A stretch of DNA of 64,000 nucleotides from Planctomycetota bacterium (GTDB lineage Bacteria > Planctomycetota > PUPC01 > DSUN01), in the NCBI GenBank assembly GCA_035527715.1, contig DATKZY010000144.1, forward strand, positions 4,444 to 68,443, in the 5' to 3' direction. How positions within the stretch are numbered: the stretch's first letter is position 1; every line of letters starts with the position of its first letter. Positions 1 through 64,000 of this stretch are shown one piece after another. Both the position numbers and the translations under genes were made by a program. Under the pieces are notes generated by a model. The model was not told where the DNA came from, did not search any database, and worked only from the letters and a program-made list of their open reading frames with translations.

Positions 1-819
1 ACCATCGTCCTGGCCGTGGGGATGACCTACGTGCTGATCATCGCGGGGATTGACCTGTCGGTAGGCTCGGTGCTCGCCCTGAGCGTGGCCGTGATGGCCC
101 AGGTGCTCACGAGCGTGAAAGGGCCGCTCGCACTGCCGCTGGGCGTGGTGGCCTGCCTGGCCACGGGCCTCGTGTGCGGCGCGATCAACGGTGCGGTGAC
201 GGTCGCCTGGCGGCTCCCCGCGTTCATCGTCACCCTCGGCATGCTCGAGATGGCCCGCGGGGCCGCCTACTTTGCCACGGCCAAGCGCACGCTGTACTTC
301 GAGTCCAGGGTCTCGGCCCTCTCCGAGGTCTTCCTCGGCGGGCTGTCGCTCTCCTTCTATGTCGCGTTGGCCATTGTCGCCCTGGCGCAGTTCGTCCTCA
401 CCCGCAGCGTGCTCGGGCGTTACATGGTGGCCATCGGCACGAACGAGGAGGCGGTGCGGCTGTCGGGGATTCGCCCGCGCCCGGTCAAGTTCGCCGTCTT
501 CGCCCTGTGCGGGCTGCTCACCGGCCTGGCGGCGGTGATGCACGCCCTGAAATCGCCCTCGGCCAACCCGGGCATCGGCCAGGGCTACGAGCTGGACGCC
601 ATCGCCGCTGCGGTCATCGGCGGCACGAGCCTCATGGGCGGCAGGGGTTCCGTCGTCGGCTCGTTCTTCGGCGTCCTGATCATGGCCGTGCTCTGGTTTG
701 GCCTTGCCGGCCTGGGCGTGGCCGAGGAGTACAAGCGCTTCGTCACCGGCCTCGCCATCGTGGCGGCCGCCATCGCCGAATACTATCGCCGGCGCATGGC
801 CCGAGCCGAGAGAGCATAA
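1..819 (+). CDS. ABC transporter permease (sugar/ribose-type family), C-terminal portion; the 5' end lies outside the window
   Basis: Open frame from nt 1 to TAA at 817-819. Multi-pass hydrophobic protein with the typical permease segment ...AIGTNEEAVRLSGI... and ...GGTSLMGGRGSVVGSFFGVLIMAVL... Confidence 0.8.
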   Translation, partial: TIVLAVGMTYVLIIAGIDLSVGSVLALSVAVMAQVLTSVKGPLALPLGVVACLATGLVCGAINGAVTVAWRLPAFIVTLGMLEMARGAAYFATAKRTLYFESRVSALSEVFLGGLSLSFYVALAIVALAQFVLTRSVLGRYMVAIGTNEEAVRLSGIRPRPVKFAVFALCGLLTGLAAVMHALKSPSANPGIGQGYELDAIAAAVIGGTSLMGGRGSVVGSFFGVLIMAVLWFGLAGLGVAEEYKRFVTGLAIVAAAIAEYYRRRMARAERA

Positions 820-830
820 GGAGGCCCTCG

Positions 831-3800
831 ATGACCACGTGCTTGCTGGCCAAGGCCCTCGCGGCTGTCGCGTTCGTGGCCGTCGCCGCGGCAGCGCAGC
901 AGAAGACCATTGAGGGCCTCGCCGGTCAGGCCGCCGACGTCGCCCCCAGCGCCTACCTCTTCAGGTCTGACCGCCAGGCTACGGAGAACCCGCCCGAGGC
1001 CTGGCTCCTCCTGGCACAGTGGGCCGGCCTCCCGTTCGACAAGCCCATTGACCCAAACGCTCCCCGGCTCAAAAAGGCCCTCTGCGGCCTCCTGTGGGAG
1101 GAGGTGCGCCCCGTGCGGCGCGTCGAGCTGTCGTGGCCGGGGGACGCTGCGAACCGACCCTCCCCCGGAGACGTGACGGTGGCCTTCTTCGACGCCACCG
1201 ACGCCACCGCCCACACCTGGTGGAACCCCCGCACGGTGCGCGAGGCGGCCAAGCCTGAGGTCTCGGTTGACGGCCTCGTCTATACGTATGCCATTCCCGT
1301 GGACACCTGGGGCATTGTGGCCGCGGTCCGCGGCGAAGGGGACGCCTCGGCCTGTCCCGTGCCAGCGATCCGCGCCTTCGTGGCCGACACCTGGAAGAAG
1401 ATGGAGGTGGAACTCGAATGGGGCTTCGAGGACGCGCGGTCCGACCTGGCCTATGACGGAAGCCTCCAGCCCTACGACGGCATCCTCGGCGAGGTCCGGC
1501 CGCTGGAGGGCGATTCGGGCACGACCCCGACGGGCCCCCAGGCTTGGGCCTCGGCGAAGAAGGGCGACGGGCGCAGAGGTGTCAGGTTCAGCCTCCTCTA
1601 CATTGGCTCCTCGCGCTGGCGCCGCACCTGGCCGTACCACGCCCAACCCGACGACGTGGCCCGCACCATCGTGACCGCGTGGACGAAGTCGGGCAGCTTC
1701 TCCTTCCTTGCCGCCGACCTGGAGCGCGGCCCCATCCTCGCCCCTGAGCACGGGTTCTTCGTCCGCTCCGTCTCCCGGGAACAGGCGCCGGCGCCTGCGG
1801 CCGATGCCCCGAAGGCCCTCCCCTCCGGGCAGGCCCTGGACACGGAAATGGACTCCATCCCTGGCATTCCGCTGGTGCGGGGGTGGGCCAGCAACGTCAT
1901 CCCGTGGTTCGGCGTCAACCCGACCGACAAGTCGGCAACGGCGGGGTCGCTGACGATTCCCGCGCGCTGCGCCGCGATGCATCCACTGCCGGACCGCGAC
2001 GTCGCCGTCGCCTGGCGCAGCCCGATCAGGGGTCGGGTCAGGCTGAAGGGCAAGGTCGCTGCCGCCGACGCGCGGGGCGGCAACGGCACCGAGTGGGCCC
2101 TCGTGCACGAGAGTAAGGCGGGCCGAGTCGTCCTCGCACGCGGCGCGATCACCCCAGGGCATTCGCAGTGCATCCCGCAGGAAGCGGCGGACGCGAAGCT
2201 GGCCGACGTGGCGGTCGAGGCAGGCGACGCGCTCTCGCTCGCCGTGGGCGCCAAGGGCGGCAACCACATGTGTGACACGACCATCGTCGAGCTTGTCGTG
2301 ACGGAGACGGGTGGGGAGAAGCGCACGTGGGATCTCGTGAAGGACGTTGCCGACAGCATCCATGCGGGCAATCCCCACGCCGACGGCTTCGGCAGCCCGG
2401 GTGTGTGGCACTTCCTCTCCGTCGAGGCCCAGGCGGGGGCTGGGCAGGCGTCCGCCGATGCCCCGCCCTTCGACCAAGCGTCCCGTGCGGCGTCCGCTCG
2501 CGACTTCCTCAAGGAACTCGCCGCCAGGGGCCTCTCCACCATCCGCCAACACGTCCGCAAGCACCCCGAACAGAGCTGGGAGGGTGCGGTGCGGGCCCTG
2601 CACGGGGCCGGGCCGCTCCCGCCCCACCCCAAGCCGGCGTTCGAGCCGGCCATGCAGCTCGAAGTCCCCTGCGACCGACTCGCCGCCCAGTGGAAGCTCG
2701 GGGCCTGGCACATCCTGCGCCATGCAGTGAAGGACGCAAAGGGAGCCTGGCGCTTCAACGATTTCCCCTTCGGCATTCTTGCGTCGGAGACCTACATGTT
2801 CCTCCGCGCGCTCGACCTGCAGGGGATGCACAAGGAGGCCGCCGACGGCCTGGACCAGTGGCTGTCGCTGCCCATGCAGCCGAAGGCTTCCGCGGGCACC
2901 CACGGGAACTCGAAGCCCGACAGGCCCCTCGGCCACTTCGCCGACGGCGACGGCTGCCTCACCCACGCCACAGGCCCAGACGGCGCGGGCGGGCACATGG
3001 ACGCCGTCCACTCCATGGGGCCTGGCGCCATCGCGTTCGCCCTCTCCGAGCACTTCCTCCTCACGGGCGACACCGAGTGGCTGAAGGCCCACGCCCCGCG
3101 CATGAAGGCCAACGCCGAATGGATACTGCGCCAGCGCCGTCTCCTCGGGCGCAACGTGCCGGGCGGCGACCGCCTCTGGGGCCACGGCCTCCAGCCGGCA
3201 CACGTCGTCACCCCCGACAGCCATTGCATGCACATGCAGTTCTACGAGTCCGAGGCCTATTACTGGCTCGCCGTGAAACGCATGGCCGAGCTGCTGGCCC
3301 TCCTTGATCCGGCGGAGGGCGCCCAGATGGCCGCCGAGGCCGAGGCATATCGCAAGAGCCTGCTGGCGGCGATTGACCGCTCCATCACCCTCACCCCCGT
3401 CGTGGCCGTGCGGGACGGCACCTATCGCTCATTCATCCCCTTCTCCCCCTACGTTCGCGGCTTCGCGGCGGGGGCCTGGGGCTGGCGGAGGTGCCAGGGA
3501 CACGTCGGCGCGATCTACTGGGACACCGTGCAGTCGGCCGACCCCCTCATCAGCCCCAGCGGCCTCCTCGCGCCCAGCGACCCGCGCGTCCAGGGCCACC
3601 TCGATGTGCTCGAAGACCGCCTGCTGCTGGAGAACACGAAGATACGGGAGCGGAGGCCAGCCTTCGACGCCGAGAAGGACTGGTTCTCACACGCAAGCTG
3701 GCAGTACCAGTGCGGGCTGGAGCGCCACGCGAACATCCACATCGCGGCCGATGACCCCCCGAACTTCCTCCGCTCGATGCTGAACCAGTACGCCGTGGAC

Positions 3801-4241
3801 ATCATGCCTGGCGACTACACGTTCCGCGAGCACACGACCGGCGGGCCGCCGGATAAGCCATACGAGGAGTCCTGCTTCCTCGAACGCCTCCGCATGATGC
3901 TCGTGATGGAGGATGCCGGCCGCCTGTGGCTCGCGCGGGCCGTGCCACGGGCATGGCTCGAGCAGGGGAAGAGAATCGCGGTCAGGAACGCGCCGACCCA
4001 CTTCGGGCCGGTGGACTACGAGATCGTCTCGGACGCCGACCGGGGACGGATCGCGGCGACGGTGAGCCTGCCGGCGCGCCGTGCGCCCGAGGCCATCCTG
4101 CTGCGCCTGCGCCATCCCAAGGCTGCACCAATCCGCAGTGTCACCGTCAACGCACAACCGTGGACGGACTTCGACGCCACGCAGGAGACTGTCCGGCTGC
4201 ACGACGCAAGAGGAACGATAAGGGTGGAGGCGCGTTACTGA
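831..4241 (+). CDS. Large secreted hypothetical protein (~1136 aa), possibly a glycoside hydrolase-like (alpha/alpha)6-type enzyme; function not assignable from sequence alone
   Basis: ATG at 831 preceded by AAGGAGG at 818-824. N-terminal signal peptide MTTCLLAKALAAVAFVAVAAAAQQ. The track ORF 174..4241 is an over-extension that overlaps the upstream permease in another frame. Confidence 0.6.
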   Translation: MTTCLLAKALAAVAFVAVAAAAQQKTIEGLAGQAADVAPSAYLFRSDRQATENPPEAWLLLAQWAGLPFDKPIDPNAPRLKKALCGLLWEEVRPVRRVELSWPGDAANRPSPGDVTVAFFDATDATAHTWWNPRTVREAAKPEVSVDGLVYTYAIPVDTWGIVAAVRGEGDASACPVPAIRAFVADTWKKMEVELEWGFEDARSDLAYDGSLQPYDGILGEVRPLEGDSGTTPTGPQAWASAKKGDGRRGVRFSLLYIGSSRWRRTWPYHAQPDDVARTIVTAWTKSGSFSFLAADLERGPILAPEHGFFVRSVSREQAPAPAADAPKALPSGQALDTEMDSIPGIPLVRGWASNVIPWFGVNPTDKSATAGSLTIPARCAAMHPLPDRDVAVAWRSPIRGRVRLKGKVAAADARGGNGTEWALVHESKAGRVVLARGAITPGHSQCIPQEAADAKLADVAVEAGDALSLAVGAKGGNHMCDTTIVELVVTETGGEKRTWDLVKDVADSIHAGNPHADGFGSPGVWHFLSVEAQAGAGQASADAPPFDQASRAASARDFLKELAARGLSTIRQHVRKHPEQSWEGAVRALHGAGPLPPHPKPAFEPAMQLEVPCDRLAAQWKLGAWHILRHAVKDAKGAWRFNDFPFGILASETYMFLRALDLQGMHKEAADGLDQWLSLPMQPKASAGTHGNSKPDRPLGHFADGDGCLTHATGPDGAGGHMDAVHSMGPGAIAFALSEHFLLTGDTEWLKAHAPRMKANAEWILRQRRLLGRNVPGGDRLWGHGLQPAHVVTPDSHCMHMQFYESEAYYWLAVKRMAELLALLDPAEGAQMAAEAEAYRKSLLAAIDRSITLTPVVAVRDGTYRSFIPFSPYVRGFAAGAWGWRRCQGHVGAIYWDTVQSADPLISPSGLLAPSDPRVQGHLDVLEDRLLLENTKIRERRPAFDAEKDWFSHASWQYQCGLERHANIHIAADDPPNFLRSMLNQYAVDIMPGDYTFREHTTGGPPDKPYEESCFLERLRMMLVMEDAGRLWLARAVPRAWLEQGKRIAVRNAPTHFGPVDYEIVSDADRGRIAATVSLPARRAPEAILLRLRHPKAAPIRSVTVNAQPWTDFDATQETVRLHDARGTIRVEARY

Positions 4242-4286
4242 GGCCGGCGGCGGATGGCCAAGGCCGAACGAGAGTGAGGAGGCATC

Positions 4287-5936
4287 ATGCGCCAAGTGCT
4301 ACTGGCCCTTGTCGCTCTCTTGCCCGGTTGCGGGGTTCCGTCGTGGATGCACGTCGCTCGCCCGTCCTGGTTCACGTTGGGCTGCGCCGACACGATGGAG
4401 AAGGTGTTCCGCGATGAGCCGTGGACGCGCGGCCCGGCCGAGAAGCTGGCCATCGAGGCCGCGCGCAACGACGTCGAGGGTATCCAGCTCGTCGTAGCCC
4501 CGACCGGCAAGGATGGCCTCCGCTCCGTCACCGTCGAGGTGACCGACCTGCGGTGCGGCCGCTCGACCATCCCGAAGGCCAGCGTCACCTGGAACGTCGT
4601 CGGCTACGTGAAGACCGAGAAGCCGGCCTACAAAGCGCCCAGGGTCGGCTGGTGGCCCGACCCGCTCCTGCCGGCGACGCCCTTCGACGTGAAGGCCGGC
4701 GAGGTGCAGCCCGTGTGGCTCAGCGTGCGCGTGCCCGACGACGCGAGGCCCGGCCTCTATCGCGGCAAGGTCACCGTCCGCGCCGGCCGGCTGAAGCGCT
4801 CGCTGCCCATCGAGCTTCGCGTGTGGGACTTCGCCATCCCGAAGCAGCAGCACCTGGAGACCTGTTTCCTCCTCCGCCCCGACGAGCTACAGCGGTTCTA
4901 CCGCCTCAAGAGCGTGCCCATCGAGATGTATGAGTCGTGGATGGACTTCTGTCTCGACCGCCGCATCTGTCCCGCGCTCTACGATTGGACGCACCTCGAG
5001 CGGGATCTGGAGCGGCTCGTCGCCCGCCAGCTCGACCGCGGCGGCGCGTGCTTCGGCATCGCCTACGCCTGGCCACGAAAGGGCACGCCCGAGGAACGAG
5101 CGAAGCACAACGAGCCGCAGATCACCGCCATCCGCAAGCTCTACGAGCGCGTGAAGGCCCGCGGCTGGCTGCCCAAGGCCTACGTCTACTGCCACGACGA
5201 GGTCGGCAAGGAGCACTACGACATCGCCCGCGAGCTTTACTCCGCCCTCAAGAAGGCCATGCCCGGCCTCCGCCTGATGCAAACCTTCTACAAGGACAGC
5301 CCGATCCCCGCCCTCGACGACTGCCTCGACATCTGGGCGCCCGTCACCGGCCGCTATCGCAAGGAGGAGTTCCAGGCCCAGCAGGCCAAGGGCGACGAGG
5401 TCTGGTGGTACGTCTGCTGCGGCCCGGGCAAGCCCTACGCCAACCTGATGATCGAGTGGCCGGGCATTGACCACCGCATCCTGCTCTGGCAGACCTGGAA
5501 GCTCGGCGTCACCGGCTTCCTCTACTGGGGCATCAACGTCTTCGCCAGCAACTCGAAGGGCGAGAAGCGCTGGCCCGAGGCCGCCTGGGACCCCGCGACG
5601 TTTGTCAACCAGCAGGGCGGCCGCCACCACGGCGACGGACAACTCCTCTACCCCGGCCCCGACCGCCTGCCCCTCTCTTCAGTGCGCCTGGAGAACTTCC
5701 GCGACGGCCTGGAGGACTACGAATGCCTCTGGCTCCTCCGCGACGCCGTGACGAGGCTCAAGAAGGCGGGGGGCCACGACGCCCTGGTCGCCGAGGCCGA
5801 ACGTGTCCTCGCCATTGACGACGCGGTGGTGAAGGACCTGCGTCAGTTCACCCAGGACCCGCAGGCCCTGCGAGCCGCGCGGGCGGCTCTCGCCGCCCTC
5901 ATCGAGCGCGTTCACGCGGCGCTCGAACGCCGCTGA
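4287..5936 (+). CDS. Lipoprotein, DUF4091/GH123-like putative glycoside hydrolase
   Basis: ATG at 4287 with GAGGAGG 4 nt upstream. Lipobox LLPGCG. Composition and length (549 aa) resemble DUF4091 glycosidase-like proteins. The family call rests on recalled motifs, not an alignment. Confidence 0.55.
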   Translation: MRQVLLALVALLPGCGVPSWMHVARPSWFTLGCADTMEKVFRDEPWTRGPAEKLAIEAARNDVEGIQLVVAPTGKDGLRSVTVEVTDLRCGRSTIPKASVTWNVVGYVKTEKPAYKAPRVGWWPDPLLPATPFDVKAGEVQPVWLSVRVPDDARPGLYRGKVTVRAGRLKRSLPIELRVWDFAIPKQQHLETCFLLRPDELQRFYRLKSVPIEMYESWMDFCLDRRICPALYDWTHLERDLERLVARQLDRGGACFGIAYAWPRKGTPEERAKHNEPQITAIRKLYERVKARGWLPKAYVYCHDEVGKEHYDIARELYSALKKAMPGLRLMQTFYKDSPIPALDDCLDIWAPVTGRYRKEEFQAQQAKGDEVWWYVCCGPGKPYANLMIEWPGIDHRILLWQTWKLGVTGFLYWGINVFASNSKGEKRWPEAAWDPATFVNQQGGRHHGDGQLLYPGPDRLPLSSVRLENFRDGLEDYECLWLLRDAVTRLKKAGGHDALVAEAERVLAIDDAVVKDLRQFTQDPQALRAARAALAALIERVHAALERR

Positions 5937-6483
5937 CGAGGCGTTCGCCGAGGGCCTTCGCGGCGGCCAGGAGGTCGGGGCGGCGGCGGGCGGCGTCGGG
6001 CGGGCCAAGGCGTGGCTCGACCATGAGCTCGACGGGCTCGAACCGCCCGAACCAGCCGAAGTAGGCGGCCAGGCGGCGGGCCATCTCGCGGTAGAACGCG
6101 ATGGTGTCGGCCTCATAGGTCAGGAGAATCGCCGCCGCGCGCTGCCGCTCCTTCTTGCGGGGATCAGAGATGAAGCAGCGGCAGCGGTCGAAGAAGGTCT
6201 TGAGCTGGCCCGAGACGCCATCGAAGTAGACGGGCGAGGAGAAGAGCCACACGTCGGCATCTCGCAGCTTCCCGATGACGGGGGTGAGGCCGTCCTCCTG
6301 CGGGCAGCGGCCCGCGGCGAGGCAGGCGTCGCAGGCCTGGCAGCCGGCGTAGGTGAGTTCGTTCAGGCGCACGAGATCGACGGTGGCGCCCGCGGCCCGC
6401 GCGCCATCGAACGCGGCAGCCAGGAGCGTTTCCGAGTTGCCGCCGCGCCGAGGGCTGCCCGAGATGCCGAGAACCGTAACCAT
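5899..6483 (-). CDS. NADPH-dependent FMN reductase family flavoprotein (flavodoxin-like fold)
   Basis: Start MVTVLGISGSPRRGGNSETLL..., the classic GSxRxxS phosphate-binding loop of the PF03358-type family. GAGGAG RBS upstream. The track ORF 5899..8016 over-extends through the intergenic region. Confidence 0.75.
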   Translation of the reverse strand: MVTVLGISGSPRRGGNSETLLAAAFDGARAAGATVDLVRLNELTYAGCQACDACLAAGRCPQEDGLTPVIGKLRDADVWLFSSPVYFDGVSGQLKTFFDRCRCFISDPRKKERQRAAAILLTYEADTIAFYREMARRLAAYFGWFGRFEPVELMVEPRLGPPDAARRRPDLLAAAKALGERLVSGVRAPRERAR

Positions 6484-6594
6484 CGCGTTCTCCTCGACCG
6501 GGGGTTTACTCCCGCCCCCACACAGTGTATCCTTGGGGAGCGTTGGGGCAAGTCGCTTTCCTTCCCTCGTGTGGGAGTGCGGAGGATGACGCCG

Positions 6595-7815
6595 ATGCGC
6601 GCGATGGTGCTCTTCGCCCCTGTGGTCCTGCTTGGAGCGCTGCTCATGGCAAGCCGCCGTCCGGCCGGGGCCGCTGAGCTCGCGGTCGAGGACTTCAAGT
6701 TCGACGGGCCGCTCGGCTCGCAAGGCACAACCATCGAGAAGGTCGGCACGAATCACTTCAAGGTCACCCTCGGCCACGCGCCCAGGCAGAAGGGCTGGAA
6801 TAACAAGCTCCAGTTCCAGATCACCCGCAACGCGAAGGGCAATGCGCTCCGCCTCGATGTCGTCTTCCTCGGCGGCAACGCCTACACCCTCAACGAGTAC
6901 TTCCACTCGTGGTCCCACGACGCCAGGACGTGGCACCCCATCCAGTGGAAGCACAAGTCGAGAGACTCCGCGAAGGGCGACGCGCTGGAGTTCCCCGAGT
7001 TCGCGGAGGACATCGTCTACGTCGGCCACCAGGTGCCCATGTCGTACGAGGACACCGTGGCGATGATCGAGGAGTGGAGGAAGAGCCCGTTCGTGAAGGC
7101 ACACGTCATCGGCCAGTCGCTCGGCAAGCGCGACATCCATCGGGTCGAGATCACCGACCCGAAGAGCCCCCACCCCGAGGCGGCACGCTGGGTCCACTAC
7201 TTTGGGAACCAGCACCCGGGCGAGCACAACGCACAATGGCGCATGGTGGGGATGATCGAGTGGCTTCTGAGCGAGGCGGGGGCCGACTGCCGCCAGCGAA
7301 GCATCTGCCACTTCGTGCTCATGACCAGCCCCGATGCCCCCTCGAAGGGCTGGTATCGCGTCAACGCCCAGGGCGTGGACATGAACCGCTCGTATCGCGC
7401 CGAAGGCGCCGACCCCGAGAAGCAGGCCCACGAGGCCTGCGTCGTGCAGAAGGACCTCGAGAAGCTCATGGCCTCGGCGGCGCCGGTGAGCGACCTGTGG
7501 AGCATGCACACCTGGGGCGGCATCGTCGAGCCGGTCCTCCTCGCCGGCCCCGAGATGGGCGCAAGGCTCGGCCCCTGGACCGGCCTCCGCGACGCCGTCG
7601 AGCGCCACGACCCCAAGAACCTCGTCAAGCCCCTGAAGCTCGATACCAAGCCCAGCCCGACCACCTACTGGACCGAGGGGCCGCACAAGCAGTTCGGCAT
7701 CACCACCGTGCTGTGCGAGGGCGGCGGCGCCATCTACACCAGGGACCGGAACAAAGAGTCCGGCGTGGTCCTCATCCAAGGCATCGCGGAGTACTACAAG
7801 GGCACGCGCAAGTAG
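6595..7815 (+). CDS. Secreted M14-family zinc carboxypeptidase-like protein
   Basis: Signal peptide. HxxE-type zinc motif GNQHPGEH. VDMNRSY resembles the M14 substrate-binding region. Start ambiguous: GTG 6571, ATG 6586 or ATG 6595. I chose 6595 because GGAGG lies 9 nt upstream. Confidence 0.6.
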   Translation: MRAMVLFAPVVLLGALLMASRRPAGAAELAVEDFKFDGPLGSQGTTIEKVGTNHFKVTLGHAPRQKGWNNKLQFQITRNAKGNALRLDVVFLGGNAYTLNEYFHSWSHDARTWHPIQWKHKSRDSAKGDALEFPEFAEDIVYVGHQVPMSYEDTVAMIEEWRKSPFVKAHVIGQSLGKRDIHRVEITDPKSPHPEAARWVHYFGNQHPGEHNAQWRMVGMIEWLLSEAGADCRQRSICHFVLMTSPDAPSKGWYRVNAQGVDMNRSYRAEGADPEKQAHEACVVQKDLEKLMASAAPVSDLWSMHTWGGIVEPVLLAGPEMGARLGPWTGLRDAVERHDPKNLVKPLKLDTKPSPTTYWTEGPHKQFGITTVLCEGGGAIYTRDRNKESGVVLIQGIAEYYKGTRK

Positions 7816-7819
7816 CGCG

Positions 7820-9001
7820 TCAAGGGGAGGGGGAGGCCCGGCGCCGCCGGCGGCGGGCCAGTGCGGCCAGGCCAGCCGCCACGAGCAGGGCCGTGGCCGG
7901 CTCGGGGGTGTAGTAGGCGCCCAGGACAGCTTCCGCCAGCTTGTTCTGCGGCGTGTAGGCCGTCGGATCGCTGTCCCCGCTCGGGTACGTGTTCCAGTTC
8001 CACCAGTAGTAGCCATCGAGCCACGAGCAGTCTATCGTCGCCGTGAAGGTAGCCGCATAACAGTCCGCCTGCTCCTGCTGATCCTCGGTCCCTACGATGG
8101 AGGAGTCGTATGGCCACCGGTTAGCGCCGTTGACGCTGCGGTAGCCGATTTCGGTGAACAGCACGTCGTCGGGGTCCTCGGGGGGCAGCGAGAAGAGCCA
8201 GGCTTCGATGGCATTGGCGCGGCCGTTCCAGGCCGTGACCAACTGGTCAAGGGTCGGATCGTCCACGCCGGTCAGCGGAAAATAGGCGTCAATCCCGATA
8301 TAGTCCAGGTCGTCCCACCAGCCGATCGTCTGGTAGTCGTCCCAGTTCGCCGCGTAGGTGAGCCAGCCGGAAGGGAAGTTGGTGCGGGCAAGGGCGATGG
8401 TGCTGCGCCACTGGGCCTCGTTCCACTGGGCGAGCTTGTACTCGCAGCCGATGCAGAAGGCGTCCACCCCCACGCCCGGGAGTGCCGCCCACGTCGTCCA
8501 GCGGTCTATGAACGCCTTGTAGCCATCGCCCGGGACGACACCGAACCAGGCGTCGTCCCCTGGGATGTCGCCGCGCCAGCCGCCGGCCGCCACGTCCACG
8601 ATCGGCTTCAGGAGCACCTTGATGCCGCGGTCGTGAAACTCCTGCACGGCGATCTGCGCGGAGGCCATGGTGGTGCTGTAGTCGGGCCACGGCGCCGTGT
8701 AGTCGGGCGCGATCATCGTCGCGGTAGGGTTGGCCTGGAACTCGAACACGTTCAGGGCCACCCACTGCACGTCGTCCGCCTGCATGTTGGTGACGGATTG
8801 CTTGAACGCGGCATAGACCGCGGGGTTCGTCAGGTCGTTGCCCCAGGGAGTGTACGACATGCCCTGCTGGAGGGGCATGGCGGCGGCCGAGCCGCCCAGC
8901 GACAGCACGAGCGAGCCGAGGAAGGTGGGCACAAGCGTCCGGGTGGCGATCACACTCCATCCCCTACACAACGGCCGGTCACTCCCCCCGCCGTCAGCCA
9001 T
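7820..9001 (-). CDS. Clan GH-A (GH5/GH26/GH113-like) glycoside hydrolase with C-terminal PEP-CTERM sorting signal
   Basis: Acid/base WNE and nucleophile FTEIGY motifs typical of (beta/alpha)8 clan GH-A enzymes. C-terminus ...TPEPATALLVAAGLAALARRRRRRASPSP is PEP followed by a TM helix and an Arg-rich tail. N-terminal signal peptide. Start could be ATG 9001 or the internal GTG at 8951-8953. Confidence 0.6.
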   Translation of the reverse strand: MADGGGSDRPLCRGWSVIATRTLVPTFLGSLVLSLGGSAAAMPLQQGMSYTPWGNDLTNPAVYAAFKQSVTNMQADDVQWVALNVFEFQANPTATMIAPDYTAPWPDYSTTMASAQIAVQEFHDRGIKVLLKPIVDVAAGGWRGDIPGDDAWFGVVPGDGYKAFIDRWTTWAALPGVGVDAFCIGCEYKLAQWNEAQWRSTIALARTNFPSGWLTYAANWDDYQTIGWWDDLDYIGIDAYFPLTGVDDPTLDQLVTAWNGRANAIEAWLFSLPPEDPDDVLFTEIGYRSVNGANRWPYDSSIVGTEDQQEQADCYAATFTATIDCSWLDGYYWWNWNTYPSGDSDPTAYTPQNKLAEAVLGAYYTPEPATALLVAAGLAALARRRRRRASPSP

Positions 9002-9134
9002 TCTAGCGATCCGAGGAGGCGTGTCAACACTTTCTTGACATCGCCGGGCGATTTCCCCCCTTGACGCCCCCGCCCCGCTGCGCTACCATGCCGCCCCAAA
9101 CCAGGAACCCCCGGACCCTCAAGAGGAGCCTCCG

Positions 9135-9890
9135 ATGGAAATGGCCAAAGTGGTCCCGTGTCTGGACATCAAGGACGGCCGCGTGGTCAAGGGCGTGAAG
9201 TTCGTGAATCTGCGCGACGCGCGCGACCCGGCCGAGGCGGCCGCCGCCTACTGCAAACAGGGCGCCGACGAGGTGGTGTTCCTCGACATCGCGGCCACCG
9301 TCGAGAAGCGCAAGACCCGACTCGAATGGGTCAAGAAGGTCGTCAAGGTCGTCACCGTGCCCTTCGCCGTCGGCGGCGGCATCGGCTCGCTCGACGAGAT
9401 GAAGGCGCTCTTCGACCTCGGCGTGTCCAAGGTCTCGATCAACACGGCAGCGGTGCGCAACCCCGACCTCATCGAGGAGGCGGCCGACGCCTTCGGCCCC
9501 GACCGCATCGTCGTGGCCATTGACGCCCAGAAGGGCGAGCACGGCCTCGAAGTCCTCATCTCCGGCGGCGCCCGGAAGGCCGGCATCGAGCTCGTCGAAT
9601 GGGCGCAGCAGGTCGAGGACCTCGGCGCGGGCGAAATCCTCCTGACGAGCAAGGACGCCGATGGCATGCAGGACGGCTTCGACATCCCGATGACCAAGGC
9701 CGTGGCCGACGCCGTGACCATTCCCGTCACGGCCTCGGGCGGCTGCGGCAAGGTCGAGCACATGGCCGCCGCCATCCTCGAGGGCCACGCCACCAACGTC
9801 CTTGCCGCCTCGGTCTTCCACTTCGGCACCCTCACCGTCCGGCAGGTCAAGGAGCACCTCAAGAGTCAGGGGATTCCGGTAAGGCTGTGA
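9135..9890 (+). CDS. hisF: Imidazole glycerol phosphate synthase cyclase subunit HisF
   Basis: 251 aa with the full-length HisF pattern: VVPCLDIKDGRVVKG, VPFAVGGGI, ADKVSINTAA, ASGGCG. AGAGGAG RBS 6 nt upstream of ATG. Confidence 0.95.
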   Translation: MEMAKVVPCLDIKDGRVVKGVKFVNLRDARDPAEAAAAYCKQGADEVVFLDIAATVEKRKTRLEWVKKVVKVVTVPFAVGGGIGSLDEMKALFDLGVSKVSINTAAVRNPDLIEEAADAFGPDRIVVAIDAQKGEHGLEVLISGGARKAGIELVEWAQQVEDLGAGEILLTSKDADGMQDGFDIPMTKAVADAVTIPVTASGGCGKVEHMAAAILEGHATNVLAASVFHFGTLTVRQVKEHLKSQGIPVRL

Positions 9891-9892
9891 CA

Positions 9893-10000
9893 TTCCGTAA
9901 TCCGTAATTCGTAATCCGTAACCGGACACGAAGAAGGGGCCGCACCCCTTCTCTGCCTGGTGTTCTTGTTTCGGATTACGGATTACGCATCACGGATTCC
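9893..10000. repeat. Composite element: four tandem heptamers TCCGTAA (9894-9921), a central hairpin, and four inverted tandem heptamers (9976-9996); the arms form a long imperfect inverted repeat
   Basis: Read directly: ttccgtaatccgtaattcgtaatccgtaacc ... ttcggattacggattacgcatcacggattcc. The right arm is the reverse complement of a near-copy of the left arm. Confidence 0.6.
9930..9953 (+). terminator. Putative intrinsic terminator of hisF (8-bp GC stem, loop ccgca)
   Basis: agaagggg/ccccttct stem directly downstream of the hisF stop, followed by the T-rich tract tgttcttgttt. Confidence 0.4.
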
Positions 10001-10017
10001 AGGCACGGAGGTCCTCC

Positions 10018-12573
10018 ATGCCGACGAAGACCAACCCGAGCTGGCCCGTCCTCAAGAGCTATGGCCAGGCGCACCTGGCGCGGATTGCCCTGCCCCTCGG
10101 CGGCATCGGGACGGGGACGGTTTCGCTCGGCGGGCGCGGCGACCTGCGCGACTGGGAGATCGTCAACCGTCCCGCCAAGGGCTTCTCCCCCCGCAACACC
10201 TTCTTCGCCCTCTGGACCCAACAAGCAGGAGAACCGCGCTCTTCCTCTTCTCCTGTCACGCGTCACGCGTCACGCGTCACGCGCTGTCTTGAGGGCATCC
10301 TCCCGCCCGAGACCTACGAGGGCGCGAGGGGCGCCACGGCCCCCAACCACGGCCTGCCCCGCTTCCGCCACTGCTCGTTCCACGCCGCCTATCCGTTCGG
10401 CCAGGTGCTGCTGGCCGACCCCGACGTGCCGCTCGACGTGCGTATCGAGGCCTTCAACCCCCTTATTCCAGGCGATGCCGACCGCAGCGGCCTGCCCGTG
10501 GCCATCCTGCGCTTCGTCCTCACCAACCGCACGAAGCGAGCTGTGGACGCCGCCGTGTGCGGCAGCCTCCAGAACTTCATCGGCTCCGACGGCTCCAGCG
10601 GCAAGCCCTCAAAGAACGTCAACGCCTTCCGCAAGGGGCCACGGCTCCAGGGCATCTTCATGAGTTCCGAGGGCGTGGACCCCGCCGCCGAGCAGTGGGG
10701 CACCATCGCCTTGGCCACCACAGCCAGGACCGGCGTCACGCGCCGCACCGCCTGGGCCAAGCGCAGCTGGGGCGACTCGCTGCTCGATTTCTGGGACGAC
10801 TTTTCCGCCGACGGCACGCTCGACGACCGCGACGCCGAGGGCGCCGACGGCCCGACCGCCTCGCTCGCTGTCCGACTCCGCGTCCCGGCCCGCGGCACGC
10901 GCGCCGTCAGCTTCCTCCTCGCCTGGCACTTCCCGAATCGCATGACCTGGACTCCTGCAGAGGATGCGTGTTGCGAGGCGAACCGCGTGAGCAACTACTA
11001 CGCGACGCAGTTCACGGACGCCTGGGCCGCCGCCTCCAGGGCCGCTGTCGCGCTCCCGCGCCTCGAGGCCGACACGCTCCACTTCGTCCGGGCCTTCTGC
11101 GACAGCGACCTGCCCCCCGCCGTCAAGGAGGCCGCGCTCTTCAACCTCTCGACCCTGCGCTCCCAGACCAGCTTCCGCACCGAGGACGGCCGCTTCTTCG
11201 GCTTCGAGGGCTGCCACGACAAGAGCGGCTGCTGCCACGGCTCGTGCACCCACGTGTGGAACTACGAGCACGCCACCGCCTTCCTCTTTGGCTCCCTCGC
11301 CCGCTCGATGCGCGCGACCGAGTTCCTCCTCGCCACCGACGACACGGGCCACATGGCCTTCCGCGTCAATCTGCCCCTCTCGCGCGCCCAGGAGTTCAAG
11401 CACGCCGCCGCCGACGGCCAACTCGGCTGCCTGATGAAGGCATTCCGCGACTGGCAGCTCAGCGGCGACGACGCCTGGCTCCGCCGCCTCTGGCCCAAGA
11501 TTCGCAAGGCCATGGAGTTCTGCTGGATTCCCGGCGGCTGGGACGCCGATCGCGACGGCGTGATGGAGGGCTGCCAGCACAACACGATGGACGTCGAGTA
11601 CTACGGCCCGAACCCGCAGATGGGCGCGTGGTATCTCGGCGCGTTGCGCGCCGTCGAGGAAATGGCCCGCCACCTGGGCGAGGATGAATTCGCGACGACC
11701 TGCCGCGACCTCTTCGAGCGCGGCCACCGCTGGATGGACGAGCACCTGTTCAACGGCGAATACTACGAGCACGAGATTCGCCCGCCGAGGTCCGCCAACG
11801 CCATTGCCCCCGGCCTGCGCCTGAGCATGGGCGCGAAGGACCTCTCCGAGCCCGACCTCCAGCTCGGCGCCGGCTGCCTCGTGGACCAGCTCGTCGGCCA
11901 ATACACCGCCCACGTCCTCGGCCTCGGCTACCTCCTCGACCCCAGGCACGTCAAGGCCACCCACCGCGCCATCATGAAGCACAACTTCAGGCGGGGCCTC
12001 TACGGCCACTTCAACCATCTTCGCACCTTCGCCCTCAACGACGAGTCGGCCTTGCTCATGGCCACCTATCCCCGGGGCCGCCGCCCGAAGCGGCCGTTCC
12101 CCTACTACAACGAGGTCATGACCGGCTTCGAGTATTGCGCCGCCGTCGGCATGCTCTACGAGGGCCAGACCGCTGCCGGCCTCAAATGCATCGAGGCCAT
12201 CCGCCGCCGCTACGACGGCCTGAGGCGCAACCCCTTCGATGAAGCCGAGTGCGGCCACCACTACGCCCGAGCCATGGCCAGTTGGTCGGCGGTCCTCGCC
12301 CTCACCGGCTTCCACTACTCCGCCGTCACGAGAACGATGACATTCGCCGCGGCCAGGAAGCCCACCACCTGGTTCTGGTCCACCGGCTCTGCCTGGGGCA
12401 CCGTCCGCCAGAGGCCGAGCCGGAGGGGCACCCACGTGGAAATCGCCGTGTTACACGGCAGATTGGAGCTCGGCAAGGTTCTGTTGGAGGGCCTCGGCTC
12501 CGTCGAGAGCGGCAAGTCAATCGCCATTGCGGCGGGAGAGACTGCCAGGTTCCTCGCGGGGCGTGACGCATGA
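10018..12573 (+). CDS. GH116-family glycoside hydrolase (GBA2-type beta-glucosidase/glucosylceramidase-like)
   Basis: N-terminal ARIALPLGGIGTGTVSLGGRGDLRDWEI matches the GH116 N-domain signature. 851 aa is the right size. GGAGG 6 nt upstream of ATG. Confidence 0.75.
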   Translation: MPTKTNPSWPVLKSYGQAHLARIALPLGGIGTGTVSLGGRGDLRDWEIVNRPAKGFSPRNTFFALWTQQAGEPRSSSSPVTRHASRVTRCLEGILPPETYEGARGATAPNHGLPRFRHCSFHAAYPFGQVLLADPDVPLDVRIEAFNPLIPGDADRSGLPVAILRFVLTNRTKRAVDAAVCGSLQNFIGSDGSSGKPSKNVNAFRKGPRLQGIFMSSEGVDPAAEQWGTIALATTARTGVTRRTAWAKRSWGDSLLDFWDDFSADGTLDDRDAEGADGPTASLAVRLRVPARGTRAVSFLLAWHFPNRMTWTPAEDACCEANRVSNYYATQFTDAWAAASRAAVALPRLEADTLHFVRAFCDSDLPPAVKEAALFNLSTLRSQTSFRTEDGRFFGFEGCHDKSGCCHGSCTHVWNYEHATAFLFGSLARSMRATEFLLATDDTGHMAFRVNLPLSRAQEFKHAAADGQLGCLMKAFRDWQLSGDDAWLRRLWPKIRKAMEFCWIPGGWDADRDGVMEGCQHNTMDVEYYGPNPQMGAWYLGALRAVEEMARHLGEDEFATTCRDLFERGHRWMDEHLFNGEYYEHEIRPPRSANAIAPGLRLSMGAKDLSEPDLQLGAGCLVDQLVGQYTAHVLGLGYLLDPRHVKATHRAIMKHNFRRGLYGHFNHLRTFALNDESALLMATYPRGRRPKRPFPYYNEVMTGFEYCAAVGMLYEGQTAAGLKCIEAIRRRYDGLRRNPFDEAECGHHYARAMASWSAVLALTGFHYSAVTRTMTFAAARKPTTWFWSTGSAWGTVRQRPSRRGTHVEIAVLHGRLELGKVLLEGLGSVESGKSIAIAAGETARFLAGRDA
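10255..10282 (+). repeat. Perfect 7-bp tandem repeat (GTCACGC)x4 inside the 5' coding region of the GH116 gene
   Basis: gtcacgcgtcacgcgtcacgcgtcacgc read directly. Encodes ...VTRHASRVTR... in a Ser-rich stretch. Confidence 0.7.
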
Positions 12574-12661
12574 AGGAGACTGCTCGTCCCGTGCAGCGTT
12601 CCCGCGTGCCACGGATCACGTGACACGCATCGAGGAGCATCGAAGTCAGGAGGAGACTCTG

Positions 12662-13804
12662 GTGACAGTCTTTGTCATGATCCCTTACAGGGACACGTTC
12701 AGGGAGACCTATCGCACTGCGATTGAGCCAGTGCTGAAGGCCAATGGCCTCGAACCAGTCGTCGGGGAGAATCATGTCACGCCGGGTCCTGTGGATGAGC
12801 AGATCGTCGCCTCCATACGAGACGCCAGGTTCTGCGTGGCGGACCTCACGGGTCCCAACCCGAACGTGGTCTACGAAGTCGCGCTGGCGCACTCATTGCG
12901 CAAGCCTGTGATTCTGCTGACCCGGGACGATCTGGGCGACATTCCATTCGACGTTCGCCACCACCGGGCTCTGAAGTATGCCCCGACGGCGGAGGGACAC
13001 GCGCGGTTGGCGCAGATGTTGCACGAAGCGGTCAAGGCGATCCTTGCCTCAGAGCAATCGGTAGTCCACCTCCTGAAGAGGATGCTGGCCCCTTCCAGCA
13101 TCGAGACAAGTAGAGGGGGGTTCGTGGTAGTGGCTAGTCCACTTTCGTATCGAGCCGCGTTCCGAAGAGGGGGCGGGTGGAGGAAGAGACCTCTCACAAC
13201 TTTCTCGGACAACGTGGGGATCCGCGGGCTGATGCAGTCATTCGGTCTGATATACGGCCTGGAAAGGCTTCCCGAACTCCTGAACCCGGACGACTTCGAC
13301 GACGAGGTGCTGGAGAAGCCGGAGAACCGGGTGAACATGTACGCGATAGGGAGTCCAAAGGCCAATCGGTGGACGGGGATTCTCATGGAGGGCTTCTTCG
13401 CGAACCGCAAGCCCAAGTGGGAGTTCAAGCCCGACCCGGAGAGCCGGGAGATAATGAACCCAAGAGTGATCGTGCGGCGCGACGGTCACGAGTTCAGACC
13501 CCACGTGATTGGGGATCCCCACATCCTGAAGTGGGATTTCGGCCTGGTGATCCGGGGGCCTCATCCCATGGATGCCAGCTTCATGTTCATGGTCCTTGCC
13601 GGCAGGAGCTCGCTCGGAACGGAAGCCGCATGCCTGGCCGTCACGGACCCCGTGTGTCTGAAGAAGCTCGACGAACGGCTGCGCTTCGAGGGCATCAACG
13701 CGGACGACCACAGGGAAGCGTTCTGCACCATCGTCAGCATCAAGGCCCCGGACATGAAGACCGACAAGGACGAATTCAGGGTATGCGATGTCATACGGTA
13801 CTGA
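12662..13804 (+). CDS. Two-domain protein in a lower-GC islet: N-terminal TIR-like/nucleoside-2-deoxyribosyltransferase-like flavodoxin-fold domain plus a C-terminal domain with a possible SLOG/LOG-like GxGTxE-type motif; candidate nucleotide-signalling or defence protein
   Basis: GTG start 12662 sits 7-8 nt after CAGGAGGAG (the ATG at 12677 is 23 nt away). N-domain: TVFVMIPYRD...ADLTGPNPNVVYEVALAHSLRKPVILLTRDDLGDIPFDVRHHRALKY, matching the TIR-like/NDT-like pattern NVxFELGxAxxxGKPVIxL...PSDL. C-domain: VVVASP...YAIGSPKAN...MFMVLAGRSSLGTEAA. GC visibly lower (~57-60%) than the flanks, with rare AGT/AGA/AGG codons. Confidence 0.6.
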   Translation: MTVFVMIPYRDTFRETYRTAIEPVLKANGLEPVVGENHVTPGPVDEQIVASIRDARFCVADLTGPNPNVVYEVALAHSLRKPVILLTRDDLGDIPFDVRHHRALKYAPTAEGHARLAQMLHEAVKAILASEQSVVHLLKRMLAPSSIETSRGGFVVVASPLSYRAAFRRGGGWRKRPLTTFSDNVGIRGLMQSFGLIYGLERLPELLNPDDFDDEVLEKPENRVNMYAIGSPKANRWTGILMEGFFANRKPKWEFKPDPESREIMNPRVIVRRDGHEFRPHVIGDPHILKWDFGLVIRGPHPMDASFMFMVLAGRSSLGTEAACLAVTDPVCLKKLDERLRFEGINADDHREAFCTIVSIKAPDMKTDKDEFRVCDVIRY

Positions 13805-13969
13805 TGACCTGTGAGCGGCGGCGCGTCGCCATCGTTGCTTGCGCGGGGACACCCCGCGTCGCCCGGCGCGCCGCAGTTGACAAAGCCCCTCAGCCGTGAC
13901 AGGATATCTGGCGTGCATGCTCCGCGACTGGCCAGACAAGGGAAGGCCCTCAGACAGAAAGGGAAGACG

Positions 13970-14620
13970 ATGAGGAAGCTCGTGTGGTGCGTCGTGTGGG
14001 CGCTGTGTGCGGCGGCGATTGCGGGCGAAGAGGCGAAGCCGACCGAAGGGCTGAAGCCGCCCGAGGGCGCCGTCGTGCTCTTCGACGGCAAGGACGCATC
14101 GCAGTGGGACAAGGCCAAGGTCACGCCCGAGGGCTATCTCGAGGCCGGGGCGATCACGAAGGAGAAGTTCGCCGACTGCCAACTCCACCTGGAGTTCAAC
14201 ATCCAGCCCGACCCGACGGGGAAGAAAGTGTCGGGCAACAGCGGAGTCTACATCCAGAACCGCTACGAAATCCAGATACTGAACTCGGCGGGCGGCAATC
14301 CCTCGAAGGGCGGATGCGGGGCGATCTACCAGTTCAAGCCGGCCGACACGAATCAGGCGAAGCCGCCGGGCGAGTGGCAGACCTACGATATCACGTTCCG
14401 CGCCCCGCGTTGGGACGACCAGAAGAAGAAGGCCGAGAACGCCCGCATCAGCGTCGTGCACAACGGCGTGAGGATCCACGACAACGTGGAGGTGCCGAAC
14501 AAGACGGGCCATGGCAAGCCCGAAGGCCCCGAGCCCGGGCCGCTCTGCCTCCAGGACCACCGTAACAAGGTTTGCTTCCGCAACATCTGGCTGCTGCCGC
14601 TGAAGGCCGAGACGAAGTGA
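13970..14620 (+). CDS. DUF1080-type secreted protein (3-keto-disaccharide hydrolase-like, LamG/jelly-roll fold)
   Basis: Signal peptide MRKLVWCVVWALCAAAIAGEE. Conserved blocks VLFDGKD...W, HLEFNIQPD, NSGVYIQNRYEIQIL, ICFRNIWLLPL are typical of DUF1080/PF06439. Confidence 0.7.
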   Translation: MRKLVWCVVWALCAAAIAGEEAKPTEGLKPPEGAVVLFDGKDASQWDKAKVTPEGYLEAGAITKEKFADCQLHLEFNIQPDPTGKKVSGNSGVYIQNRYEIQILNSAGGNPSKGGCGAIYQFKPADTNQAKPPGEWQTYDITFRAPRWDDQKKKAENARISVVHNGVRIHDNVEVPNKTGHGKPEGPEPGPLCLQDHRNKVCFRNIWLLPLKAETK

Positions 14621-14778
14621 CGCCTCAGCTCAGGCACAGGCGCTCAGGCCGCGGGCTTGCATCAAGGCTGTGGGCCGGCTATCATCGGGGACGGAGCCGG
14701 GGCAAGGAGGGACCGTAGGGGGCAAGTGCCGCCTGCACGAGTCGCGTCTCACCCTCGTGGCAAAGGAGCGGTGTTCTC

Positions 14779-16086
14779 ATGAGCAACAGAGGAATGGGCC
14801 TGCACGTCCTCGCGGGACTTGCGCTGTTCGCCGCGCCGGGGTGCATGATCTGGCTTCGCCCCGAGTGGGCGGAACTGAAGAAGTCCACGCAGCCGCCGAT
14901 CCTGCGGCTGGGAGAAATCAAAGAGACCTTCACGGGAACCTGGGTGGCCGGGGGCACGCAGACGAGCCTCAGGAACCACCTGCTGAGCGCCTTTGCGCGG
15001 CCCGAGGCCGCTGCCCTGTTCTCCGGCGACCCGGACAGCCTGACGCTGAACCTCGATATTGTCTCGGACCACGAGGACGATATGCCGCGCATGTTCGTTC
15101 TGGGCTGCCTCAGCATTGGCACCCTGGGCCTGCTCCCGCTCACCTACCATTCGGAATGGAACTTGCAGTGCAGCGTGACCGTCAAAGGCCCCGACGGCAC
15201 GGTCGTGGCGAAGTACCCGGTCCAGACGACGGGCAGCTACGACATCTGGGCGCTGCCGCCCACGATGTTCACCTTGTTTGCCGGATCGTTCCGGGCGCCG
15301 GGCGACGCCGGGCGCATCTTCCGCAGGATGGTCCATCGCGTCGTCGCCGACGTCAGTAAGGCGGTGGACACCGACTATCCGCGCCTGGCCAGGTGGAAGG
15401 AGGCGCGGGCACTCGTCGCGGCGCAAGCGCCGCTGAACGCGGCCATCGGCGACACAGCGTACTGGGTGGTCTACAACATCTCGACGCCTCAGCCCTCGGG
15501 CGCGGGAGCCGCGGCCTCGGCGCGCGAGTACGCCCTCGAGCTGCACCGCACCCGCCCGCAGCCGGGGGCGGCACCGCTCCGCCGCCTCGTCGTCGGCACG
15601 CGAAGCGGGGCAGTGAAGACCGCCTGGCAATGGCGCGACCCGAAGAGCGTGGTCTTCTTCGCCCACGGCCGCCTGTGGCACCCCGAGTGGAAGACGGGCC
15701 AGCCGGGGGACAAGCTGGTCGCCGTCGGGTTCCGCGAGCGCGCGGTCACCGCCAAGGACCTCTTCGCGCCCGACGGCCTGCCTGCCCTCGCGGCGACGGA
15801 GTGGAACGACCTCGTGGTGGCCTGGAAGAACCGCGACCTGGCCACCCTCCTGCGCGAGGGACGCACCGCCGACCTGGGCGAGCATGTGGCGCAGATCGAG
15901 CAGTTGGCCCTGCGAGCCAACGAGTCGGCGGACCGCGAGAACAACAAGGCGGAGGAACTGAAGGCGGCGGGCAAGCCGGGCAGCGAACTCCACCGCGAGG
16001 CGGCGCTGGCCTACCGCGCCCGCATCGAGGTCCTCAAGCCCATCCTCGCCGCCATCAAGGCCGAGGTGGCCAATCGCCAACGATGA
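14779..16086 (+). CDS. Lipoprotein, uncharacterized family; paralog 1 of a 4-gene tandem array
   Basis: AAGGAG 10 nt upstream of ATG. Lipobox FAAPGCM. 435 aa. Shares conserved blocks with the next three genes: PPILRLGEIKE, DIVSDHEDD, YDIWALPPTMFT, DYPRLA, YWVVYNI, EYALELHR.RP, WQWRDP, RLWHPEWK, and a helical C-terminus ...ILKPILAAIKAEVANRQR. Confidence 0.8.
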   Translation: MSNRGMGLHVLAGLALFAAPGCMIWLRPEWAELKKSTQPPILRLGEIKETFTGTWVAGGTQTSLRNHLLSAFARPEAAALFSGDPDSLTLNLDIVSDHEDDMPRMFVLGCLSIGTLGLLPLTYHSEWNLQCSVTVKGPDGTVVAKYPVQTTGSYDIWALPPTMFTLFAGSFRAPGDAGRIFRRMVHRVVADVSKAVDTDYPRLARWKEARALVAAQAPLNAAIGDTAYWVVYNISTPQPSGAGAAASAREYALELHRTRPQPGAAPLRRLVVGTRSGAVKTAWQWRDPKSVVFFAHGRLWHPEWKTGQPGDKLVAVGFRERAVTAKDLFAPDGLPALAATEWNDLVVAWKNRDLATLLREGRTADLGEHVAQIEQLALRANESADRENNKAEELKAAGKPGSELHREAALAYRARIEVLKPILAAIKAEVANRQR

Positions 16087-16160
16087 GGCAGACCCTGCCC
16101 GGGCAGGCGGCGCGCCGCGGGCCGAGACCAGGTAGCTGGGAGGGGACGGAGCCTACTGCG

Positions 16161-17462
16161 ATGCGCACGAACACAACGGTTTCTCACTTGGCCTGCCTCG
16201 TCCTGATGGCCGGGGGGGCGGGATGCATGGTCCGCCTCAGCCCGAGGCGCGTCGAGTTGAAGCGCTCGGCCCGGCCTCCCATCTACCGCCTGGGCAAGAT
16301 CACCGAAGACCTCACGGGCACCTGGGCCGCCGCCGCGAAGACCAACGACTGGGGGGGCAAGAACCCCGTGGCCGCCTTGCTCCGGCAGTCCGAAGCCGCC
16401 TCGCTGTTCAGCAGCGACCCCAACAACCTGACGATGGACATTCATCTTGTGTCGAGCCACGAGGACGACGCCCCGCGCCTGGCCTTCCTGGCGCTCATGA
16501 GCATCTGTACGCTGGGCATCATGCCCCTCCACTACCGCTCGGAATGGACCTCGGACGTGACGGTGACCATTCGGACGCCGGACGGGGCAACCGTGGACGA
16601 GCATGCGCTCCGGGCCAAGGGGGCCTACGACATCTGGGCGATGCCGCTCACCATGTTCACCCTGGGCACCGCGGCCCTGCGCGGGCCGCTGGACGGGCAG
16701 GAGGTGCGCAACCGCATGACGCGGAAGGCCGCGGCCGACCTGATGGAGGCGGCCGAGCGCGACTACGACCGCCTGGCGCGCTGGCGCCAGGCCTGGGCCG
16801 TCATCGCCGACCAGCAGCCGATCAGCGTGCAGGCCGGGGCCGCCACGTACTGGGCGACCTACAACATCGCCGCAGCCACGGAGGCGGCTGGCCGCCGACG
16901 CGAGTATGTGCTGGAGATTCACCAGAGCCGGCCGCGGCGGGGCGCGGCGCCCTGGCGCAGCGTGGTGCTGGGCGACGCGAGGCTGGCCCCCGACGCGCCC
17001 TGGCGATGGCGCGACCCGCGCGACGTGGTCCTCTACGCGGACCAACGCCTCTGGCACCCCGAGTGGAAGGTCGAGGGGCTGCAGGCCCAGCTCGCCGCCG
17101 TCCAGTTCAAGGAGCGGCCCGTCACGGCGAAGGAGCTGTTCGCGCCCGACGGCCTCAGCGACCTGTCGGCGACCGACTGGAACGACCTCCTGGTCGCCTG
17201 GAAGAACAGGGAACTCGTCGCCCTCCTCCGCGAGGCGTCCACGGCGGACCTCACGGGCCACGTCAGCCAGATCGAGCAGCTCGTGCTGCGAGCCAACGAG
17301 TCGGCCGAGCGCGAGAAGGACGAGGCGCAGAAGCTCATCGCGGCAGGCAAGCCGGGCGGCGAACTCCACGCCGAGGCCGCGCGGGCCTACGCCGCCCGCA
17401 TCGAGATACTCAAGCCCATCCTCGCCGCCATCAAGGCCGAGGTGGCCAATCGCCAGCGGTGA
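16161..17462 (+). CDS. Lipoprotein, uncharacterized family; paralog 2
   Basis: ATG 16161. Lipobox MAGGAGCM. Same conserved blocks. The track ORF 15393..17462 is N-over-extended across the intergenic region. Confidence 0.8.
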   Translation: MRTNTTVSHLACLVLMAGGAGCMVRLSPRRVELKRSARPPIYRLGKITEDLTGTWAAAAKTNDWGGKNPVAALLRQSEAASLFSSDPNNLTMDIHLVSSHEDDAPRLAFLALMSICTLGIMPLHYRSEWTSDVTVTIRTPDGATVDEHALRAKGAYDIWAMPLTMFTLGTAALRGPLDGQEVRNRMTRKAAADLMEAAERDYDRLARWRQAWAVIADQQPISVQAGAATYWATYNIAAATEAAGRRREYVLEIHQSRPRRGAAPWRSVVLGDARLAPDAPWRWRDPRDVVLYADQRLWHPEWKVEGLQAQLAAVQFKERPVTAKELFAPDGLSDLSATDWNDLLVAWKNRELVALLREASTADLTGHVSQIEQLVLRANESAEREKDEAQKLIAAGKPGGELHAEAARAYAARIEILKPILAAIKAEVANRQR

Positions 17463-17537
17463 GGGGGCCTATGGCCGGGCAGGCCCCGCCGCAGGCTAAG
17501 TGGAGGAGGCGAAATTGCTCAACTGAGGAGCACGCGC

Positions 17538-18836
17538 ATGAACACGATGAGGAGAGCCCGGCACGTTCTCTGCCTCGTCGCCCTGCTGGGGCCAACGGGC
17601 TGCATGATCACCCTCGGCCCGCGGAGGGCCGAGCTGGACAGGTCGCCCAACCCGCCCGTGCTCCGGCTCGGCGAGATCAAGGAGACCCTCACAGGATCGT
17701 GGGTGACGCAGGGGGGAGCCGGCTCCCCGGTCATCACGGGCAAGCTGGCGCGGCTGTTCTCTCAGTCCGGCGCGGCCTCGCTGTTCTCCTCGGAGCCAGG
17801 GAATCTGGCCCTCAACATCGAGATCGTGGTGGACCACGAGGCGGACGACCCGAAGCTGGTCAAGCTGGCGTTCGTGAGCATCGCCACGCTTGGGCTCGTC
17901 CCGCTCAACGGGAACGCGGAATGGCACGCGCGGTGCCAGGTGCAGGTGGCTGCCGAGGACGGGGTCGCGATCGCCAAGTACCCGATCCATGTGACTGGCT
18001 CCTACAGCATCTGGGCATTCCCTCCGACCATGATCGCGTTCATGGGCGCCGCTGGCCGGGCGTGGGCAGACGCGAGGGCGATCTTCGAGCGGATGGCCAA
18101 CAACGTGGCGGCCGAGATCATGAAGGCCGTGGCGGCCGACTACCCGCGTCTCGCCGAGGCCAAGCGGGCCCGCGCGGGAGTCGCCGAGCAGCAGCCACTG
18201 AGCATCCGGGCCGGCGGCACGACGCTCTGGGTCACCTACAGCGTCGCGCAGTCGGGCGCCGCGGGCCAGGAGTATGTGCTGGAGCTCCACCGGAGTCGGC
18301 CGCCCCGCGGTGCGGCGCCGCTGCGCAAGCTGGCCGTCGGGTCGCGGGCCGGGGTCGCCGGCCCCGAGACGCCCTGGCAATGGCGTGACCCGACGAGCGT
18401 TGTGTTCCAGGCCGAGGGGCGCCTGTGGCATCTCGAATGGAAGGTCGAGGGGCCACTGCACAAGCTGGCCGCCGTCGAGGCCCGCGAGCGCAAGCTCACC
18501 GCGCGCGAGCTTCTGCGCCACGACTCGTTCCCCGATCTGCCCCCGGGGGACCAGAATAGCCTGCTGCTGGCATGGAAGACCCGCGACTTGCTCACGCTCC
18601 TGCGCGAGGCCAGCACGTCGGACCTGGAGGACCACATCGTGGGGATCGAGGAGATGGTCCTGCGAGCCAACGAGATGGCCGAGCGCGAGAAGGACGAGGC
18701 GCAGAAGCTCATCGCTGCGGGCAAGCCGGGCAGCGAAATCCACGCCGAGGCCGCGCGAGCTTACCGCGCATGCATCGAGATCCTCAAGCCCATCCTCGCC
18801 GCCATCAAGGCCGAGGTGGCCAACCGCGCGAAGTAG
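17538..18836 (+). CDS. Lipoprotein, uncharacterized family; paralog 3
   Basis: GAGGAG 7 nt upstream of ATG 17538. Lipobox LLGPTGCM. Same conserved blocks. Confidence 0.8.
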   Translation: MNTMRRARHVLCLVALLGPTGCMITLGPRRAELDRSPNPPVLRLGEIKETLTGSWVTQGGAGSPVITGKLARLFSQSGAASLFSSEPGNLALNIEIVVDHEADDPKLVKLAFVSIATLGLVPLNGNAEWHARCQVQVAAEDGVAIAKYPIHVTGSYSIWAFPPTMIAFMGAAGRAWADARAIFERMANNVAAEIMKAVAADYPRLAEAKRARAGVAEQQPLSIRAGGTTLWVTYSVAQSGAAGQEYVLELHRSRPPRGAAPLRKLAVGSRAGVAGPETPWQWRDPTSVVFQAEGRLWHLEWKVEGPLHKLAAVEARERKLTARELLRHDSFPDLPPGDQNSLLLAWKTRDLLTLLREASTSDLEDHIVGIEEMVLRANEMAEREKDEAQKLIAAGKPGSEIHAEAARAYRACIEILKPILAAIKAEVANRAK

Positions 18837-18934
18837 TTTCTGCAGGGGAAGCCCGAATCGTGGCGACGAGCGGCGGCGCTTGTCGCTCGACCGCCACAAG
18901 CCAGCCGCTTGCGGCCACACAGGAGGGCGTGAAC

Positions 18935-20212
18935 ATGACAAGATCGGCGGGGTGGCCGTTGTGCATGGGGCTGATCCTCTCTGCGTCAGGGTGCGTGGCC
19001 ACGTTTCGCCCAAAGTGGGCGGAGCTGGAGAGGCCGACCCAGCCGCCCATCCTGCGACTCGGGGAGGTGAAGGAGTCCTTCACCGGAACCTGGGTGAGCG
19101 CCGGCAAACAGAGAAGCATCAGGAACGTGCTCTTGAGCGCGCTTGCGCAGCCCCAGGCCGCTGCCTTGTTCTCCGACGACCCGGGCAATCTGACCCTCAA
19201 CCTGGACATCGTGTTGGACGGCGAGGACGACGACCCCCAGTCGTTCGAGATCTGCGGCAAGTGCGTGCTCACGCTCGGGCTAATCCCCCTGACATGGCAC
19301 ACCGAGCACAACCTGCGGTGCGACGTCTCCATCAAGAGCCCCGACGACTTCGTGGTTGCGAAGTACCGAACCCATGTGACAGGCTCAAACGACGTCCTCT
19401 TCCTGCCTCCCACGATGGTCACGATGCTCGGGGGCCCGGTCGGGGGAAGGATTGCCATCGCGAGCATCTTCCGGAGGATGGCCCGCAGTGTCGTTGCCGA
19501 CATCATGAAGAGGGTGACGACCGACTATCCGCGGCTGGCCGAGGTGAAGCAGTCGAGAGCCGTGGCTGCGGGGCAGGCGCCGCTGAGCGTGGTGATTGGG
19601 GATACGCCGTACTGGGTGGTCTACAATATCTCGGCGGCGGGGCCGAAGTGGGAGTACGCCCTGGAGCTTCACCGCAGCCGTCCGCAACCGGGGACGGCGC
19701 CGCTGCGAAGTCTGCTCGTCGGCACGCGAAGCGGGGAAGCCGCCTCGGCCTGGCAGTGGCGCGAGCCGAAGAGCGTCATCGTGTTCGCTCAGGGGCGCCT
19801 GTGGTATCCCGCATGGCGGACCGAGGGGCCGGCCGAGAAGCTGGCCGCCGTCGAGTTCAAGGAGCGAGCTGTGCCCGCGAAGGAGCTCTTTCAGCCTGGC
19901 TCGCTGGGCGGCCTGTCGGCCAGCGAATGGAACGACCTCCTGGTCGCCTGGAAGAACAGGGAACTCGTCGCCCTCCTTCGCGAGGCGTCCACGGCGGACC
20001 TCACGGGCCACGTCAGCCAGATCGAGCAGCTCGTGCTGCGGGCCAACGAGATGGCCGAGCGGGAGAAGGACGAAGCGCAGAAGCTCATCGCGGCAGGCAA
20101 GCCGGGCAGCGAACTCCACGCCGAGGCCGCGCGGGCCTACGCCGCCCGCATCGAGATCCTCAAGCCCGTCCTCGCCGCGATCAAGGCCGAGGTGGCCAAC
20201 CGCCAGAAGTGA
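18935..20212 (+). CDS. Lipoprotein, uncharacterized family; paralog 4
   Basis: AGGAGGG 7 nt upstream of ATG 18935. Lipobox LSASGCV. Same conserved blocks. The track ORF 18572..20212 is over-extended. Confidence 0.8.
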   Translation: MTRSAGWPLCMGLILSASGCVATFRPKWAELERPTQPPILRLGEVKESFTGTWVSAGKQRSIRNVLLSALAQPQAAALFSDDPGNLTLNLDIVLDGEDDDPQSFEICGKCVLTLGLIPLTWHTEHNLRCDVSIKSPDDFVVAKYRTHVTGSNDVLFLPPTMVTMLGGPVGGRIAIASIFRRMARSVVADIMKRVTTDYPRLAEVKQSRAVAAGQAPLSVVIGDTPYWVVYNISAAGPKWEYALELHRSRPQPGTAPLRSLLVGTRSGEAASAWQWREPKSVIVFAQGRLWYPAWRTEGPAEKLAAVEFKERAVPAKELFQPGSLGGLSASEWNDLLVAWKNRELVALLREASTADLTGHVSQIEQLVLRANEMAEREKDEAQKLIAAGKPGSELHAEAARAYAARIEILKPVLAAIKAEVANRQK

Positions 20213-20230
20213 GCCGCCCGGCCCCCGGCC

Positions 20231-21280
20231 TCACTTGCCGAGAGGCGAGACCAGGAAGTACTTCCCGACCCCCGAGGTGTCGAAGAAATCGCCTGGGGTG
20301 ATGTCAATGGGGCCGAGCCTGTTCCCCTCCAGCTTCAACCCGGTGGCGGTAGCCACGGCGATCGCCGCCTTCTCGGAACAGACCGCTTTGTCGCCCAAGA
20401 GCCCGAAGCCGGGCTTCTTTTGCAGTGCGGCCTCCCTGGCGACGCCCCAGAGCTTCTTGCCGTCCACAGGGGCCTGCGGCCTGGCCACGTAGATCCCGCG
20501 GCCCTGGTACTGCTTCACGAGCTGCTTCTCGTCCAGGATGCGGCTGCCAACCTTGGGGGTGTGGTCCAGGAACAGGAGCCGGCCATTGGCCTCCTTCACG
20601 AACGTTAGCGCATGCGCCGCAGGCGATTTCTCCCTGGAGAGCGCCCGGAACACGTTACCCTTGCACAGATCGTCCAGGACCCGGTAGAAGCGGTCCGCTG
20701 CGGGGAGAGCCTTGCTTCCGGCACTGCTGGTGTCGGGCGTGAAGAGCAGAATGTCCCCCGGCAACAGGTCCTTCAGCTCCTTGGGGCGATGGGCTGGCGC
20801 CGGCTCCCGGCCCTCCTCGATGGCCGCAACGACCTCCTGGCGCCACTCCTTGTGCCGCCCCGCTGCCTCGCGCACTGCTGCCTCTTGCTTGCGCAGCCAC
20901 GGGCCAGCCGAGGTCGTCAACTCATGCTGCTCGCGCCACTTCGCCCCCTCACCCTCAACGTCCTGATTGAACTGGCGCGCCGCCTCGACATACTTAGTCT
21001 TGGCCGCCTCGAGCGCGGCCAGCTCGCGGCGCGCGGCCGCTTCCTCGGGGGAGCCTTCGACCACCCCGCCGCCGTACTTGGCGGCGAACGCCTTGTTCCT
21101 CTTGACCAGATCGCTGAGCTCCTGCCGCAGCTCCGCTTGACGCCGGGCCAGCGCGGCGCGCACCTCCTGGGGCAGCTCGTCCGGGATCGGCTCGAGCGCG
21201 GGCACCCCGGCATGCAGCCAGCCGGCAAGAGCGACGCCGAGCGCCAGGCATTGGAGCGACTTTCGTACTCTCAGGTTCAC
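20231..21280 (-). CDS. Secreted protein with an N-terminal coiled-coil region and a C-terminal domain that may be a permuted papain-like (NlpC/P60-type; His before Cys) hydrolase
   Basis: GTG start at 21278-21280 with AAGGAGG 6 nt upstream. Signal peptide NLRVRKSLQCLALGVALAGWLHAG. C-terminal GDILLF...AHALTF...GDKAVCSEKAAIAV suggests a His...Cys permuted arrangement. Domain call is low confidence. Confidence 0.55.
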   Translation of the reverse strand: MNLRVRKSLQCLALGVALAGWLHAGVPALEPIPDELPQEVRAALARRQAELRQELSDLVKRNKAFAAKYGGGVVEGSPEEAAARRELAALEAAKTKYVEAARQFNQDVEGEGAKWREQHELTTSAGPWLRKQEAAVREAAGRHKEWRQEVVAAIEEGREPAPAHRPKELKDLLPGDILLFTPDTSSAGSKALPAADRFYRVLDDLCKGNVFRALSREKSPAAHALTFVKEANGRLLFLDHTPKVGSRILDEKQLVKQYQGRGIYVARPQAPVDGKKLWGVAREAALQKKPGFGLLGDKAVCSEKAAIAVATATGLKLEGNRLGPIDITPGDFFDTSGVGKYFLVSPLGK

Positions 21281-21294
21281 GGCTGCCTCCTTTC

Positions 21295-22992
21295 TCACCG
21301 TGTAGAGTCGCGAGACCCCGGCGACGGCTTCGGCGAGGGCGGCGGAACGGGTTCCTTCTTGCTCTTCTCAGGCTCCTCGGTGAAATCCGGCGGGGTGAGC
21401 TTGATTAGGCGCTCCTTGATGTTGACCTTCGCCGTGTCGGCCTCCGACTTCGCGGCGTTCATCTGATTCATGACCTCCGCTCTCTCCACCTGAAGCTTGC
21501 CAACATTGCCTTCGTTGTTGGTGAGCTTCTCCTTGATGACCTCCAGTTTGCTCTCAAGCTTGCGGTATTTCTCCTCCGCGGCTTTCTTCTCCCCCGTGAG
21601 GCGCACGATCTCCGGATCCTCTCGGAAGCGTTTGGGCACCGAGACATCGCTGGACTCTATGGGATGCCCCGTCACGACCGGAACCGGGGCTGCCCCCTGC
21701 GATGTCCCGCGCTCGCCAGTCGAATCGAACCCGAGTTGCGCTCTGTCGCTGGCGCTTGCGCCCGAGGGGGCCAGCCAGCCCTGCTTGCTAGATCTCCTTA
21801 CGCCATCGAGCTGCTCACGAACGTTCCCATACTGGGGGGTGCCAGGACGGTCTGCCCGCGGGGCCGTCCCGGCTTCGCCGCGGCGCACGGAGCCCTTCCC
21901 AAACGGGGAAGTCGCTTCGCCGCTGCGCGTGTCGGCTGCCACCCCCCCCGACCGGCCGTCGGCTGGGGGCGTGCGGCGCCGCGGTTCGGGCAGTTCTGCG
22001 GCGGACGCCGTCGGAGTCGGAAGGCCGAACGGGAGCTTGGCGACGCCCTTCTCCAGGGCGGCCAGGCCCGATTCCGCCGCATCGCCCGCCTCGTCGAGGG
22101 CGCGCGAGCCGAGCGCCTTGAGCTTCGCTCCGAGGGCCTCGCTGTCCGTCGCCGTGAGCAGCTCGCGCACGATCTCGCCGCCAGGCCCGTCGCCCGCGCC
22201 TGCCTCGCCGAGGGCGGCCCGCGAGAAGCCGTAGTTCTCGGTGGCGAAGGCATCGGTCGCCGCGGCTCGTTGCTCCTGGGCCTCGAGGAAGGCCGGGTCC
22301 AGGCGCCCGGTCAGGATGCCAACCTCGATGGCGACTGCCGGCGGCAGGTCGTAGGCATAGCCGCCGAGGCGGAGCAGGGATTCGAGCCGCTGCTGGGGCG
22401 TGGGCTCGGGGCGGAGGTCTACCACCGAGCTGTCCACGAACGGCTCGGAGCCGCCGAGGCCGAAGAACGAGGTGCCTCCGGGCACAGGGTCGGGGCGGAG
22501 GTCTACCACCGAGCTGTCCACGAAGACGTCGAAGACCCCGGCGAGGCGCTGGCTGATCTCGGCGTCGCGGCGGTCCCAGTCCGCGCGGAGATGGGCGGCG
22601 AGGCGGATGCGCGCGCGGCGAAGCTGCTCCTGGCGCTGGCGCTCGCGCTCCCGTGCGAGGGCCTCCTGTCGGCGCCGCTCGGCAGCGAGGGCGGCCGCCC
22701 GCTGTTGCTGCTCCGCCATGCGCTGGAAGAACCCGTCGATCAGCCCGCTCACCGCGTTGCCGAGCGCCTCGCCGCCGCCGGAGCCTCCGGAGCTGCGGCG
22801 GCTGCCGCCGGAGGACCCCAGGCCCAGCCCGTAGTATCGGCACGACGAGTAGTGCCAAGGGTGATAGCTCGGGTGGCCGCAGATGCCGCACCCGTAGCTC
22901 GCGGCAGAGGCCGCCTCCGGCCATAGCATCGCGAGCACCGCCAACAGGGTGAGCGCAAGAACCGGGCAGCGGAAGAAGGGCAGTTTATTCAC
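21295..22992 (-). CDS. Secreted Cys-rich, Gly/Ser-rich and coiled-coil protein with an internal tandem repeat; hypothetical
   Basis: GTG start (track). Signal peptide. N-terminal SYGCGICGHPSYHPWHYSSCRYYG. Long Arg/Glu/Gln-rich helices. Stop lies 14 nt upstream of the next gene start. Confidence 0.6.
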   Translation of the reverse strand: MNKLPFFRCPVLALTLLAVLAMLWPEAASAASYGCGICGHPSYHPWHYSSCRYYGLGLGSSGGSRRSSGGSGGGEALGNAVSGLIDGFFQRMAEQQQRAAALAAERRRQEALARERERQRQEQLRRARIRLAAHLRADWDRRDAEISQRLAGVFDVFVDSSVVDLRPDPVPGGTSFFGLGGSEPFVDSSVVDLRPEPTPQQRLESLLRLGGYAYDLPPAVAIEVGILTGRLDPAFLEAQEQRAAATDAFATENYGFSRAALGEAGAGDGPGGEIVRELLTATDSEALGAKLKALGSRALDEAGDAAESGLAALEKGVAKLPFGLPTPTASAAELPEPRRRTPPADGRSGGVAADTRSGEATSPFGKGSVRRGEAGTAPRADRPGTPQYGNVREQLDGVRRSSKQGWLAPSGASASDRAQLGFDSTGERGTSQGAAPVPVVTGHPIESSDVSVPKRFREDPEIVRLTGEKKAAEEKYRKLESKLEVIKEKLTNNEGNVGKLQVERAEVMNQMNAAKSEADTAKVNIKERLIKLTPPDFTEEPEKSKKEPVPPPSPKPSPGSRDSTR

Positions 22993-24706
22993 GACGGTTC
23001 TTCACCTCCTCAAGCTCCTTGGCGAGCTCTTGTGCCATCTGGGGGTCGAGCTCGACGGCGCGGTCCAGGTGCTGCGCGGCCGACCTGTAGCGCCGGAGGG
23101 CGAGGAAGGCTCGGCCCAGGGTGGCGTGGGCCTCGGCGTCGTTGGGGGCCGTGGCCAGCGCGCGCGCGAGGGCCTGGATGGCCTCCTCGTGCCTGCCCGC
23201 GCGCTGGAGCACGTGGCCGAGGGTCGCGTGCGTCCACGCCCAGTCGGGGGCGGCCTTCGCTGCCTTGGCGCAGTCGGCGAGCGCCGCCGACTTGTTGCCC
23301 ATCTGCGCGTAGGCGCGGGCGCGCACGAGGAGCGCCATCGCGTCGTCGGCCTCGATCGCGAGCGCCCGGTCGCAATCGCGCACGGCCTCGGCCGACCGGT
23401 TCTGGCCGAGGAGCAGGCGGGCCCGCAGGGTGTAGACGAACGGCGTCTTGGGCGCGAGGGCGATGGCCTGGGTGACATCGGCCAGGGCGGCCTCAGGGTT
23501 CCGCTTCCGGTTGTGGAACGCGGCGCGCTCGGTGAACGAGCGCCAGTCCTTGGGGTCGGCCTCGACCGCCTTGTTCAGCGCCTCGAGGGCCTCGCGGTCC
23601 TGCCCGAGCGCCTGGTGTGCCCGGCTGAGGAGGCGGCATGCTTCCGCCTCCTTCGGGCTGGCGTCGAGCACGCGGCGCGCGTGCTCGAGCAGGGCGCTCC
23701 AGGCCCCCCGCGCCTCGTCCACCCGCGCGAGCACGAGGAAGACCTGAGGGTCCTTCGAGCCGAGGGAGAGCGCCACCTGGCCGTCCTCGGCGGCCAGGGC
23801 CACCTCGCCCAGCCGCTCGCGGGCCACGGCGCGAAGCACATATGCCTCAGCGAGTGTCGGCCGCAACTGGATGGCGCGCCCGAGGTCCTCGACGGCCCCG
23901 TGAAGCTCGCCCCGGTCCGTCCGCAGCCGCGCGCGGGCCAGATGGGCCTCCGCCAACTCCGGGTTGCGTTCGATGGCGAGGGTGAAGTCGCGAAGCGCTT
24001 CGGCGGCGGCCCCTTTGCGGGCGAGGGCCTGGCCGCGGTTGAGGAGGGCGAGGGCGCTCTTCGGCTCGGCCTTGAGCGCCTGGGTGAAGCGCTCGACCGC
24101 CTGGTCCCACTCCCCGCGCTCGCGGTGGGCGATGCCCTGGAGCAGGACGGCTTCGGCGAGCTCCGGGCGCTTCGCAGCAGCCGCGGCCGCATCCTTCCCC
24201 ACGGCCTCCCAGTCCCCGCGGAAGGCGTGGATCCACGCACGCTCCAACAGGGATTCGGGCGAGCCCTGACTCGCCTCGACCGCGCCGGTGGCATCGGCGA
24301 GCGCTGCGTCGGGGCGGCCGAGCAGCCGGTGCGCGCGCGCCCGCAGAAGCAACAGGTCGGCCCGCCGCGGCGCCGCGGCCACGCCATCCGTTGCGTCGGC
24401 CACCACCTCGGCCCAGCGGCCCTGGCCGGCCAGCAGTTCGGCCCTGGCGAGCCGATGGTCGGCGTTGAACGGCTCCAGGCGGACCGCCTCCGACGCGTCG
24501 GCGAGGGCGCCGACCGCATCGTGCATCTGCACCCGCAGCCTTGAGCGCGCGAGCCAGAGGTCGGCGCGTTTCGGATCCGCCTTGAGTTGCTGGGTCAGCT
24601 CGGCGAGCTTCTTCGAGCCGGCCTCGGGGCCGGCCGGCGTTTCGGCGGCACGCACGGCGCCTGCCGCGAGAAGGGCCAGGTACAGCGCGCCAGCGGCCAC
24701 GGGCAT
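22985..24706 (-). CDS. Secreted tetratricopeptide-repeat (TPR) protein
   Basis: Start at MPVAAGALYLALLAAGAVRAAE (signal peptide). Many Ala/Leu-rich 34-residue TPR-like units (AEA..LARA....G....A..D...A..L.P). Overlaps the downstream gene start by 8 nt. Confidence 0.7.
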   Translation of the reverse strand: MPVAAGALYLALLAAGAVRAAETPAGPEAGSKKLAELTQQLKADPKRADLWLARSRLRVQMHDAVGALADASEAVRLEPFNADHRLARAELLAGQGRWAEVVADATDGVAAAPRRADLLLLRARAHRLLGRPDAALADATGAVEASQGSPESLLERAWIHAFRGDWEAVGKDAAAAAAKRPELAEAVLLQGIAHRERGEWDQAVERFTQALKAEPKSALALLNRGQALARKGAAAEALRDFTLAIERNPELAEAHLARARLRTDRGELHGAVEDLGRAIQLRPTLAEAYVLRAVARERLGEVALAAEDGQVALSLGSKDPQVFLVLARVDEARGAWSALLEHARRVLDASPKEAEACRLLSRAHQALGQDREALEALNKAVEADPKDWRSFTERAAFHNRKRNPEAALADVTQAIALAPKTPFVYTLRARLLLGQNRSAEAVRDCDRALAIEADDAMALLVRARAYAQMGNKSAALADCAKAAKAAPDWAWTHATLGHVLQRAGRHEEAIQALARALATAPNDAEAHATLGRAFLALRRYRSAAQHLDRAVELDPQMAQELAKELEEVKNRRE

Positions 24707-24926
24707 CCCTCGCAATTCACGTCCAGGTTGCAGCATGCCGGTTTGTGCCTCCAAAGACTCCCTGGCGGGGCCCGATGCGGCCTCCCCAATGGGTAGTATA
24801 GCGCACCAAGCAGGGATTGCAAGACAATAGCAGCGGCAGGTCGCACGCGAGCCCCCACTTGCCGTTGCCGCCGCCGGCGGCTATCATTGGGATGGCAGGC
24901 GGAGCCGTGTGCGGAAGGAGCACAGG

Positions 24927-26093
24927 ATGACCCGGCGGGAAGCAGTGAAGTCCCTCGCCATCGGCACTCTCGCGGCCGCGACGCCGACGCTCGGCGGCAG
25001 CCGCCGCGACGACGTGGCGCGCCGCGTCCAGAGCCGCTCCTTCCCCTCCGTCTTCCAGGCGTGGAACAAGGCCGACAACCTGGCGGACGAGCCGGAACTC
25101 GTGACGGCGGCCCGCCACGACCTGATCTTCCATGCCCCCGAGTTCTTCGGCCTGCGGTGGGATGGCGCTTCCCGCGGGCTCGCCACCCGCTTCCGGCCTG
25201 AGACGCTCGAGCCGGCCCGCGAGAAGCGGCGGGAGCTTCTCGAGCGCAACCCGAACCTTGTCCTCCTCGCCGAAATCCGCTATCGTGATGCCCCCGCGAG
25301 CTGGCTGCCCCAGGACCACCCCTGGTGGCGCCGCAAGGAGGGCAAAGTCGTGCCCGGCTGGGACGAGGGGCGCTTCCTCCAACTCGACTTCTCGAACCCC
25401 GAGTACCGCGCCCACGTGGCGAGCCGCGCCAGGGCCGCCGTGGAGACGGGTGTGCTCGACGGCGTGATGCTCGATTGGTGGGGCGACGACGACGACCGCC
25501 TGGCGCTCGCCAAAGCCGTCCGCGCGGCCATCGGCGACGACGCCCTGCTCCTCGCCAACGCCAACGACCGCACGACCCCCCGCACCGCCCCGTTCCTCAA
25601 CGGCTACTTCATGGAGTGCACCCGCTCCCGCACGGCGAAGGACTGGGAGCACATCGCCGCCACCCTGTCGTGGGCGGAGGCCAATCTCCGCGAGCCGCGC
25701 GTCAACTGCCTGGAAACCTGGTTCCACAAGTCCCGCCAGGACCTTCACCTGATGCGGGCCACCACGGCCCTCGCCCTCACGCACTCGAACGGCTACTGCC
25801 TGTTCTCCGACCCCAATCCGCTGCCGACCCCCGACCACCTGCACGACTGGTATGCCTTCTGGGACAAGGGCCTCGGCAAGCCCAAGAGCCCCGGCCGGAA
25901 GCGCGACGATGGCTCGTTCCTTCGCGAGTTCGACCGCGGCTTCGCCCTCTACAACCCCATGGGCAACCGCGAGGTAACCATCGAGCTCGCCGAGGACCTC
26001 CTCAGCCGAGCCACCGGCAAGAAGGGGAAGACGCATTCCGTTCCCGCCCTCGACGGCGACATCCTCCTGCGGAGCCAGGGCAGTGGCCAGTAA
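24927..26093 (+). CDS. TAT-signal secreted hypothetical protein, possibly a glycoside-hydrolase-like TIM-barrel (GH114-like)
   Basis: GGAAGGAG 6 nt upstream of ATG. Twin-arginine motif MTRREAVKSLAIGTLAAATP. Functional call is weak. Confidence 0.5.
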   Translation: MTRREAVKSLAIGTLAAATPTLGGSRRDDVARRVQSRSFPSVFQAWNKADNLADEPELVTAARHDLIFHAPEFFGLRWDGASRGLATRFRPETLEPAREKRRELLERNPNLVLLAEIRYRDAPASWLPQDHPWWRRKEGKVVPGWDEGRFLQLDFSNPEYRAHVASRARAAVETGVLDGVMLDWWGDDDDRLALAKAVRAAIGDDALLLANANDRTTPRTAPFLNGYFMECTRSRTAKDWEHIAATLSWAEANLREPRVNCLETWFHKSRQDLHLMRATTALALTHSNGYCLFSDPNPLPTPDHLHDWYAFWDKGLGKPKSPGRKRDDGSFLREFDRGFALYNPMGNREVTIELAEDLLSRATGKKGKTHSVPALDGDILLRSQGSGQ

Positions 26094-28605
26094 GTGCCTC
26101 GTCGTGCTCTCGATGATCGTGCTCCGTGCGGCCGCCCAGGGCGCGCAGCCGTCGCGCGCTGCCTGGTGGCTGGCCCGGGACGGCGTCGAGCCGATTGCCG
26201 ACCTCGTCAACACGGCCGAGCCAGGGAAGCCGCCCGCGTTCCGCGACCGGGTCGGCTCGTTCAAGGTCGAGGCAGAGGATCGGGCACTGCTGGTGACGGG
26301 GAGCTTCCCCAAGGCGAACGTGTGGCGCTTCGACCTGACGACCGCCGACGGGCAGTTCGACATGCGGCGCCTCTACGTCGAGTACGGCGCGGTCGCCTGC
26401 CCGGACCCCGACTCGATCCAGACGCGTCGCATCGGGAAGCTCCTGGGCGACCCGGCCAGGGGGCTCTCCCACACCGGGCCGTGGGAGGTCTTCAACGGCG
26501 AGTGGAAGGTGCCCACGGCGCGCGTCGCCCTCGACGGCCAGCACGTCTACACCTCCTGGTTCGACCTCCCGAGCCTGGACGACCAGGAGGCGGGCAGGGT
26601 CTACGCCAGCTTTGCCCTCGACATCGGGAAGCCGGGCGAGCACACGGTTCGCATCGCCTTCGACGACTTTCCGCGCCACACCCGCTGGCGGCCCGGCGGG
26701 CGCGTGCGCGACAAGCCCGAGGTGACACGTGTCGCCAATCCTCTGCGGCCCCACCACATCGGCTCCATCGCCATCGGCGTGGACGAGCGTGTCCGCTCCC
26801 TCCAGCCCGCCCGCCTCAAGCCCGAGCTGGTCGGGAAGCACCCCCGCCTGAGCGGCAAGGTGGAGCTTGTGAACGTCGAGAAGCCCCTGGGGCCGGACGA
26901 CAAGAGGGTGCAGGACCTGATGCTCTTCCTCGACCCTGACCGCGCTCCACTGTGGGAGTACAGCGACGACGCCGAGTCCATGGCTTCGGACAACGACATG
27001 GATGCGGGCAGGAAGGGCCTCGCCGCCTGCGGAGCATACGACCGCCTTGTTTCCCGTCTCACGCCCGAGGCGAGGAGGGGACTCGACAAGCACTTCCTCA
27101 AGCGGTTCCAGGGGCTCTACACGTTTGCCGTCTTCCAGCGGAACTACCACCCGACCGGCTATGCCCAGAACCACAGTTCGAAGTCCATCTGGGCGCTCCT
27201 TGGCGCGGGCCTCGCGTGGGACGGGCCCGAGGCGGCGAAGTGGCTCGACTGGGCCGTGATGGTCTGCCGCAGGCGGGTCGAACTGCTCGGCCGCGACGGC
27301 GGCCTGGAGTGGATGAACGAGGCGCGCGACTATGGCCTCGGCTTCTGGGAAACGTCGCGCCAGCTCATCCTCCAATGCACGGGCCTCGACCTTGCCGCCG
27401 GCCCCTTCTTCGCCAACGAATGGCGGTACGCCCTGCACAACGCCCCCGCCTTCCCCAAGACCGGCATCCCGACGCTCATTACCGGCCAGGGCACGCGCGA
27501 CGGGGTGAACCTCCCGCTCCCGCAAGGCACGGCGCCGGAGACGACGCCGACCTCCTGGCACTTCGACGACTGCGACCAGGTGTTCCTGCGGTCGGGCTGG
27601 GCCGACGACGCCTTGCGCGTGCGCCTGACGGCAGGCTCCGTCTTCGGGAAGCAGGGCACGCCCCTCGCGCTCCGCTACAACTGGGCGCACTGCCCCGTCA
27701 ACCGAGGCTCCATCGCCGTCGCGAAGGGCGCCCACCCGATCCTCAACGAGCCCGGCTGGGACCGCACGTACCGCAAGAGCGCGGGGAACGACAACTGCAT
27801 CCTGGTGAACGACACGGACCAATGGGGCGGCGGGCAGGTGTGGCACCCGCGGCTGCGGCTCGACCAGGTGGGGCGAATCGCCTTCTTCGCCGACGGCGCG
27901 CTCCTGAGCGTCGCCCGCGCCGACCTTCGGGACGCCTACCCGCCCGAGGCGAAGCTCGCGGCGCTGTCGCGGGTCCTCGTGCAGCTCAAGCCCGACCACT
28001 TCCTTGTCTTCGACCGCATCGAGACGCAGGGCCGGGGCAAGGCGGAGTGGCGCTTCCACGCCGCCTTCGTCGAGCCGCCCGGCCCCTCCGACCGCTTCAC
28101 CGCCTTCGGGTTCCAGAGAAGCAAGGGGCAGCACGCGACGTTCGATGCCGCCTTTACCAGGCTCCCCGACGCGAGCTGCCAGGTGGCGTTTCTCACGCCG
28201 GGGGTGAAGGCCGAGGTCGGAATGTCCGACGTCTACTTCCGCGGCTACGCCTTCCGCCAGCCGGTGCGCCGCTTGCGGATCGTGCGGGAGAGCGATGGCC
28301 CGATGGCCCTTCTTACCGCCTTGGCGCCGAGGGTGGTGCTCGAGCCGAAGGGTGGGAATGCCTTCGTGGGACGGCACGGAAAGGTCGTCTGGGTCGTCCT
28401 GGTCGGTGGCGGCTCGGCTGAGGGACTCGACTCCGATGCGTATCTCGCCGTTGCCGCGCACGACACCGAGGCCCGCTCCGCCGAGGTCCTGCGCTTCGGC
28501 GGGACGCGCGTCGCCTTCGCCGGCATCGCCGTCCCCGGCGATGGCGCGGACACCTTCGGGGTCATCCAGGATGGCAAGCTGACCCGCCGCGCTCCCGCCC
28601 AGTGA
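26083..28605 (+). CDS. Secreted heparinase II/III-like (polysaccharide lyase-like) protein
   Basis: GTG start with signal peptide VASKCLVVLSMIVLRAAAQGAQ. 840 aa. The alpha/alpha toroid plus beta-sandwich organisation is suggested by composition and by the C-terminal HFLVFDRIE region typical of the Hepar_II_III family. Call is moderate to weak. Confidence 0.5.
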   Translation: MASKCLVVLSMIVLRAAAQGAQPSRAAWWLARDGVEPIADLVNTAEPGKPPAFRDRVGSFKVEAEDRALLVTGSFPKANVWRFDLTTADGQFDMRRLYVEYGAVACPDPDSIQTRRIGKLLGDPARGLSHTGPWEVFNGEWKVPTARVALDGQHVYTSWFDLPSLDDQEAGRVYASFALDIGKPGEHTVRIAFDDFPRHTRWRPGGRVRDKPEVTRVANPLRPHHIGSIAIGVDERVRSLQPARLKPELVGKHPRLSGKVELVNVEKPLGPDDKRVQDLMLFLDPDRAPLWEYSDDAESMASDNDMDAGRKGLAACGAYDRLVSRLTPEARRGLDKHFLKRFQGLYTFAVFQRNYHPTGYAQNHSSKSIWALLGAGLAWDGPEAAKWLDWAVMVCRRRVELLGRDGGLEWMNEARDYGLGFWETSRQLILQCTGLDLAAGPFFANEWRYALHNAPAFPKTGIPTLITGQGTRDGVNLPLPQGTAPETTPTSWHFDDCDQVFLRSGWADDALRVRLTAGSVFGKQGTPLALRYNWAHCPVNRGSIAVAKGAHPILNEPGWDRTYRKSAGNDNCILVNDTDQWGGGQVWHPRLRLDQVGRIAFFADGALLSVARADLRDAYPPEAKLAALSRVLVQLKPDHFLVFDRIETQGRGKAEWRFHAAFVEPPGPSDRFTAFGFQRSKGQHATFDAAFTRLPDASCQVAFLTPGVKAEVGMSDVYFRGYAFRQPVRRLRIVRESDGPMALLTALAPRVVLEPKGGNAFVGRHGKVVWVVLVGGGSAEGLDSDAYLAVAAHDTEARSAEVLRFGGTRVAFAGIAVPGDGADTFGVIQDGKLTRRAPAQ

Positions 28606-28662
28606 TCTCCGCCGCGGTGCGCTGCTCGCGGGTGCGTTGCCCCGAGGCAGGGAGCGGGCCGA

Positions 28663-30042
28663 CTAGCCAGCGCCACGCTGAAGCTCGGCAAGAACCTCTC
28701 TGGCCGAAGCGGGGCGGCCATCGGGCTCCTTTGCCATCATCCGCATGATGAGACGGGCCAGGCGGTCGGACACGGCGGGATTCGCTGCCCGTGGGTCGGG
28801 CACGGGGGCCTGGGCGTGGGCGAGGAGGATGCGGGCCAGCGTGTCGCCCTCGTACGGCACCTTGCCGCACACCATCTCGTAGAGCATGCAGCCGAGCGAG
28901 TAGATGTCCGTCCGATGGTCCACGCGCTTTGCGTCGGCGGCCTGCTCCGGCGAGAGGTAGTACGGGGTGCCGAGGGTCATCCCCGACTGGGTCATGCCGA
29001 AGTCGCCGCCCATCCGCTTGGCAAGGCCCAGGTCGGCGATCCGAGCGACCCCGCCGCCGTCGAGCAGGATGTTGGATGGCTTGATGTCGCGGTGGACGAA
29101 GCCGTTGTCGTGGGCGCATTGGAGCCCCTGGCAGATCTGGCCGGCCAGCTCGACGGCGCGCCGAATCCCGATCTGGCCCGCCGCGCGGATGAGGTCATGG
29201 AGGCTGCCGCCCTCGACGAGCTCCATCACGATGAAGTAGATGCCGGCCTCGCAGCCGACGTTGTAGACCCCCACGATGTTGGGGTGCTTGAGCCGCGCGG
29301 CGGCGCGGGCCTCGCCCAGAAAGCGGTCCACGGCGTCGGCGCTGCGCTGCACGAACTCCGGCGGCAGAATCTTCACGGCCACGGGAATGTCGAGTCCCAC
29401 GTGGTGGGCCTGGTACACGGCCCCCATGCCGCCCTGGCCCAGCTTGCGCACGAGCCGGCACCCGCCGACCATCTGCCCCGCGCACGGCTCCTGTGCCCGC
29501 GCCGCTCCCGGCCCGGCCGCAAGCGCGGAAGCGGGTGGCGACGTCAGCGGCCCCTGCCGCTGAAGGAACGCGATCGCCTCGAGCACGGGGCCGGGCAGGA
29601 GCAAGTCGTCCTTCGCCCGAAACAGGTCGCGCACGACGTCGGGGAACGACGCAGCGAACTCGTCTGCTTCGCGTTGGAGCTGGGCCTCAAGCTCCGGCAC
29701 CTTGCTCCTGTGCTGCGCCGCCCTGCGCCTCACCCACAGCATCGCGATGACCACGCCCCCGGCCAGCGAGACGAACGACACCACCGTCATGCCCGTGTCG
29801 TACGCCCGGTTGTTCTTGACGTTCTTGACATCCACCCCGAGGATGGCCAGAACAAGAATGCCGAGGATGAGACACAGGAGGAAACCCAGAACAAAGGCGA
29901 AGTGCCGCAGGACACGGTTGCCGAAGCTCTTGGGATTGGCCTTTCGGCGTGCGGCTTCGAGCCCGTCCTGGGCCTCTCTCAGCCGCATGAGCCAGTGCAG
30001 CGCGGCGCGCGGGTCGCGGCGTACCGTAGCGGCCTCTTCCAT
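28663..30042 (-). CDS. Membrane-anchored Ser/Thr protein kinase (Hanks-type)
   Basis: Kinase motifs GQGGMGAVYQA, VAVK, HRDIKPSNILL, DLGLAK, GTPYYLSPE. N-terminal TM segment LRHFAFVLGFLLCLILGILVLAILG. Confidence 0.9.
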   Translation of the reverse strand: MEEAATVRRDPRAALHWLMRLREAQDGLEAARRKANPKSFGNRVLRHFAFVLGFLLCLILGILVLAILGVDVKNVKNNRAYDTGMTVVSFVSLAGGVVIAMLWVRRRAAQHRSKVPELEAQLQREADEFAASFPDVVRDLFRAKDDLLLPGPVLEAIAFLQRQGPLTSPPASALAAGPGAARAQEPCAGQMVGGCRLVRKLGQGGMGAVYQAHHVGLDIPVAVKILPPEFVQRSADAVDRFLGEARAAARLKHPNIVGVYNVGCEAGIYFIVMELVEGGSLHDLIRAAGQIGIRRAVELAGQICQGLQCAHDNGFVHRDIKPSNILLDGGGVARIADLGLAKRMGGDFGMTQSGMTLGTPYYLSPEQAADAKRVDHRTDIYSLGCMLYEMVCGKVPYEGDTLARILLAHAQAPVPDPRAANPAVSDRLARLIMRMMAKEPDGRPASAREVLAELQRGAG

Positions 30043-30133
30043 CCTGGCCTCCTATGCCCGGGCGTGCGATGGCCCGTGGCCCCATTATCGGGGTCGCGGG
30101 CCAGCAGTCAAGTGCGGCTGAGTGACACCGCGG

Positions 30134-30868
30134 TCAGGGCGCTGCCTCGGGGCGCTGGTAGATGCGCACGTAGTCCACCTCCATCGCCGTGCCGTCAATC
30201 GCGTCGGTCACGGGGCCTGCCCACTTGATGATGGCCGAGCTGAGGTAGACGTGTGCCGGGCCGCGGCAGACCGTGTTGGCCTCGCGGCGAATCTCCTTGC
30301 CATCGAAGGTCCACACCAGCTCCTTCTCGCTCCAGTCGAGGGCGTAGACGTGGAACTCCTTCGCCAGCTCGTGCCCTTCGGCTTTCCAGCGCTTGCTCTT
30401 GGCCCAGTGCTGGCCCGACCAGTTGTGGATGTTCATGTTCACGAGGTCGGGGAAGTGGCCCTCGTTGATGTCAATCTCGAAGCGGCCTGGGGCGTCCCTG
30501 GGCAGGCGGGTCGTGATCCAGAAGGAGTTGTTCAGCCCCGTGGCGGCGCCGTAGCGGTAGCGGGCCTCGAAGTAGCCGTGCTGAAACGCCTGCTTCGTCC
30601 ACAGGCTCCCCGAGGTCCACTCCTGCCCGCCGCGCTGCTCTTTCTTGTTGAGCAGGCGGCAGAGGCCGTCCTCGACGACGACGTTCTCGCGCCAGCGGCT
30701 GCACAGGATGTGGGTGTTGGGGCCGTTCTGGAAGTCCCACTGCTTGTCGAGGTCCGCCGTCTTCCCGTCGAACTCGTCGCGGAAAACGAGCTGCCAGCCA
30801 TTGCCCTCAGGGGGTCCGGCTGCAAGGCCTGACAGCATCGCGGCAACGACGAGAAGGGATATGGGCAT
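30134..30868 (-). CDS. GH16-family glycoside hydrolase (laminarinase/beta-glucanase-like)
   Basis: Catalytic motif EIDINEGHF (ExDxxE). Signal peptide MPISLLVVAAMLSGLAAG. The track ORF 30134..31675 is over-extended. Confidence 0.8.
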   Translation of the reverse strand: MPISLLVVAAMLSGLAAGPPEGNGWQLVFRDEFDGKTADLDKQWDFQNGPNTHILCSRWRENVVVEDGLCRLLNKKEQRGGQEWTSGSLWTKQAFQHGYFEARYRYGAATGLNNSFWITTRLPRDAPGRFEIDINEGHFPDLVNMNIHNWSGQHWAKSKRWKAEGHELAKEFHVYALDWSEKELVWTFDGKEIRREANTVCRGPAHVYLSSAIIKWAGPVTDAIDGTAMEVDYVRIYQRPEAAP

Positions 30869-30921
30869 AGCGAGTCTCGCAGACCGGAAAGGCTTGGCCC
30901 TGATGTGCCTTCCCCATAGCG

Positions 30922-30953
30922 CCGAGGGGCAGGCCGGGTGGCCTGCCCCTCGG
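30922..30953 (-). other. Perfect 13-bp stem-loop between the giant gene and the GH16 gene (possible terminator or attenuator; no U-tract)
   Basis: ccgaggggcaggc-cgggtg-gcctgcccctcgg read directly. Confidence 0.4.
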
Positions 30954-30990
30954 AATCCGCTCGTCGGGAGCATCGAAGCCCCAGGCACGC

Positions 30991-33900
30991 CTACTTCGCG
31001 TCGGCCGAGGCGACCTTCTTGCCGTCGGCGTCGCAGATGATGCGGAAGCCGACGTTGTGGACGCACTGCCAGGAGGCGTAGTCGTAGCGGACGGCGCTGC
31101 GGGCGCGGAACGGCCGGTCGTAGTAGGAGCCGCCGCGAGCGACCTTGCGGCCGCTGTCGCTCGGCGCGTTGCGCCCGTCGGCCTCGACGTAGGGATACGG
31201 CTTGTAGGCGGTCAGAGTCCACTCCGCTACGTTGCCGGCCATGTCGAGGAGGCCGAAGGCGTTGGGGGTGTACTTGCCGACGTTGTCGGGGACGATCGAG
31301 CCGTCGTTGACGCCGGCAATGCACGGGATCCACTTGGGCGAGTCGCGGATGCACAGCTCGGTGAGCCGCTTGTCGGCGAGGTTGGCGAGCTTGCCGAAGT
31401 CGGCCGTGCAGTCGCCCCAGTAGAGCGGGGTGTCGGTGCCGGCCCTCGCGGCCCACTCCCACTGGGCCTCGGTGGGCAGGGCGAACTTGCGGTCGGTCTT
31501 CTGGCTCAGCCAGTAGCAGAAGTCCATCGCCTGCTTCCACGAGATTCGGAGGACGGGCTGCTTGTCGCGGTTGACGGCCTGGCCGCGGTTCGAGTGGTCC
31601 TTGTTGAAGACGCTGATGTAGGCGCTGTCGTGGGCGGCGTCGAAGAGGGCGTATTGCTCGTTGGTGATCTCGCACTTGCCCATGTAGAAGGGCTTGTCAA
31701 CCTTCACGCGGCACTGGGGATACTCGTCGGGATAGCCGTCGGCCGAGCCCATGACGAATTCGCCGGCGGGCACGAGCACGAGGTCGAGCGCGAGGTTGTC
31801 GGCGAGGGCGATCTTCAGCTCGGCGGGCAGGCCGGCGGCCTCCTGGCGCTTCTTGGCCTCGGCGGCGTCGAAGGGCCAGCCGGCCACTTTCTCAGCGAAG
31901 GGCTTGCGCTCGGGCGGCGGCTCGGGCTTCACGAAGGCCGGCCGCTCGGGCGGCGGCGTGGGATACACCTCGGGGTTTTCCGGGCGGTTGGCGTACTTCG
32001 TGCGCATCTCGAGCCGCCGCTGGACGATCTTCTCGATGTTCCCGCGGTGCTCGGTCCACGTGCCGTGGCAGGGGACGTTGAGGTCAATCCAGGTGTAGAG
32101 GCGGTCCCAGGCCTCGGCGTCGAGCTTCACGCCGTTGTGGCCCTTCTTGAGCATCTGGACGAGTTCGCTGGTCGAGGCGTCCCACTCCATCGGCACCTGG
32201 AGGTGGTAGTCGCTCTCGGGGCCGGGCCGCCGCACGTAGGGGTGGAGGGCGAGGTAGGACTTGGCGAAGCCGCGGTCGCCCTTGCCCGTGTCGGCGAAGC
32301 AGGGCAGCGTCTTGCCGTCCTGGCGCGGCTTGCCGTCGTGGCAGCCGACGCAATGCTTGTCGAGGACGGGTTGGACTTCGCGGAGGAAGCTGAAGCCGCG
32401 GGCCGCGCCGCGCCAGGGCTCGATCTCGGACGGCTTCTGCGTGGCCGCAATGGTGCGGCGCAGGCTCGGCGTGGTGTTCTGCCGCTCGTGGCAGCCGACG
32501 CAACTGGCGGCCTCGCCGGGCATTGCCGTGTACCAGCTCCGCATGACCTGGACCGCCTTGCCCTCGGCATCGAGGGGCTGGACCGCGATCGGGAGGTTGG
32601 CGGGGACCTTGAAGAGGGCGGAGCCGTCGGGATTGACGGGCACGGTGCCGTGGATGCGATGGACGTCCCACGGGCCGTCAATGCCGATGTGGATGTGGCC
32701 GCCCATGCCGTTGTAGCCGTAGTGTGGCTCGAGGAGGCGGAGCTTCTTGACCGTGCCGCGGGGCACGCCCTTCAGGCCCTCGCCGAAGTAGACGTCGTTG
32801 AGGTAGACCGTTGCATAGTCCTTCGAGAGGTCCACCTTGTCGGGGACGACGGGCGGCTTTGCGGTCTTGCGGAGCGGCACCGGCTCGAGGATCGCGTAGC
32901 CGGGCACCTCCAGGATCGGCAGGATGTTGTCGAACGTGTCCACCAGGCAGAGCGCCCAAGGCGACTGGGCGTTCATCTGGCAGGAGACGAGGATGTACTT
33001 GTCGCTGAGGGGATAGGGGTGGAGGAACTTGGGCCAGGCGGGGTTGGCCAGGCCATCGGTGATCGTGGCGACCGTCGGCGTGCTGTTGCTGGGGATGAGC
33101 TGCACCGCGCCGTCGTCCTCGTGGCGGCCCTTGGCGGGGTCGTAGACGAGCAACTGCCCCATGCGCGGCACCCCGTGGTGGCCGGAGATGATGGCCACCA
33201 CCTTCGTCGGATGGCCAGGCACCGGGCGGGCGTAGAACGTCGAGTTGGGCCAGTAGCTGTTCGAGAAGGCGAACTCCATCTGCTCCGTGCCGTCGGGGTT
33301 CATGTGGAAGAGCAGGCGGCTGAAGTAGTGCGGGGTGTCGCTGTATTCCCAGCGGGTGTAGAGCACGCGGCCGTTGTTGAGAACGGTCGGGCACCAGTTC
33401 TGGTCCTGGTCGAAGCACAACTCGCGCTCCTTGCCCGTCTTGGGGTCGAGGAGCACGATGTTGGCGACGGGCGAGCCGCCGCCGACGCAGGGCACGCCGT
33501 GGAAGGCGCGGGTGGAGGTGAAGAGGATGCGGCCGTCGGGCAGGTAGCAGGGGTCGAAGTTATCTACGTCCGGCTCCAGGCCGGGGTTCACCTGTCGCAG
33601 GCCGGAGCCGTCGGCCTTGATCTCGAAGACCTGCCAGCGGCCGTTGGCGCCGATGGACGAGAAGATCATCCGGTCGCCGTCCCAGTGGAGGTCCACGTCG
33701 CCCACGAACTCGCCGTTGGCCGGCCGGTAGAGGGTGGTGAGCTGCGCGCCGGGCCGAACGGGCGAGAGGACGGCGATCTCATTGTCGTAGCCCTTGCTGG
33801 CGATCGAGGCGTTGGTCACCCAGTTCTGGGGCAGGCCGAGGTTGCGGGCGCTACGCTTGACGACCAGAAGCTTGTCGAAGTCAATGAGCGGGTTGTGGGT

Positions 33901-35154
33901 GAGGAGGGCCTCGGTGCGCAGCGTGCGGATCTCGTCGCCGACGTCGGCCAGTTTCTTCACGTTGCCAGGGTCGCCCTTGGCTTCGGCGACCTCGACCACG
34001 GCCTTCTCGAGGGCCTCGAGGCGCTGGAGGAACTCCTTGCCCTTCGTGTACTGGGTGGGATAGGTGTCGGCGAGGTCCTCGATGGCGAGGCGGAGGGCCT
34101 TGAAGTTGAAGTTCTTCACGAGGGCGGAGGCTTCCTCGACGCGGAGCGAGCGGTAGTAGGGCTCGCGGACCCTGGCGAGGTCGGCGGGGGCCTTCACGTC
34201 GCCGGCGGCCGCCGCGGCCTCCTTGGCCATCGAGGGCATGCGGGTGGCGGCGACGTAGCGCTTGGCGAGAGCGGCCAGGTCGCCAGGCGTCCAGTCGGCG
34301 GCCCAGAGGTTGTCCTGGCGCTCCCAGCTCATCTCGCGGCCGGCGGAGCCGTCGCGGAAGTCGCGGCTCACGAGGCTCCACAGCTCGTCGCGGGCGATTT
34401 GCTTGGGGTCGCGCTTCCTGGAGGCGACGGCGCCCGCGACGGGGGTCGGCGAGGTGTGGAAGTAGAAGCCATGGCCGCCGCTGTTGTTGTGGATTTTCAG
34501 CAGCAGGTGGTTCTCGCCCTTCTTCAGCTCGAGCTTCGCGGTGTCCTGGTTGGGCGCGTGGCCGCGGGGGGTGTCGTTCGAGATCAGCAGCTTGCCGTTG
34601 AGCCAGGCGCGCATGCCGTCGTCGCTGCCGAAGTAGCCGGTGATCGTCATGTCCCTGGGGGCCTTGATCATGCGGTAGAGATAGGTGGAGCCGTTGGTGC
34701 CGGCCGACATGTCGTGGGGCACGCCGTCCTGGAACTGCGGGCAGGCCTGCCAGCGGAGCTTGCCGTACGACTTGGTCATGGCCTCCTGCCAGGCCGGCTT
34801 GCCGCCTTCGGCGCCGTCGAGGACGGCGGAGAGGTCGTCGTGCTTGCTGAGGGCCGCCTCCTTCTCGGGCGGGAAGGCCATCGTGAAGTTCTTCTGGTTG
34901 TTGGGCGGGTAGAAAGGCCCGACCAGGTACCACGTGCCCAGCTCGACGCCGGCAGAGGGTTTGGGGACAGGCTTGGCCGAGGGCTCGACAGAGGGCTTCG
35001 CCGTCTGGTCGGCCTCGTGCTTCAGGAGCGCCTCGCGCGAGGCGAGCATCGTCTCCTGCCATGTGCCCTTCTTGACGTAATAGGGCGGGTCGGCGGCGAG
35101 CACGGATGCAGCGAGGAGCAGGAGCGAGCCGGAAACGGTCAGTCGCGCGGGCAT
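30991..35154 (-). CDS. Giant secreted multidomain protein: PA14-like domain, TolB-like beta-propeller, two CXXCH haem-binding motifs, C-terminal formylglycine-generating-enzyme (FGE/SUMF1) domain
   Basis: ATG 35154 with GGAGG 6 nt upstream. Signal peptide MPARLTVSGSLLLLAASVLAAD. PA14-like ...TITGYFGSDDGMRAWLNGKLL... Propeller repeats DGRILFTS, NGRVLYTRWEY. CVGCHE and CVGCHDGK. FGE motifs GEFVMGS, NAFGLLDMAGNVAEWT, RVARGGSY, GFRI. The track ORF 30991..36738 fuses this gene with the upstream one. Confidence 0.8.
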   Translation of the reverse strand: MPARLTVSGSLLLLAASVLAADPPYYVKKGTWQETMLASREALLKHEADQTAKPSVEPSAKPVPKPSAGVELGTWYLVGPFYPPNNQKNFTMAFPPEKEAALSKHDDLSAVLDGAEGGKPAWQEAMTKSYGKLRWQACPQFQDGVPHDMSAGTNGSTYLYRMIKAPRDMTITGYFGSDDGMRAWLNGKLLISNDTPRGHAPNQDTAKLELKKGENHLLLKIHNNSGGHGFYFHTSPTPVAGAVASRKRDPKQIARDELWSLVSRDFRDGSAGREMSWERQDNLWAADWTPGDLAALAKRYVAATRMPSMAKEAAAAAGDVKAPADLARVREPYYRSLRVEEASALVKNFNFKALRLAIEDLADTYPTQYTKGKEFLQRLEALEKAVVEVAEAKGDPGNVKKLADVGDEIRTLRTEALLTHNPLIDFDKLLVVKRSARNLGLPQNWVTNASIASKGYDNEIAVLSPVRPGAQLTTLYRPANGEFVGDVDLHWDGDRMIFSSIGANGRWQVFEIKADGSGLRQVNPGLEPDVDNFDPCYLPDGRILFTSTRAFHGVPCVGGGSPVANIVLLDPKTGKERELCFDQDQNWCPTVLNNGRVLYTRWEYSDTPHYFSRLLFHMNPDGTEQMEFAFSNSYWPNSTFYARPVPGHPTKVVAIISGHHGVPRMGQLLVYDPAKGRHEDDGAVQLIPSNSTPTVATITDGLANPAWPKFLHPYPLSDKYILVSCQMNAQSPWALCLVDTFDNILPILEVPGYAILEPVPLRKTAKPPVVPDKVDLSKDYATVYLNDVYFGEGLKGVPRGTVKKLRLLEPHYGYNGMGGHIHIGIDGPWDVHRIHGTVPVNPDGSALFKVPANLPIAVQPLDAEGKAVQVMRSWYTAMPGEAASCVGCHERQNTTPSLRRTIAATQKPSEIEPWRGAARGFSFLREVQPVLDKHCVGCHDGKPRQDGKTLPCFADTGKGDRGFAKSYLALHPYVRRPGPESDYHLQVPMEWDASTSELVQMLKKGHNGVKLDAEAWDRLYTWIDLNVPCHGTWTEHRGNIEKIVQRRLEMRTKYANRPENPEVYPTPPPERPAFVKPEPPPERKPFAEKVAGWPFDAAEAKKRQEAAGLPAELKIALADNLALDLVLVPAGEFVMGSADGYPDEYPQCRVKVDKPFYMGKCEITNEQYALFDAAHDSAYISVFNKDHSNRGQAVNRDKQPVLRISWKQAMDFCYWLSQKTDRKFALPTEAQWEWAARAGTDTPLYWGDCTADFGKLANLADKRLTELCIRDSPKWIPCIAGVNDGSIVPDNVGKYTPNAFGLLDMAGNVAEWTLTAYKPYPYVEADGRNAPSDSGRKVARGGSYYDRPFRARSAVRYDYASWQCVHNVGFRIICDADGKKVASADAK

Positions 35155-35255
35155 CTCATTCCTCCAAGGCTTCCTGAATGCGGCCCGGGGCCGGACACAC
35201 GCTAGAGTCGTATTGTATATGCGAACTGCCGGGCTGTCAAAAAAGACTCGCGAGT

Positions 35256-36689
35256 TCACCGGTCCACGATCGAGCCGCGGGTCTTCAGGGCCTGGCGGAG
35301 CTTGGCCCCGTCGATCGCGCGCGGCGTAAGGCCCGCCGTGGCGCACCAGGCGGCGGCGAGCCCTGCGGCTTCGCCCATCGCCACGCAGTCGCCGGTGACG
35401 CGATAGGAGGCGTGGGCCTCGTGGGTGCCCGAGATGCAGCGGCCGGCCACGAGCAGCCGCTCCAGCCGCCGGGGCACGAGGCTGCGGTATGGGATGTGGT
35501 AGGGCTTGATGGCGGGGCGCCTCGCGTGGTCGCGGTCGGCCGGCCGCAGGGGGTGGATGTCCACGTTGAAGCTCGCCAGGCAGATGCCATCGGGGTGGCG
35601 GCGGCCGGCCACCATGTCGTCCAGCGTGACGACGTATTCGCCCAGGACGCGGCGGGTCTCGCGCACGCCGATCTGCTCCGCCGTGGCGACCAGGCGGGCG
35701 TCGCGCAGCTCGGGAATGTGGCGGAACAGCTCGGCCACCTGGCGGGCCTCGCGGCGCGCCGCGACGCACGCCGCCGAGAGCTGCCGGGCGTCCGTCGCAT
35801 CCACCTCGTAGACGTGGACGAGTTGGACCACGGCGTCGCCGGACCCCGGCAGGTTGATGATCCAGGGGCGGCAGAAGGGGGGCACTTGGGTGCCCTGCTC
35901 CTTGGCCGCCTGCTGCATCAGGCCATAGAGGTGGCCGGAGTTCTTCTGGAGGAAATGGCAGTTGGAGAGTCGGAACATCAGGGTCAGGGGCTGCATGAGG
36001 CCGTCCTCGGGCCGCCCCTTCTCGAAGGCGGCGCCCGCGCGGGCCGCCACGTCGCCGTCGCCCGTGCAGTCCACCACCACCTTGGCCAGGATGGCGGCGC
36101 GGCCCGACTTGTTCTCGACGAGGACTCCCTGGATGTTGGGGCCATCGAGGAGGGTGTCGGCCACCCAGGTGTGGAGCAGAAGCTCGACGCCCGCCTGCCC
36201 GGCCAACTCGTCGAGGAGGAACTTCATGGCCTCGGGGTCGAAGGTCGTGAGGAACCCCGGGTGGAGGGGATCGTCGCGCCAGGCGTTTCGCGCCTGGAGG
36301 GCGCGGACCAGTTCGCGGACGATGCCGCCCTTGTTGGCGTGGTCGAAGAGGGGGTTGAGGAGGCCGGTGGTCCACATGCCGCCGAGGGAGCCGTAGCGCT
36401 CGACGAGCATCGTCCTGGCTCCGGCCCGCGCGGCGGACAGCGCGGCTCCGATCCCCGCCGGCCCGCCGCCGGCCACGAGGACATCCACCTCCGCGACCAC
36501 GGGCGTCTGGCGTTCCCGCTCGGTGAGAAGCTTCATCGGCTCGGTTCTCCCTGTGCTCCCGTCGCCCCTGGGCGCGTCGCGGCGCGGGTCCGAGGCGCCC
36601 GCCAAGGCGTCGCGGGCCGCGAGGGCCGCCGCGGGAGCGATGGCGGCCGCCGCCAGGAAGTCGCGTCGAGGACGGCGCTGGGGGAGCAT
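35256..36689 (-). CDS. TAT-signal FAD-dependent oxidoreductase
   Basis: RRDFLAAAAIAPAAALAA twin-arginine signal. Dinucleotide-binding VDVLVAGGGPAGIGAALSAARAGA. Confidence 0.75.
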   Translation of the reverse strand: MLPQRRPRRDFLAAAAIAPAAALAARDALAGASDPRRDAPRGDGSTGRTEPMKLLTERERQTPVVAEVDVLVAGGGPAGIGAALSAARAGARTMLVERYGSLGGMWTTGLLNPLFDHANKGGIVRELVRALQARNAWRDDPLHPGFLTTFDPEAMKFLLDELAGQAGVELLLHTWVADTLLDGPNIQGVLVENKSGRAAILAKVVVDCTGDGDVAARAGAAFEKGRPEDGLMQPLTLMFRLSNCHFLQKNSGHLYGLMQQAAKEQGTQVPPFCRPWIINLPGSGDAVVQLVHVYEVDATDARQLSAACVAARREARQVAELFRHIPELRDARLVATAEQIGVRETRRVLGEYVVTLDDMVAGRRHPDGICLASFNVDIHPLRPADRDHARRPAIKPYHIPYRSLVPRRLERLLVAGRCISGTHEAHASYRVTGDCVAMGEAAGLAAAWCATAGLTPRAIDGAKLRQALKTRGSIVDR

Positions 36690-36736
36690 GCACTACCTCC
36701 TGCGGACGGGTCGGCCCGCAGGAGGCAGTGTAGTGC
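36690..36736 (-). promoter_or_regulatory. SD-sequestering 5'-UTR hairpin directly upstream of the FAD-oxidoreductase start codon; copy 1 of a repeated motif
   Basis: On the mRNA: GCACUAC-ACUGC-CUCCUGCGG / loop / CCGCAGGAG-GUAGUGC then AUG. The anti-SD CCUCCU pairs with the SD AGGAGG. Confidence 0.5.
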
Positions 36737-37214
36737 ACAGGGCGTTCAAAGGCAAGAGCGGCTACGGGACCAGGCCATACCTGTGCCTGTCACAGACGGC
36801 TTGTGTGTTCGCCTCCGGCCCACGCCTGGGCGACCCAGGACGGGTGCGATGACATGTCGAGCCATAATCTATGCCACCGTAGTGACTTGCATGTCAGCGG
36901 TGTGACAGGCACCGTGCCCCGACAGGCCCCGTGCCCCGCCGTGCCCCGTGCCGAGGAGGCCAAGAAGCGGTTTGAGAGGCTGAAGAAGCGCTTCGACGAG
37001 GCCGGCAAGCCTCCCGCCGCCCCCTGATGCCGCAAGGACGCCCGGTTCGTCGGTTCGGCGGCTCGGTGCCTCACACCCATGAGTTGGTTGTGGGCTCCGC
37101 AGGAGGCGCGGAGCCGCGTGGGGCGGGCTTGGCCATGTTGGCCCCAGCGCGAGCCGTACGGCAGTCTTGCAGCGGCTCCGTGGTTCCCTGCGGACACAGG
37201 CCGCGTCTCTCCGC

Positions 37215-37242
37215 TTGCATTCTGTGGGGGGGGCGCTACAAT
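37215..37242 (+). promoter_or_regulatory. Candidate sigma70-like promoter (TTGCAT, 16-nt spacer, TACAAT) about 65 nt upstream of the proline-racemase-family gene
   Basis: ttgcat-tctgtgggggggcgc-tacaat read directly. Promoter consensus for this lineage is uncertain. Confidence 0.3.
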
Positions 37243-37308
37243 CATCCTCGAAAGGGCTGCCCAACGGGGCTACCCACGAGTCAAATGGGAAATCTCGGGC
37301 GATAAGTG

Positions 37309-38352
37309 ATGAAGACATCCAAAGTGGTACATGTGGTGAGTTGCCACGCGGAAGGTGAAGTTGGCGATGTGATCGTCGGCGGAGTAGCGCCACCGCCCGG
37401 TGACACGATTTGGGAGCAGCGTTGTTTCATCGAGAAGGATGATCGTCTGCGGCGCTTTGTGCTCAACGAGCCGCGCGGGGGCGTCTTCCGGCACGTAAAC
37501 CTCTTGGTGCCGCCGAGGGATCCCCGTGCGCAGGTCGGCTGGATCATCATGGAGCCGGCTGATACTCCGCCGATGTCGGGGTCGAACTCGATCTGCGTGG
37601 CGACCGTGGTGCTCGACACCGGAATCGTTCCGATGACCGAGCCGGAAACAGAGTTGCTGATGGAAGCGCCGGGCGGTTTGGTCAAAGCGCGTGCACAATG
37701 TCGCAATGGCAAGGCGGAGCGAATCACGATCACCAACGTGCCTTCGTTTGCCGACAAGCTCGCGGCGCCGCTGGAAGTGGAAGGGCTCGGCACCCTCATT
37801 GTTGATACAGCCTATGGCGGCGACAGCTTCGTCATCGTCGATGCGAAAGCGTTGGGATTTGAAATCGTGCCGGACGAAGCCATCGAGCTTGTCGCGACCG
37901 GCATGAAGATCACGGCCGCGGCCAACGAGCAGCTCGGATTTCAGCACCCCGTGCATGCCGAGTGGAACCACATCTCGTTTTGTCAGTTTGCCGGCCCGCT
38001 TGCGGAGGAGAATGGCGTGCTGGTGGGGCCGAACGCCGTGTGCGTGCGCCCCGGCAAGATCGACCGGTCGCCAACCGGCACGGGTTGTTCGGCGCGCATG
38101 GCGGTTCTGCATGCGCAGGGACGCATGCAGGTCGGGGGCCGCTATCGGGCGCGCTCGATCATTGGCTCCGAGTTCGAATGTGGCATCGAGTCGTTGACTT
38201 CGCTGGGCAAGATGGATGCGATCGTGCCGACTGTTTCGGGGCGGGCGTGGGTCACGGGAACGCATCAACTCATGCTCGACCCGGACGACCCGTGGCCCGA
38301 AGGCTATCGGATCGCCGACACGTGGCCGGTCCTAGGAAGGAGAAGAACATGA
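37309..38352 (+). CDS. Proline racemase / 4-hydroxyproline epimerase family protein
   Basis: [10 protein letters not shown] and [14 protein letters not shown] are the two catalytic-Cys motifs of the PF05544 family. 347 aa. Lower GC than the surroundings. Confidence 0.75.
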
Positions 38353-39122
38353 TTGCAGGAGACGGAACTGCAGCCGTACGCCTGCTTCTCTCCATGGTGA
38401 CGACGTGGGTCGCCCTATCTGCCGGGGCGTACGCGGCCGACGCTAAATCGGATGCCAGGAAAGAGGCGCCTCAAAACGCCCACTTCGATCCCGTCATCAA
38501 GAACATCGAGGGCTGGACCGTTCACGTCGACCCGAAGTTGCTCGAAGGCGAGCACGCCGAGGGAGGGGCCCGGGCGCTGACGATGCTCGCCAATCACCTG
38601 CAACGCATCGCAATCCTGATGCCGACAGACCGCCTCGAAGAGCTGCGGAAAGTGGGGATCTGGATCGAGTACGACCATCCCGATATCAATGCGGAACCGG
38701 GGCCGTACCACCCCAGCGTTGACTGGCTCACCGCGCGAGGCTACGATGCCCGGCTGGCGAAAAAGGTGCATATCACGCGGGCGGCGTCGCTTCTGGAGCG
38801 ACACCATATGATCAAGCACCCGGCCGTCATCCTGCACGAGTTGGCCCACGCTTACCACGACCAGGTCCTCGGCTTCGATGAGCCGCGCATCAAGGCCGCG
38901 TACGACAAAGCGATGAAGGCCGGCATCTACGACAAAGTGCTGCTGTACACCGGCCAGAAGGTCCGCCATTATGCGGCGACCAATCACAAGGAGTACTTCG
39001 CCGAAGGGACCGAGGCGTACTTCTACCGCAACGACTTCTACCCGTTCGTGCGGGCAGAACTCAAGGAACACGATCCCGTGCTGCATGATCTGCTGGAAGA
39101 ACTCTGGGGCCCGCTGAAGTAA
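38349..39122 (+). CDS. Secreted HEXXH zinc-metallopeptidase-like protein
   Basis: ATGA overlap with the upstream gene; GGAAGGAG RBS. Signal peptide. [13 protein letters not shown]. Confidence 0.6.
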
Positions 39123-39155
39123 CCGCACGCCCCCATTCGCAAGGAGAACCCAACC

Positions 39156-40457
39156 ATGATGGCAAGCAACAGAAGCACAACCGTGTGGGCCCTGGTCGCC
39201 GTGGTGATAGCAGGATTCGCCTTCAATGCAGCGGCGGACGCCGCCAAACCGCTGAAGGTCTACATCCTGGCCGGGCAGTCCAATATGCAGGGGCATGCCA
39301 AGGTCGAGACGTTCGACTACATCGGCGACGACCCGGCCACCGCGCCGTTGCTCAAGGACATGCGCGGCCCCGACGGCAAGCCGCGCGTCTGCGAGAAGGT
39401 GTGGATATCCTATCTCACGGGATCTAGAGACGGCAACGGCGAAGGGTTTGGCAAGTTGACGGCCGGGTATGGGGCTCGCAGCGACCCCGCCGAAGACGGC
39501 GGCAAGATCGGCCCGGAGTTCCCCTTTGGCCTCACCATGGAAAAGGCGACCGACGGACCGATCCTGATCATCAAGACCGCGTGGGGCGGCAAGAGCCTGC
39601 ATACCGATTTTCGCCCGCCGAGCGCCGGACCTTACGAATTCAATGACGCGCAGTTGGAGGGCCTCAAGAAGCAGGGCAAGGATATTGAAAAGGTCAAAGC
39701 CGACAAGGCGAAAGCGACGGGACACTACTATCGCCTGATGACCGACCATGTGAAGAAGGTCCTGGCAGACATCAAGCGGGTCGTGCCGGACTACGACCCC
39801 AAGCAGGGCTACGAGATCGCCGGGTTCGTCTGGTTCCAGGGCTGGAACGACATGTGCGATCCTGGCACGTATCCCAACAGCAGCAAGCCCGGCGGATACG
39901 CCAAGTACAGCGAGTGGATGGCGGACTTCATTCGCGACGTCCGCAAGGACCTCAACGCCCCCAAGATGCCCTTTGTCATCGGCGTCATCGGCGTGAACGG
40001 CGATAAGGCCACTGGCGGGTTAGCCCATATCCGGCCTGCCATGGCTGCTCCGGCAGAGATGCCCGAGTTCAAAGGCAATGTCGCTGCAGTCCAGACGGCG
40101 CCATACTGGGACGAGCCTTTGGCGGACATCGAGGCGAAGCACGGCAAGATCGGGAAGGTGAGCTACTACCTGAGGAAAGGGGGCGTACCGGGGGCGGTGG
40201 TGTCCAGTAATTACCCGATAGCCTACTTGCTGCGGAAACAATACTGGGATACCCCGGCCGAAGACCGCAAGATGACCAAGGAGGAGCAGCAGGCCTATAT
40301 GAAAGAGTACCGAGCCAAGCTGATCACCCCCGAGGATGAAGCCATGTGGCAGCGCGGCGCCTCCAACGCCGGCTACCACTACCTCGGCTGCGCCAAGACC
40401 ATGGCGCTGATCGGCAAGGCCTTTGCCGAGGCCATGCTGGAGATGGAGAAGAAGTGA
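39156..40457 (+). CDS. Sialate O-acetylesterase-like / DUF303 (SGNH-type) carbohydrate esterase
   Basis: AAGGAG RBS. Signal peptide. Hallmark LKVYILAGQSNMQG. GFVWFQGWNDM. Confidence 0.75.
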   Translation: MMASNRSTTVWALVAVVIAGFAFNAAADAAKPLKVYILAGQSNMQGHAKVETFDYIGDDPATAPLLKDMRGPDGKPRVCEKVWISYLTGSRDGNGEGFGKLTAGYGARSDPAEDGGKIGPEFPFGLTMEKATDGPILIIKTAWGGKSLHTDFRPPSAGPYEFNDAQLEGLKKQGKDIEKVKADKAKATGHYYRLMTDHVKKVLADIKRVVPDYDPKQGYEIAGFVWFQGWNDMCDPGTYPNSSKPGGYAKYSEWMADFIRDVRKDLNAPKMPFVIGVIGVNGDKATGGLAHIRPAMAAPAEMPEFKGNVAAVQTAPYWDEPLADIEAKHGKIGKVSYYLRKGGVPGAVVSSNYPIAYLLRKQYWDTPAEDRKMTKEEQQAYMKEYRAKLITPEDEAMWQRGASNAGYHYLGCAKTMALIGKAFAEAMLEMEKK

Positions 40458-40630
40458 CCGATTGAGTGGCCCTCGTGAGCTGGGCTGGGCACCCTCCTCG
40501 GCTTCGAGTCCTCGTCAGGGAGCCACTTTTTCGGGCCGCGAGATGATCCCCCGCTCTGTTCGAGCCCTCGTCGGGGAGGCGAGGCCTTAAGTTGTTAAGT
40601 TGTGGCCTGACCCTGGCGCGCGCAGAAGTG

Positions 40631-40820
40631 GTCGAGTCTGGCGAGTCTGGGCGACTCTGGGCTAGAAGGCCGAGAATCGGCGATCCGCGAGTCGGGTGGC
40701 CGGCGAGTCTGGGTTTCTCCTGGCCGGAAGTGCGAGAATGGCTAAATGGGTGCGCCGAAAATGGAGAACCCCCGGCGAGACTGAGCCGGAAGGGCGAGAA
40801 TCGCCAAACGGCGAGTCGGG
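40631..40820. repeat. Degenerate direct-repeat array (~60-bp period, at least 10 copies of a GCGAG(A/T)(A/C)T(C/G)GG-like core) in a 3'/3' convergent intergenic region
   Basis: gtcgagtctggcgagtctgggcgactctggg...ggccgagaatcgg...cgcgagtcggg...ggcgagtctggg...gtgcgagaatgg...ggcgagactgag...gggcgagaatcgcc...ggcgagtcgggg. Confidence 0.6.
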
Positions 40821-40828
40821 GAAGTGGA

Positions 40829-42058
40829 TCATCGTGCCTGGATGTCGTAGGCGGACAGGCAGTCGCTGTGGCGGAGGTAAAGGCGGCCGCCGGAGACGAC
40901 TGGGTGCGCCCAGAAGAGGCCAGGGCCGGCCTTCGGCAACTGGAACTGGCTGACGACCCGCCGCCCGGCCGGCGAGGGCTGGATGAGCATCACCCGCCCC
41001 CGCTCGTCCATCGCGTAGATCATCCCGTCGGCATAGGTCACGGAGCCGCCGACGCCGGTCGGCTCCGAGTGCATGAGCTTGCCCGTCTGCCACTCCAGGC
41101 AGTCCCAGCGCGGCTTGTAGTTGCCGTGGCAGAAGCCGTAGAGATAGCCGTCGAGGAGGATGACCCCGCCGTGATGGCTGTCGAGCTTGTCAGTGCTCCA
41201 GGCCAGCTCGACGGAGCATTTCCTGCCCTCGACGTTGAGCTTGAGGAGGCGGCTGCCGCGGGCGTGGGCCGTGGCGAAGTAGATGTGCCCGTCGTGGAAG
41301 AGCGGCGTGAAGATGCTCTCGTCGTACGGCGTCACGTGCTCGACCTTCCAGAGAAACTCCCCCGTGTCGGCGTTCACGCCGACAATGGCCTTGGCCATGA
41401 GGGTGACGACTTGGCGAAGGCCCTGGTGCTCGACGAGGATGGGCGAGGCATAGCCGGGCTTCTCACCGATGCCTCTGGCCGTCCACACTGTTTCGCCCGT
41501 GAGCTTGTTGAGGGCGACGATGCCGACCTCCTCGCCGCCGGGCACGCAGACGAGGCGGTCGCCGTCCACGAGCGGCGACTCGGCGAGGCCCCAGCGGATG
41601 TTGCGCCCGTTGAACTTCTTCAGGATGTTGAGCGACCACAGGGGCTTGCCGCTCCTGGCGTCCAGGCACACGACGTCCCCATCGGAGTTCTCGTGGTAGA
41701 GGCGCCCCCTGTCCACCGTTGGGGTCGAGCGGGTGCCGGGGTGCTCGCGCTTGTAGGCGGGGCCATTCTTCGCGGTCCAGGCCACCTTGCCACCGAGGTC
41801 GAGGGCGGTGATAAGCGTGTCGTTGCCGACGCTGCCTGTGATGTAGATAAGGCCGTGGGCAACCGCCACGCAGGCGAAGCCGTGGCCGATGCCCCTGGCC
41901 GTCCACAGCAGCTTCGGCCCGCCCTCGGGCCATTCCTTCCGCAGGCCGGTTTCGGCCGACGTGTTGTCGCGGCCCGGGCCGTGGAATTGCGGCCAGTCGG
42001 CTCCCGACGCCTGGCCGAGCGAGAGCGCGAGGAGGAGGCCCAAAGGCAGGCTGAACAT
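40829..42058 (-). CDS. Secreted PQQ-repeat beta-propeller protein (BamB/PQQ-enzyme-repeat family)
   Basis: Signal peptide MFSLPLGLLLALSLGQASG. Repeated DWPQFHG...G.LY..., GD.VVCLDA.SGK.LW units. AGGAGG RBS. The track ORF 40829..42553 is over-extended. Confidence 0.75.
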   Translation of the reverse strand: MFSLPLGLLLALSLGQASGADWPQFHGPGRDNTSAETGLRKEWPEGGPKLLWTARGIGHGFACVAVAHGLIYITGSVGNDTLITALDLGGKVAWTAKNGPAYKREHPGTRSTPTVDRGRLYHENSDGDVVCLDARSGKPLWSLNILKKFNGRNIRWGLAESPLVDGDRLVCVPGGEEVGIVALNKLTGETVWTARGIGEKPGYASPILVEHQGLRQVVTLMAKAIVGVNADTGEFLWKVEHVTPYDESIFTPLFHDGHIYFATAHARGSRLLKLNVEGRKCSVELAWSTDKLDSHHGGVILLDGYLYGFCHGNYKPRWDCLEWQTGKLMHSEPTGVGGSVTYADGMIYAMDERGRVMLIQPSPAGRRVVSQFQLPKAGPGLFWAHPVVSGGRLYLRHSDCLSAYDIQAR

Positions 42059-42062
42059 GAGA

Positions 42063-42108
42063 CTGCCTCCTGCGGATGGGTAGTCCCGCAGGAGGCAGTG
42101 TAATGCAC
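42063..42108 (-). promoter_or_regulatory. SD-sequestering 5'-UTR hairpin upstream of the PQQ-propeller gene; copy 2 of the motif at 36690-36736
   Basis: ctgcctcctgcgg-atgggtagtc-ccgcaggaggcag, a perfect 13-bp stem. The 3' arm contains the SD 4 nt before AUG. The 5' flank tgcattacactg is shared with copy 1. Confidence 0.5.
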
Positions 42109-42131
42109 TTGGCGTCGGAAGACAAGGGCGG

Positions 42132-43214
42132 CTACGGCACGAGCTGCTCGATGGGGAAGCGCGACTTGGGCGGAGCGGCGGGGGCCTCATCGGCAGCCTC
42201 GGCGACGAGCTTCGGCGGCTTCGCGGCGCTCTGGGCCTGCCGGAGGGCGGCCAACTCGGCCTTCGCTGCGGCAACGTCGCGGGCGACCGCGAGGGCGATC
42301 TCATCGGGCGGCAGCGGAGGCAGCGGCGCCTCGGCGAGCCGCTCGGCCTTGGCCGGCTTGGGCGCCGGGGCCGAGGCGGTCGCCGGCGCGGGCGGCGCAG
42401 GGGGCGCCAGGGGCGGCGTCGGCTCGGCCGAGGCCAGGGTGGCCGGCTTCGACGCCGACGGGACCTCGGCCGGCGGGCCGAACTCAAATGGCGAGGAGCG
42501 CCTCTCCCCGCGGTCGGCCTTCGCCGCCCGCGCGGGCGGCGCCGAGGCCACAACGGGCGGCTTGGGTGCGGCAGCAGGGGCCGGCGCGGGCGGCGTCGCG
42601 GTCACAGCGGCCGGCTTCGGCGCCGTCGGGGCCTTGGCCACCTTCGTCGTATTCCCTGCCTTCGCCACGCGGGTCTCGGTCACCTCGCTCCGCTCACCGA
42701 ACGGGATCCAGCCGAACCAGCCGCAGAAGAAGTCGGCCATCTTGAAGTAGTTCAGGTTCCACATCACCCCCACGTAGCCGAGATGGAGGTAGTGGACGCA
42801 GGCGGGGCGGTACTTGGTCTTGCCCTCCTTGGCGCTCTGGGCGATGCCGATGACGCCGACCCTGTGGCTCTCCGTGGTGGCCTTGTCCTTGTCGTTGAAG
42901 CCCTTCCAGCTATTCTCCTCGTGGCCCCAGAAGAGCAAGCCGGAGTTGTTCTGGTGGTGCTCGCCGGCGCCCAGCTTGCCGCCGCCCATCCCCACGAAAT
43001 AGCCGTCCACCTTGCTGTACCCCAGCGGCGTGACCATCGGGCAGTTCGCGTAGAGCCCGAACTGCGGCTTCTTCGAGAACGTGAGCCCCAGGTCCATCAT
43101 CTGGCTCGCGTCGGCCCCCCGGTTCCTGAGATACGTGCAGCCCGACGCCCCGGCGACCAGCAGCGCACAAACCGCGATGGACAATCTTTTCCCGTGAACA
43201 ATCCCACTACGCAT
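42132..43214 (-). CDS. Lipoprotein with a conserved Cys/His-containing N-domain and a Pro/Ala-rich low-complexity C-terminus; paralog of 45232..45819
   Basis: Lipobox [43 protein letters not shown]...CVHYLHLGYVG matches the second lipoprotein. C-terminal APAPKP-type repeats. Confidence 0.7.
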   Translation of the reverse strand: MRSGIVHGKRLSIAVCALLVAGASGCTYLRNRGADASQMMDLGLTFSKKPQFGLYANCPMVTPLGYSKVDGYFVGMGGGKLGAGEHHQNNSGLLFWGHEENSWKGFNDKDKATTESHRVGVIGIAQSAKEGKTKYRPACVHYLHLGYVGVMWNLNYFKMADFFCGWFGWIPFGERSEVTETRVAKAGNTTKVAKAPTAPKPAAVTATPPAPAPAAAPKPPVVASAPPARAAKADRGERRSSPFEFGPPAEVPSASKPATLASAEPTPPLAPPAPPAPATASAPAPKPAKAERLAEAPLPPLPPDEIALAVARDVAAAKAELAALRQAQSAAKPPKLVAEAADEAPAAPPKSRFPIEQLVP

Positions 43215-43375
43215 GACCAGTCTCCAAGAGAAGCCGTCCCGCTCCTTGGGAACACGAAAGTCTATGGATTATACACGGGGAGATACGAGGATGCACGAGT
43301 ATAACAGGAATGTAACGGAAAGCAAAGGGAAAATCGTGATTCCGTAAGAATCCGCCGTTTCGTGGCCACCGGGGC

Positions 43376-44545
43376 CTACAAAACGCCGTAGATGTAGGCC
43401 AGGCAGAAGTACCCGCCGATGAGCACGAACAGCGCGCCCGTCGCCCAGCGCGCCCAGCGCTCGAACTGCGTGAGCCGGTGGAACACCTTGCCCACGGACT
43501 GCGCGCTGAACGCCAGCACCACGGCCACCGCCACCACGGGAACCGCCGTGCCCAGGCCGAAAAGCGTCGGCAACAGCACGCTCGACTGGCTCTGGAGCGC
43601 CAGCCCGAGCAGGCTGCCGAAGAACAGCGCCGCCGACACCGGGCAGAAGGCCAGAGCGAAGAGGATGCCCAGCAGCCCCGCGCCCCACACGCCCATCGCC
43701 TCCACCCGACGCTGCGTCGCCTCGCCCGGCGCGAACCCGCGGAAGCTCAGCTCCACGAGCCGCAACAGCACGATGCCCACGAGGAGGAGGATCGGGCCGA
43801 GGAACCGGTTCATGTACCGCGACAGCGCGGCGGCCACCTGGGCCTTGTAGAGCAGTCCCCCCACGATCAGCGCCGCCAGCACCACGTACACGAGCGTGCG
43901 CCCCACCGTGTACAGCAGGCCCGAGAGCAGCACCTGCCGCGAGCTGCCCACCCGCCGCCCGACGAAGGAGATGGCCGCGATATTCGTCGCCAGCGGGCAC
44001 GGGCTGATCGAGGTCAGGATGCCCAGCCACAGCGCCGACAGCGCGGCGAGCAGCAGCCCCTTCGCCAGCGGCCCCCCGCCGGCGGCCCGCTCGTCCTTGA
44101 GGAACGCCCCCACCGCCCCCTGCACAAACCCGACGAGGCGCGGGCCGTCGTCCAGGTAGTCCCACACCTCCTCCAGGTTCTTGTAGCGCCCCGGCTTGCC
44201 GTCGCGGAACTCGACGAGGACGACCGTGCTGGCGGCGATCTCGTACGCCTTCTCGAAGCCCTCGTTGCCGGGTGCCTGGTAGTTGGCCACGTGCCACTCG
44301 GCCTGCCCCTGTCGCAGCTCTTGCGGGAAGCCCTTCTCGAGCGCCTCGCGCGACAGCCGCTCGATCTTCCGGCACGAATCGCACCGCTTGTTCCCGTGGA
44401 AGTAGTAGACGCTGATGCCATTGAACGGCCCCTGGGCTTCGGCCCTCGCCGTCGGGCCGGGCCGCACCTCCTTCACGACGAGCGTGACGAGGCTCGCCGC
44501 CACGAAGGCCAGGAGGGGCGCCGCGATGAGCCACTTCCATTTCAC
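43376..44545 (-). CDS. DsbD/CcdA-like transmembrane thiol-disulfide electron transporter with an N-terminal thioredoxin-like CxxC domain
   Basis: GTG start with AGGAG 8 nt upstream. N-domain FHGNKRCDSCRK. Multi-pass TM region with conserved Cys (SISPCP, FCPVS), typical of DsbD_2/CcdA. Confidence 0.7.
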   Translation of the reverse strand: MKWKWLIAAPLLAFVAASLVTLVVKEVRPGPTARAEAQGPFNGISVYYFHGNKRCDSCRKIERLSREALEKGFPQELRQGQAEWHVANYQAPGNEGFEKAYEIAASTVVLVEFRDGKPGRYKNLEEVWDYLDDGPRLVGFVQGAVGAFLKDERAAGGGPLAKGLLLAALSALWLGILTSISPCPLATNIAAISFVGRRVGSSRQVLLSGLLYTVGRTLVYVVLAALIVGGLLYKAQVAAALSRYMNRFLGPILLLVGIVLLRLVELSFRGFAPGEATQRRVEAMGVWGAGLLGILFALAFCPVSAALFFGSLLGLALQSQSSVLLPTLFGLGTAVPVVAVAVVLAFSAQSVGKVFHRLTQFERWARWATGALFVLIGGYFCLAYIYGVL

Positions 44546-44559
44546 GAGGGGGACTCCTG

Positions 44560-44790
44560 TCAGGCGAGAAGGGCCTTGATGTCGTCGGACGAGGGCACTT
44601 TGCCCACGAGCTTCACCTTGCCGTCCACCACGAGGGCGGGCGTCATCATCACGCCGAAGGCCAGGATCTGCGCGATGTCGGTCACCTTCTCCAGTTGGTA
44701 GTCCACTCCGAGGGCTTTTGCGGCCGCCTCGGCGTTCTCCGCGAGCTTCTTGCACTTGGGGCAGCCTGTGCCCAGCACCTGAATCTTCAT
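44560..44790 (-). CDS. Small thioredoxin-like 'redox-active disulfide protein 2' (77 aa)
   Basis: MKIQVLGTGCPKCKKL...; the CPKC motif and size are typical of the TM0996/MTH895-type small thioredoxins that accompany ars permeases. Confidence 0.8.
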   Translation of the reverse strand: MKIQVLGTGCPKCKKLAENAEAAAKALGVDYQLEKVTDIAQILAFGVMMTPALVVDGKVKLVGKVPSSDDIKALLA

Positions 44791-44791
44791 C

Positions 44792-45232
44792 TCATTTCTC
44801 CAGCAGCGCGTCCGGCAGGGTTTCCACGAAGGCCCGGATTTCGTCGCGCACGCGCCGGTAGTGCGCGAGGGCCTCTTCCTCGGACTTCGCGCCAGCCGCC
44901 AGCCGCGGCGGGTCGTCGAAGCCCACATGCACGGTCCTCACCCGCCCCGGAAAGAGCGGGCAACTCTCATGCGCATGATCGCACACGGTGATCACGCAGT
45001 CAAACGAAATGTGCCTCAACTCGTCCACGTGCTTCGAGCGATGGGCCGAGATGTCCACCCCCGCCTCGGCCATGACCTGCACGGCTCGGGGGTTGAGCCC
45101 GTGGGTCTCGATGCCGGCCGAGTAGGCATCGAGCAGATCGCCCTTCAGGGCGCGTGCCCAGCCCTCGGCCATCTGGCTGCGGCACGAGTTGCCCGTGCAC
45201 AGGAACAGCACCTTGAGCTCCCGCTTCGCCAT
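44792..45232 (-). CDS. arsC: Arsenate reductase ArsC (LMW-PTP / thioredoxin-coupled type)
   Basis: Signature LFLCTGNSCRSQMAEG, catalytic Cys pattern, ~146 aa. ATG 45230-45232 overlaps the upstream stop as TGATG. Confidence 0.9.
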   Translation of the reverse strand: MAKRELKVLFLCTGNSCRSQMAEGWARALKGDLLDAYSAGIETHGLNPRAVQVMAEAGVDISAHRSKHVDELRHISFDCVITVCDHAHESCPLFPGRVRTVHVGFDDPPRLAAGAKSEEEALAHYRRVRDEIRAFVETLPDALLEK

Positions 45233-45819
45233 CAACGAGGCCCCTTCTGCTCGGCCTCGGGCGCAGCGGGCCTCGGCGGCTCGTTGGGCGCGGTGCCCCC
45301 CTTCACGTCGTCGCCGCTGAGGTCAATGAGGAACCAGCCCAGGAAGAAGTCGGGGATTTCCAGCCAGCAGATGTTGGCGGTGATGCCGACCCAGCCGAGG
45401 TGGAAGTAGTGTTTGCACGAGACGCGGTAGGGCTGCTTGCCCCGTTCGCCGCGGGCGATGGCCAGGAGGCCCACCGGCTGGTCCTCCACCGCCTTGTCGC
45501 CGGCCTTCTCCCCGGCCTTCGCGGGCCCCTGCCAGGTGTTTCTCTCGTAGCCCCAGACCAGGGCGCCGGCATTCCGCTGATGGTGCTCCATCACGCCCAC
45601 CTTGCCGCGGCCCACGCCCGCGTAATAGCCGTCCACCTTGCCGAACCCGATGGGCAGGATCACCGGGCAGTTCATGTAGAGGCCGAACTGCGGCTTCTTC
45701 GAGAACGTCAGCCCCAGGTCGAACATCTCGGCCGCGTCGCGTCCTCGGTTGCGCAGGTAGGTGCAGCCCTGCGCCGCGAGGGCCGCTGCGGCCAGGGTGG
45801 CAAGCAGTCGTTGCCTCAT
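45232..45819 (-). CDS. Lipoprotein, paralog of 42132..43214 (conserved Cys/His N-domain only); embedded in the ars operon
   Basis: Lipobox [40 protein letters not shown]...[15 protein letters not shown]-type overlaps with acr3 upstream and arsC downstream. Confidence 0.7.
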
Positions 45820-47027
45820 GTCTTGCTCCTTTCCTCGGTGGGGAACCAGTGGCGGGTCGCCAGGCAGATCTTCACGAGCATCAGCATCACGGGCACCTCG
45901 ATGAGCACGCCGACCACGGTGGCCAGCGCCGCGCCCGACGAGAGGCCAAAGAGCATCGTGGCCGTGGCAATCGCCACCTCGAAGTGGTTCGACGCGCCGA
46001 TCATCGCCGATGGGGCGGCGTCCTCATAGGTCAGCTTCAGCGGCCTCGACCACCAGTAGCCGAGCCAGAAGATGAGATTCGTCTGGATGAACAGGGGGAT
46101 GGCGATCCACAGGATCGTCAGCGGATTGCCCAGGATCACCTCGCCCTTGAACGAGAACAGGAGCACGAGGGTGATCAGCAGCGCGATGATGGTGACGGGC
46201 GTGAGGACGTGGAGGAACTTCTCCTTGAACCACACGTCGCCCTTGGCCTTGATGAGCCACTTCCGCGAGAAATAGCCCGCGACGAGCGGCAGCGCCACGT
46301 AGATGCCGATCGAGAGCACCAGCGCCTGCCACGGCACGGGCAATCGCCCCACGCCGAGCAGGAAGCCGCCCAGCGGGCCGTAGAGGACGAGCATCGTGAG
46401 CGAGTTGATCGCCACCATCACCAGCGTGTGGCCGTCGTTGCCCTTCGCCAGGTAGCCCCACACGAGCACCATCGCGGTGCAGGGCGCGATGCCAAGGAGG
46501 ATACAGCCGGCCAGATAGCTCCGCCACAGCGGCACCTCGAGCATCTTCGCCCCGTCGTGCAGCACCACCTGCCCCGCGCCATACGTGGCCCCGAGGTCCA
46601 GGTTCTGCCCCAACGGCATCTTTACGTAGTCCTTCGCCTCCGGGCCGATGAAGCCCAGGAAGAGCGTGCCGAGGAAGAACACGGCGATGGCGTACATCGT
46701 GAACGGCTTGATCACCCAGTTCACGAAGAGCGTGAGGCCCACAGGCTTGATGTTTCGGCCTGCCTTCAGCACCTCGCCGAAGTCAATCTTGACCATGATC
46801 GGGTACATCATGAAGAACAGGCACACGGCGATGGGGATGGAGACGACGGGCGCATCGCCCACGCAGATCGCCAGCCCATCCAGGGCCGTGGCGACGCGCG
46901 GCGCCACCTTCCCAAGGGCGATGCCGCCCAGGATGCACAGGGCGACCCACACGGTGAGGTACCGCTCGAAAACGCTCAGGCCCTTCGGCCGCTTCGTGAC
47001 ACAGGCCTCCGACGCCACGTTCGACAT
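45816..47027 (-). CDS. acr3: Arsenite efflux transporter, ACR3 family
   Basis: ~400-aa multi-pass protein. [20 protein letters not shown]-terminus and overall ACR3/ArsB-BART architecture. Start ATG 47025-47027. Confidence 0.8.
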
Positions 47028-47134
47028 CTCCTTCCGTTGTGACACTCCAGCCGAGTGAAGTGCCCGCCCCCACCGACCTTGTGTCGGTGGAGCGAAGGAT
47101 TGGCCACTACGCCAAGCGGCCCTCACCCCCCCAT

Positions 47135-47180
47135 CCCCCTCTCCCCCCGCCCGCCGCGCGGCGGGCGGGGGGAGAGGGGG
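47135..47180. repeat. Perfect 23-bp GC palindrome (46 nt) followed by G-runs, between the radical SAM gene and acr3
   Basis: ccccctctccccccgcccgccgcg|cgcggcgggcggggggagaggggg then agaagagggggagg. Confidence 0.7.
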
Positions 47181-47283
47181 AGAAGAGGGGGAGGCTCACG
47201 GCACAGTAGTTGCCAATCCCTCGCTCCACTGGGGCAAGCCCAGTGGGGGCGTGCACATCAGTCGGGCGAAGTGTTACCTTCAG

Positions 47284-48441
47284 CTATGGGCATTGCACAA
47301 TCCCCGCGGCCCACAGGCACTCGCCGCAGCGGGGGAAATCGTCGCCGAAACAGTCCTCCTCGTTGTCGCGCCGCAGGTCGCAGCCGCCGCACTCGATGCA
47401 GGGGGCGAAGGCGAACTCGCGGACGCGCCCGCGGAAGGCCCGATACTCGCCGCCCTGCCACAGGTCCTTGAGCCGCGTCTCGTGGATGTTCCCCAGGACG
47501 TAGCGGCGGGCGCGTTTCGCCTTATCGCGGAAGTAGTAGGTGTGCGAGTGGAGCAACGGCAGGCAGGGGCTCACCGCGCCGTCCCAACGGATGGCCAGCC
47601 GCCCCTCGGCGACGAAGGGGCAGCGGGGGTCGGCCCCCGCAACGTCGGCACCGTTCCTCCGCAGCCGGGTGCCCGTGGCGCGCATCCGCTCGACCACCCC
47701 GCTCGCCGCGGAGCGCGGGTCCATCAGCGGCAGGTCCACGGCAGGGTCCCACGGGGTGATGAGGTGCCGACGCGACGCGGTGGTCCACTGGTCGTACAGG
47801 ATGTCGCCCGCCAGCTCGGGCGTGTGCGGCACGAGGTTGGTGACCAGCACGCCCGTGAAGCCGAGCTGGGGCGCGAGCCGCACCAGGGCCGGCAGCTCGC
47901 CGATGTTGCGCTTCGTGGCCACGAACTCGATGACGACCTCGGGGTACGCGACGTTGTGCAGCACGCGCAGGCGATGAAACGCTCGCAGGTTGCCCTCGAC
48001 GGCTGGGAACGTCCCCGCGTGCAGGCTCTGGCTCGCGTCGCCGCTCAAGCCGTCCACCGACACGATCAGCTTGTCGAGCCGCAGCTTGATGAGCCGCTCC
48101 ATCGCCTCGGGCGTCAGAAGCAGGCCGTTGGTGACCGCCTCGACGGCGAACCGCGCGCCCTTGGCGAGGGCGACGAACTCCACGAAGAGCGGGTGCGCCA
48201 TCGGCTCGCCGTAACCGCTGAAGTTCAGGGTGGCCAGGCCCGGCAGTTCGGCGCACTGCTCGACGACGCGGCGAAACGTGGCCAGCGACATCTCCCCGCC
48301 CGGCTCCTCGAAGGCGCGGCGCAGGCACATCGCGCAGTCGAGGTTGCACGCCGTCGTCAGCTCGACGTATGCCTTTCGTGGCGCATCGTCGCCGCCGCCC
48401 CGCGCCTCCCGACGCACTGGAGGGATCACCTCGATCAGCAT
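47284..48441 (-). CDS. Radical SAM enzyme with C-terminal SPASM/twitch Cys-rich domain
   Basis: CNLDCAMC (Cx3Cx2C) near the N-terminus. SGYGEP. C-terminal CPFVAEGRLAIRWDGAVSPC...CIECGGC...CFGDDFPRCGEC. The track start is GTG 48498; the ATG at 48441 is also possible. Confidence 0.75.
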   Translation of the reverse strand: MLIEVIPPVRREARGGGDDAPRKAYVELTTACNLDCAMCLRRAFEEPGGEMSLATFRRVVEQCAELPGLATLNFSGYGEPMAHPLFVEFVALAKGARFAVEAVTNGLLLTPEAMERLIKLRLDKLIVSVDGLSGDASQSLHAGTFPAVEGNLRAFHRLRVLHNVAYPEVVIEFVATKRNIGELPALVRLAPQLGFTGVLVTNLVPHTPELAGDILYDQWTTASRRHLITPWDPAVDLPLMDPRSAASGVVERMRATGTRLRRNGADVAGADPRCPFVAEGRLAIRWDGAVSPCLPLLHSHTYYFRDKAKRARRYVLGNIHETRLKDLWQGGEYRAFRGRVREFAFAPCIECGGCDLRRDNEEDCFGDDFPRCGECLWAAGIVQCP

Positions 48442-48508
48442 GCGCACCTCAGCCTCTCCCCAAGGGAGAGGGGGGATGGTCGCCTCCCCGCCAAGCACGT
48501 ACGCCGGC

Positions 48509-49210
48509 TCATCCGGCGATTCCCGCCATCTTCAGGGCGACCTCGGCCACGCGGCGGCCGAGGTTTTTCGCGGTGCCCAGGCCGAGCTCGTCGCCGCTGA
48601 TGTCGTCCTTGTTGTTCCACAAGGTCGCGCCGCGATGGGCGGTCGGCCGGCCGTCGCCCACAATGAGCATCTCGTGGCACATCAAGGCCGCCTGGATGCA
48701 CTGAATCGTCAGCTCCTGCCCGCCGTTGCGGTTGCCGCCCACAGCCACGACGCCCGCCACTTTGCCGCTGAGCGGGAAATTCGCCTTGCGGAAGACCACC
48801 CAACGGTCCAGGAACGCCTTGCACAGGGAACTCATCGAGCCGAAGTAGACGGGTGAGCCGACGATGATGCCGCCCACCTTCGGGTCGCTGAGCTTCGGCG
48901 CCAGCTTCAGGAAATCGTCCTCCTGCCCCGCCGGCAGCGGCACGCCGGCGGCCACGGCGCCGTTGATGTTCATGTCCGCCAACTCGATCAGCTCGACCTC
49001 GATGGCCGGGCTGGCCGCCTTCGCGGCGTCCAGGACCGCCTGGACGGCCGCCGCGGTGGTCTTGCCCTTCCGCGGGCTGCACGCGACGCCGACGATCTTC
49101 ACGCCCTTCGCCGGCGCAGGGGCCTCCGCCGCCAGGGCCTGGGCGGCCCCAGCCGCCACCGCGCCGCCCACGAAGCCCAGGAACGCACGCCGCCTCACAT
49201 CATCTGCCAT
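48509..49210 (-). CDS. TAT-exported NADPH-dependent FMN reductase family flavoprotein (ArsH-like fold, predicted periplasmic)
   Basis: GAGGAG RBS. MADDVRRRAFLGFVGGAVAAGAA twin-arginine signal. KIVGVACSPRKGKTT and SPVYFGSMSS flavodoxin-like motifs. Confidence 0.7.
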   Translation of the reverse strand: MADDVRRRAFLGFVGGAVAAGAAQALAAEAPAPAKGVKIVGVACSPRKGKTTAAAVQAVLDAAKAASPAIEVELIELADMNINGAVAAGVPLPAGQEDDFLKLAPKLSDPKVGGIIVGSPVYFGSMSSLCKAFLDRWVVFRKANFPLSGKVAGVVAVGGNRNGGQELTIQCIQAALMCHEMLIVGDGRPTAHRGATLWNNKDDISGDELGLGTAKNLGRRVAEVALKMAGIAG

Positions 49211-49221
49211 GGCCGTTCTCC

Positions 49222-50523
49222 TCAAAGGACACCGAAGGTCAGGCCGACCACTGTGGACATTATGGCCACCAGGATGCAGAAGACAAGCGTCTTCTTCCAG
49301 CCCATCACCTTCCGCAGCACGAGGATGCTGGGGATCGAGAGCGCCGGCCCCGCCAGCAGCAGCGACAGGGCCGGGCCCTTCGCCATCCCCAGGTCCATCA
49401 GCGCCTGCGTGATCGGTATCTCGGTGAGCGTGGCGAAGTACCAGAGCATCCCCGCGAACGAGGCCACGAAGTTCGCCAGCAGGCCGTTGTCGCCGACGAG
49501 GGCCGCCACGCTCTTCTCGGGGATGAGATGGGAGATGAATCCCGTGATGAACACGCCGCCAAACAGCAGCGGCACAATCATCTTGCCAAACGTCCACGTC
49601 GCGTCCAGCCACTCCTTGACCTCTTTGCGGCTGAACCAGCGCCAGAGCATCAGCAGCACGGCGAGCCCCATCGCCCCGGCCAGGTGCCACTTGATGCTGT
49701 GGACGGCCATCGTGAAGCTGGGGACGGGTTTCGCCGACGCGATGTCGGCCTTTGCCAGCCGCTGCACCTCGGGGTCGAGATGACCGCTGGGCAGATAGGC
49801 CTGCACGTCCAGCGCGTCGGTCGTCTTGTAGCGGACGTTGGCCTGGAAGGCCCGCCCGTCCCGCATCACGATCGTCACGTCGTTCGTGTTGAACCAGTCG
49901 CTGAAGACGAGGAACAGCACCATCGCGGCGAAGAAGAGGGCCGTCTGCCACAGGCGGCGGGGGCTGGCCGGCGGCTCAGGGAGTTGCATGACCGCCTCGA
50001 CCCGCCTCTTCTCCGCGTGGCGGAAGAAGAAGGCCATGAGCAGCCCGATCACGTAGGCGAAGGCCACGGAGCCGACGACCCGCGCCACGCCGAGGTCCAG
50101 GCCCAGCACGCGGGCCGACAGGAAGATAGCCATCACATTGATCGCCGGCCCGGAGTAGAGGAACGCGCTCCCCGGCCCCAGTCCCGCGCCCATCGCGTAG
50201 ATGCCCGCGAACATCGGCAGCACGCTGCACGAGCATACCGCCAGGATCACCCCCGACACCGCCCCCACCGTGTAGGCCAGGAAGCGATTCGAGTTCGGCC
50301 CCAGATACCGCATCACCGAGGCCTGCGACAGGAACGTGCCGATCGCCCCCGCGATGAACATCGCCGGCACCACGCACGCCAGCGTGTGCTCGCGCACGTA
50401 CCATTGGAGCAGCCGAAACGCCTCGTGCACTGCCCCCGACACCTTCGGGTCCGAGAACGGCACGAAGTAGAAGAACACGAAGATGCCGACCAGGACCGCC
50501 AGGGTCTTCAGCTCTCTCCGCAC
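49222..50523 (-). CDS. ArsP-like / DUF318 permease (organoarsenical permease family) with the CSCS motif
   Basis: Multi-pass TM protein. ILAVCSCSVLPMF resembles the ArsP TPFcSCS signature. GTG start with GGAGA 5 nt upstream. Confidence 0.6.
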   Translation of the reverse strand: MRRELKTLAVLVGIFVFFYFVPFSDPKVSGAVHEAFRLLQWYVREHTLACVVPAMFIAGAIGTFLSQASVMRYLGPNSNRFLAYTVGAVSGVILAVCSCSVLPMFAGIYAMGAGLGPGSAFLYSGPAINVMAIFLSARVLGLDLGVARVVGSVAFAYVIGLLMAFFFRHAEKRRVEAVMQLPEPPASPRRLWQTALFFAAMVLFLVFSDWFNTNDVTIVMRDGRAFQANVRYKTTDALDVQAYLPSGHLDPEVQRLAKADIASAKPVPSFTMAVHSIKWHLAGAMGLAVLLMLWRWFSRKEVKEWLDATWTFGKMIVPLLFGGVFITGFISHLIPEKSVAALVGDNGLLANFVASFAGMLWYFATLTEIPITQALMDLGMAKGPALSLLLAGPALSIPSILVLRKVMGWKKTLVFCILVAIMSTVVGLTFGVL

Positions 50524-50560
50524 GTTCGTCTCCTATGCCCCGCCCGCGCCGGCGAGGGTC

Positions 50561-50584
50561 ACATTCTCACATTCTACAGAATGT
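50561..50584. promoter_or_regulatory. Candidate ArsR operator: direct repeat ACATTCTC ACATTCTA overlapping the 7-2-7 inverted repeat ACATTCTacAGAATGT
   Basis: Read directly in the 160-bp gap between arsR and the permease. A second inverted repeat, ggccgat-ggcgg-atcggcc, lies at ~50619-50637. Confidence 0.35.
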
Positions 50585-50683
50585 TGGAACATCGCCTGGC
50601 CCGCGCTGCTTGCGGCGGGCCGATGGCGGATCGGCCAACTCGCCAAGCCTGCACGCAAAGAAAAAGCCACTCGACACCGCAGA

Positions 50684-51016
50684 TCACTCCCCGCGTCGCC
50701 CGGCCAGAGCGAGCTGCTCCCGCGCCGTCGAGGCGATGACCGACTCCACGCAGTCGAAGAACTGGAGGATGCACGGGCAGCGGAGCGCGTAGTAGACCTG
50801 CGAGCCGCGCTTGTCGTCCGACGCGATCCCCGCGCCCCGCAGGATGGCCAGGTGCCTGGAAACCGTGGACATGTCCGCCCCCACCATCTCGGTGAGCTCG
50901 CACACGCACTTCTCGCCCCGCGAGAGGGCGTCCACGATGAACAGCCGCGTCGGATGGGCCATGGCCTTGACGATCCGGGCCCTGGCCTCCATGCGTGCCT
51001 GGGTCTTTGCATCCAC
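50684..51016 (-). CDS. arsR: ArsR/SmtB-family metalloregulatory transcriptional repressor
   Basis: HTH ELTEMVGADMSTVSRHLAILRGAGI and metal-site CVCEL. GTG start with GGAAGGAGG 6 nt upstream. Start coordinate may be off by 1 nt. Confidence 0.8.
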   Translation of the reverse strand: MDAKTQARMEARARIVKAMAHPTRLFIVDALSRGEKCVCELTEMVGADMSTVSRHLAILRGAGIASDDKRGSQVYYALRCPCILQFFDCVESVIASTAREQLALAGRRGE

Positions 51017-51396
51017 GGCATTCCTCCTTCCAAACACTTGGCAGTATCCCCAACTCGCCAAGCCCTGTCAACCCAATATCGCGCCGACACGCCCGAATGG
51101 CACCAATGCAAGGGACTCAGGCCCGCCCAAAGGGCGGCAGGGGATACCGCACGAGCGTCTGGCATGAACCAGTCGTGGTGGCGCCGTGAAGGGCGAGCAA
51201 TCCCATTGGGGCAACATGCCCTCAATTTTCAGTTTTTCTGGCCTCACCCGGCGCCCTGGGCCACTGCCGCCTGGCACTACAACGCTGGATTCCCCCCCCC
51301 CCAGCCGCGGGGTGGGACATCTATAGGTGATTGAGCTCCAACTGGGAGGCAGGGGGGCGCGGATGTGCCTGGGTTGGGTTTCCTGGAGCGTGTTGC

Positions 51397-52485
51397 CTAC
51401 TCCTTCGCTGCCGGTGCGAAGCCGTATTTCTGCTTCGCGGTGTCGCAGGCCTTCTTGATCTGGGCGCTGTGGTCGGTGGGGGTGGGCTTGAGGAGGCCGA
51501 GCATGGCCTTGCCGAAGGCCTCGCCGATGCGGAAGAAGGTGTCGGCTCGGCCACGATAGTGGTAGCCGCCGTCGAACTGCGGGCCGTCGAAGACCATGTA
51601 GGGGCCGGTCGGGACGTAGCGGACCGTGTCCTTGAACTCGGGCATCTTCGACACGCTTTCCTGCTGGGCACGGAAGCTCATGTGCTTGGCGCGGTAGCGC
51701 TCGGGGATCTGCTGCTCGGTGCCGCTCTGGCCCAGCTCGCCGACGATCATGGGCAGGTCGGGCGCGCCGAGGTCGGTGCGCAGGTCGCGCAGCAGGTTCG
51801 CCAGGTTCGGCCCGTATTCCTTGTGGTGCGCGGCGTCGAGCATGTCGTTCCAGCCCTGGAACCAGACGAAGCCCGAGATTTCGTAGCCGGAACCGTCGTA
51901 TTCGGGGAAGAGTGTCTTGAGGTTGGCCAGGGTCTCGTGGGTGAGGCGGACGAGTTCGCGGTAGTTGTAGCCGATGAGCTTGGCGGGGTCGCCCTCGAAC
52001 TTCTTCCTCTTCGCGAGGTCGGCGAGCCACTGGGCGTCGAAGTCGCCCTGGCCCGAGCTGGGCGGGCGGAAGTCGAATCGCAGGCTCCTGCCGCCCCAGG
52101 AGATCTTGATGAGCAGCACGCGCTCCTTGAGGCGGTCGCCGACGACGTGGCCGAACTGAAGCTCGGCGCCAAAGCGATCGGGCGGGTTGGCGTAGCCGAC
52201 GGTGAGCGGGCCTTTCTTGTCAATCTTGTCGCCGTTCGTGTAGCGGATCAGGACATCGGGCCGCTCGGCCCACTTGTCGCCGTCGCGCAGATGGCGGTAG
52301 GTGGGGGCCGTCTTCTCGTCGGCGAGGAGCTGCTCGAGGTGTTTGATCGAGCCCTTGCCCTCCATGTTCGACTGGCCGGACAGGATGAACACGCGCCACG
52401 GGCCGGGCGCCGGGGCGTCGGCCGCGCGGGCCGCGGTGGCGAGTGTGAGGGCCGCGGCCGCAAGGGTTGCTCTTCTCATCCACAT
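51397..52485 (-). CDS. Sialate O-acetylesterase-like / DUF303 carbohydrate esterase (paralog of 39156..40457)
   Basis: Signal peptide. WRVFILSGQSNMEG. GFVWFQGWNDM. Confidence 0.75.
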   Translation of the reverse strand: MWMRRATLAAAALTLATAARAADAPAPGPWRVFILSGQSNMEGKGSIKHLEQLLADEKTAPTYRHLRDGDKWAERPDVLIRYTNGDKIDKKGPLTVGYANPPDRFGAELQFGHVVGDRLKERVLLIKISWGGRSLRFDFRPPSSGQGDFDAQWLADLAKRKKFEGDPAKLIGYNYRELVRLTHETLANLKTLFPEYDGSGYEISGFVWFQGWNDMLDAAHHKEYGPNLANLLRDLRTDLGAPDLPMIVGELGQSGTEQQIPERYRAKHMSFRAQQESVSKMPEFKDTVRYVPTGPYMVFDGPQFDGGYHYRGRADTFFRIGEAFGKAMLGLLKPTPTDHSAQIKKACDTAKQKYGFAPAAKE

Positions 52486-52973
52486 GGCGGGTCTCCTTTG
52501 CTCTTGGCGCGGGCGATCGGCCCCAGCGTGCCGTTCGTCGCGCGCAGATAATCGTTGGGGGCGAGGAGGAGCTGGGTGCCGCGCACGCCGGCGGAGATGG
52601 CGACGCGGTCGTGGAGGACGATCTCCTCGGCCACGAAGACGGGATAGTCCCTCTTGCCGCCGAGAGCCGTCACGCCGCCGCGGATGTAGCCGGTGAGGGG
52701 CTGGACCTCGCGGAGGGGGACCATCTCGACCTTGCGGTCGCCCGAGAGGCGGGCGAGGGCCTTGAGGTCCAGCTCGGCGTCGCCGGGCACGACGGCGAAG
52801 GCCACGCCGTTGCGGTCGCCACGCACGACGAGGGTCTTGAACACCTGTTCGGGGGGCATGCCGATCTTGGCGGCGACGGATTCGGCGGTCAGGTCGTCGG
52901 GGTCCACCTCGTACTCACGCAGCTCACAGGCGATGGCGAGGCGGTCGAGGATGCGGGCGGCGTTGGTCTTCAT
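52476..52973 (-). CDS. ybaK: Cys-tRNA(Pro)/Cys-tRNA(Cys) deacylase YbaK
   Basis: MKTNAARILD...GGVTALGGKRDYPVFV... follows the YbaK/ProX pattern. ~165 aa. Start could also be 53001-53006. Confidence 0.7.
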   Translation of the reverse strand: MKTNAARILDRLAIACELREYEVDPDDLTAESVAAKIGMPPEQVFKTLVVRGDRNGVAFAVVPGDAELDLKALARLSGDRKVEMVPLREVQPLTGYIRGGVTALGGKRDYPVFVAEEIVLHDRVAISAGVRGTQLLLAPNDYLRATNGTLGPIARAKSKGDPPCG

Positions 52974-53015
52974 GACTATCCGACCCGGGAACCGCTCACC
53001 CATCACCGCAACACT

Positions 53016-54449
53016 TCACCCGTCTGAAGTGGACGCCCCGGCCGAGGCAAGCTCGGTGCCTGCCGTCTGGCAGGCGGAGTGTCTCGAGGCCAGGTGACGC
53101 TGGAAGTCGGCGTAGGCATTGCCGTCCACGCGGATGTTGCTCCTGTAGGAGAGATTGCCGACCAGGCTGATCAGCGGCTGGCGGCGGCGCCACACACTGT
53201 CCCACACCCTGCGCAGGATGCGCGGCAGGGAATAGAAGTTCCGGCCGCATGAGAGCATCTCTTCGATGATGTCCGCCCGGGACAGGTGCTTGTACCGGGC
53301 CACGGGGAAGGTGAGCGTGTAGTATCTCCAGTCTTCCGGGAACCTGTCGAGGGCGAGGCGGTTCTCCGACCTCATCTCGTCCCACAGGCGCGTGCCGGGC
53401 AGGGGCGTCAGAAACAGCGTGTTCAGATTGTCCACCCCATACTCGGTGGCCGCGTCGGCGATGCATTTGCCGATGCCCGGTTCGTCTACGTCCAGGCCGA
53501 TGATGAAGGAGCCCACGACCAGGATGTGGTGCCGCTGGATGCGCCGCACGGAGGCGCGGAAGTCGCGTCCCTTCAGCAGGTTGAACTTCTTGCCGATCTC
53601 CCGGAGCCCCTCCGGCGTGGGGGATTCAAAGCCGATGAAGACGCCTCGGCAGCCGGCCTTCGCGGCCAACGTCAGGAGCTCTTCGTCGTCGGCGAAGTTG
53701 ATGGTGGCCTGGCCGACCCATTCCTTGCGCAGGTTCGCCTGGGCCAGGGCGCGGAACAGGTCCTTCGCGCGGGCGATGTGCTCGGGTCGCGTGCCGATGA
53801 GGTTGTCGTCTACCACCAGCACGTGCTTCTCGCGAATCGCCGTGAACTCGCGCACGACATCCGGGATCGGCCGCTGCCGGTACTTGGCGCCGTTGAAGGC
53901 CGTGACGCTGCAAAAGGTGCAGTTCAGGGGACAGCCGCGTGTGGTCTGGACGGCCCCAAAGGCGTATCGCGGAGGCAGCAGGTCGTGACGGGCAAGCGGG
54001 ACGGCATTCATGTCGGCGAGCCCGCCGTCGTACCGGCGCTTCAGGTGGCCTTGGCGGGCGTCGTCCAGGACCTGCGCCCACACGCCTTCGGCTTCCCCTG
54101 TGACGACCGAGTCCACGCGCTCCGCGACCTCGTCGAGGCACATTGTGGCGTGGATGCCGCCCATGACGACGGGCACACCCAGGCTCCGGAAGTGCGCGGC
54201 GACTTCATAGCCGCGGTTCGCCTGCGAGGTGAACGCCGTGATGCCCACCAAGTCGGGCCGCGGCAGGGCCGCGTAGTCCGGCGCGCCCAGGTTCTCGTCC
54301 ACGATCGTGATGTCCCACTCCCGCGGGGTCAGGCCCGCGAGAACCATGAGGCCAAGCGGCTTCCACACGCGGTAGCGGTTCCAGCGGCTCTCCTTGATGT
54401 TGACGATGCTGACGAGCGGGTTGGCGGGGTTGATCAGATAAAGTCGCAT
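53016..54449 (-). CDS. B12-binding-domain radical SAM protein (class B)
   Basis: N-terminal Rossmann-like B12-binding region (ITAFTSQ...VVMGGIHAT). Radical SAM core RGCPLNCTFCSV. Confidence 0.7.
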   Translation of the reverse strand: MRLYLINPANPLVSIVNIKESRWNRYRVWKPLGLMVLAGLTPREWDITIVDENLGAPDYAALPRPDLVGITAFTSQANRGYEVAAHFRSLGVPVVMGGIHATMCLDEVAERVDSVVTGEAEGVWAQVLDDARQGHLKRRYDGGLADMNAVPLARHDLLPPRYAFGAVQTTRGCPLNCTFCSVTAFNGAKYRQRPIPDVVREFTAIREKHVLVVDDNLIGTRPEHIARAKDLFRALAQANLRKEWVGQATINFADDEELLTLAAKAGCRGVFIGFESPTPEGLREIGKKFNLLKGRDFRASVRRIQRHHILVVGSFIIGLDVDEPGIGKCIADAATEYGVDNLNTLFLTPLPGTRLWDEMRSENRLALDRFPEDWRYYTLTFPVARYKHLSRADIIEEMLSCGRNFYSLPRILRRVWDSVWRRRQPLISLVGNLSYRSNIRVDGNAYADFQRHLASRHSACQTAGTELASAGASTSDG

Positions 54450-54519
54450 GGCCGGCATTCGCTCGTGGAAAAAACTCCCCGTCCTGATCCCGACGCGCGC
54501 TCGTCCCAGGGGAGCTCGG

Positions 54520-56952
<2,433 letters not shown>

Positions 56953-56956
<4 letters not shown>

Positions 56957-58257
56957 GGGGTCCGAGTTCCTTTCTTGCCCTTGGAGTGGAGGAACGGCTC
57001 CAGTGCCTCGAGGGTGCGGCGGGTGGCGCCGCGATTCGCTTCGACCACCCGGCGTGCCCGGCGTCCCATCTCCGCGGCGTCTCCGGGGTGTCCGAGCAAG
57101 TCGCCGAGCGCCGTGCCCAGCTCCGCCGCGTCGGCCACGCGCCGCGCGGCTCCGTGAGCGAGCAGTTGCTCGTTCACGTCGCGGAAGTTGCCCGTGTGCG
57201 GGCCGAAGAGCACGGGCTTCGCCTGGGCAGAGGGCTCAATTGTACTTTGCCCGCCGTGCGGAATCAAGCTGCCCCCCACAAAAACCAGCGTGGCGAGGCC
57301 GTAGACCCGGGCCAGCTCGCCCATCGTGTCGAGCAGGATCACCGCGCCGGGCTCGGCGCGCGCCCCGTCCTTGAGGGCGGTGCGGCGGATGCAGGGGAGG
57401 CCGGCGCGGCGGATGAGCTGCTCGACGGGGCCGAAGCGGTCGGCCTGGCGCGGCGCCAGGAGGAGGCGAAGAGCGGGAAACTCCCGCTTGAGGCGCGGGT
57501 AGGCATCGAGCAGCGCCTCGTCCTCGCCCGGCCACGTGCAGCCGCCGACGACGAGCGGCTCGTCGGGGCCGAGGCCGAAGCTGGCGGCCAGCTCGGCGTC
57601 GAGGCCGCGCGGCGGTGCGGGGGGGGCGGAATCGAACTTCAGGTTCCCCGTCACCGTCACCCGCTCGGCGGGCGCGCCCAGGGCCTTCAGCCGCTCGGCG
57701 TAGGCCTGGGTCTGCACGCAGAACTGCGCGATCCGCCGCAGCCAGCGGCCCGCCAGGGGACGGATGAGGCGGTAGCGGCCGAACGCCTTCTCGCTGAGGC
57801 GGCCGTTGACGATGGCGACGGGCACGCCCCGCCGCGCGGCGGCCGCGAGGAAGTTCGGCCACACCTCCAGCTCCACCAGCACGATCAGGTTCGGGCGGAT
57901 GCGGCGCAGCGTCCGAGCCACCGCGCACGAGAAGTCGAGCGGGTAGTAGAACGCCCGGCGGCCGGGATACAGCTTCTCCGCCATCGCGCGGCCCGTGTAG
58001 GTCGCCGTCGAGAACACGATCTCCCAGTCGGGATGCTCCTGTGCGAATGCCTCGACGAGCGGGCGGACGAGGTTCATCTCGCCCACCGACACCGCGTGGA
58101 CCCACAGGCAGGGGGCCTCGCCCTCCCTGGGCGCGACGCCGCCGAAGCGTTCGCGGTAGCCGGTGCGGTACTTCCGGCTCGTCAGCGCCTTGTAGGCCAG
58201 GACCGGCGAGGCCAGAGTCACGCCAGCCGCATAAGCAATGTCGAGGAGGAGCGACAT
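56953..58257 (-). CDS. waaA: 3-deoxy-D-manno-octulosonic acid (Kdo) transferase
   Basis: VHAVSVGE...FSTATYTG N-domain and [16 protein letters not shown]-domain typical of KdtA/WaaA. 4-nt overlap with metK. Confidence 0.85.
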
Positions 58258-58320
58258 AGCGCAGGATGTTACCAGAACCCGCCGACTCCTTCAACCGCTC
58301 GATCGGGCATCGTGCGCCCC

Positions 58321-58505
58321 CAAGATGCTCACCTCACCCCGCCCGCGAAGTGAGGTGAACATCTTGCCGCCGCCTCCCCACCCTGTCACTCGTCGAGCAC
58401 ATGTGCTTGCTATCACTGAGCTTGCGGCGAGGCGTGCGTGGCAGGCGCCTGACCATTTCAAGATGTTCACCCCGTGTGTTGCGCGCTGAACATCTTGAAC
58501 ATCTT
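58321..58505. promoter_or_regulatory. Divergent-promoter region carrying five copies of the decamer GAACATCTTG/CAAGATGTTC arranged as two long inverted repeats
   Basis: caagatgctcacctcac...gtgaggtgaacatcttg (58321-58366); ttcaagatgttca (58457-58469); tgaacatcttgaacatcttg (58486-58505). Confidence 0.5.
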
Positions 58506-58648
58506 GCGTGGCAGGGTTGGGGGCCATGCTCCCAGCGCGACCACTCTCGCACGGTGGCGCGGGAACCGGCCTCGCCCTGCGCGCGTCTCAATGGATGACG
58601 GGAGGGGTATTCCTGGCCTGGGGGCTGTAACACCTGGAGGGTCCGACG

Positions 58649-61600
58649 ATGAGGACGTGTGCGGCAATTGCGGCGATTCTCGCGCTGGCTTCGACCTGGC
58701 TTGCGGCGGGCGAGGCGGCTCAGCCACAAGGAAACCCCGCCGAACGCGACGTGACGCAGGGGGCGCTGCGCATCGTGACGAAGGAGGGCGGGGTCGTCGA
58801 GTGCCCGCTGAAGCACACCGACGTGCGGGCCGACGTCTCCGGCTTCATCGCCCGCGTGAAAGTGACCCAGACCTTCCACAACCCGCTCGATGAAAAGATC
58901 GAGGCGATCTACGTCTTCCCCCTGCCGCACAAGGCGGCGGTGGACGACATGACGATGGTCATCGGCGAGCGGCGCATCGTGGGCCTCATCAAGCGGCGGG
59001 CCGCGGCACGCGAGATCTACGAGCAGGCCCTCGTCCGCGGCCTCACCGCCGCGCTCCTGGAGCAGGAGCGGCCCAACATCTTCACGCAATCGGTCGGCAA
59101 CATCCCGCCCAAGCAGGAGGTCAAGATCGAGATCTCCTACGTGGACGTGCTGGAATACGACATGGGCGTCTACGAGTTCCATTTCCCGATGGTCGTTGGC
59201 CCCCGCTACATCCCCGGGTCGCCCACGTCGAGCATCCCCCCCGTGCCGCCCGAGCTCAAGGGCAAGGTCGGCGAGCTGGACAAGACGAAGGTGCCCGAGG
59301 GCAAGGACAAGCCGAAGGGCACCGGCTGGGCGCCCGACACGACGCGGGTGCCCGACGCCTCGCGCATCACCCCACCCGTCCTCAAGCCCGGCGTGCGCAA
59401 CGGCCACGACATCTCGCTCGCCGTCTGGCTCAACGCCGGCGTGCCCATCCAGGACCTCAAGGTCGCCAACCACAAGGCCGAGGTCGAGCGCGACGGCGTG
59501 GCGAAGGCCGCCGTCGCTCTCTCGCGTGGCGACACGATTCCGAACAAGGACTTCGTCCTCCGCTACGGCGTGGTCGGCGCGAAGCCCGAAATGGCCCTCC
59601 TGTGCCACACCCACGAGGCGGGCAAGGGCTACTTCATGCTCATGGTCCAGCCCAAGGAGGACGAGCGGCTCAAGGTCAGCCCCCCGCGCGAAATCGTGTT
59701 CCTCGTGGACGTCTCGGGCTCGATGGGCGGCCAGCCGACGGCCAAGGTGCGCGAGACAATGGCCAAGCTGCTCCGCCTCTGCAAGCCGAACGACACGGTG
59801 CAACTGGTCGTCTTCGCCAGCCAGGCCGCGAAGCTCTTCGAGAAGCCCGTGCCGGCCAACGAGGAGAACATCAAGAGGACCGTGAACTTCACCCAGGGCC
59901 TCCGGGGCGGCGGCGGCACCGAGATGCTCAAGGGCGTGAAGATGGCCATCAACGAGCCGCTCGACCAGGAGCGGCTGCGGATCGTGATCATGCTCACCGA
60001 CGGCTATATCGGCAACGAGGCCGAGATCATCGCCGAGGTGGGGCGAAGCTGCGGCGACAAGATCCGCTTCTGGGCCATCGGCATCGGCAGCTCGCCCAAT
60101 CGCTTCCTCATTGACGGCGTGGCCCGCCAGGGCGGCGGAATGGCCAAGGTGCTCGGCCTCAACGACGAGACGGAGCCGATGGCTGTCGAAATCATGCAGC
60201 GCATCCACCGCGCCCAGCTCGCAAACATCACCGTGGACTGGGGGCAGGCGGACGTGTTCGAGACCTATCCCGCCAAGGTCCCCGAGCTGTGGGCCGGCCG
60301 CCCCGTCGTCCTCTTCGGCCGCTACGGCGGCGGCAGCCAGACCACCCTGACCCTCAGCGGCGACGTCGAGGGCAAGCCGGCGAAGTGGACCCTGCCCGTG
60401 AAGTTCGTGGCGAACGCCCCCGAAAACGGCGTCCTCGCCCAGGTGTGGGCGCGGAACAAGATCGAGGAGCTGATGCAGCAGACCTTCTACGCGGGCTCGC
60501 CCGAGGTGGAGGAGGAGGTGACGCAGCTCGCCCTCGACTACCGCCTGATGAGCCAATACACCAGCTTCGTCGCCGTGGACGAGGCGGAGGCGGGCAAGCT
60601 CGTCGAGCCCGCCCGGCCGCCGCGGCGCATGCTCGTCCCCATCCCCATCCCCGAGGGCACGCGGTACGAGGGCTTCTTCGGCGACCAACTTGGGGCGGGA
60701 CATGGCTGGGATGACTACGCCAGGACGAACGGGCGCGTTCTGAGGAAACAAGCGATGGCCTCGGCGAAGCCGATGTACGCAGTGCCCCCGCCGCCGGTGG
60801 CCATGCCCGTCGCGCCCGCGGAGAGAAAGGCCGGGGCCGCGCTCGCTACGGAAGGGGAAGCTCGCTCGCGTAGGGGCTTTGCCTACGGCGGGGCCGGCAG
60901 TGGCTACCGCAGAGCGGTCGGCCTCGACAAGCTGGAAGAGAGGGCGGAAAGCGCGGGGCCGGCCGGCGACGCCGACCGCGAGACGACCTCCATCGGGCGC
61001 GTCTACGGCTGGCGCGCGTTGAGCGCCCAGCTCGGCAAGCACGGCGAGTTGGCGACGAAACGCCTCGCCGAGGCCGAGGAGTTGCGGAAGAAGGGCGACC
61101 TCTACAGCGCGCGGTCCCGCTTCGCCTTCGCCTACCTCGCCGACGCCGCGCTCCAGGCCTGCGGAATGAGCGGCGGGCAGACCGCCTCGAAGGCCGCGGC
61201 CGCCATCGAGGAGATTGACCGCGAGCTGCTCAAGGTCTGGACAAAGGACGTGCCGGAGCTTGAGAAGCGGCTCGACCTCGTGCTCCGCGACAAGTCGGTC
61301 GAGGAGGCCCTCGAGGCCATCGCCCGCGCCGCGGGCATCAGCGTGAAGCCCATCGTGGGCAGCGTGCAGGACGCCGCGGCCCTCGTGGGCGAGCGCGACC
61401 TCCGCGTGAGCTTCCTCGACCTGCGCCGCGCCACCGTCGCCCAGGCCCTCAACTGGCTGCTCGTGCCGAACCGCCTGAGCTGGTGGGTGGCGAAGGGCTC
61501 GGCCGTCGTCGGCAGCGCCCGCCGCGCCGCCGGCGAATCGGCCTGGGTCTACAATGTCTCCGCCATCGCCATCCCCTCGGCCAAGGAGCTCGACGGCATC

Positions 61601-62584
61601 AAGGAGTATCCGAAGCGGGTCGAGGCGGTGGGCAGCGCGGCCGGGCGCTTCCTCAAGGCCGTGCAGGCCGAGCTGAAGCTCACCGACGACACGGCGCTCT
61701 GGTTCGCCCCGGGCCAGCTCCTGGTCTTCGGCGACACGAAGGCCCACATCGCGGCCCGCAGCCTCCTCACGCAGCTCGCCAGCCCCCACTCCCAGCCGAA
61801 GGGCGACCTGGCGGCGCTCTACAAGGACACGGCGCCCCGCGCCCGCGAGCACGAGGCGGCGGCCGCCGCCCGCGAGGCGGCCGAGGCCAAGGCCCGCCTC
61901 GTCGAGACCCTGCCGACGCACGGCTGGGCGCTCCTGGCCGCCGCGGTGGGCGGGACGCTCGACCTCGAGGCCCTGACGGAGCTCCAGATCGCCTGGCGCG
62001 ACCCGGCGATGGCCGAGCTGCTCAAGGGCCGCTCGGTCGCGGCCGCGCGGGCGCTCTGGGCCATCGCGGAATCGGCGCGGGCGCTGCCCAGAGAGGGCGA
62101 GCTGGCTCCCCTGGCCGCCGCCGCGCGGGCCAAGGCCCGCGAGGTCGCCGAGGCGGCGCTGGCCGACCTCGCGAAGTCGCCAGGGGGAGATCCCGCCGCC
62201 TTCTTCCGCGCCCTCTACGCCGCCCTGGCGTGCCGCGACGACGCGGCGCTCGCCGACAGGGCACACGCCGTGTTGACGACGGGCGGAGCGGCCGGCTCGT
62301 CCGTCCTCCAGGTCGGGCGGGCCCTGGCTGCGGCCCTCCTCGCGTCGGCGAACGACGCCGATCCCAAGGTGCTTGTGGAACTCGTCTGCCGGCGGGGCAA
62401 CGAGGTGCGGGGCGACGATCTGGTCGCGCTCACCGCGTTCGCCTGCCGCCGCGTGGGCGGGCAGGCCTGGCGTGCCTTCCGTGCCGAGGCCCGCGACCTG
62501 CTCGGTCGCCAGCCGCTCGACGGCAACGTCGTCGTCTTCGTCAACCGCCTCGCCCGGCCAGCCGTCCAGCTCGCCGCGAGGTAG
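58649..62584 (+). CDS. Secreted VIT domain plus von Willebrand factor type A (vWA) domain protein with a long alpha-helical C-terminal extension
   Basis: Signal peptide. VIT-like N-domain (...VKVTQTFHNP...IYVFPLP...). vWA MIDAS motif VFLVDVSGSMGG...LTDG. 1311 aa. GGAGGG RBS. Confidence 0.75.
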   Translation: MRTCAAIAAILALASTWLAAGEAAQPQGNPAERDVTQGALRIVTKEGGVVECPLKHTDVRADVSGFIARVKVTQTFHNPLDEKIEAIYVFPLPHKAAVDDMTMVIGERRIVGLIKRRAAAREIYEQALVRGLTAALLEQERPNIFTQSVGNIPPKQEVKIEISYVDVLEYDMGVYEFHFPMVVGPRYIPGSPTSSIPPVPPELKGKVGELDKTKVPEGKDKPKGTGWAPDTTRVPDASRITPPVLKPGVRNGHDISLAVWLNAGVPIQDLKVANHKAEVERDGVAKAAVALSRGDTIPNKDFVLRYGVVGAKPEMALLCHTHEAGKGYFMLMVQPKEDERLKVSPPREIVFLVDVSGSMGGQPTAKVRETMAKLLRLCKPNDTVQLVVFASQAAKLFEKPVPANEENIKRTVNFTQGLRGGGGTEMLKGVKMAINEPLDQERLRIVIMLTDGYIGNEAEIIAEVGRSCGDKIRFWAIGIGSSPNRFLIDGVARQGGGMAKVLGLNDETEPMAVEIMQRIHRAQLANITVDWGQADVFETYPAKVPELWAGRPVVLFGRYGGGSQTTLTLSGDVEGKPAKWTLPVKFVANAPENGVLAQVWARNKIEELMQQTFYAGSPEVEEEVTQLALDYRLMSQYTSFVAVDEAEAGKLVEPARPPRRMLVPIPIPEGTRYEGFFGDQLGAGHGWDDYARTNGRVLRKQAMASAKPMYAVPPPPVAMPVAPAERKAGAALATEGEARSRRGFAYGGAGSGYRRAVGLDKLEERAESAGPAGDADRETTSIGRVYGWRALSAQLGKHGELATKRLAEAEELRKKGDLYSARSRFAFAYLADAALQACGMSGGQTASKAAAAIEEIDRELLKVWTKDVPELEKRLDLVLRDKSVEEALEAIARAAGISVKPIVGSVQDAAALVGERDLRVSFLDLRRATVAQALNWLLVPNRLSWWVAKGSAVVGSARRAAGESAWVYNVSAIAIPSAKELDGIKEYPKRVEAVGSAAGRFLKAVQAELKLTDDTALWFAPGQLLVFGDTKAHIAARSLLTQLASPHSQPKGDLAALYKDTAPRAREHEAAAAAREAAEAKARLVETLPTHGWALLAAAVGGTLDLEALTELQIAWRDPAMAELLKGRSVAAARALWAIAESARALPREGELAPLAAAARAKAREVAEAALADLAKSPGGDPAAFFRALYAALACRDDAALADRAHAVLTTGGAAGSSVLQVGRALAAALLASANDADPKVLVELVCRRGNEVRGDDLVALTAFACRRVGGQAWRAFRAEARDLLGRQPLDGNVVVFVNRLARPAVQLAAR

Positions 62585-62678
62585 CAGAAGATCAACGCAG
62601 GAACCCTCGTCCCGCGTCGGCCCTGGCAGGTATCCAGCGCCGTCGGCTCCGGCAGGTAGACCCAGGAGGTCCGAGGCC

Positions 62679-63323
62679 ATGCGGCGACTTGGGGCGCTGA
62701 TCGCGGCGTCAGCATTGCTGGGTTGTCTGGGCTGCTCGCACCGCGCGCTGCACCGCGCCGCTGCTCCGCCGCATGCAGAGGGAGAGGTCCCCCCAGGCGT
62801 GTACAACGACCCGCTCCACGTGTTCGCCGCGTGGTTGAGGGGCACGCTCCCGACGAGCATGGACTACGGGCCGGACAGCAGGATGACCCAGCGGATGATG
62901 AACAGTGTCGGCGTACGCAGGGTCAGGAATTCGGTGAGAGCGTGGATGGCGTCGCTGTGCTTCTGTGGCTTGCCGCCGGGCTACACGAGCAGCAGCAACT
63001 TCGGCCCGGCGGTCAGGAAATGGACACTCCTCGACATCCCATTCCACTGGAACTGGACAGAGCAAGCTGTGGGAAGCTACACTACGCGCGCACAAGCAAC
63101 AGCCACAGTGACGGAGTGCGATAACAAGGATCACGAGAACTGCCAGGTGATCAAGGCGCGCATTTCGTTCCACGTGGTGAATGTGATGGGCAGGAGATCA
63201 TTCTTCAGAATCCTGCTCCGGGTCGAAGACAAGCACACGCCCGGCCCGATGCGGAGTTTCACCATGAACTTCCGATGGACCGAGGCCCTCTCGCTCGACT
63301 GCTGCGAGTGCGGTGCCCAATAG
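62679..63323 (+). CDS. Hypothetical lipoprotein (lower-GC)
   Basis: AGGAGG 9 nt upstream of ATG. Lipobox LLGCLGCS. No recognisable domain. Confidence 0.5.
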   Translation: MRRLGALIAASALLGCLGCSHRALHRAAAPPHAEGEVPPGVYNDPLHVFAAWLRGTLPTSMDYGPDSRMTQRMMNSVGVRRVRNSVRAWMASLCFCGLPPGYTSSSNFGPAVRKWTLLDIPFHWNWTEQAVGSYTTRAQATATVTECDNKDHENCQVIKARISFHVVNVMGRRSFFRILLRVEDKHTPGPMRSFTMNFRWTEALSLDCCECGAQ

Positions 63324-63394
63324 GGGATGGAACGGCAGCCGAGGTCCATACCCGCAGGAGCGGGGCGCGGGCAGAGGCCGCTGCTCGCCGCCTC

Positions 63395-64000
63395 TCAGGC
63401 GAGCGCCTCCTTGCAGAACTGGACGCACTTGCCGACTTCCGTCACCGGGTCCGAGCCCTGCGGAACCTTGTATTCCAGCTCGATATCGGCGGGGAACGTC
63501 CACTTCTCCTTCCGCATGAGCTGGAGGATTTCCTTCAGTGGCGTCTCGCCCTGACCCCACGGCAGGTTCCCACCGGCCGCGGTGCGGTCCTTCAGGTGCA
63601 GGCTGACCATGCGGTCGTGGTACTTCTCGATCACCGGGATCGGCGACTTCCCCTTGGTGCCGGCGACGTAGTGGCCCACGTCGAAGTTGTAGCCGATGTA
63701 CTGGCCGTGCTCCAGGATCGGGTCGTTCTTGTCCATCACCGGGTAGTTGCCCGTGTGGTTGTGGAAGGTGACCCAGACCTTGTGCTTGTCGGCAAACGGG
63801 GCGAGCCGCTTGGCCATCGCGTCGGAACGCTCGAGGGTGATGCCCACGCAACCGAGCGCCTTGGCCAGGAGGAAGTTGAACTCGACCTCTTCGTCCGACT
63901 TGCCGAAGCCGATCTTGTGGATGTGGATGGTGACGCCCGCGTCGTTATACATCTTTCGCAGTTCCTGGGCCTTGGCCAGTTGCGCCTCGCGCGCGGCGTC
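63395..64000 (-). CDS. Sugar phosphate isomerase/epimerase (xylose-isomerase-like TIM barrel), C-terminal ~200 aa; N-terminus beyond window end
   Basis: Frame open to nt 64000. ...VTFHNHTG...GYNFDVGH...LHLKD... metal-binding pattern of the AP_endonuc_2/XI-like family. Confidence 0.7.
   Translation of the reverse strand, partial: DAAREAQLAKAQELRKMYNDAGVTIHIHKIGFGKSDEEVEFNFLLAKALGCVGITLERSDAMAKRLAPFADKHKVWVTFHNHTGNYPVMDKNDPILEHGQYIGYNFDVGHYVAGTKGKSPIPVIEKYHDRMVSLHLKDRTAAGGNLPWGQGETPLKEILQLMRKEKWTFPADIELEYKVPQGSDPVTEVGKCVQFCKEALA

What the first reader, a model, noticed from the sequence alone, without database searches (positions are those of the whole stretch)
12574..13969. Lower-GC single-gene islet encoding a TIR-like/NDT-like N-domain fused to a possible SLOG/LOG-like domain: candidate nucleotide-signalling or anti-phage protein
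Gene 12662-13804 sits alone between a GH116 gene and a DUF1080 gene, with 88-bp and 165-bp non-coding flanks. Its GC content is visibly lower (~57-60% versus ~70%) and it uses AGT/AGA/AGG/TTA-type codons that are rare elsewhere in the window, which suggests horizontal acquisition. The N-domain (TVFVMIPYRD...ADLTGPNPNVVYEVALAHSLRKPVILLTRDDLGDIPFDVRHHRALKY) closely follows the TIR-like/nucleoside-2-deoxyribosyltransferase-like pattern (NVxFELGxAxGxLGxxRVxxL...PSDLxGxxY) known from COG4271-type proteins in conflict systems. The C-domain has Rossmann-like strands (VVVASP, YAIGSPKAN) and MFMVLAGRSSLGTEAA, which resembles the PGGxGTxEE motif of the LOG/SLOG superfamily. A TIR-like plus SLOG-like fusion would fit the nucleotide-sensor/NADase effector logic of CBASS/Thoeris-type defence systems. 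No cyclase, CD-NTase or other partner is present in the window, so this would be a stand-alone or novel variant.
Basis: partly seen in the sequence, partly recalled or inferred. Interest (0 to 1): 0.65.

Follow-up and report, generated by a model that had tools for sequence, protein, structure and literature searches.

The report
Solo NDT/TIR-like enzyme, unknown partner domain

Summary
The gene runs from 12662 (GTG, strong Shine-Dalgarno) to 13804 and encodes 380 aa. It lies between a GH116 gene and a 3-keto-disaccharide hydrolase (DUF1080) gene. It is the lowest-GC gene-sized stretch of the window (60.2% against 68.2%; GC3 0.78 against about 0.90). Two syntenic relatives carry a different gene in the same slot.

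Residues 1-128 form an NDT/DNPH1/TIR-superfamily fold with an invariant Glu72 at the catalytic position. Its best family match is a PADLOC CBASS 'TIR' effector model.

Residues 150-380 form a confidently modelled alpha/beta domain with no Pfam, NCBIfam, PADLOC, PDB-sequence or viral-structure match. The only PDB fold hits are poor. The SLOG/LOG reading failed every test I could run.

This C-domain defines about 385 protein clusters, and every member scanned had a TIR/NDT-type domain (NDT-like, TIR_2 or DUF4062) in front of it. The family occurs in only 26 of 185,579 species genomes, all MAGs from many phyla. It has no conserved neighbour and mostly housekeeping surroundings.

Best reading (about 0.45): a self-contained NAD+/nucleotide N-glycosidase controlled by a new regulatory or sensor domain, probably defensive. 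It would be a new variant of a known kind.

The parts
12574..12661 (+). Upstream intergenic spacer (88 bp), with the Shine-Dalgarno sequence AGGAGGAG at 12648-12655
   Evidence: Sequence read. No sigma-70-type promoter match was found, which says little for this phylum.
12662..13804 (+). Protein-coding gene, 380 aa, GTG start, stop codon at 13802-13804
   Evidence: ORF. The start is fixed by the homologue alignment, the SD sequence and the public gene call. There are 149 homologues at E<=1e-3.
12662..13045 (+). N-domain (residues 1-128): NDT/DNPH1/TIR-superfamily fold, the predicted N-glycosidase (NADase or nucleotidase) module
   Evidence: PF05014 at E 0.035 (below Pfam's cut-off). PADLOC PDLC00733 'Effector TIR' at 1.8e-8, matched by 47 of 50 family members. 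Foldseek finds NDT, DNPH1, SPARTA TIR and SARM1 TIR at E about 1e-5. A family profile against PDB sequences finds Rcl/DNPH1 at E 0.0023.
12875..12877 (+). Codon of Glu72 (GAA), the predicted catalytic glutamate, in the motif ADLTGPNPNVVYEVALAH
   Evidence: Invariant in 50 of 50 sequences. It aligns with the Glu of GVGYELG in Rcl/DNPH1.
13046..13108 (+). Linker (residues 129-149), including a conserved helix (LLR.MLVP.S)
   Evidence: AF2 secondary structure and the alignment.
13109..13801 (+). C-domain (residues 150-380): an alpha/beta domain of an undescribed family, the predicted regulatory or ligand-binding module
   Evidence: AF2 pLDDT 93.9 and pTM 0.92. No Pfam, NCBIfam or PADLOC hit. No convincing PDB or BFVD neighbour. 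There are 385 clusters in 1.84 billion representatives.
13199..13228 (+). C-domain motif 1, T-F-S-D-N-V-G-I-R-G (T180, D183, G186, R188, G189)
   Evidence: D183 is invariant, also in the distant subfamily. T180, G186 and G189 are conserved in at least 90% of sequences.
13346..13366 (+). C-domain motif 2, I-G-S-P-K-A-N (S231, K233, N235), a loop after a beta-strand
   Evidence: K233 and N235 are invariant in the close family and conserved in at least 90% when distant members are included.
13535..13567 (+). C-domain motif 3, D-F-G-L-V-I-R-G-P-H-P (D292, G294, R298, P300)
   Evidence: D292, G294 and R298 are invariant in both alignments.
13598..13630 (+).
   Evidence: G314 and G319 are invariant; A313, T320 and A322 are conserved in at least 90%. 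The only PDB sequence echo is the GGGHAGTEAA dinucleotide-binding loop of GidA at E 1.6, which is not significant.
13805..13969 (+). Downstream intergenic spacer (165 bp)
   Evidence: Sequence read. No terminator-like site and no flanking repeat that would mark an insertion.

Best explanation
The gene encodes a self-contained, horizontally spread two-domain protein. The N-terminal domain is an NDT/TIR-superfamily N-glycosidase with Glu72 as the catalytic residue. When active, it most likely cleaves the N-glycosidic bond of NAD(P)+ or of a nucleotide. The C-terminal 230 residues form a conserved alpha/beta domain of a family that has not been described. I infer that this domain keeps the enzyme off and switches it on. 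The likely trigger is binding of a conserved, phosphate-bearing small molecule that appears in stressed or infected cells, possibly coupled to oligomerisation. No partner enzyme would be needed to make the signal. The most likely biological role is single-gene abortive-infection defence (or a closely related conflict function) through depletion of NAD+ or nucleotides.

Shown here: the fold and catalytic residue of the N-domain, the novelty and conservation of the C-domain, the consistent pairing of the two domain types in every member scanned, the solo gene organisation, and the horizontal acquisition.

Inferred: the substrate, the ligand, the activation mechanism and the defence role.
For: 1. 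N-domain identity.
- Foldseek finds NDT, DNPH1, SPARTA TIR and SARM1 TIR at E about 1e-5.
- A family profile against the PDB hits Rcl/DNPH1 at E 0.0023, with Glu72 on the catalytic Glu of GVGYELG.
- Glu72 is invariant in 50 of 50 sequences.
- The PADLOC CBASS effector model 'TIR' matches at 1.8e-8 and in 47 of 50 members.

2. Domain swapping. In sequences carrying the same C-domain, the NDT-like domain is replaced by a canonical TIR_2 (P0095, P0098; best 7.9e-24), preceded by an extra TIR_2 (P0191), or preceded by DUF4062 (P0122). This is the modular effector-plus-regulator pattern of immune proteins.

3. Domain pairing. Of the 150 listed hits among 385 C-domain clusters, nearly all full-length ones are 380-420 aa with the domain at about 140-400. 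Every N-terminal partner that was scanned belongs to the TIR/NDT superfamily.

4. C-domain conservation. The C-domain is better conserved than the N-domain (45.6% against 38.4% mean pairwise identity; C>N in 92% of pairs). Its invariant polar and charged residues (D183, K233, N235, D292, R298, T320) sit in loops after beta-strands. This fits a fixed small-molecule pocket better than a fast-evolving sensor of phage proteins.

5. No conserved neighbour in 30 loci.

6. Mobility.
- The family occurs in 26 of 185,579 species genomes, spread over many phyla.
- The gene has lower GC than its flanks in 23 of 26 loci.
- It is absent from the syntenic slot of the two closest relatives found.

7. Relatives of the N-domain. 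Its homologues on plasmids sit in defence islands, next to a type II restriction-modification system or among TIR, caspase and DUF262 genes.

8. Precedents in the literature.
- The NDT-type N-glycosidase effector of Retron-Eco1 hydrolyses NAD(P)+ (PMC12673091).
- Single-gene TIR-like NADase plus auxiliary-domain systems exist: Swarozyc, Evangelion and Vulcan (bioRxiv 10.64898/2026.05.01.722283, 10.64898/2026.06.25.731849, 10.64898/2026.09.04.749371).
- Metis effectors are activated by an infection-derived mononucleotide, with no cyclase involved (bioRxiv 10.1101/2025.11.05.686725).
Against: - There is no experimental evidence for any member, and every member comes from an uncultured organism.
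- Defence-island association is weak. Six contexts with gene calls plus the window show only housekeeping neighbours. Among 135 neighbours in 28 loci, only a few match restriction-modification, MADS or Uma2 models. I ran no matched control.
- The N-domain misses Pfam's gathering score for PF05014 (14.7 against 28.8 bits).
- The substrate cannot be told from sequence. NDT, DNPH1, MilB/BcmB-type and TIR enzymes act on different nucleotides.
- A ligand-binding role for the C-domain rests only on its conservation pattern. It could equally be catalytic or purely an oligomerisation module.
- No C-domain homologue occurs on any plasmid or phage record searched.
Confidence: 0.45

Rival explanations
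1. The protein is an effector of a CBASS, Thoeris or Pycsar-type signalling system. Its C-domain is a SLOG/LOG-like sensor of a nucleotide second messenger made by a cyclase or TIR protein encoded elsewhere.
For: - The N-domain's best family hit is a CBASS 'TIR' effector model.
- The motif AGRSSLGTEAA recalls PGGxGTxEE.
- The conserved polar pocket residues would suit a nucleotide ligand.
Against: - No LOG or SLOG Pfam hit in 50 members.
- No LOG, ThsA, DprA, CARF or SAVED chain among the Foldseek PDB hits.
- hhalign against the LOG enzyme PpnN gives 0.1%.
- The topology has four consecutive strands without helices.
- No signal-generating enzyme, or any other conserved partner, is present in 30 loci. 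A horizontally transferred single gene cannot rely on a cyclase elsewhere in the genome.
Confidence: 0.07
2. The protein is a non-immune stress or metabolic enzyme. It would be a nucleotide or NAD+ N-glycosidase whose activity is set allosterically by a cellular metabolite or alarmone bound to the C-domain, by analogy with the LOG-type nucleosidase PpnN. It would act in nucleotide-pool control or dormancy rather than phage defence.
For: - The neighbourhoods are mostly housekeeping.
- The C-domain is strongly conserved, more than the N-domain, as expected for a sensor of a universal metabolite.
- The closest solved sequence relatives of the N-domain are DNPH1/Rcl nucleotide hydrolases.
Against: - The distribution is extremely sparse and patchy: 26 of 185,579 species, scattered over many phyla.
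- The composition is atypical in 23 of 26 loci.
- The gene is absent from the closest syntenic relatives found.
- The N-domain can be replaced by canonical TIR or joined by DUF4062, both immune NADase modules.
- The gene is not linked to nucleotide-salvage genes.
Confidence: 0.2
3. The roles of the two domains are reversed. The TIR/NDT domain would make a signal molecule (an ADP-ribose derivative) or sense infection. The conserved C-domain would be the executing enzyme, making this a fused Thoeris-like sensor and effector.
For: - The C-domain is the more conserved half and carries invariant Asp, Lys and Arg residues that could form an active site.
- From general knowledge, bacterial TIR proteins of Thoeris generate signals rather than kill.
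Against: - The C-domain resembles no known hydrolase, nuclease, protease or pore-forming domain.
- It has no transmembrane segment (sequence).
- In the characterised single-gene TIR-like systems, the TIR-like domain is the NADase effector (bioRxiv 10.64898/2026.05.01.722283, 10.64898/2026.09.04.749371).
Confidence: 0.1
4. The protein is a toxin used against other cells, or the toxin half of a toxin-antitoxin pair.
For: From general knowledge, NAD+ glycohydrolase and N-glycosidase domains occur in polymorphic toxins. The gene is also mobile.
Against: - There is no signal peptide, no secretion-system domain or neighbour, and no conserved small adjacent immunity or antitoxin gene in 30 loci.
- In one locus (L001) a 232-aa gene starts 2 bases after the homologue's stop, but this gene does not recur elsewhere.
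Confidence: 0.05

Closest known systems
Nucleoside 2-deoxyribosyltransferase / DNPH1 (Rcl) family (Pfam PF05014, clan Nribosyltransf)
   Same: The N-domain has the same fold (Foldseek E about 1e-5). The motif A-D-L...N-V-x-Y-E-V-A...K-P-V aligns with the catalytic Glu of Rcl/DNPH1. 32 of 50 family members give a weak PF05014 hit.
   Different: The score is below Pfam's cut-off (14.7 against 28.8 bits). The domain is fused to a 230-aa domain that these enzymes lack. Distribution is rare, patchy and horizontal rather than that of a housekeeping gene.
CBASS/Pycsar TIR-like effectors (PADLOC PDLC00733 'Effector TIR'; Pfam PF10137 CAP12-PCTIR_TIR, formerly COG4271-type)
   Same: This is the best family-level match for the N-domain (1.8e-8 for the window protein, up to 6.7e-13 in the family, 47 of 50 members). 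Distant members of the C-domain family hit PF10137.
   Different: In the PADLOC model the TIR-like part lies at the C-terminus (profile positions 261-374 of 388), and nothing matches its first 260 positions. There is no CD-NTase or cyclase nearby. The sensor part is unrelated.
Single-gene DUF4062/NIR TIR-like NADase systems: Swarozyc, Evangelion, Vulcan
   Same: The logic is the same: one gene with an N-terminal TIR-like NADase carrying a catalytic Glu, plus a C-terminal auxiliary region needed for activation, spread by horizontal transfer (bioRxiv 10.64898/2026.05.01.722283, 10.64898/2026.06.25.731849, 10.64898/2026.09.04.749371). One relative (P0122) even carries a DUF4062 domain in front of the same C-domain.
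   Different: The window protein's N-domain does not match PF13271, and the family profile does not align with P0122's DUF4062 domain (hhalign 0.1%). Its auxiliary domain is strongly conserved rather than diversified. The published systems sense phage proteins or replication intermediates and lie in defence islands or on plasmids; this family mostly does not.
Retron-Eco1 (Ec86) N-glycosidase effector
   Same: It is an NDT-type domain used as an immune effector that hydrolyses NAD(P)+ (PMC12673091). This shows that NDT-like, not only canonical TIR, domains can be NADases in defence.
   Different: That effector needs a reverse transcriptase and msDNA encoded next to it. No reverse transcriptase gene lies next to this gene, and no partner gene is conserved across the homologous loci. 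It was not among the top 50 Foldseek hits.
Thoeris ThsA (SIR2-SLOG)
   Different: The effector domain is NDT/TIR-like, not SIR2. The C-domain failed every SLOG test. No ThsB-type partner is present.
Metis MisA/MisC and Vesta VstA (effectors activated, or proposed to be activated, by infection-derived mononucleotides)
   Same: They are precedents for an effector with a built-in ligand-binding domain and no dedicated signal synthase (bioRxiv 10.1101/2025.11.05.686725, 10.64898/2026.09.04.749371). VstA is described as a NIR domain plus an uncharacterised C-terminal domain.
   Different: MisA is a calcineurin-like phosphoesterase and MisC a membrane protein, both unrelated in sequence. Each is paired with a phosphatase gene, and no phosphatase partner is conserved here. 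I could not test homology of the VstA C-domain to this C-domain because no sequence was available.

Membership tests
TIR / NDT (Nribosyltransf-STIR) superfamily, N-domain | Flavodoxin-like alpha/beta fold shared by NDT, DNPH1 and TIR domains | tested here: met
   AF2 pLDDT 91. Foldseek PDB hits to NDT, DNPH1, SPARTA TIR and SARM1 TIR at E 1e-5 to 1e-4, probability 1.0.
TIR / NDT (Nribosyltransf-STIR) superfamily, N-domain | Conserved catalytic glutamate at the equivalent position | tested here: met
   Glu72 is invariant in 50 of 50 sequences. It aligns with the Glu of GVGYELG in Rcl/DNPH1.
Pfam PF05014 Nuc_deoxyrib_tr (true NDT/DNPH1 enzymes) | Score above Pfam's gathering threshold (28.8 bits) | tested here: not met
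   14.7 bits, E 0.035. The best family member reaches only E 3.4e-6.
Pfam PF13271 DUF4062 / NIR domain (Swarozyc, Evangelion, Vulcan, Vesta) | N-terminal domain matches the DUF4062 model | tested here: not met
   No PF13271 hit at E<=10 for the window protein. hhalign of the family profile against the DUF4062 domain of P0122 gives 0.1%. Only P0122 carries DUF4062, as an extra domain.
SLOG / LOG superfamily, C-domain | Sequence match to LOG or SLOG family models | tested here: not met
   No LOG or SLOG Pfam family among the hits of 50 members at E<=1. hhalign against E. coli PpnN gives probability 0.1%, and the PGGVGTAEE motif is not aligned.
SLOG / LOG superfamily, C-domain | Rossmannoid beta-alpha-beta fold superposable on LOG, ThsA-SLOG or DprA structures | tested here: not met
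CARF / SAVED sensor domains, C-domain | Structural or sequence match to CARF or SAVED | tested here: not met
   No CARF or SAVED chain among the Foldseek hits. The only SAVED-related PADLOC hit is in one TIR-type member, at E 3.6e-6.
CBASS / Pycsar / Thoeris operons | Adjacent signal-generating enzyme (CD-NTase, cyclase or ThsB TIR) | tested here: not met
   All-against-all comparison of ORFs from 30 loci found no gene family shared between loci other than the gene itself. The window neighbours are GH116 and DUF1080.
Retron type II (NDT effector) | Adjacent reverse transcriptase and msr/msd | tested here: not met
   No reverse transcriptase flanks the gene, and none is conserved in related loci. 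I ran no RNA search for msr/msd.
Anti-phage defence genes in general | Enrichment next to known defence genes | tested here: inconclusive
   A few of 135 neighbours in 28 loci match restriction-modification, MADS, Uma2 or Csa3 models. Most neighbours are housekeeping. No matched control was run.
Anti-phage defence genes in general | Protection against phage, and infection-dependent NAD+/nucleotide depletion that needs the catalytic Glu | not testable with these tools
   This needs experiments.

The most novel reading that the evidence does not exclude
The 230-residue C-domain is a new class of immune sensor. On this reading it is used only to control TIR/NDT-type N-glycosidases, and it directly binds a conserved small molecule produced during infection, with no dedicated signal synthase. 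The family would then be a new single-gene defence system, so far seen only in uncultured environmental bacteria of many phyla.
Probability: 0.3. Interest if true: 0.7.

Novelty: new variant of a known kind. Interest (0 to 1): 0.45.

Why it matters
If the best reading is right, this family adds a new regulatory or sensor fold to the set of domains that control TIR-like NADases. These enzymes are shared between bacterial, plant and animal immunity. It would also be another case of immunity triggered without a dedicated second-messenger synthase.

The C-domain is well suited to ligand discovery, because it is highly conserved and predicted with high confidence. It accompanied a TIR/NDT-type domain in every full-length member scanned, so it could also serve as a marker for finding such effectors in metagenomes.

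If the reading is wrong, the protein is still an uncharacterised, horizontally mobile nucleotide or NAD+ glycosidase with an unknown allosteric domain.

Tried and rejected
- Viral structures. Foldseek against BFVD found nothing at E<0.2.
- PDB sequences. A C-domain profile found only the GGGHAGTEAA loop of GidA at E 1.6, partly driven by a His-tag. I rejected it as not significant.
- BcsB, S-layer and GH67/GH115 fold hits. I rejected them as functional leads because TM is at most 0.40 and rmsd is 8-12 A.
- A LOG gene for comparison. Motif searches through 1.19 Mb of held sequence found none. I used E. coli ppnN instead.
- Free-standing C-domain proteins. P0121 and P0123 looked like candidates. 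P0121 starts 21 bases from the end of a 1-kb contig, so it is a fragment.
- Multi-domain relatives. The contexts of P0191 and P0122 are contigs of 2-3 kb and tell nothing.
- Signs of insertion. I found no flanking direct repeats (only chance 15-16-mers), no tRNA in the window, and no promoter or terminator consensus.
- Operon partner. The 232-aa gene abutting the homologue in L001 does not recur in other loci, so I rejected it.
- TTG 12527 as the start. I rejected it because the 45-residue extension overlaps GH116 and has no counterpart in homologues.
Full report
**1. The observation**

The + strand carries an ORF that ends at 13804. The mechanical ORF starts at TTG 12527. Three lines of evidence move the real start to GTG 12662, giving 380 aa:
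- Homologues begin with M-x-x-F-V-M-I-P-Y.
- AGGAGGAG lies at 12648-12655, 6 nt upstream of 12662.
- The public gene call has the same start.

The neighbours are a GH116 glycosidase (10018-12573) and a 3-keto-disaccharide hydrolase/DUF1080 gene (13970-14620).

The composition is atypical:
- The gene has 60.2% GC against 68.2% for the window, and it is the lowest-GC 1143-bp stretch in the 64 kb.
- GC3 is 0.78, against 0.90-0.93 in five neighbouring genes.
- Its codon-adaptation index relative to the other ORFs is 0.52, fourth lowest of 35.
- AGA, ATA, TCA, AGT and AGG are 3- to 10-fold enriched.

**2. Is it an acquired islet?**

I scanned metagenome contigs with the GH116 protein and found two relatives, L034 and L035. 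They keep hisF (90% identity), GH116 (77%), DUF1080 (81-82%) and the following gene. Neither contains this gene. The slot between GH116 and DUF1080 holds an SMP-30/gluconolactonase-like ORF instead, plus one more ORF in L034. So the gene is not syntenic in the closest lineages available.

Across 26 loci with homologues from many phyla, the gene has lower GC than its flanks in 23, by 4.8 points on average. No repeats, tRNA or mobile-element genes mark the borders.

**3. The N-domain (residues 1-128)**

Family searches gave the following:
- Pfam gives only a sub-threshold PF05014 hit (E 0.035, 14.7 against 28.8 bits).
- NCBIfam gives nothing.
- PADLOC's CBASS effector model PDLC00733 ('TIR') matches at 1.8e-8, and in 47 of 50 family members.

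The AlphaFold2 model has pLDDT 91.4. Foldseek places the domain among NDT enzymes, DNPH1, SPARTA TIR-APAZ and SARM1 TIR at E about 1e-5.

A family profile hits Rcl/DNPH1 at E 0.0023. In that alignment N-V-V-Y-E-V-A lies on G-V-G-Y-E-L-G, so the invariant Glu72 lies on the catalytic glutamate.

The domain is therefore a TIR/NDT-superfamily N-glycosidase module. It is not a member of PF05014 proper or of DUF4062. tblastn finds relatives of this N-domain alone on 95 plasmids and 37 phage records. The two plasmid examples I opened lie in defence islands.

**4. The C-domain (residues 150-380)**

Modelled alone, it reaches pLDDT 93.9 and pTM 0.92. The order of elements is strand, helices, strand, helix, four consecutive strands, two helices, then a terminal beta-hairpin.

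Nothing in Pfam, NCBIfam or PADLOC matches it, in the window protein or in 50 relatives. Further searches:
- Foldseek against the PDB gives only poor hits. The best is BcsB at E 5e-4, TM 0.40, rmsd 11.8 A. No LOG, ThsA, DprA, CARF, SAVED or Macro chain is in the top 50.
- BFVD gives nothing.
- A profile search of PDB sequences gives one non-significant echo, GidA GGGHAGTEAA at E 1.6.
- hhalign against the LOG enzyme PpnN gives 0.1%.

**5. The family**

A C-domain profile searched against 1.84 billion representative proteins finds 385 clusters (E<=1e-3). Nearly all full-length hits are 380-420 aa, with the domain at about 140-400.

In the members scanned, the N-terminal partner was either NDT-like/PycTIR-like, a canonical TIR_2 (P0095, P0098), an extra TIR_2 (P0191) or an extra DUF4062 (P0122); a few gave no Pfam hit at all.

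Invariant or nearly invariant C-domain residues fall into four motifs:
- T180-x-x-D183-x-x-G-x-R-G
- S231-x-K233-x-N235
- D292-x-G294-x-x-x-R298-x-P
- A-G314-x-x-x-x-G319-T320

The C-domain is more conserved than the N-domain (45.6% against 38.4% mean pairwise identity; C>N in 92% of pairs).

**6. Distribution and context**

Only 26 of 185,579 GTDB species genomes carry a relative. All are MAGs, from Planctomycetota, Anaerolineae, Bacteroidota lineages, Acidobacteriota, Armatimonadota, Desulfobacterales and others.

An all-against-all comparison of ORFs from 30 loci found no gene family shared between loci other than the gene itself. Seven contexts with gene calls show housekeeping neighbours. 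A PADLOC and Pfam scan of 135 neighbours in 28 loci found a few defence genes (a type II restriction-modification pair, MADS components, Uma2, Csa3) among mostly metabolic genes.

**7. Interpretation**

The evidence I weigh most heavily:
- The consistent pairing of a conserved domain with interchangeable TIR/NDT-type modules.
- The invariant catalytic Glu.
- The solo, mobile, patchy gene.

Together these fit a self-contained effector-plus-regulator protein of the kind recently shown for single-gene TIR-like NADase systems (Swarozyc, Evangelion, Vulcan). NDT-type effectors are known to hydrolyse NAD(P)+ in Retron-Eco1 (PMC12673091). Metis shows that an effector can be switched on by an infection-derived mononucleotide with no cyclase involved (bioRxiv 10.1101/2025.11.05.686725).

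The strong conservation of the C-domain, and its polar residues in loops after strands, favour a fixed small-molecule ligand over recognition of a phage protein. This step is inference. The substrate, the ligand and the defence role are all untested, and the weak defence-island signal keeps a stress or metabolic role open.

**8. Verdict**

The N-domain assignment, the horizontal acquisition and the stand-alone status hold. The SLOG assignment does not.
- Novelty: a new variant of a known kind, namely a TIR-like/NDT effector with a previously undescribed companion domain.
- Interest is moderate at 0.45. It is a clean, testable candidate family, but the architecture logic already has precedents and there is no functional evidence.

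Noticed in passing
window 14779-20212 (+ strand): 14779-16086, 16161-17462, 17538-18836, 18935-20212: Four tandem paralogous genes of about 425-435 aa lie directly downstream of DUF1080. The three translations I read (14779-18836) begin with a lipoprotein-like N-terminus (signal peptide followed by Cys) and end with a shared C-terminus (ILKPILAAIKAEVANR..). None has a Pfam hit. A 44-46% identical homologue follows DUF1080 in the syntenic relatives L034 and L035.
   Followed up: partly
window about 36800-39800: This is a second lower-GC stretch (61-63%) with low codon adaptation. Judged from sequence motifs only, it holds a proline-racemase/hydroxyproline-epimerase-like ORF (37306-38352; SGSNSIC and DRSPTGTG motifs), a secreted HExxH-type ORF (ending at 39122), and an esterase-like ORF with GQSNMQG (39156-40457).
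   Followed up: partly
L034 3926-4957 and 4756-5694; L035 8630-9658: In the two syntenic relatives, the GH116-DUF1080 slot holds an SMP-30/gluconolactonase-like gene, and L034 has one further ORF. The slot therefore varies between close lineages and may be a small hotspot for gene exchange.
   Followed up: partly
L010 (Cellvibrionaceae MAG) and L011 (Chlorobium MAG): The two loci share the homologue and all flanking ORFs, although they are assigned to different phyla. Both come from the same sample series (PL25a, PL25b). This looks like a binning or contig-assignment problem, not a recent transfer.
   Followed up: no
L027 6599-7757 and L028 6421-7627: The homologue is split into two ORFs in these two MAGs. 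It is either a pseudogene or an indel sequencing error.
   Followed up: no
L001 11151-11849: A 232-aa gene with no Pfam hit starts 2 bases after the stop codon of the homologue in a 4.6-Mb Planctomycetota contig. It does not recur next to other family members.
   Followed up: partly
window 7820-9001 (- strand): A GH113 glycoside hydrolase carries a C-terminal PEP-CTERM sorting motif. It is part of a run of glycoside-hydrolase genes (GH123, GH113, GH116) around the finding.
   Followed up: no

Follow-up and report, generated by a model that had tools for sequence, protein, structure and literature searches.

Four tandem genes in the window, by which we mean the whole 64,000-nucleotide stretch of DNA that was analysed, encode proteins built of three modules each: an N-domain with the LptE/PqiC/PelC fold, a middle beta domain, and a strictly C-terminal three-helix tail. 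This tail is the most widely shared of the three modules, being found behind unrelated heads and always at the protein end, and as judged from gene order the lipoprotein genes form, together with a TPR gene and a coiled-coil gene, a recurrent and so far unnamed cluster in several bacterial phyla. With a probability of roughly one half, the four genes would encode differentiated lipoprotein subunits of a conserved, uncharacterised periplasmic/outer-membrane module that also comprises the TPR and coiled-coil proteins, with docking through the common tail.

The four probable lipoprotein genes

Copies A (14779-16086, 435 aa), B (16161-17462, 433 aa, of the “core” type), C (17538-18836, 432 aa, belonging to the A/C/D clade), and D (18935-20212, 425 aa, with the most divergent head) lie on the plus strand, as placed by the ORF list, the alignments, and the trees, with spacers of 74, 75, and 98 nt and a regular period of about 1376 nt. 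An earlier sequence-only reading had reported four same-strand paralogs at these coordinates, and the ORF list confirms them, all intact; each also has its own ribosome-binding site, as had been claimed, with GGAG or AGGAGG about 8-14 nt 5' of the ATG. The copies align end to end, with an identity to copy A of 52% for B, 54% for C, and 63% for D; the mean column identity of the four-copy protein alignment is 71%, and the pairwise E-values range from 1e-135 to 1e-165, so their likeness is not due to chance. The sequence blocks listed in that reading are present in the four copies with small variations, such as PPIYRLGKITE in copy B and DIVLDGEDD and RLWYPAWR in copy D. Terminator-like sites show no excess in the intergenic spacers, and the spacer RNAs fold no better than shuffled sequences, save for the C-D spacer (z -2.6).

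The lipobox strings had been quoted correctly. The Gly-Cys pair behind the hydrophobic leader is invariant in 14/14 close homologs, which have a basic n-region and a hydrophobic h-region, and the PROSITE PS51257-like rule fits only B and D; this strict rule fits 77 of the 141 family members that start with Met. Because copies A and C carry Pro at -2 or -3, we regard the four copies as probable rather than proven lipoproteins.

The family was rightly called unrecognised, given that it has no match in Pfam, NCBIfam, PADLOC, PHROGs, or PDB sequences. In Pfam, copies A, B, and D matched no family at E <= 0.1 and copy C gave one sub-threshold unrelated match; the PDB sequence-profile search returned zero matches even at E 10; homologs from Syntrophaceae likewise had no match in the sequence libraries; and a full-text literature search retrieved no description of the lipoprotein family or of the three-gene cluster. 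The family is also rare: a word-indexed search of 5.8 billion clusters found 14, an exhaustive HMM search of 1.84 billion representatives found 231, and in these searches its members came only from uncultured genomes. The nearest relative of copy A outside the window, P0002, is 72% identical.

Domain architecture and the C-terminal tail

In copy A, the leader and Cys22 precede the N-domain (residues 23-215, nt 14845-15423), the middle beta domain (216-322, nt 15424-15744), and the three-helix tail (323-435, nt 15745-16083), all on the plus strand. The AF2 model of this copy has a pLDDT of 82.3 and, at full length, a pTM of 0.55, which leaves the relative arrangement of the domains uncertain. 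The predicted N-domain has the LptE fold and structurally resembles LptE, PqiC, PelC, and HpaA; its best structural matches are LptE (Foldseek E 2.5e-4), the PqiC-like protein 2iqi, PelC, CsgG, and TraT. The structures 5TSE, 2R76, 2IQI, and 5T0Z belong to one structural class of ring-prone outer-membrane lipoproteins (PMC10897342). The middle beta domain, for its part, has no structural neighbour in the PDB.

Among 162 proteins with module matches, 97 have the tail only, 29 the N-domain only, and 18 all three modules. The tail lies within 3 residues of the C-terminus in 131/133 cases, and the last residue is Arg (78) or Lys (45) in 123 of 131 tails; all four copies end in the motif NRx[R/K], with a final Arg in A and B and a final Lys in C and D. 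Elsewhere, the tail follows unrelated heads, PDZ and TPR among them, and the N-domain occurs fused to caspase-like domains. The tail is a new C-terminal module, common to more than 100 protein clusters.

The convergent operon and the recurrent three-gene cluster

The array converges with a minus-strand operon of three genes (20231-24754), which the sequence-only reading had correctly noticed; the overlaps between its genes measure 8 and 4 nt, and each of the three products has a signal-peptide-like leader. The exported TPR protein (22985-24754, a 589-aa ORF), whose leader begins at an internal Met, MPVAAGALYLALLAAGAVRA, matches Pfam TPR_2 at 3e-41 along with other TPR families, is TPR throughout with no barrel domain, and is 55% identical to its counterpart beside the lipoprotein genes of locus L001; its orthologs adjoin lipoprotein genes in 18 fetched loci, making it a conserved partner gene. 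The second conserved partner is a secreted Cys-rich coiled-coil protein (21295-22992, minus strand, 565 aa), in whose alignment we recognise the motif SYGCxxCGHPSxxPWHYSSC, an Arg/Glu-rich coiled coil, and the motifs DWDRRDAE..RL.GVFD and VDSSVVDLRP. It is 46% identical to the L001 neighbour over its N-terminal half, its HMM matches adjoin the TPR gene across loci, and no more than 16 clusters among 5.8 billion belong to it.

The last gene of the operon (20231-21298, minus strand), previously described as papain-like, encodes an exported protein of 355 aa, which has a coiled coil in its N-terminal part and carries invariant His223, Asp239, and Cys301-Ser302 in its C-terminal domain, the His preceding the Cys. 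It has no similarity to the L001 neighbours and was found only in the window among the loci scanned. It has 47 homologs, and in the five loci examined, which show two distinct arrangements, the homolog stands downstream of a different TPR gene; those loci hold other TPR genes and no tail-bearing genes. We therefore rejected it as a component of the conserved cluster, since it is absent from the other lipoprotein loci. The hint that the convergent operon mattered was a good one, as two of its three genes, TPR and coiled-coil, are conserved partners of the family elsewhere; the question of whether such neighbours recur can be answered with yes for these two, while the papain-like gene proved to be a locus-specific add-on.

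In nine Planctomycetota loci (L001-L006, L011, L031, and L033), one or more lipoprotein genes are convergent with coiled-coil and TPR genes, and in the deltaproteobacterial loci L014, L016, and L018-L021, two to four lipoprotein genes are followed by TPR and coiled-coil genes on one strand, the order at L013 being TPR, coiled-coil, and two lipoprotein genes; at L015 and L023, the contig ends within the locus. The deltaproteobacterial loci with the trio include MAGs of Syntrophaceae, and one Opitutales contig carries four or more tail-bearing genes in an array that is truncated on its upstream side. In the window, all four copies combine the NRx[R/K] tail with adjacent TPR and coiled-coil orthologs. 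Copy number beside the TPR and coiled-coil genes varies from 1 to 4 between related genomes, and L004, L005, and L006 are single-copy loci. An all-versus-all ORF comparison of 21 loci revealed no conserved genes besides the trio, except one FAD oxidoreductase ORF that is present in only a few related deltaproteobacterial loci; we judged it to be lineage synteny and did not count it as a trio member. Some tail arrays have no TPR or coiled-coil gene in the available sequence, for instance L012, which is truncated upstream, and L025, which is a second array in the genome whose TPR and coiled-coil genes sit at L016. At L010, relatives with only the N-domain lie in operons with coiled-coil and helical-repeat proteins.

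Age of the copies and gene conversion of the tails

In the tree of the heads, copy B groups with L005_1 and P0008, within the clade to which the single-copy loci L004, L005, and L006 belong. Copies A, C, and D make up another old clade, where A groups with P0002. Copy B is thus orthologous to single-copy genes of other Planctomycetota loci and closer to orthologs in other genomes than to its array neighbours. These trees and alignments show the array to be a set of old, non-redundant, differentiated paralogs.

The tails behave differently from the heads. In the 3' part of the tail coding region, nucleotides 17178-17462 of copy B match 19928-20212 of copy D, both on the plus strand, over a tract of 285 nt with 13 mismatches, only 1 of them within the first 113 nt. 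Identity between B and D is 95% in this tract vs. 55% over the head regions, and in sliding windows it falls sharply just upstream of the tract and reaches chance level directly past the stop codon. On this pattern of identity, the tail of copy D has been recently converted from or to that of copy B. In the tail tree, paralogs of the same genome come together (copies B and D of the window, and L001_1 and L001_2), yet they belong to different clades in the head tree, and in four independent arrays the nucleotide identity of the tails is 72-93% vs. 49-69% for the heads; outside the converted tract, the paralogs are so diverged that synonymous sites are saturated. The comparison of tail and head trees thus shows gene conversion keeping the tails of one genome alike while the heads diverge; in these tandem paralogs, concerted evolution is clearly limited to a single domain.

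Proposed role and alternative explanations

In the proposed mechanism, the Cys would be lipidated and would anchor each protein to a membrane, most likely at the inner face of the outer membrane by analogy with other proteins of the LptE/PqiC/PelC fold class. The common tail would serve as a docking domain that lets several different heads attach to one shared partner, which would be the TPR superhelix or else the coiled-coil protein. The result could be a hetero-oligomeric envelope complex, or the proteins could instead be a set of clients that a single TPR/coiled-coil machinery handles. The exported Cys/His hydrolase-like protein might be a further recruit of the TPR operon in this organism. 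The tail is linked to these partners by adjacency only, and as a cellular role the module may organise the envelope, scaffold periplasmic enzymes, or take part in sorting. More tentatively, the tail may be a new C-terminal docking/sorting domain read by dedicated exported TPR and coiled-coil proteins, which would assemble changeable lipoprotein heads at the outer membrane or position them there, whether LptE-like, PDZ, TPR, ankyrin, or of another type, with gene conversion keeping every tail in the genome fit for this single machinery. If this were true, the tail would reveal a previously undescribed envelope assembly system in several phyla.

Other explanations can account for parts of these data. 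Conservation of the tail could come from an intrinsic function, such as self-association, together with recombination and with no shared partner, and the contact specific to the system could lie in the N-domain instead of the tail, given the N-domain-only relatives in the L010 operons. The four proteins might also be accessories of an outer-membrane conduit, in which a homo- or hetero-oligomeric ring of N-domains plugs or collars a channel for LPS, lipid, or polysaccharide and the TPR protein acts like the TPR domain of PelB; this would suit the structural matches listed above, the always adjacent TPR protein, and the behaviour of the structural class, whose members assemble into 8- to 12-mer rings and cooperate with a partner conduit (PMC10897342). 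We nevertheless consider it unlikely, because genes for a beta-barrel, an MCE protein, or a glycosyltransferase, as well as pel/lpt/pqi genes, are absent near the array in the window and are not conserved near the trio in the 21 loci, the TPR protein has no barrel domain, the copies lack sequence-level matches to the LptE, PelC, and DUF330 families and are more than twice the size of lipoproteins of this class, and it is the tail, not the N-domain, that is most widely shared. In the case of an Lpp-like tether, where an outer-membrane lipid anchor is combined with a basic C-terminal residue that binds or cross-links peptidoglycan, the helical and strictly C-terminal tail with its Arg/Lys end in 123/131 is as expected, Braun's lipoprotein having a C-terminal Lys. 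Such a tether is very improbable all the same, since Arg outnumbers Lys (78 vs. 45), copies A and B end in an Arg, which could not form an amide link of the Lpp type, the tail is modelled as a compact bundle of three helices instead of a long trimeric coiled coil, and no L,D-transpeptidase gene is linked in the window neighbourhood or the 21 loci.

The sequence-only reading had itself favoured dosage, diversification, or immunity. A recent tandem amplification raising the dosage of one lipoprotein would explain four head-to-tail copies at a regular ~1376-nt period, but the protein identity to copy A is only 52-63%, head DNA identity is 55-69%, and copies A and B are each closer to relatives in other genomes than within the array, so that the head tree refutes it unless the tree is a recombination artefact; with copies this old and differentiated, and with orthologs elsewhere, we give dosage almost no credence. 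Periplasmic lipoproteins diversified for the neutralisation of incoming toxins or the blocking of phage receptors would agree with the varying copy number of 1 to 4 in related genomes, the much faster divergence of heads than tails, the exported Cys/His hydrolase-like gene adjoining the array in the window, and a distant coiled-coil relative beside an Rhs gene in L032. This immunity or decoy function is nonetheless improbable: the conserved neighbours are TPR and coiled-coil genes and not toxins, the hydrolase-like gene is missing from all other loci, orthologs of the head types in other genomes are 51-72% identical, so that the heads are not hypervariable, PADLOC gave no match, and three domains in ~430 aa are atypical for immunity proteins. 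The suggestion of an immunity array thus found no support, and that of a diversifying or binding-protein array was partly right, in that the heads diverge over a uniform tail and relatives carry PDZ or TPR binding modules before the same tail.

Comparison with known systems

LptE (PF04390) is a single lipoprotein of ~170-200 aa working with LptD, whereas here there are four copies of ~430 aa with two extra domains, no match to the LptE profile in Pfam or NCBIfam, and no LptD-like gene among the neighbours scanned. PelC belongs to a pel operon with PelB (TPR plus porin), and PqiC/DUF330 proteins are recognised by their profile and by linkage to MCE (PqiB-like) genes, none of which is seen here. 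Compared with this whole class, the present family occurs in 1-4 copies that have differentiated, lacks neighbouring LptD, PqiAB, and pel genes, and shows no evidence of rings. HpaA, of the Helicobacter neuraminyllactose-binding hemagglutinin family of lipoproteins, has no sequence similarity to the present family, lacks the beta domain and the tail, and lies outside any TPR/coiled-coil cluster. The array also differs from polymorphic-toxin immunity arrays, with their adjacent toxin and hypervariable small immunity genes.

Periplasmic TPR scaffolds that organise lipoproteins and hydrolases include NlpI with MepS/Prc and LbcA with CtpA. The likeness would be one of logic only, by analogy: the genes for envelope lipoproteins accompany that for an exported TPR protein, joined here by one for an exported Cys/His hydrolase-like product, and protease domains of PDZ or caspase-like type occur in relatives. 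In contrast with NlpI and LbcA, the present TPR protein has a signal peptide without a lipobox, is similar to generic TPRs only, and has no linked C-terminal processing protease. The type IX secretion CTD offers a parallel to the tail, being a conserved domain at the extreme C-terminus behind many unrelated heads with dedicated partner genes nearby, but our tail is built as a three-helix bundle and is neither a beta sandwich nor a transmembrane helix; and unlike C-terminal sorting domains, it has no linked secretion or sortase-like enzyme and no evidence of removal or recognition. Envelope biogenesis and organisation are poorly known in Planctomycetota, Verrucomicrobiota, and syntrophic deltaproteobacteria, where most exported proteins have no annotation. 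Set beside the known systems, this analysis defines a recurrent three-gene cluster, a new C-terminal module, and a beta domain without a structural neighbour, and it turns a block of “hypothetical proteins” into the testable hypothesis that the tail docks on TPR/coiled-coil partners.

The tandem lipoprotein genes and their family

In the window, where the G+C content is about 68%, the array consists of copy A (14779-16086), copy B (16161-17462), copy C (17538-18836) and copy D (18935-20212), all on the + strand and exactly at the positions that a sequence-only reading had assigned to them. All four ORFs are intact. Entries identical to the window proteins carry the locus tags VNE39_15370 to VNE39_15385 and are annotated as coming from a Planctomycetota MAG. 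In full-length alignment, identity to copy A is 52% for B, 54% for C and 63% for D, with 127 columns invariant in the four copies. A GGAG-type motif precedes the ATG of each gene, and because the spacers measure 74, 75 and 98 nt and no excess of terminator-like sites was found, it is plausible that the four copies are co-transcribed as one mRNA. For the C-D spacer (18834-18934, +) a long hairpin is predicted at -47.4 kcal/mol (z -2.6), a value matched by 3 of 200 shuffles; the remaining spacers of the array are predicted to fold no better than shuffles. The leader of all copies is basic and hydrophobic and closes in an invariant Gly-Cys. A PROSITE-like lipobox rule fits B and D, but in A and C position -2 or -3 is Pro, and we therefore call the four proteins probable lipoproteins only.

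The family is real and unannotated, which bears out the earlier description of it as unrecognised. Pfam, NCBIfam, PADLOC and PHROGs gave no significant match for the four lipoproteins, a profile of 14 homologs matched no PDB sequence even at E 10, and full-text literature searches turned up no description of the family or its cluster. A word-indexed search of 5.8 billion clusters returned 14 proteins, four of them the window copies and all "hypothetical", and an HMM run exhaustively against 1.84 billion representatives returned 231 at E <= 1e-3, about six of these being full-length matches.

Modular architecture and the shared C-terminal tail

The AlphaFold2 model of copy A (pLDDT 82.3, pTM 0.55) has three modules behind the leader: an N-domain, a middle beta domain and a tail of three helices (residues 339-434, pLDDT above 90), the last resembling generic three-helix bundles only. 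When the close homologs and the 150 top-ranking representatives, 162 proteins in all, were scored with sub-profiles, 97 had the tail only, 29 the N-domain only, 18 all three modules and 9 the middle domain with the tail; the modules are thus separable, and the tail is the one most commonly shared. It is also strictly placed, ending no more than three residues from the protein C-terminus in 131 of 133 cases, typically in ANRx[R/K], with Arg (78/131) or Lys (45/131) as the last residue. Among the heads that precede it are PDZ domains, TPR domains and numerous lipoprotein domains without annotation; ankyrin repeats are present in two family members.

The N-domain alternatively precedes a caspase-like domain in place of the middle domain and tail. 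Such fusions of an LptE-like N-domain to Peptidase_C14 occur in 13 representative clusters (P0022, P0023, P0031, P0035, P0037 and others; loci L007-L010), and their sequence predicts membrane-anchored periplasmic caspase-like proteases.

Conserved TPR and coiled-coil partners

Convergent with the array lie the genes of a secreted Cys-rich coiled-coil protein (CC; 21295-22992, -) and an exported TPR protein (22985-24754, -). Every Planctomycetota relative with enough flank (loci L001, L004, L005, L006, L011, L031 and L033) has one or two lipoprotein genes followed by convergent CC and TPR orthologs, and in MAGs of Syntrophaceae and related Deltaproteobacteria (L014, L016, L018-L021) a one-strand operon runs from two to four lipoprotein genes through TPR to CC, with four tandem copies in L014, as in the window. 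L013 has the order TPR, CC and two lipoprotein genes; L015 and L023 also contain the three families in loci cut by contig ends; and on an Opitutales contig (L012), cut off on its upstream side, four or more tail-bearing genes stand in tandem, one of which contains an inserted PDZ domain. Given this recurrence in Planctomycetota and deltaproteobacterial loci, the tandem layout and the pairing with TPR and CC genes belong to the system as a whole and are not peculiar to this genome. The CC family, with 16 clusters, matches the lipoprotein family in rarity, and several of its clusters lie on contigs equal in length (3735, 3980, 5545 and 18767 nt) to contigs with lipoprotein homologs, which suggests that the two families share these contigs. 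Export signals are present on all partner proteins. An all-against-all ORF comparison of 21 loci found no further conserved neighbour except an FAD oxidoreductase in a few related genomes.

Directly behind its signal peptide (residues 31-53) the CC protein carries SYGCxxCGHP..PWHYSxC, invariant in the Planctomycetota versions and not observed in L014, the only deltaproteobacterial homolog inspected; its three Cys and two His, distinct from the CxxCH haem motif, could form a metal site or a disulfide knot. In a low-G+C uncultured bacterium (L010, 6034-10648), a four-gene operon resembles a version of the system without the tail: it encodes a CC-like protein with a DTSTVDL motif similar to VDSSVVDLRP, another coiled-coil protein, a helical-repeat protein of 572 aa and a 226-aa N-domain-only lipoprotein. 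In L032 (8186-18021), small TPR genes and the gene of a 2019-aa Rhs/DUF6531 protein flank a distant coiled-coil relative of 671 aa (profile E 2e-16), a match that may be compositional.

The sequence-only reading had asked whether the homologs always stand in arrays beside TPR, coiled-coil and papain-like genes. The first two do recur, but some loci are single-copy, and the supposed papain-like gene, the third of the TPR operon (20231-21298, -; 355 aa, exported, sharing 4 nt with the CC gene), does not occur in any of the other loci with the three families. Its own family has 47 homologs (clusters) in Nitrospirae, Syntrophus, Alphaproteobacteria and other groups; in the five homolog loci examined (L026-L030, two distinct arrangements) it directly follows a different TPR gene, with no tail-bearing genes. 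A few members are fused to TPR domains. The invariant His223, Asp239 and Cys301-Ser302, with His before Cys, would fit a permuted papain-like form; the protein has no Pfam or PDB sequence match.

The wider neighbours in the window include glycoside hydrolases, HisF and a Ser/Thr kinase. An ORF directly upstream of a DUF1080 gene (12527-13804, +) matches a PADLOC TIR effector model in its N-terminal region (E 2e-8) and, weakly, the Pfam nucleoside 2-deoxyribosyltransferase (E 0.04), and about 250 C-terminal residues are without annotation. At 0.627, G+C in the 2 kb around it is the second lowest of the window, and the ORF may be a defence-type gene. In a 1915-aa protein (30991-36738, -), a hydrazine-synthase alpha middle domain (E 1e-29) is joined to an FGE-sulfatase domain (E 1e-44) at the C-terminus, and a 1355-aa ORF (174-4241, +) has coding-like codon bias (GC3 0.82) and no Pfam match at E <= 1e-5.

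Ancient heads and homogenised tails

In a neighbour-joining tree of the heads (N-domain plus middle domain), copy B groups with L005_1, a lipoprotein of locus L005, and the homolog P0008 within the clade of the single-copy loci; A, C and D belong to another clade, together with P0002 and P0003 of other samples, and the second L001 gene sits in a third with P0013. The duplications are therefore older than the divergence of these organisms, which rules out a recent amplification for dosage and points to non-redundant subunits.

The tail tree differs, paralogs of one genome standing together (B with D; the two L001 genes). B and D share a tract of 285 nt (17178-17462 vs 19928-20212) with 13 mismatches, only one of them in the first 113 nt; identity drops sharply just 5' of the tract and is at chance level directly past the stop codons. 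In four independent arrays (the window, L001, L014 and L012) the DNA identity of paralogs is 72-93% in tails and 49-69% in heads. Concerted evolution is confined to the tail.

Proposed role

The array is the multi-copy, head-variable, tail-uniform lipoprotein part of a three-part envelope cluster that is conserved across several phyla. We propose, with a probability of roughly 0.5, that the tail is a docking domain for several different lipoprotein heads, which would thereby engage one shared partner, the TPR superhelix or the coiled-coil protein, and build a hetero-oligomeric complex on the inner face of the outer membrane; sharing this partner would be what keeps the tails of one genome alike. 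As a variant, the tail may be a sorting tag, making the lipoproteins clients instead of subunits.

Among the alternatives, it is unlikely that the lipoproteins are ring accessories of an unseen conduit. An immunity array, named as an example in the sequence-only reading, or a decoy array is improbable. A tether of the Lpp type, to which a helical C-terminal tail on a lipoprotein might correspond, is more doubtful still, and dosage amplification, set against the age of the duplications, has next to no probability.

Compared with known systems, the family belongs by its N-domain among LptE/PqiC/PelC-like lipoproteins; for the middle domain and for the tail there is no known counterpart. The TPR protein of the docking model has canonical repeats of 34 residues, as do Hop, PEX5 and TOM70, which bind C-terminal segments.

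Follow-up and report, generated by a model that had tools for sequence, protein, structure and literature searches.

Three genes for signal-bearing proteins converge, in a Planctomycetota bacterium (GCA_035527715.1, contig DATKZY010000144.1), on an array of four lipoprotein genes, and the last of the three appears to encode a cysteine enzyme. This raises the question of whether these genes form a functional unit, and what the enzyme might act on. The window analyzed here is a stretch of 64,000 nt (positions 4,444-68,443 of the contig, forward strand). Planctomycetota envelope biology is still debated, and to our knowledge bacterial permuted NlpC/P60 enzymes, to which we assign the last gene product, are poorly understood, the few that have been characterized being lipoprotein N-acyltransferases or phospholipase toxins.

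All three ORFs (the TPR gene and the genes we call g2 and g3) are present on the minus strand, and the tight packing described by an earlier note on this DNA is borne out. The end of the TPR gene runs 8 nt into g2 (GTGAATAA), and the g2 stop is followed by 14 nt (gaaaggaggcagcc), including AAGGAGG, and then by g3, which starts with GTG at 21280. The 8-nt overlap recurs in the related loci L009, L011/L012 and L014, as well as in L055 judging from gene coordinates, and its retention among relatives favors translational coupling over chance. The g3 stop codon (20231-20233) lies next to the stop of the fourth lipoprotein gene, which ends at 20212; the adjacency noted earlier is correct, though the 19 bp given for it is a coordinate difference and the actual gap is 18 nt. 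No intrinsic terminator was found between these convergent stops. Upstream of the TPR gene there is a sigma-70-like promoter candidate (TTGCAA-16-TATACT, 24795-24822, minus strand), accompanied by a divergent candidate on the plus strand (24859-24887); these two sites compare with 0.1 expected from shuffles, and are matches to consensus only. Each of the three proteins begins with a hydrophobic signal-like segment, and all three are predicted to be exported to the periplasm. The window flanks examined hold CAZymes and a kinase, and PADLOC returned nothing for the operon.

The first gene (22985-24736, minus strand) encodes a protein rich in TPR repeats, with TPR_2 matching at E=1.9e-41 alongside many further Pfam TPR families. 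While the repeats and signal-like segment reported earlier are present, the start previously placed at 24706 more likely belongs at the ATG at 24736, because a GGAGG sits 11 nt upstream of that codon, the extension supplies n-region arginines, and the resulting length of 583 aa, as opposed to 573 aa, fits homologs of 586 aa. The protein lacks a lipobox. Its alignment over the full length with the TPR genes beside lipoprotein arrays in L009-L027 (34-72% identity) marks it as orthologous to the TPR gene found with this lipoprotein family in other genomes.

The second gene (21295-22992, minus strand) encodes an exported 565-aa adaptor, g2, without a family match in Pfam or NCBIfam. Homology searches divide g2 into two modules of different evolutionary origin: the N-terminal one is conserved, and the C-terminal one, Cmod, is a coiled coil. 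The N-terminal module (aa 1-255, 22228-22992) comprises the signal peptide, a local Cys/His cluster (C35-x2-C38-x-H40...H44..H47...C51), a Gly/Ser linker, an Arg/Glu-rich helix, a WDRRDAEISQRLAGVFDV motif, FFGLGG and two copies of VDSSVVDLRP. It is 46-58% identical to the g2 genes of L009-L012 and L014, and an HMM recovers it in the planctomycetal L015, in L017, and in the deltaproteobacterial L018-L027. Cmod spans aa ~388-553 (21334-21831), with an HMM core at ~438-550. The length and coiled-coil character attributed to g2 before stand, but the protein is not Cys-rich: it has only 4 Cys among its 565 residues, and one of these lies in the signal peptide.

The N-terminal part of g2 belongs with the TPR protein and the lipoproteins. 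The four lipoprotein genes (14779-16086, 16161-17462, 17538-18836 and 18935-20212, an array at 14779-20212 on the plus strand) encode paralogs with 52-62% mutual identity, which NCBI records (VNE39_15370-15385, Planctomycetota bacterium) list as 'hypothetical protein'. They yielded no meaningful family in Pfam, NCBIfam or PADLOC, and a profile search against PDB sequences gave no match. Lipoprotein, TPR and g2 N-module genes are adjacent in 14 independent loci (L009, L011, L012, L014, L015, L017, L018, L020, L022-L025, L027 and L055); in addition, L010, which ends at a contig edge, has the g2 N-module beside lipoproteins, and L019 has a partial TPR gene beside lipoproteins. By this recurrence we define a module A, consisting of tandem lipoprotein paralogs, an orthologous TPR protein of ~560-590 aa, and the N-terminal ~255 aa of g2. 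Its gene order varies. Module A is an uncharacterized envelope gene cluster, now exposed, that is common to Planctomycetota and Syntrophaceae/Deltaproteobacteria. The third gene does not share this distribution: g3 is absent from every other module-A locus recovered (~15), and no lipoprotein homolog or g2 N-module occurs at the ~35 g3-family loci. Co-occurrence of the operon with the lipoprotein family, a check suggested earlier, thus holds for TPR and g2 (14 loci across phyla) but not for g3, which joins them only in this window, and whatever g3 does may be independent of module A. In L011, the ~960 nt that separate g2 from the lipoprotein gene contain repeated palindromic elements and no g3 remnant.

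The remainder of g2 belongs instead with g3. In six further lineages, gene neighborhoods reveal a second recurring unit, module B, in which a scaffold protein ends in a coiled-coil of ~110-160 aa (Cmod) and is followed by a gene with a g3-type helical N-terminus. Cmod forms the C-terminal end of the protein directly upstream of a g3-type gene in L001, L002-4, L035-37/L050, L048 and L056, with non-seed HMM matches at E 1e-10 to 7e-23, and also in L052 (two copies). Cmod is missing upstream of g3 homologs that lack the N-module. The one lineage whose downstream domain differs is L052, in which the downstream protein (P0045) retains the g3 N-module (residues ~1-120, 63% identity) fused to FecR/TPR/SecDF_P1_head domains and has no hydrolase, so that Cmod would pair with the g3 N-module and not with the catalytic domain. 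From this co-variation of neighboring genes, which is their sole basis as partners, Cmod and the helical module of g3 (g3N) are apparently a docking pair. A coiled-coil partner that is genetically obligatory for one g3 branch amounts to a new module-docking hypothesis, and one that makes a concrete, testable prediction of an interaction.

At the level of sequence, then, two separately conserved modules are combined at this locus: Cmod is joined in g2 to the module-A part, as its C-terminal tail, and g3 starts 14 nt later. Cmod and g3 look like a recent acquisition: in the closest relative, L055, whose lipoprotein is 72% identical, g2 is 370 aa long and g3 is absent, the GC content drops from 73-77% to 59-60% at Cmod before reaching 65-70% in g3, and loci with module B have lower GC (44-66%). 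Such a history could mean that the adjacency of g3 to module A is functionally meaningless, chance recombination having placed Cmod and g3 at the 3' end of g2. In that case g3 would need nothing but the scaffold segment encoded just upstream of it, as in other hosts, and neither the TPR protein nor the lipoproteins would play a part. The absence of g3 from all other module-A loci, L055 included, would fit this, as would the compositional break at the Cmod junction and the fact that module B works elsewhere with unrelated TPR scaffolds. We nonetheless consider it improbable, although it is the most credible of the alternatives that we weigh. The fusion is in frame and leaves the 565-aa ORF intact, with a proper RBS and spacing ahead of g3, and the same gene is found in several samples, both as cluster members and as contigs. 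Moreover, Cmod is the tail of TPR scaffolds in other hosts too, and its joining to TPR-g2 would restore the usual architecture.

The structure of g3 itself is informative about what such a docked enzyme might do. This exported protein of 349 aa (20231-21280, minus strand) is predicted to consist of a signal peptide, the helical g3N module (aa ~25-156, 20813-21208), and a globular C-terminal catalytic domain (aa 160-349, 20234-20803). In the AF2 model, residues 38-156 are helical and form three long helices (38-69, 78-123 and 125-156), with pLDDT 88-97 over residues 21-110. The full-length model returned only helical-bundle noise in Foldseek (BAR, FAT, apoE; best E 0.2), and the catalytic domain was for this reason modeled by itself (pLDDT 83, pTM 0.83). 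The top matches to this domain model are the YiiX-family structures 3kw0 and 2if6 (probability 1.00, E 1.2e-4 to 4.2e-4, TM 0.41-0.61), followed by PLAAT3. Among viral models in BFVD, the top matches are 'permuted papain-like amidase YaeF/YiiX C92' proteins and poxvirus OPG091/G6R (probability 1.00, E 3e-5 to 1e-3). The order of secondary structure elements agrees with that described for BcPPNE and YiiX (PMC3142127), and the C-terminus of g3 is confidently modeled as a circularly permuted NlpC/P60 domain of the YaeF/YiiX (PPNE) type, in keeping with the resemblance to a permuted NlpC/P60 or papain-like fold remarked on earlier. Against this assignment, sequence comparison gives no match to a curated family. 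Pfam Peptidase_C92 (PF05708) has no match at E<=5 in 42 g3-family members, single-sequence and profile searches of PDB sequences produced chance coiled-coil matches only, and hhalign of the g3 family against E. coli YiiX/YaeF reaches a probability of just 0.9-10%, with the motif order aligned, which we do not count as evidence of homology. Five motifs (PGD, SH, D/E, CSE and I[TS]PxD) do occur in the same order in g3 and E. coli YaeF.

The predicted active site lies within this fold. The putative nucleophile, Cys301 (codon 20378-20380) in the motif V-C-S-E, is invariant in 180 of 180 family members and corresponds to YiiX Cys128 ('YCSE') and to the 'FCSE' of YaeF, while the predicted catalytic His223 (20612-20614; 177/177) matches YiiX His49 by motif (AHALTFV vs SHTGMLV, and SHVAIFL in YaeF). 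Both residues of the His/Cys dyad for which the earlier note had suggested looking are invariant. Asp239 (20564-20566) is predicted to complete the triad as its polar member and corresponds to Glu64 of both YiiX and BcPPNE (PMC3142127); among 178 g3 relatives this position is D in 165, E in 6 and N in 6. By DSSP (domain numbering), the helix at 142-154 begins at the Cys, the strand at 64-72 has the His as its first residue, and the next strand, 75-82, ends in Asp-His. The resulting order, H223 to D239 to C301, is the circularly permuted one across ~180 family members. The PPNE signature Tyr, YiiX Y115 or BcPPNE Y127, stabilizes the P1 carbonyl, and the matching position 292 is Y in 135 relatives, F in 43 and W in 2, with Phe292 in g3 falling in a loop with pLDDT <50. 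Further polar residues, Y258 (176/177), R261, D273 and D331, are invariant or nearly so.

In its relation to YiiX and YaeF, g3 is thus alike in fold, in its N-terminal export signal, and in the order His, acidic residue, Cys, with the Cys at a helix N-terminus in C-S-E and the His in S/A-H at a strand start (PMC3142127). It differs in having no detectable match to the Pfam model, in the Phe at the signature Tyr position, which is Y/F across its family, and in an additional helical insertion (domain-model helices 28-47 and 51-55) that separates strand 1 from the strand bearing the His. The ~130-aa helical N-terminal module and the obligatory upstream Cmod are further differences, neither having been described for YiiX/YaeF.

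We suggest, at about an even chance, that this composite-module operon produces an exported TPR-g2 scaffold that docks a Cys-His-Asp acyl hydrolase or transferase, g3, which acts on a lipid-linked envelope substrate. Cmod and the N-terminal helices of g3 would form a hetero-coiled-coil, tethering the catalytic domain to TPR-g2 in the periplasm. Through Cys301, His223 and Asp239, and by way of an acyl-thioester intermediate, the domain could then hydrolyze or transfer a fatty-acyl group on a phospholipid, lipopeptide or lipoprotein, as opposed to a peptidoglycan cross-link. Acyl chemistry on a lipid-linked substrate is the most likely activity of g3 by analogy with every characterized permuted member, as these act on acyl or lipid substrates (PMC3142127, PMC7387801, PMC12994826). 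On this reading g3 is a candidate for envelope lipid or lipoprotein remodeling in Planctomycetota, and no principle is overturned.

Another possibility is that g3 cleaves peptidoglycan, as an amidase or endopeptidase, and that the TPR protein controls how active or how stable it is. The operon would then be an envelope-remodeling module, an idea already in the earlier note, and would resemble NlpI-MepS, the E. coli pair of a TPR adaptor lipoprotein and a canonical, non-permuted NlpC/P60 peptidoglycan endopeptidase. Here too a periplasmic TPR protein is paired with a cysteine enzyme whose fold falls in the NlpC/P60 superfamily by Foldseek; in many lineages g3-family proteins are either fused to a TPR protein or preceded by a gene for one, all three proteins of the operon carry export signals, and the conserved polar residues Y258, R261, D273 and D331 could bind a polar muropeptide. 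The likeness does not extend to the details, in that the g3 domain is permuted and best matched by YiiX, BcPPNE, G6R and PLAAT3, not by canonical P60/Spr, and the link to the TPR protein would run through the coiled-coil adaptor g2. We rejected the TPR protein as an NlpI equivalog, since it scores 55.4 bits against NF008391, for which the cut-off is 250. The findings on permuted members (PMC3142127, PMC12994826) also make a cell-wall peptidase or amidase, the activity supposed by the earlier note, less likely than a lipid-directed acyl enzyme, and we regard this alternative as doubtful.

If g3 is indeed a lipid-directed acyl enzyme, the lipoproteins encoded beside it are possible substrates, again by analogy. 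S. aureus LnsA (with LnsB) and Bacteroides Lnb (DUF4105) have a permuted NlpC/P60 core and N-acylate lipoproteins with a partner protein (PMC7387801, PMC11573676, PMC12994826). The likeness to g3 is that of a PPNE gene lying close to a lipoprotein array, an adjacency unique to this genome among the loci recovered. Searches found no sequence relationship of g3 to LnsA or DUF4105 and no match to Pfam DUF4105 or related families, and the operon is without a CPBP-type membrane partner. A bolder proposal, which we think unlikely, is that Cmod and g3N are a portable periplasmic docking pair for different effectors (a hydrolase or a FecR/SecDF-head protein) on TPR scaffolds, that in this Planctomycetota lineage the pair has attached a lipid-directed acyl enzyme to the cross-phylum machinery of lipoproteins, TPR protein and g2, and that g3 remodels N-acyl or ester-linked chains of the four lipoproteins. 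Were this true, g3 would join LnsA and Lnb as a third independent lineage of permuted NlpC/P60 enzymes with bacterial lipoproteins as substrates.

The T6SS effectors Tox-Act1 and TseH are permuted NlpC/P60 phospholipases that attack membrane lipids in the periplasm, with an essential His/Cys pair like that of the g3 core, and membrane-associated immunity proteins are known for such toxins (PMC12994826). That g3 is a lipid-targeting antibacterial toxin of this kind, with the adjoining lipoproteins as its immunity proteins, is very unlikely: a paralog array beside a hydrolase is a pattern known from immunity islands and g3 with Cmod is apparently a recent arrival, but g3 lacks a toxin-delivery domain and has instead an ordinary signal of the Sec type and a scaffold partner, genes of T6SS, Rhs or CDI are absent from the annotated neighbors listed for g3-family loci and from the window flanks examined, no small gene is conserved downstream of g3 across family loci, PADLOC is without a match, and the lipoproteins accompany TPR and g2 without g3 in all other loci while 0 of ~35 g3 loci have a lipoprotein homolog, so the toxin/immunity module suggested earlier is not supported. 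As candidates for a small, immunity-like membrane partner of g3 we considered the multi-TM ORFs upstream in L005 and L006, and rejected them, since those of one locus are not related to those of the other (BLAST E 6.8) and the remaining loci lack them.

The g3 family extends well beyond this operon. It comprises ~255 clusters at 50% identity among 1.84 billion representatives, and since no Pfam or NCBIfam model detects it, we treat it as an unnamed clade: a new, well delimited group of permuted NlpC/P60 proteins that is invisible to current family databases.

Three proteins, each beginning with a hydrophobic signal-like segment (3/3 products), are encoded by one tightly coupled minus-strand operon: a TPR protein (22985-24754/24706), the 565-aa product of g2 (21295-22992) and the product of g3 (20231-21298/21280, with a GTG start at 21280). 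The junctions described in the earlier note are borne out. The TPR stop overlaps the g2 GTG start within GTGAATAA, gaaaggaggcagcc separates the g2 TGA from the g3 GTG, and g3 converges on the fourth lipoprotein paralog (ending at 20212), with 18 nt between the two stops. The same 8-nt TPR-g2 overlap is kept in homologous pairs from other genomes (loci L009, L011/L012, L014 and L055), so this packing is conserved rather than a product of chance. We place the TPR start at ATG 24736, because a GGAGG lies 11 nt upstream, the n-region carries arginines, and the resulting protein fits its 586-aa homologs. A candidate sigma-70-like site lies upstream of the operon at 24822..24795, with two such sites in the region against 0.1 expected. 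The window's GC content is ~68-70%, and its lipoprotein genes are identical to VNE39_15370-15385 of an NCBI Planctomycetota MAG, every one annotated 'hypothetical protein'.

No match to g3 was found in Pfam, NCBIfam or PADLOC. It belongs to a small family: a word-indexed search gave 47 clusters, and a profile search of 1.84 billion representatives yielded 255 at E<=1e-3. MAGs of Nitrospirae, Syntrophus, Deltaproteobacteria and Alphaproteobacteria are among the named sources, the sole source-given name is 'hypothetical protein', and the portion that is conserved is the C-terminal ~230 residues. AF2 models the complete protein (pLDDT 82) as three long helices (38-156) followed by a globular domain, and a Foldseek search with this model was swamped by helical bundles. 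With the domain modelled alone (residues 160-349; pLDDT 83, pTM 0.83), only two PDB entries reach E<=0.001, both at probability 1.00: 3KW0, the B. cereus 'cysteine peptidase' BcPPNE, and 2IF6, E. coli YiiX. PLAAT3, an LRAT-family enzyme, ranks eighth, and in the viral library 'permuted papain-like amidase YaeF/YiiX C92 family' proteins and poxvirus OPG091/G6R head the named matches. YiiX, BcPPNE and similar matches belong to the PPNEs, the circularly permuted NlpC/P60 enzymes of Xu et al. 2011 (PMC3142127). The model and these matches agree with the papain-like fold that had been guessed for this domain.

PPNEs have an antiparallel six-stranded sheet and a Cys at a helix N-terminus (PMC3142127). 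The g3 model follows the same order of elements: strand GDILLF, helices, a strand starting at His223, a strand ending at Asp239-His240, then strand, helix, strand and helix, and finally a loop, a helix starting at Cys301 (VCSE) and the last strand. For g3, YiiX and YaeF respectively, motif 1 reads PGDILLF, TGDIIF and PGDLLF; the His motif AHALTFV, SHTGMLV and SHVAIFL; the acidic motif FLDHT, VFEAV and VAEAT; and the Cys motif VCSEKA, YCSEVV and FCSEFV. A fifth motif reads ITPGDF in g3 and ISPADL in YaeF, with none given for YiiX. The catalytic residues are Cys154, His49, Glu64 and Tyr127 in BcPPNE, and Cys128 and Tyr115 in YiiX (PMC3142127); we assigned YiiX His49 and Glu64 by motif from its sequence. 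Conservation computed across 185 family members recovers the His/Cys dyad that the earlier note had asked for, with His223 kept in 177/177 sequences and Cys301 in 180/180. The Asp239 position is D in 165, E in 6 and N in 6, and the signature-Tyr position is almost always Y or F (135/43, with W in 2), being Phe292 in the window's g3, inside a low-confidence loop of the model. The predicted fold of g3 is therefore that of a PPNE, in which the His/Cys pair is invariant and the third, acidic residue is conserved. Profile and HMM comparisons detect no sequence-level link to PF05708, and we therefore call the family a new sequence-divergent PPNE clade, not Peptidase_C92 as now defined. The catalytic fold belongs to a known type, and at the sequence level the family has not been described before.

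Four loci reached via g2 homologs (L009-L012) encode a TPR protein that shares 55-72% identity with the window's along its entire length, as well as a g2 homolog with 46-58% identity over residues ~27-255. Both converge on one or two genes that share 45-50% identity with the window lipoproteins; g3 is in none of these loci. A lipoprotein-profile scan, with one genome per species, added 16 further loci. Mapping with HMMs and phmmer found one to four lipoprotein genes with an orthologous TPR gene and a g2-N-like gene in L014 and L017, in L015 (Planctomycetota) and in Syntrophaceae/Deltaproteobacteria MAGs (L018, L020, L022-L025, L027). TPR orthologs in the scanned loci have 34-56% identity over ~480-540 aa (partial in L019). 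Planctomycetal loci are convergent, L017 reads TPR-g2-lipoprotein-lipoprotein, and deltaproteobacterial loci run lipoprotein(n)-TPR-g2 on a single strand. At three lipoprotein loci (L016, L028, L029), TPR and g2 were not found within the available sequence. The flanking genes differ everywhere, and the trio is thus a conserved functional cluster, here module A. The proposed co-occurrence of operon and lipoproteins therefore holds for TPR and g2 but not for g3, which is absent from all other module-A loci recovered (~15); the closest relative, L055, has a lipoprotein 72% identical, a g2 of only 370 aa and no g3.

Most of the window's lipoprotein paralogs (14779-20212) carry, besides the lipobox signal, an internal hydrophobic stretch at aa ~105-123 (e.g. 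MFVLGCLSIGTLGLLPLTY; Kyte-Doolittle 1.6-1.9), which may lie within the membrane. Their most conserved region is the C-terminal ~100 aa, which stands alone in shorter paralogs of an Opitutales MAG (L016). The deltaproteobacterial MAG JAHDQN01, source of L020, has a second lipoprotein pair (L029, 8867-11710) with TPR and g2 not nearby, so the family can also occur away from its usual partners. In L011, g2 and the lipoprotein gene are separated by ~960 nt of non-coding sequence (7435-8390), in which a ~55-nt palindromic element (GTAGGGGCGAATCTCGTATTCGCCCCTCATGGGGCGAACACAAGGTTCGCCCCTAC) of REP- or MITE-like appearance occurs twice.

The g2 protein consists of a module-A N-terminal part (1-255), a linker and a C-terminal coiled-coil segment, Cmod. 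The label 'Cys-rich' overstated its composition: there are four Cys in 565 aa, of which three fall in a Cys/His cluster (residues 35-51). This CxxC...His/Cys knuckle (22840-22890) comes after the signal peptide in g2 proteins of Planctomycetota (e.g. L015, 2942-4465, minus strand) and in a scaffold protein at L052 (5872-7965; WCRQCNRLILVGETCPH), is lacking in deltaproteobacterial g2-like proteins, and may be a metal site. The 10-aa VDSSVVDLRP occurs twice in g2 (22408-22437 and 22492-22521; aa 186-195 and 158-167) and again in the g2 homologs of L009 and L011, and the TPR protein of L002 has a variant, DSSLVDAR, directly ahead of its Cmod. This recurring sequence may be a short linear motif, perhaps one that TPRs bind.

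Homologs of g3 split into two groups by their neighbors. Those matching over the whole length (from residue ~3-43) have a TPR protein upstream, separated by at most ~100 nt or overlapping by 4 nt, whose last ~110-160 residues are homologous to the C-terminal part of g2 (residues ~388-553; pairwise BLASTP E 1e-7 to 1e-10). Those matching only residues ~116-347, with a different N-terminus, have Cmod upstream in no case. A Cmod HMM built from five seeds matched non-seed proteins in L048 (7e-23), L056 (7e-21), and L035-37 and L050 (about 1e-10), and had no further match within the window or at the remaining loci. At L052, a 697-aa protein with the CxxC...CxH knuckle, TPR and two Cmod copies (39-47% identity to the window's) is followed after 27 nt by the gene for P0045, whose first ~120 residues are 63% identical to the g3 N-terminus and continue into FecR, TPR and SecDF_P1_head domains in place of the hydrolase. 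This pairing indicates that Cmod co-varies with the N-terminal helical module and not with the catalytic domain, as would be expected of a docking pair. We suggest that Cmod and the g3 N-terminal helices heterodimerise, which would tether the enzyme to the TPR-g2 scaffold. The SecDF_P1_head domain turns up repeatedly in the vicinity of the g3 family: in P0045 (L052, 7992-9692) it is fused to the g3-type N-module, and at L006 (4400-4858) and L007 (2033-2491) a 152-aa protein with this domain neighbors the g3 homolog P0009 along with TPR and Lcl_C genes. In some lineages a TPR region and the permuted domain are fused in single proteins of 524-545 aa (L053, 863-2437; L054, 326-1900; P0046, also P0047), independent support for a TPR-hydrolase partnership.

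The window operon is a chimera, in which two independently conserved modules are joined within g2 and followed by g3. GC falls from 73-77% (TPR, g2 N-part) to 59-60% (Cmod) and is 65-70% in g3, with module-B loci (Cmod plus g3-type N-terminus) at 44-66%; this is consistent with, though short of proof of, lineage-specific acquisition of Cmod and g3. That g3 landed beside module A by accident is less likely: the g2-Cmod fusion is in frame, the RBS is intact, and elsewhere too Cmod is the tail of a TPR scaffold, which makes a functional connection of g3 to TPR-g2 the simpler reading. To our knowledge, three things are new, judging by the lack of any family match and by the literature consulted: the proposed N-terminal docking module and its partner Cmod, the lipoprotein/TPR/g2 cluster shared across phyla, and the fusion of the two in the window.

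LRAT/PLAAT enzymes are acyltransferases or phospholipases. Crystals of YiiX contained a fatty acid, and a hydrophobic S1 pocket is common to PPNEs (PMC3142127). Tox-Act1 and TseH act as phospholipases (PMC12994826), whereas lipoproteins are N-acylated by LnsA and by Bacteroides Lnb (DUF4105) (PMC7387801, PMC11573676). By analogy with these permuted members, g3 would act on an acyl or lipid linkage. The enzyme probably works through a Cys301 acyl-thioester intermediate. The 18-nt proximity of g3 to the lipoprotein array is suggestive in light of LnsA and Lnb; we hold the neighboring lipoproteins as substrate to be a minority possibility, since g3 accompanies them in the window only. A peptidoglycan hydrolase with a TPR adaptor, as in NlpI-MepS, is unlikely, as the g3 topology is permuted and the TPR protein fails the NlpI equivalog test. 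The toxin/immunity idea for g3 and the lipoproteins is more doubtful still, for we looked for a delivery system and an immunity gene among the neighbors listed for g3-family loci, and for co-occurrence at other loci, and found none.

Elsewhere in the window, a GH113 glycoside hydrolase with a PEP-CTERM sorting tail (7820-9001, minus strand) has a Ser/Thr kinase and CAZymes (GH116, 3-keto-disaccharide hydrolase, GHL15, heparinase II/III-like) as neighbors, none of them related to the module. A 1915-aa ORF (30991-36738, minus strand) has an HZS_alpha hydrazine-synthase alpha middle domain (E 1e-29) and, at its C-terminus, an FGE-sulfatase domain (E 1e-44).

Follow-up and report, generated by a model that had tools for sequence, protein, structure and literature searches.

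In the transposable elements IS10 and IS50, the region where translation starts pairs, through an inverted repeat, with sequence lying just upstream of it. Transcription from the element's own promoter begins inside or past the 5′ arm of this repeat, and only transcripts that arrive from outside fold up and are translationally silent. For this mode of control, fold-back inhibition in IS10 (Tn10) and IS50 (Tn5), PMC13181058 cites Davis, Simons & Kleckner (1985, Cell 43:379). Two genes in a DNA stretch from Planctomycetota share with these elements a ribosome-binding site paired with upstream sequence, here in predicted stems of 15-17 bp that bury it, and we describe how their leaders compare with fold-back elements and with other hairpins that mask translation starts.

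The stretch that we analyzed (the window, 64,000 nt, G+C content ~68%) belongs to a metagenome contig (ENA ERZ27256827, ERZ27256828, ERZ27256834) that carries the NCBI label Planctomycetota. A preliminary description had reported a hairpin over the Shine-Dalgarno (SD) sequence of a gene for a FAD-dependent oxidoreductase; the RNA quoted there is the reverse complement of window positions 36690-36736, so that both genes discussed below lie on the minus strand (Table 1). The window has exactly two copies of the 22-mer TGCAYTACACTGCCTCCTGCGG, both on the minus strand (36716-36737 and 42086-42107); from 100 shuffles, 0.00 would be expected. The reported recurrence of a 22-nt arm before an unrelated PQQ-propeller gene thus holds, but the unit shared by the two sites measures 82 nt, not 22. 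According to RNAfold, site 1 forms an unbroken stem of 17 bp, G-U pairs counted (-35.2 kcal/mol, z = -6.4), and the stem of site 2 comprises 15 bp (-30.1 kcal/mol, z = -6.0); AGGAGG is wholly within the 3′ arm in both cases, 6 nt (site 1) or 7 nt (site 2) before the ATG. These folds bear out the pairing of CCUCCU with AGGAGG directly upstream of the ATG; the stem, which had been described as GC-rich, interrupted and 16 bp long, is indeed G+C-rich, but it is continuous and spans 17 bp at site 1 and 15 bp at site 2.

Table 1. Positions of the hairpin arms, promoter-like hexamers and genes in the 64-kb window. Arms and loops are those of the predicted folds.
Feature	Position	Strand	Remarks
Site 1, -35-like TTGCCT	36750..36755	-	TTG and final T invariant in 7/7 sequences
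Site 1, -10-like TACACT	36727..36732	-	17 nt after -35; invariant in 7/7; last bases within 5′ arm
Site 1, 5′ arm	36714..36730	-	anti-SD CCTCCT 36720-36725
Site 1, loop	36708-36713	-	
Site 1, 3′ arm	36691..36707	-	Shine-Dalgarno AGGAGG 36696-36701
Site 1, relic ctg gtc ccg TAG (L V P stop)	36762..36773	-	matches last 3 codons and stop of site-2 lipoprotein gene
Site 2, -35-like TTGTCT	42120..42125	-	TTG and final T invariant in 7/7 sequences
Site 2, -10-like TACACT	42097..42102	-	17 nt after -35; invariant in 7/7
Site 2, 5′ arm	42085..42099	-	anti-SD CCTCCT 42090-42095
Site 2, loop	42077-42084	-	
Site 2, 3′ arm	42062..42076	-	Shine-Dalgarno AGGAGG 42066-42071
Third promoter-like site, TTGCCC-16 nt-TACACT	6524..6551	-	40 nt before ATG (6483) of FMN-reductase gene
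FAD-dependent oxidoreductase gene, PF12831, 477 aa	35256..36689	-	ATG 36689-36687
BamB-like / PQQ beta-propeller gene, PF13360, 409 aa	40829..42058	-	start codon 42058-42056; identical to P0121
Lipoprotein-like gene, 360 aa	42132..43214	-	lipobox-like LVAGASGC by eye; no Pfam family

A hairpin that buries the SD sequence precedes both genes, as first observed, and it is conserved. Among the SD-preceded candidate starts listed, several of which are internal to genes, the two leaders gave by far the most stable local folds before identified gene starts; comparable folds (approximately -31 to -33 kcal/mol) appeared in that list only at gene-internal candidate starts and in the reverse-strand reading of site 2. 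SD sequences are in common use before genes in the window, which makes AGGAGG plausible as a functional ribosome-binding site. Rfam returned no match anywhere in the window at the gathering score, and a permissive search (E ≤ 1) over 36600-37500, which covered site 1 only and left site 2 at the gathering threshold, likewise returned none.

The oxidoreductase encoded at site 1 carries a 51-aa N-terminal extension (MLPQRRPRRDFLAAAAIAPAAALAARDALAG...; 36537-36689, minus strand), and its closest homologues start at its Met52. This extension contains a twin-arginine-like RRDFL motif, read by eye; a TAT-signal HMM gave no match to the N-terminus. The same homologues, 71-79% identical and ~425 aa long, have N-termini that correspond to residue 52 of the window protein; they occur in other, non-syntenic gene contexts and carry no such module or leader, and the comparison of orthologues below rests on the leaders of the PQQ gene. 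The PQQ-propeller protein has a Sec-type signal peptide (MFSLPLGLLLALSLGQASGA). Upstream of its gene, and syntenic with it in orthologous loci, stands a gene for a lipoprotein-like protein that ends ..IEQLVP and whose TAG (42134-42132) lies 6 nt before the -35-like hexamer; its product is 67% identical to its counterpart in one related locus (L161) and 77% identical, over the aligned N-terminal 181 residues, to that in another (L165). The earlier view that one structured, SD-occluding element is shared by two unrelated genes for apparently exported proteins gains support from the folds and from conservation before the PQQ orthologues.

Upstream of site 1, no co-directional gene was found for ~770 nt. 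The gene-free stretch on this side (36765-37305) holds a perfect 12-nt inverted repeat (GTGCCTGTCACA / TGTGACAGGCAC, 36783-36794 and 36901-36912), 17-nt tandem units of the form GACAGGC(A/C)CCGTGCCCC at 36904-36948, and a third CCGCAGGAGGC, on the plus strand, at 37097-37107; Rfam gave no match for this stretch. Elsewhere in the window, positions 14800-20200 comprise four tandem units of ~1376 nt with 60-80% identity, probably a paralogous gene array, and an intergenic, long and near-perfect G+C palindrome at 47130-47190 (cccctctccccccgcccgccgcgcggcgggcggggggagagggg) weakly matches the hairpin model.

The 82-nt repeat common to the two sites (36692-36773 versus 42062-42143, 83% identity) reaches from the start codon to ~35 nt 5′ of the hairpin. 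Its upstream part reads TTGCCT or TTGTCT, exactly 17 nt, and TACACT; the 5′ arm starts within TACACT, with the anti-SD CCUCCU ~2 nt past the hexamer. At site 1, the 5′ edge of the duplicated module is marked by a relic of lipoprotein coding sequence (Table 1), at which no open reading frame ends. Because site 1 carries this relic and the FAD homologues lack the module, site 1 is a secondary, transplanted copy: the module is ancestral at site 2, in the short gap between the lipoprotein and BamB/PQQ-propeller genes, and was later copied before the FAD-oxidoreductase gene. Within boxes and arms, 2 of the 37 positions differ between the window copies, versus 12 of the 42 other positions (Fisher p = 0.008). 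Around the 82-nt unit we found no terminal inverted repeats, target-site duplication, RAYT or transposase, and its edges are simply the stop region of one gene and the start codon of the next. A covariance model of the module (R1) identified two copies in the 64-kb window and, at each related locus, the orthologous copy alone; neither the window nor ~600 kb of other loci gave a further one.

We then turn to the hexamers that make up the upstream part of the module. On the two strands of the 64-kb window there are only five occurrences of TACACT; three of these five have TTG 16-17 nt upstream, and all three are 37-40 nt before the start of a Pfam-matched gene. The combined pattern of TTG and TACACT accordingly has three matches in the window, versus 0.04 expected. 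The third lies in a divergent intergenic region before an unrelated FMN-reductase gene (5899-6483), with no anti-SD arm and no hairpin, and it supports TACACT as a probable -10 box in this genome. An identical -10 hexamer before three redox or propeller genes may also indicate a common sigma factor or regulon; FMN reductase, FAD oxidoreductase and PQQ propeller might together form a small TACACT regulon.

The arrangement has the hallmarks of a sigma-70-type promoter, namely boxes 17 ± 1 nt apart that are conserved around a drifting spacer and stand 37-40 nt before the ATG. Against the consensus used, that of E. coli, the sites score 8/12, which is below the scan threshold of 9/12 and explains why the promoter scan was silent; the promoter call rests on conservation instead. 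A literature search for mapped promoters in Planctomycetes gave nothing useful. At both sites, a conserved signature of the sigma-70 type, as read from the aligned sequences, overlaps the 5′ arm of the conserved SD-sequestering hairpin. Owing to this overlap of the -10 box with the arm, the transcription start predicted from promoter geometry (~7 nt after the -10) falls inside the 5′ arm, at ~36719-36721 for site 1 and ~42089-42091 for site 2. The preliminary description had placed the hairpin in the 5′ UTR. That placement is not supported, given that the -10 of the conserved promoter overlaps the 5′ arm and that the gene's own mRNA, with its predicted start inside the arm, should lack the anti-SD. 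An SD-sequestering hairpin in DNA is not necessarily present in the productive mRNA, and the position of the promoter matters before such a hairpin is called a riboregulator.

Comparison with relatives extended these observations beyond the window. The PQQ gene has syntenic orthologues with 76-85% protein identity, preceded by a lipoprotein-like gene whose product is 67-77% identical to the window copy, and the module is present before these orthologues in four other Planctomycetota lineages (L154, L157, L160 and L161). In all four, the order is lipoprotein stop (..IEQLVP), 6-8 nt, TTGCCT or TTGCGT, exactly 17 nt, TACACT, 0-2 nt, GCC(U/G)CCUG, a variable stem top and loop, CAGGAGGCAG, 2-5 nt, and ATG or GTG. 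Together, the two window sites and five orthologous lineages make up seven sequences, of which all but L165 bear the hairpin. The spacer is exactly 17 nt in each of the seven. Across the six hairpin-bearing sequences, invariant columns number 6/6 in the -10, 4/6 in the -35, 1/17 in the spacer, 0/10 in the loop, 7/11 in the 5′ arm and 9/14 in the 3′ arm. TACACT is invariant even in L157 and L160, where its 3′ pairing partner has changed, so that the stem does not account for the conservation of this hexamer.

The hairpin has its own conservation pattern. Stem tops vary (GCGG/CCGC, GG/CC, GCA/UGC, GCG/CGC) with pairing retained, and loops range from 4 to ~15 nt, the individual inter-arm distances being 4, 10, 10, 12, 12 and ~15 nt. 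Paired cells amounted to 85%, versus 30-52% with the partners slid, and the covariation score was reached in 1 of 500 shuffles. Double changes were found in two pairs, both at the stem top and including a G-C to A-U exchange; the covariation signal is modest because the core must stay an SD sequence. In four other lineages, the hairpin is thus kept before the PQQ orthologues despite differing loops and stem tops.

Promoter and hairpin occur together in six sequences, the promoter alone in one (L165) and neither in two (the L162/163 and L164 lineages); among the lineages compared, none has the hairpin without the promoter. L165 keeps TTGCCT-17-TACACT, has no anti-SD arm and leaves its GAGGAG open, and in its gap of 152 nt a separate G+C hairpin of 11 bp, with UUCAU directly after it, lies downstream of the stop codon and upstream of the -35. 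In L160 (3535-3925), an insertion of ~390 nt, flanked by the direct repeat CCGTAGCC, separates the lipoprotein stop from the module; a motif of this insertion (tatggagtgcg..ccgcttt..cccgcggagcgg) recurs in L164 (2630-2680), as would be expected of a MITE-like family within these Planctomycetota.

Wider searches returned the hairpin core without the module. A scan of a genome collection (GTDB, 185,579 representative genomes) with the 17-mer TACACTGCCTCCTGCGG gave 26 matches, approximately the number expected by chance and in unrelated taxa. None was in a related context, and the 3′ arm was absent in all except one (L015). This pattern is too specific: in the orthologues, CCTCC is followed by TGG, TGCA or TGCGC, and the 17-mer scan therefore says little about the distribution of the module. 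The exception (2983-3047 of L015, minus strand, in the Steroidobacteraceae MAG OZ257256.1) consists of a stop codon, 14 nt and TACACTGCCTCCTGCGGtcaCGCAGGAGGCGGTttcgATG; it is an unrelated intercistronic SD-sequestering hairpin that has the 17-mer in common with the module and no -35 box.

A scan of metagenomes for the core CCTCCTGCGG-N6-14-CCGCAGGAGG yielded at least 119 loci of mixed character: terminators, occurrences in coding sequence and unrelated ribosome-binding-site hairpins before candidate starts. By automatic screen, an ATG 3-11 nt downstream opens a long ORF at ~19 of these loci (at least 119), a count on the upper side in that some of these ATGs lie inside longer open frames and fewer are likely to be true starts. 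The TACACT flank was absent in all core loci listed (at least 119). Four wetland or freshwater metagenome contigs (L038, L075, L079 and L106) have in common a recurrent leader, ..CAGCCTCCTGCGG-11 nt-CCGCAGGAGGCTG..ATGTTAAAAG, that precedes an ORF of 313 codons in L075 and L106 and an ORF ending at the contig edge in the others, and that seems to represent a conserved SD-hairpin family distinct from the module.

The reading that we favor, to which we assign a probability of roughly 0.45, is that the hairpin silences only read-through transcripts, and that transcripts from the gene's own promoter are translatable, following a fold-back logic like that of IS10 and IS50. In the sequences, the signature of a sigma-70-type promoter (TTGCCT, 17 nt, TACACT) is followed directly by the anti-SD arm (GCCUCCUG...), and this arm pairs with the AGGAGG of the gene itself to give a very stable hairpin, whose end lies 2-5 nt upstream of the start codon. 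With the 5′ arm beginning inside the -10, the anti-SD would occupy approximately positions -6 to +1 and be missing from own-promoter mRNA. Initiation inside the 5′ arm would thus produce an mRNA without the anti-SD, leaving the SD comparatively open and the gene translated. A transcript entering from upstream would instead carry both arms, fold and lock the SD, and it may also pause or end there. At site 2, where the lipoprotein gene stops 6 nt before the -35, there is no room for a terminator, and the hairpin would act as an insulator that makes translation dependent on the gene's own promoter. Predicted accessibilities are consistent with this scheme: the probability that the SD is unpaired is <0.001 at 37 °C in the full hairpin and 0.12-0.19 in transcripts starting 7 nt after the -10. 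Moreover, a lock of -30 to -35 kcal/mol on a gene conserved at 76-85% protein identity is more readily understood if that lock is absent from the productive mRNA.

Several points temper this reading. The hairpin-bearing copies share one ancestor, so that the juxtaposition of -10 and arm amounts to a single evolutionary observation. At site 1, the ~770 nt without a co-directional gene leave little obvious read-through to insulate against, and by a rough estimate that leaves the SD and the -10 out of account, the stem at site 1 is not significantly conserved. The shortened transcripts are still predicted to be partly structured around the SD.

A bolder proposal, possible but in our judgment doubtful, is that promoter, lock and SD make up a portable cassette that brings its own translational insulation and that was copied as a whole before an unrelated gene, which it now drives and which gained an export signal at the same point; as such it would be a chromosomal, non-transposon counterpart of IS10/IS50 fold-back inhibition. 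Its setting would be the tiny gene gaps of these G+C-rich Planctomycetota, which lack U-tract terminators; with an anti-SD between the -10 and +1, the gene would be translatable only from its own promoter.

The most familiar alternative is a cis-regulatory leader, in which the whole hairpin belongs to the 5′ UTR or intercistronic region and translation is off until a trans factor acts, whether an anti-antisense sRNA, an RNA-binding protein or helicase, or an RNase that removes the 5′ arm. SD-sequestering 5′ UTR structures opened by sRNAs are known, for example in ISPpu9 (PMC8450116). The fully buried SD and the conservation of the hairpin with variable loops fit such a leader, the synteny of the lipoprotein and PQQ genes makes a bicistronic mRNA plausible, and the invariant UACACUGCCUCC could equally be the target of a trans-acting RNA. 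We nevertheless consider a leader of this type unlikely, as it leaves unexplained both the invariant TTGCCT-17-TACACT around a freely varying spacer and the invariance of TACACT where its 3′ partner has changed (L157, L160). A perfect G+C stem of 15-17 bp and -30 to -35 kcal/mol is much stronger than the stems that are usually invaded; L165 retains the promoter boxes and not the anti-SD arm; and no Rfam family matched, even at E ≤ 1 (36600-37500). Quite unlikely, in turn, is a U-tract-less terminator or 3′-end stabilizer of the lipoprotein gene, squeezed into the 62-75-nt gap, whose arms happen to overlap the promoter and SD of the next gene, with SD occlusion as a by-product. Like a Rho-independent terminator, the module has a stable G+C stem directly downstream of a gene; the stop codon 6-8 nt before the -35 leaves no other space for termination, and L165, with its 152-nt gap, combines a separate strong hairpin between stop and promoter with the lack of an anti-SD arm. 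Unlike such terminators, however, the stem is followed at no locus by a U-tract (the tail is CUCAUGUUC or GCAUGCUC), its 3′ arm is the SD of the next gene, and the terminator scan makes no call; furthermore, the arm is the SD complement in every hairpin-bearing lineage rather than an arbitrary G+C stem, and site 1 has no upstream gene to terminate. This explanation overlaps the insulator reading in that both act on read-through transcripts.

Mobility offers another account of the two copies, 5.4 kb apart and before unrelated genes: a REP/MITE-like palindromic repeat, such as the preliminary description had envisaged, could have landed before both and been co-opted. The module resembles REP/BIME and MITE elements as a short G+C-rich palindrome with more than one intergenic copy; the site-1 copy has evidently been transplanted, with 12 nt of foreign coding sequence, and in L160 the unrelated MITE-like insertion of ~390 nt adjoins the module at the CCGTAGCC repeat. 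This account is very unlikely all the same, and the claim of a REP-like insertion is unsupported by the R1 search, which found no further copy in the window or ~600 kb. REP-type repeats are by definition dispersed in many extragenic copies; the window and the ~600 kb hold two copies plus the orthologous ones, one per related locus. The two window copies sit exactly at start codons and include a promoter, site 2 occupies a fixed orthologous position in five lineages, and neither terminal repeats nor target duplications border the 82 nt. The 17-mer, too specific a pattern as noted, has no related match in 185,579 representative genomes. A perfect inverted repeat over -10 to +25, the usual place for a repressor, would also suit a palindromic DNA operator for a dimeric repressor over the promoter. 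To this we give only a slight chance: half-site spacing varies from 4 to ~15 nt among orthologues with complementarity kept, which points to a folded single strand rather than a protein site of fixed geometry, and one half-site is simply the SD. RNA thermometers such as ROSE and fourU have weak, imperfect stems that melt at 30-42 °C. Like them, the module has its SD covered by a 5′ hairpin directly upstream of the start codon, but its stem is perfect, with neither internal mismatches nor bulges, G+C-rich and predicted to be closed at 85 °C, where the minimum free energy is still approximately -10 kcal/mol. The predicted probability of an unpaired SD stays below 1% over 20-85 °C (≤ 0.007 at 85 °C), and Rfam gave no ROSE or fourU match (gathering score; for site 1 also E ≤ 1). 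The chance that the module is a thermometer is thus close to nil, excluded as it is by predicted stability, and the term thermosensor-like, used for it in the preliminary description, finds no support.

Were the predicted start sites true, a single 40-base stretch would serve as promoter, as translational lock on foreign transcripts and as ribosome-binding site, and would uncouple neighboring genes compactly without a terminator. A mechanism known from transposons would thereby be extended to chromosomal genes of the ordinary kind, and this in a phylum with hardly any characterization of promoters and leaders, and a cassette of this kind would be reusable to wire a new gene. Should the hairpin instead lie in the mRNA, it would constitute an unusually strong translational lock requiring an activator.

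Set against known systems, the module has its closest likeness in IS10 and IS50; its conserved promoter overlaps the 5′ arm, and the predicted +1 would lie inside that arm. Unlike these elements, it serves ordinary chromosomal genes (PF12831, PF13360), with an orthologous position and no transposase or IS ends; here the 5′ arm is a literal anti-SD that abuts the -10, and the start site is a predicted one. By this analogy, the module appears to work like the fold-back class, of which it is not an IS-family member. With generic SD-sequestering leader hairpins it shares the pairing of CCUCCU with AGGAGG immediately 5′ of the start codon; those found in metagenomes, however, have the core only, without flanking promoter boxes, and R1 matches them at positions 39-78 only, so that they are analogues of the module and not homologues. 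Hairpins that pair an anti-SD with an SD are a common and repeatedly invented device, and what is particular to the present case is the fusion of such a hairpin with a promoter and the reuse of the whole cassette.
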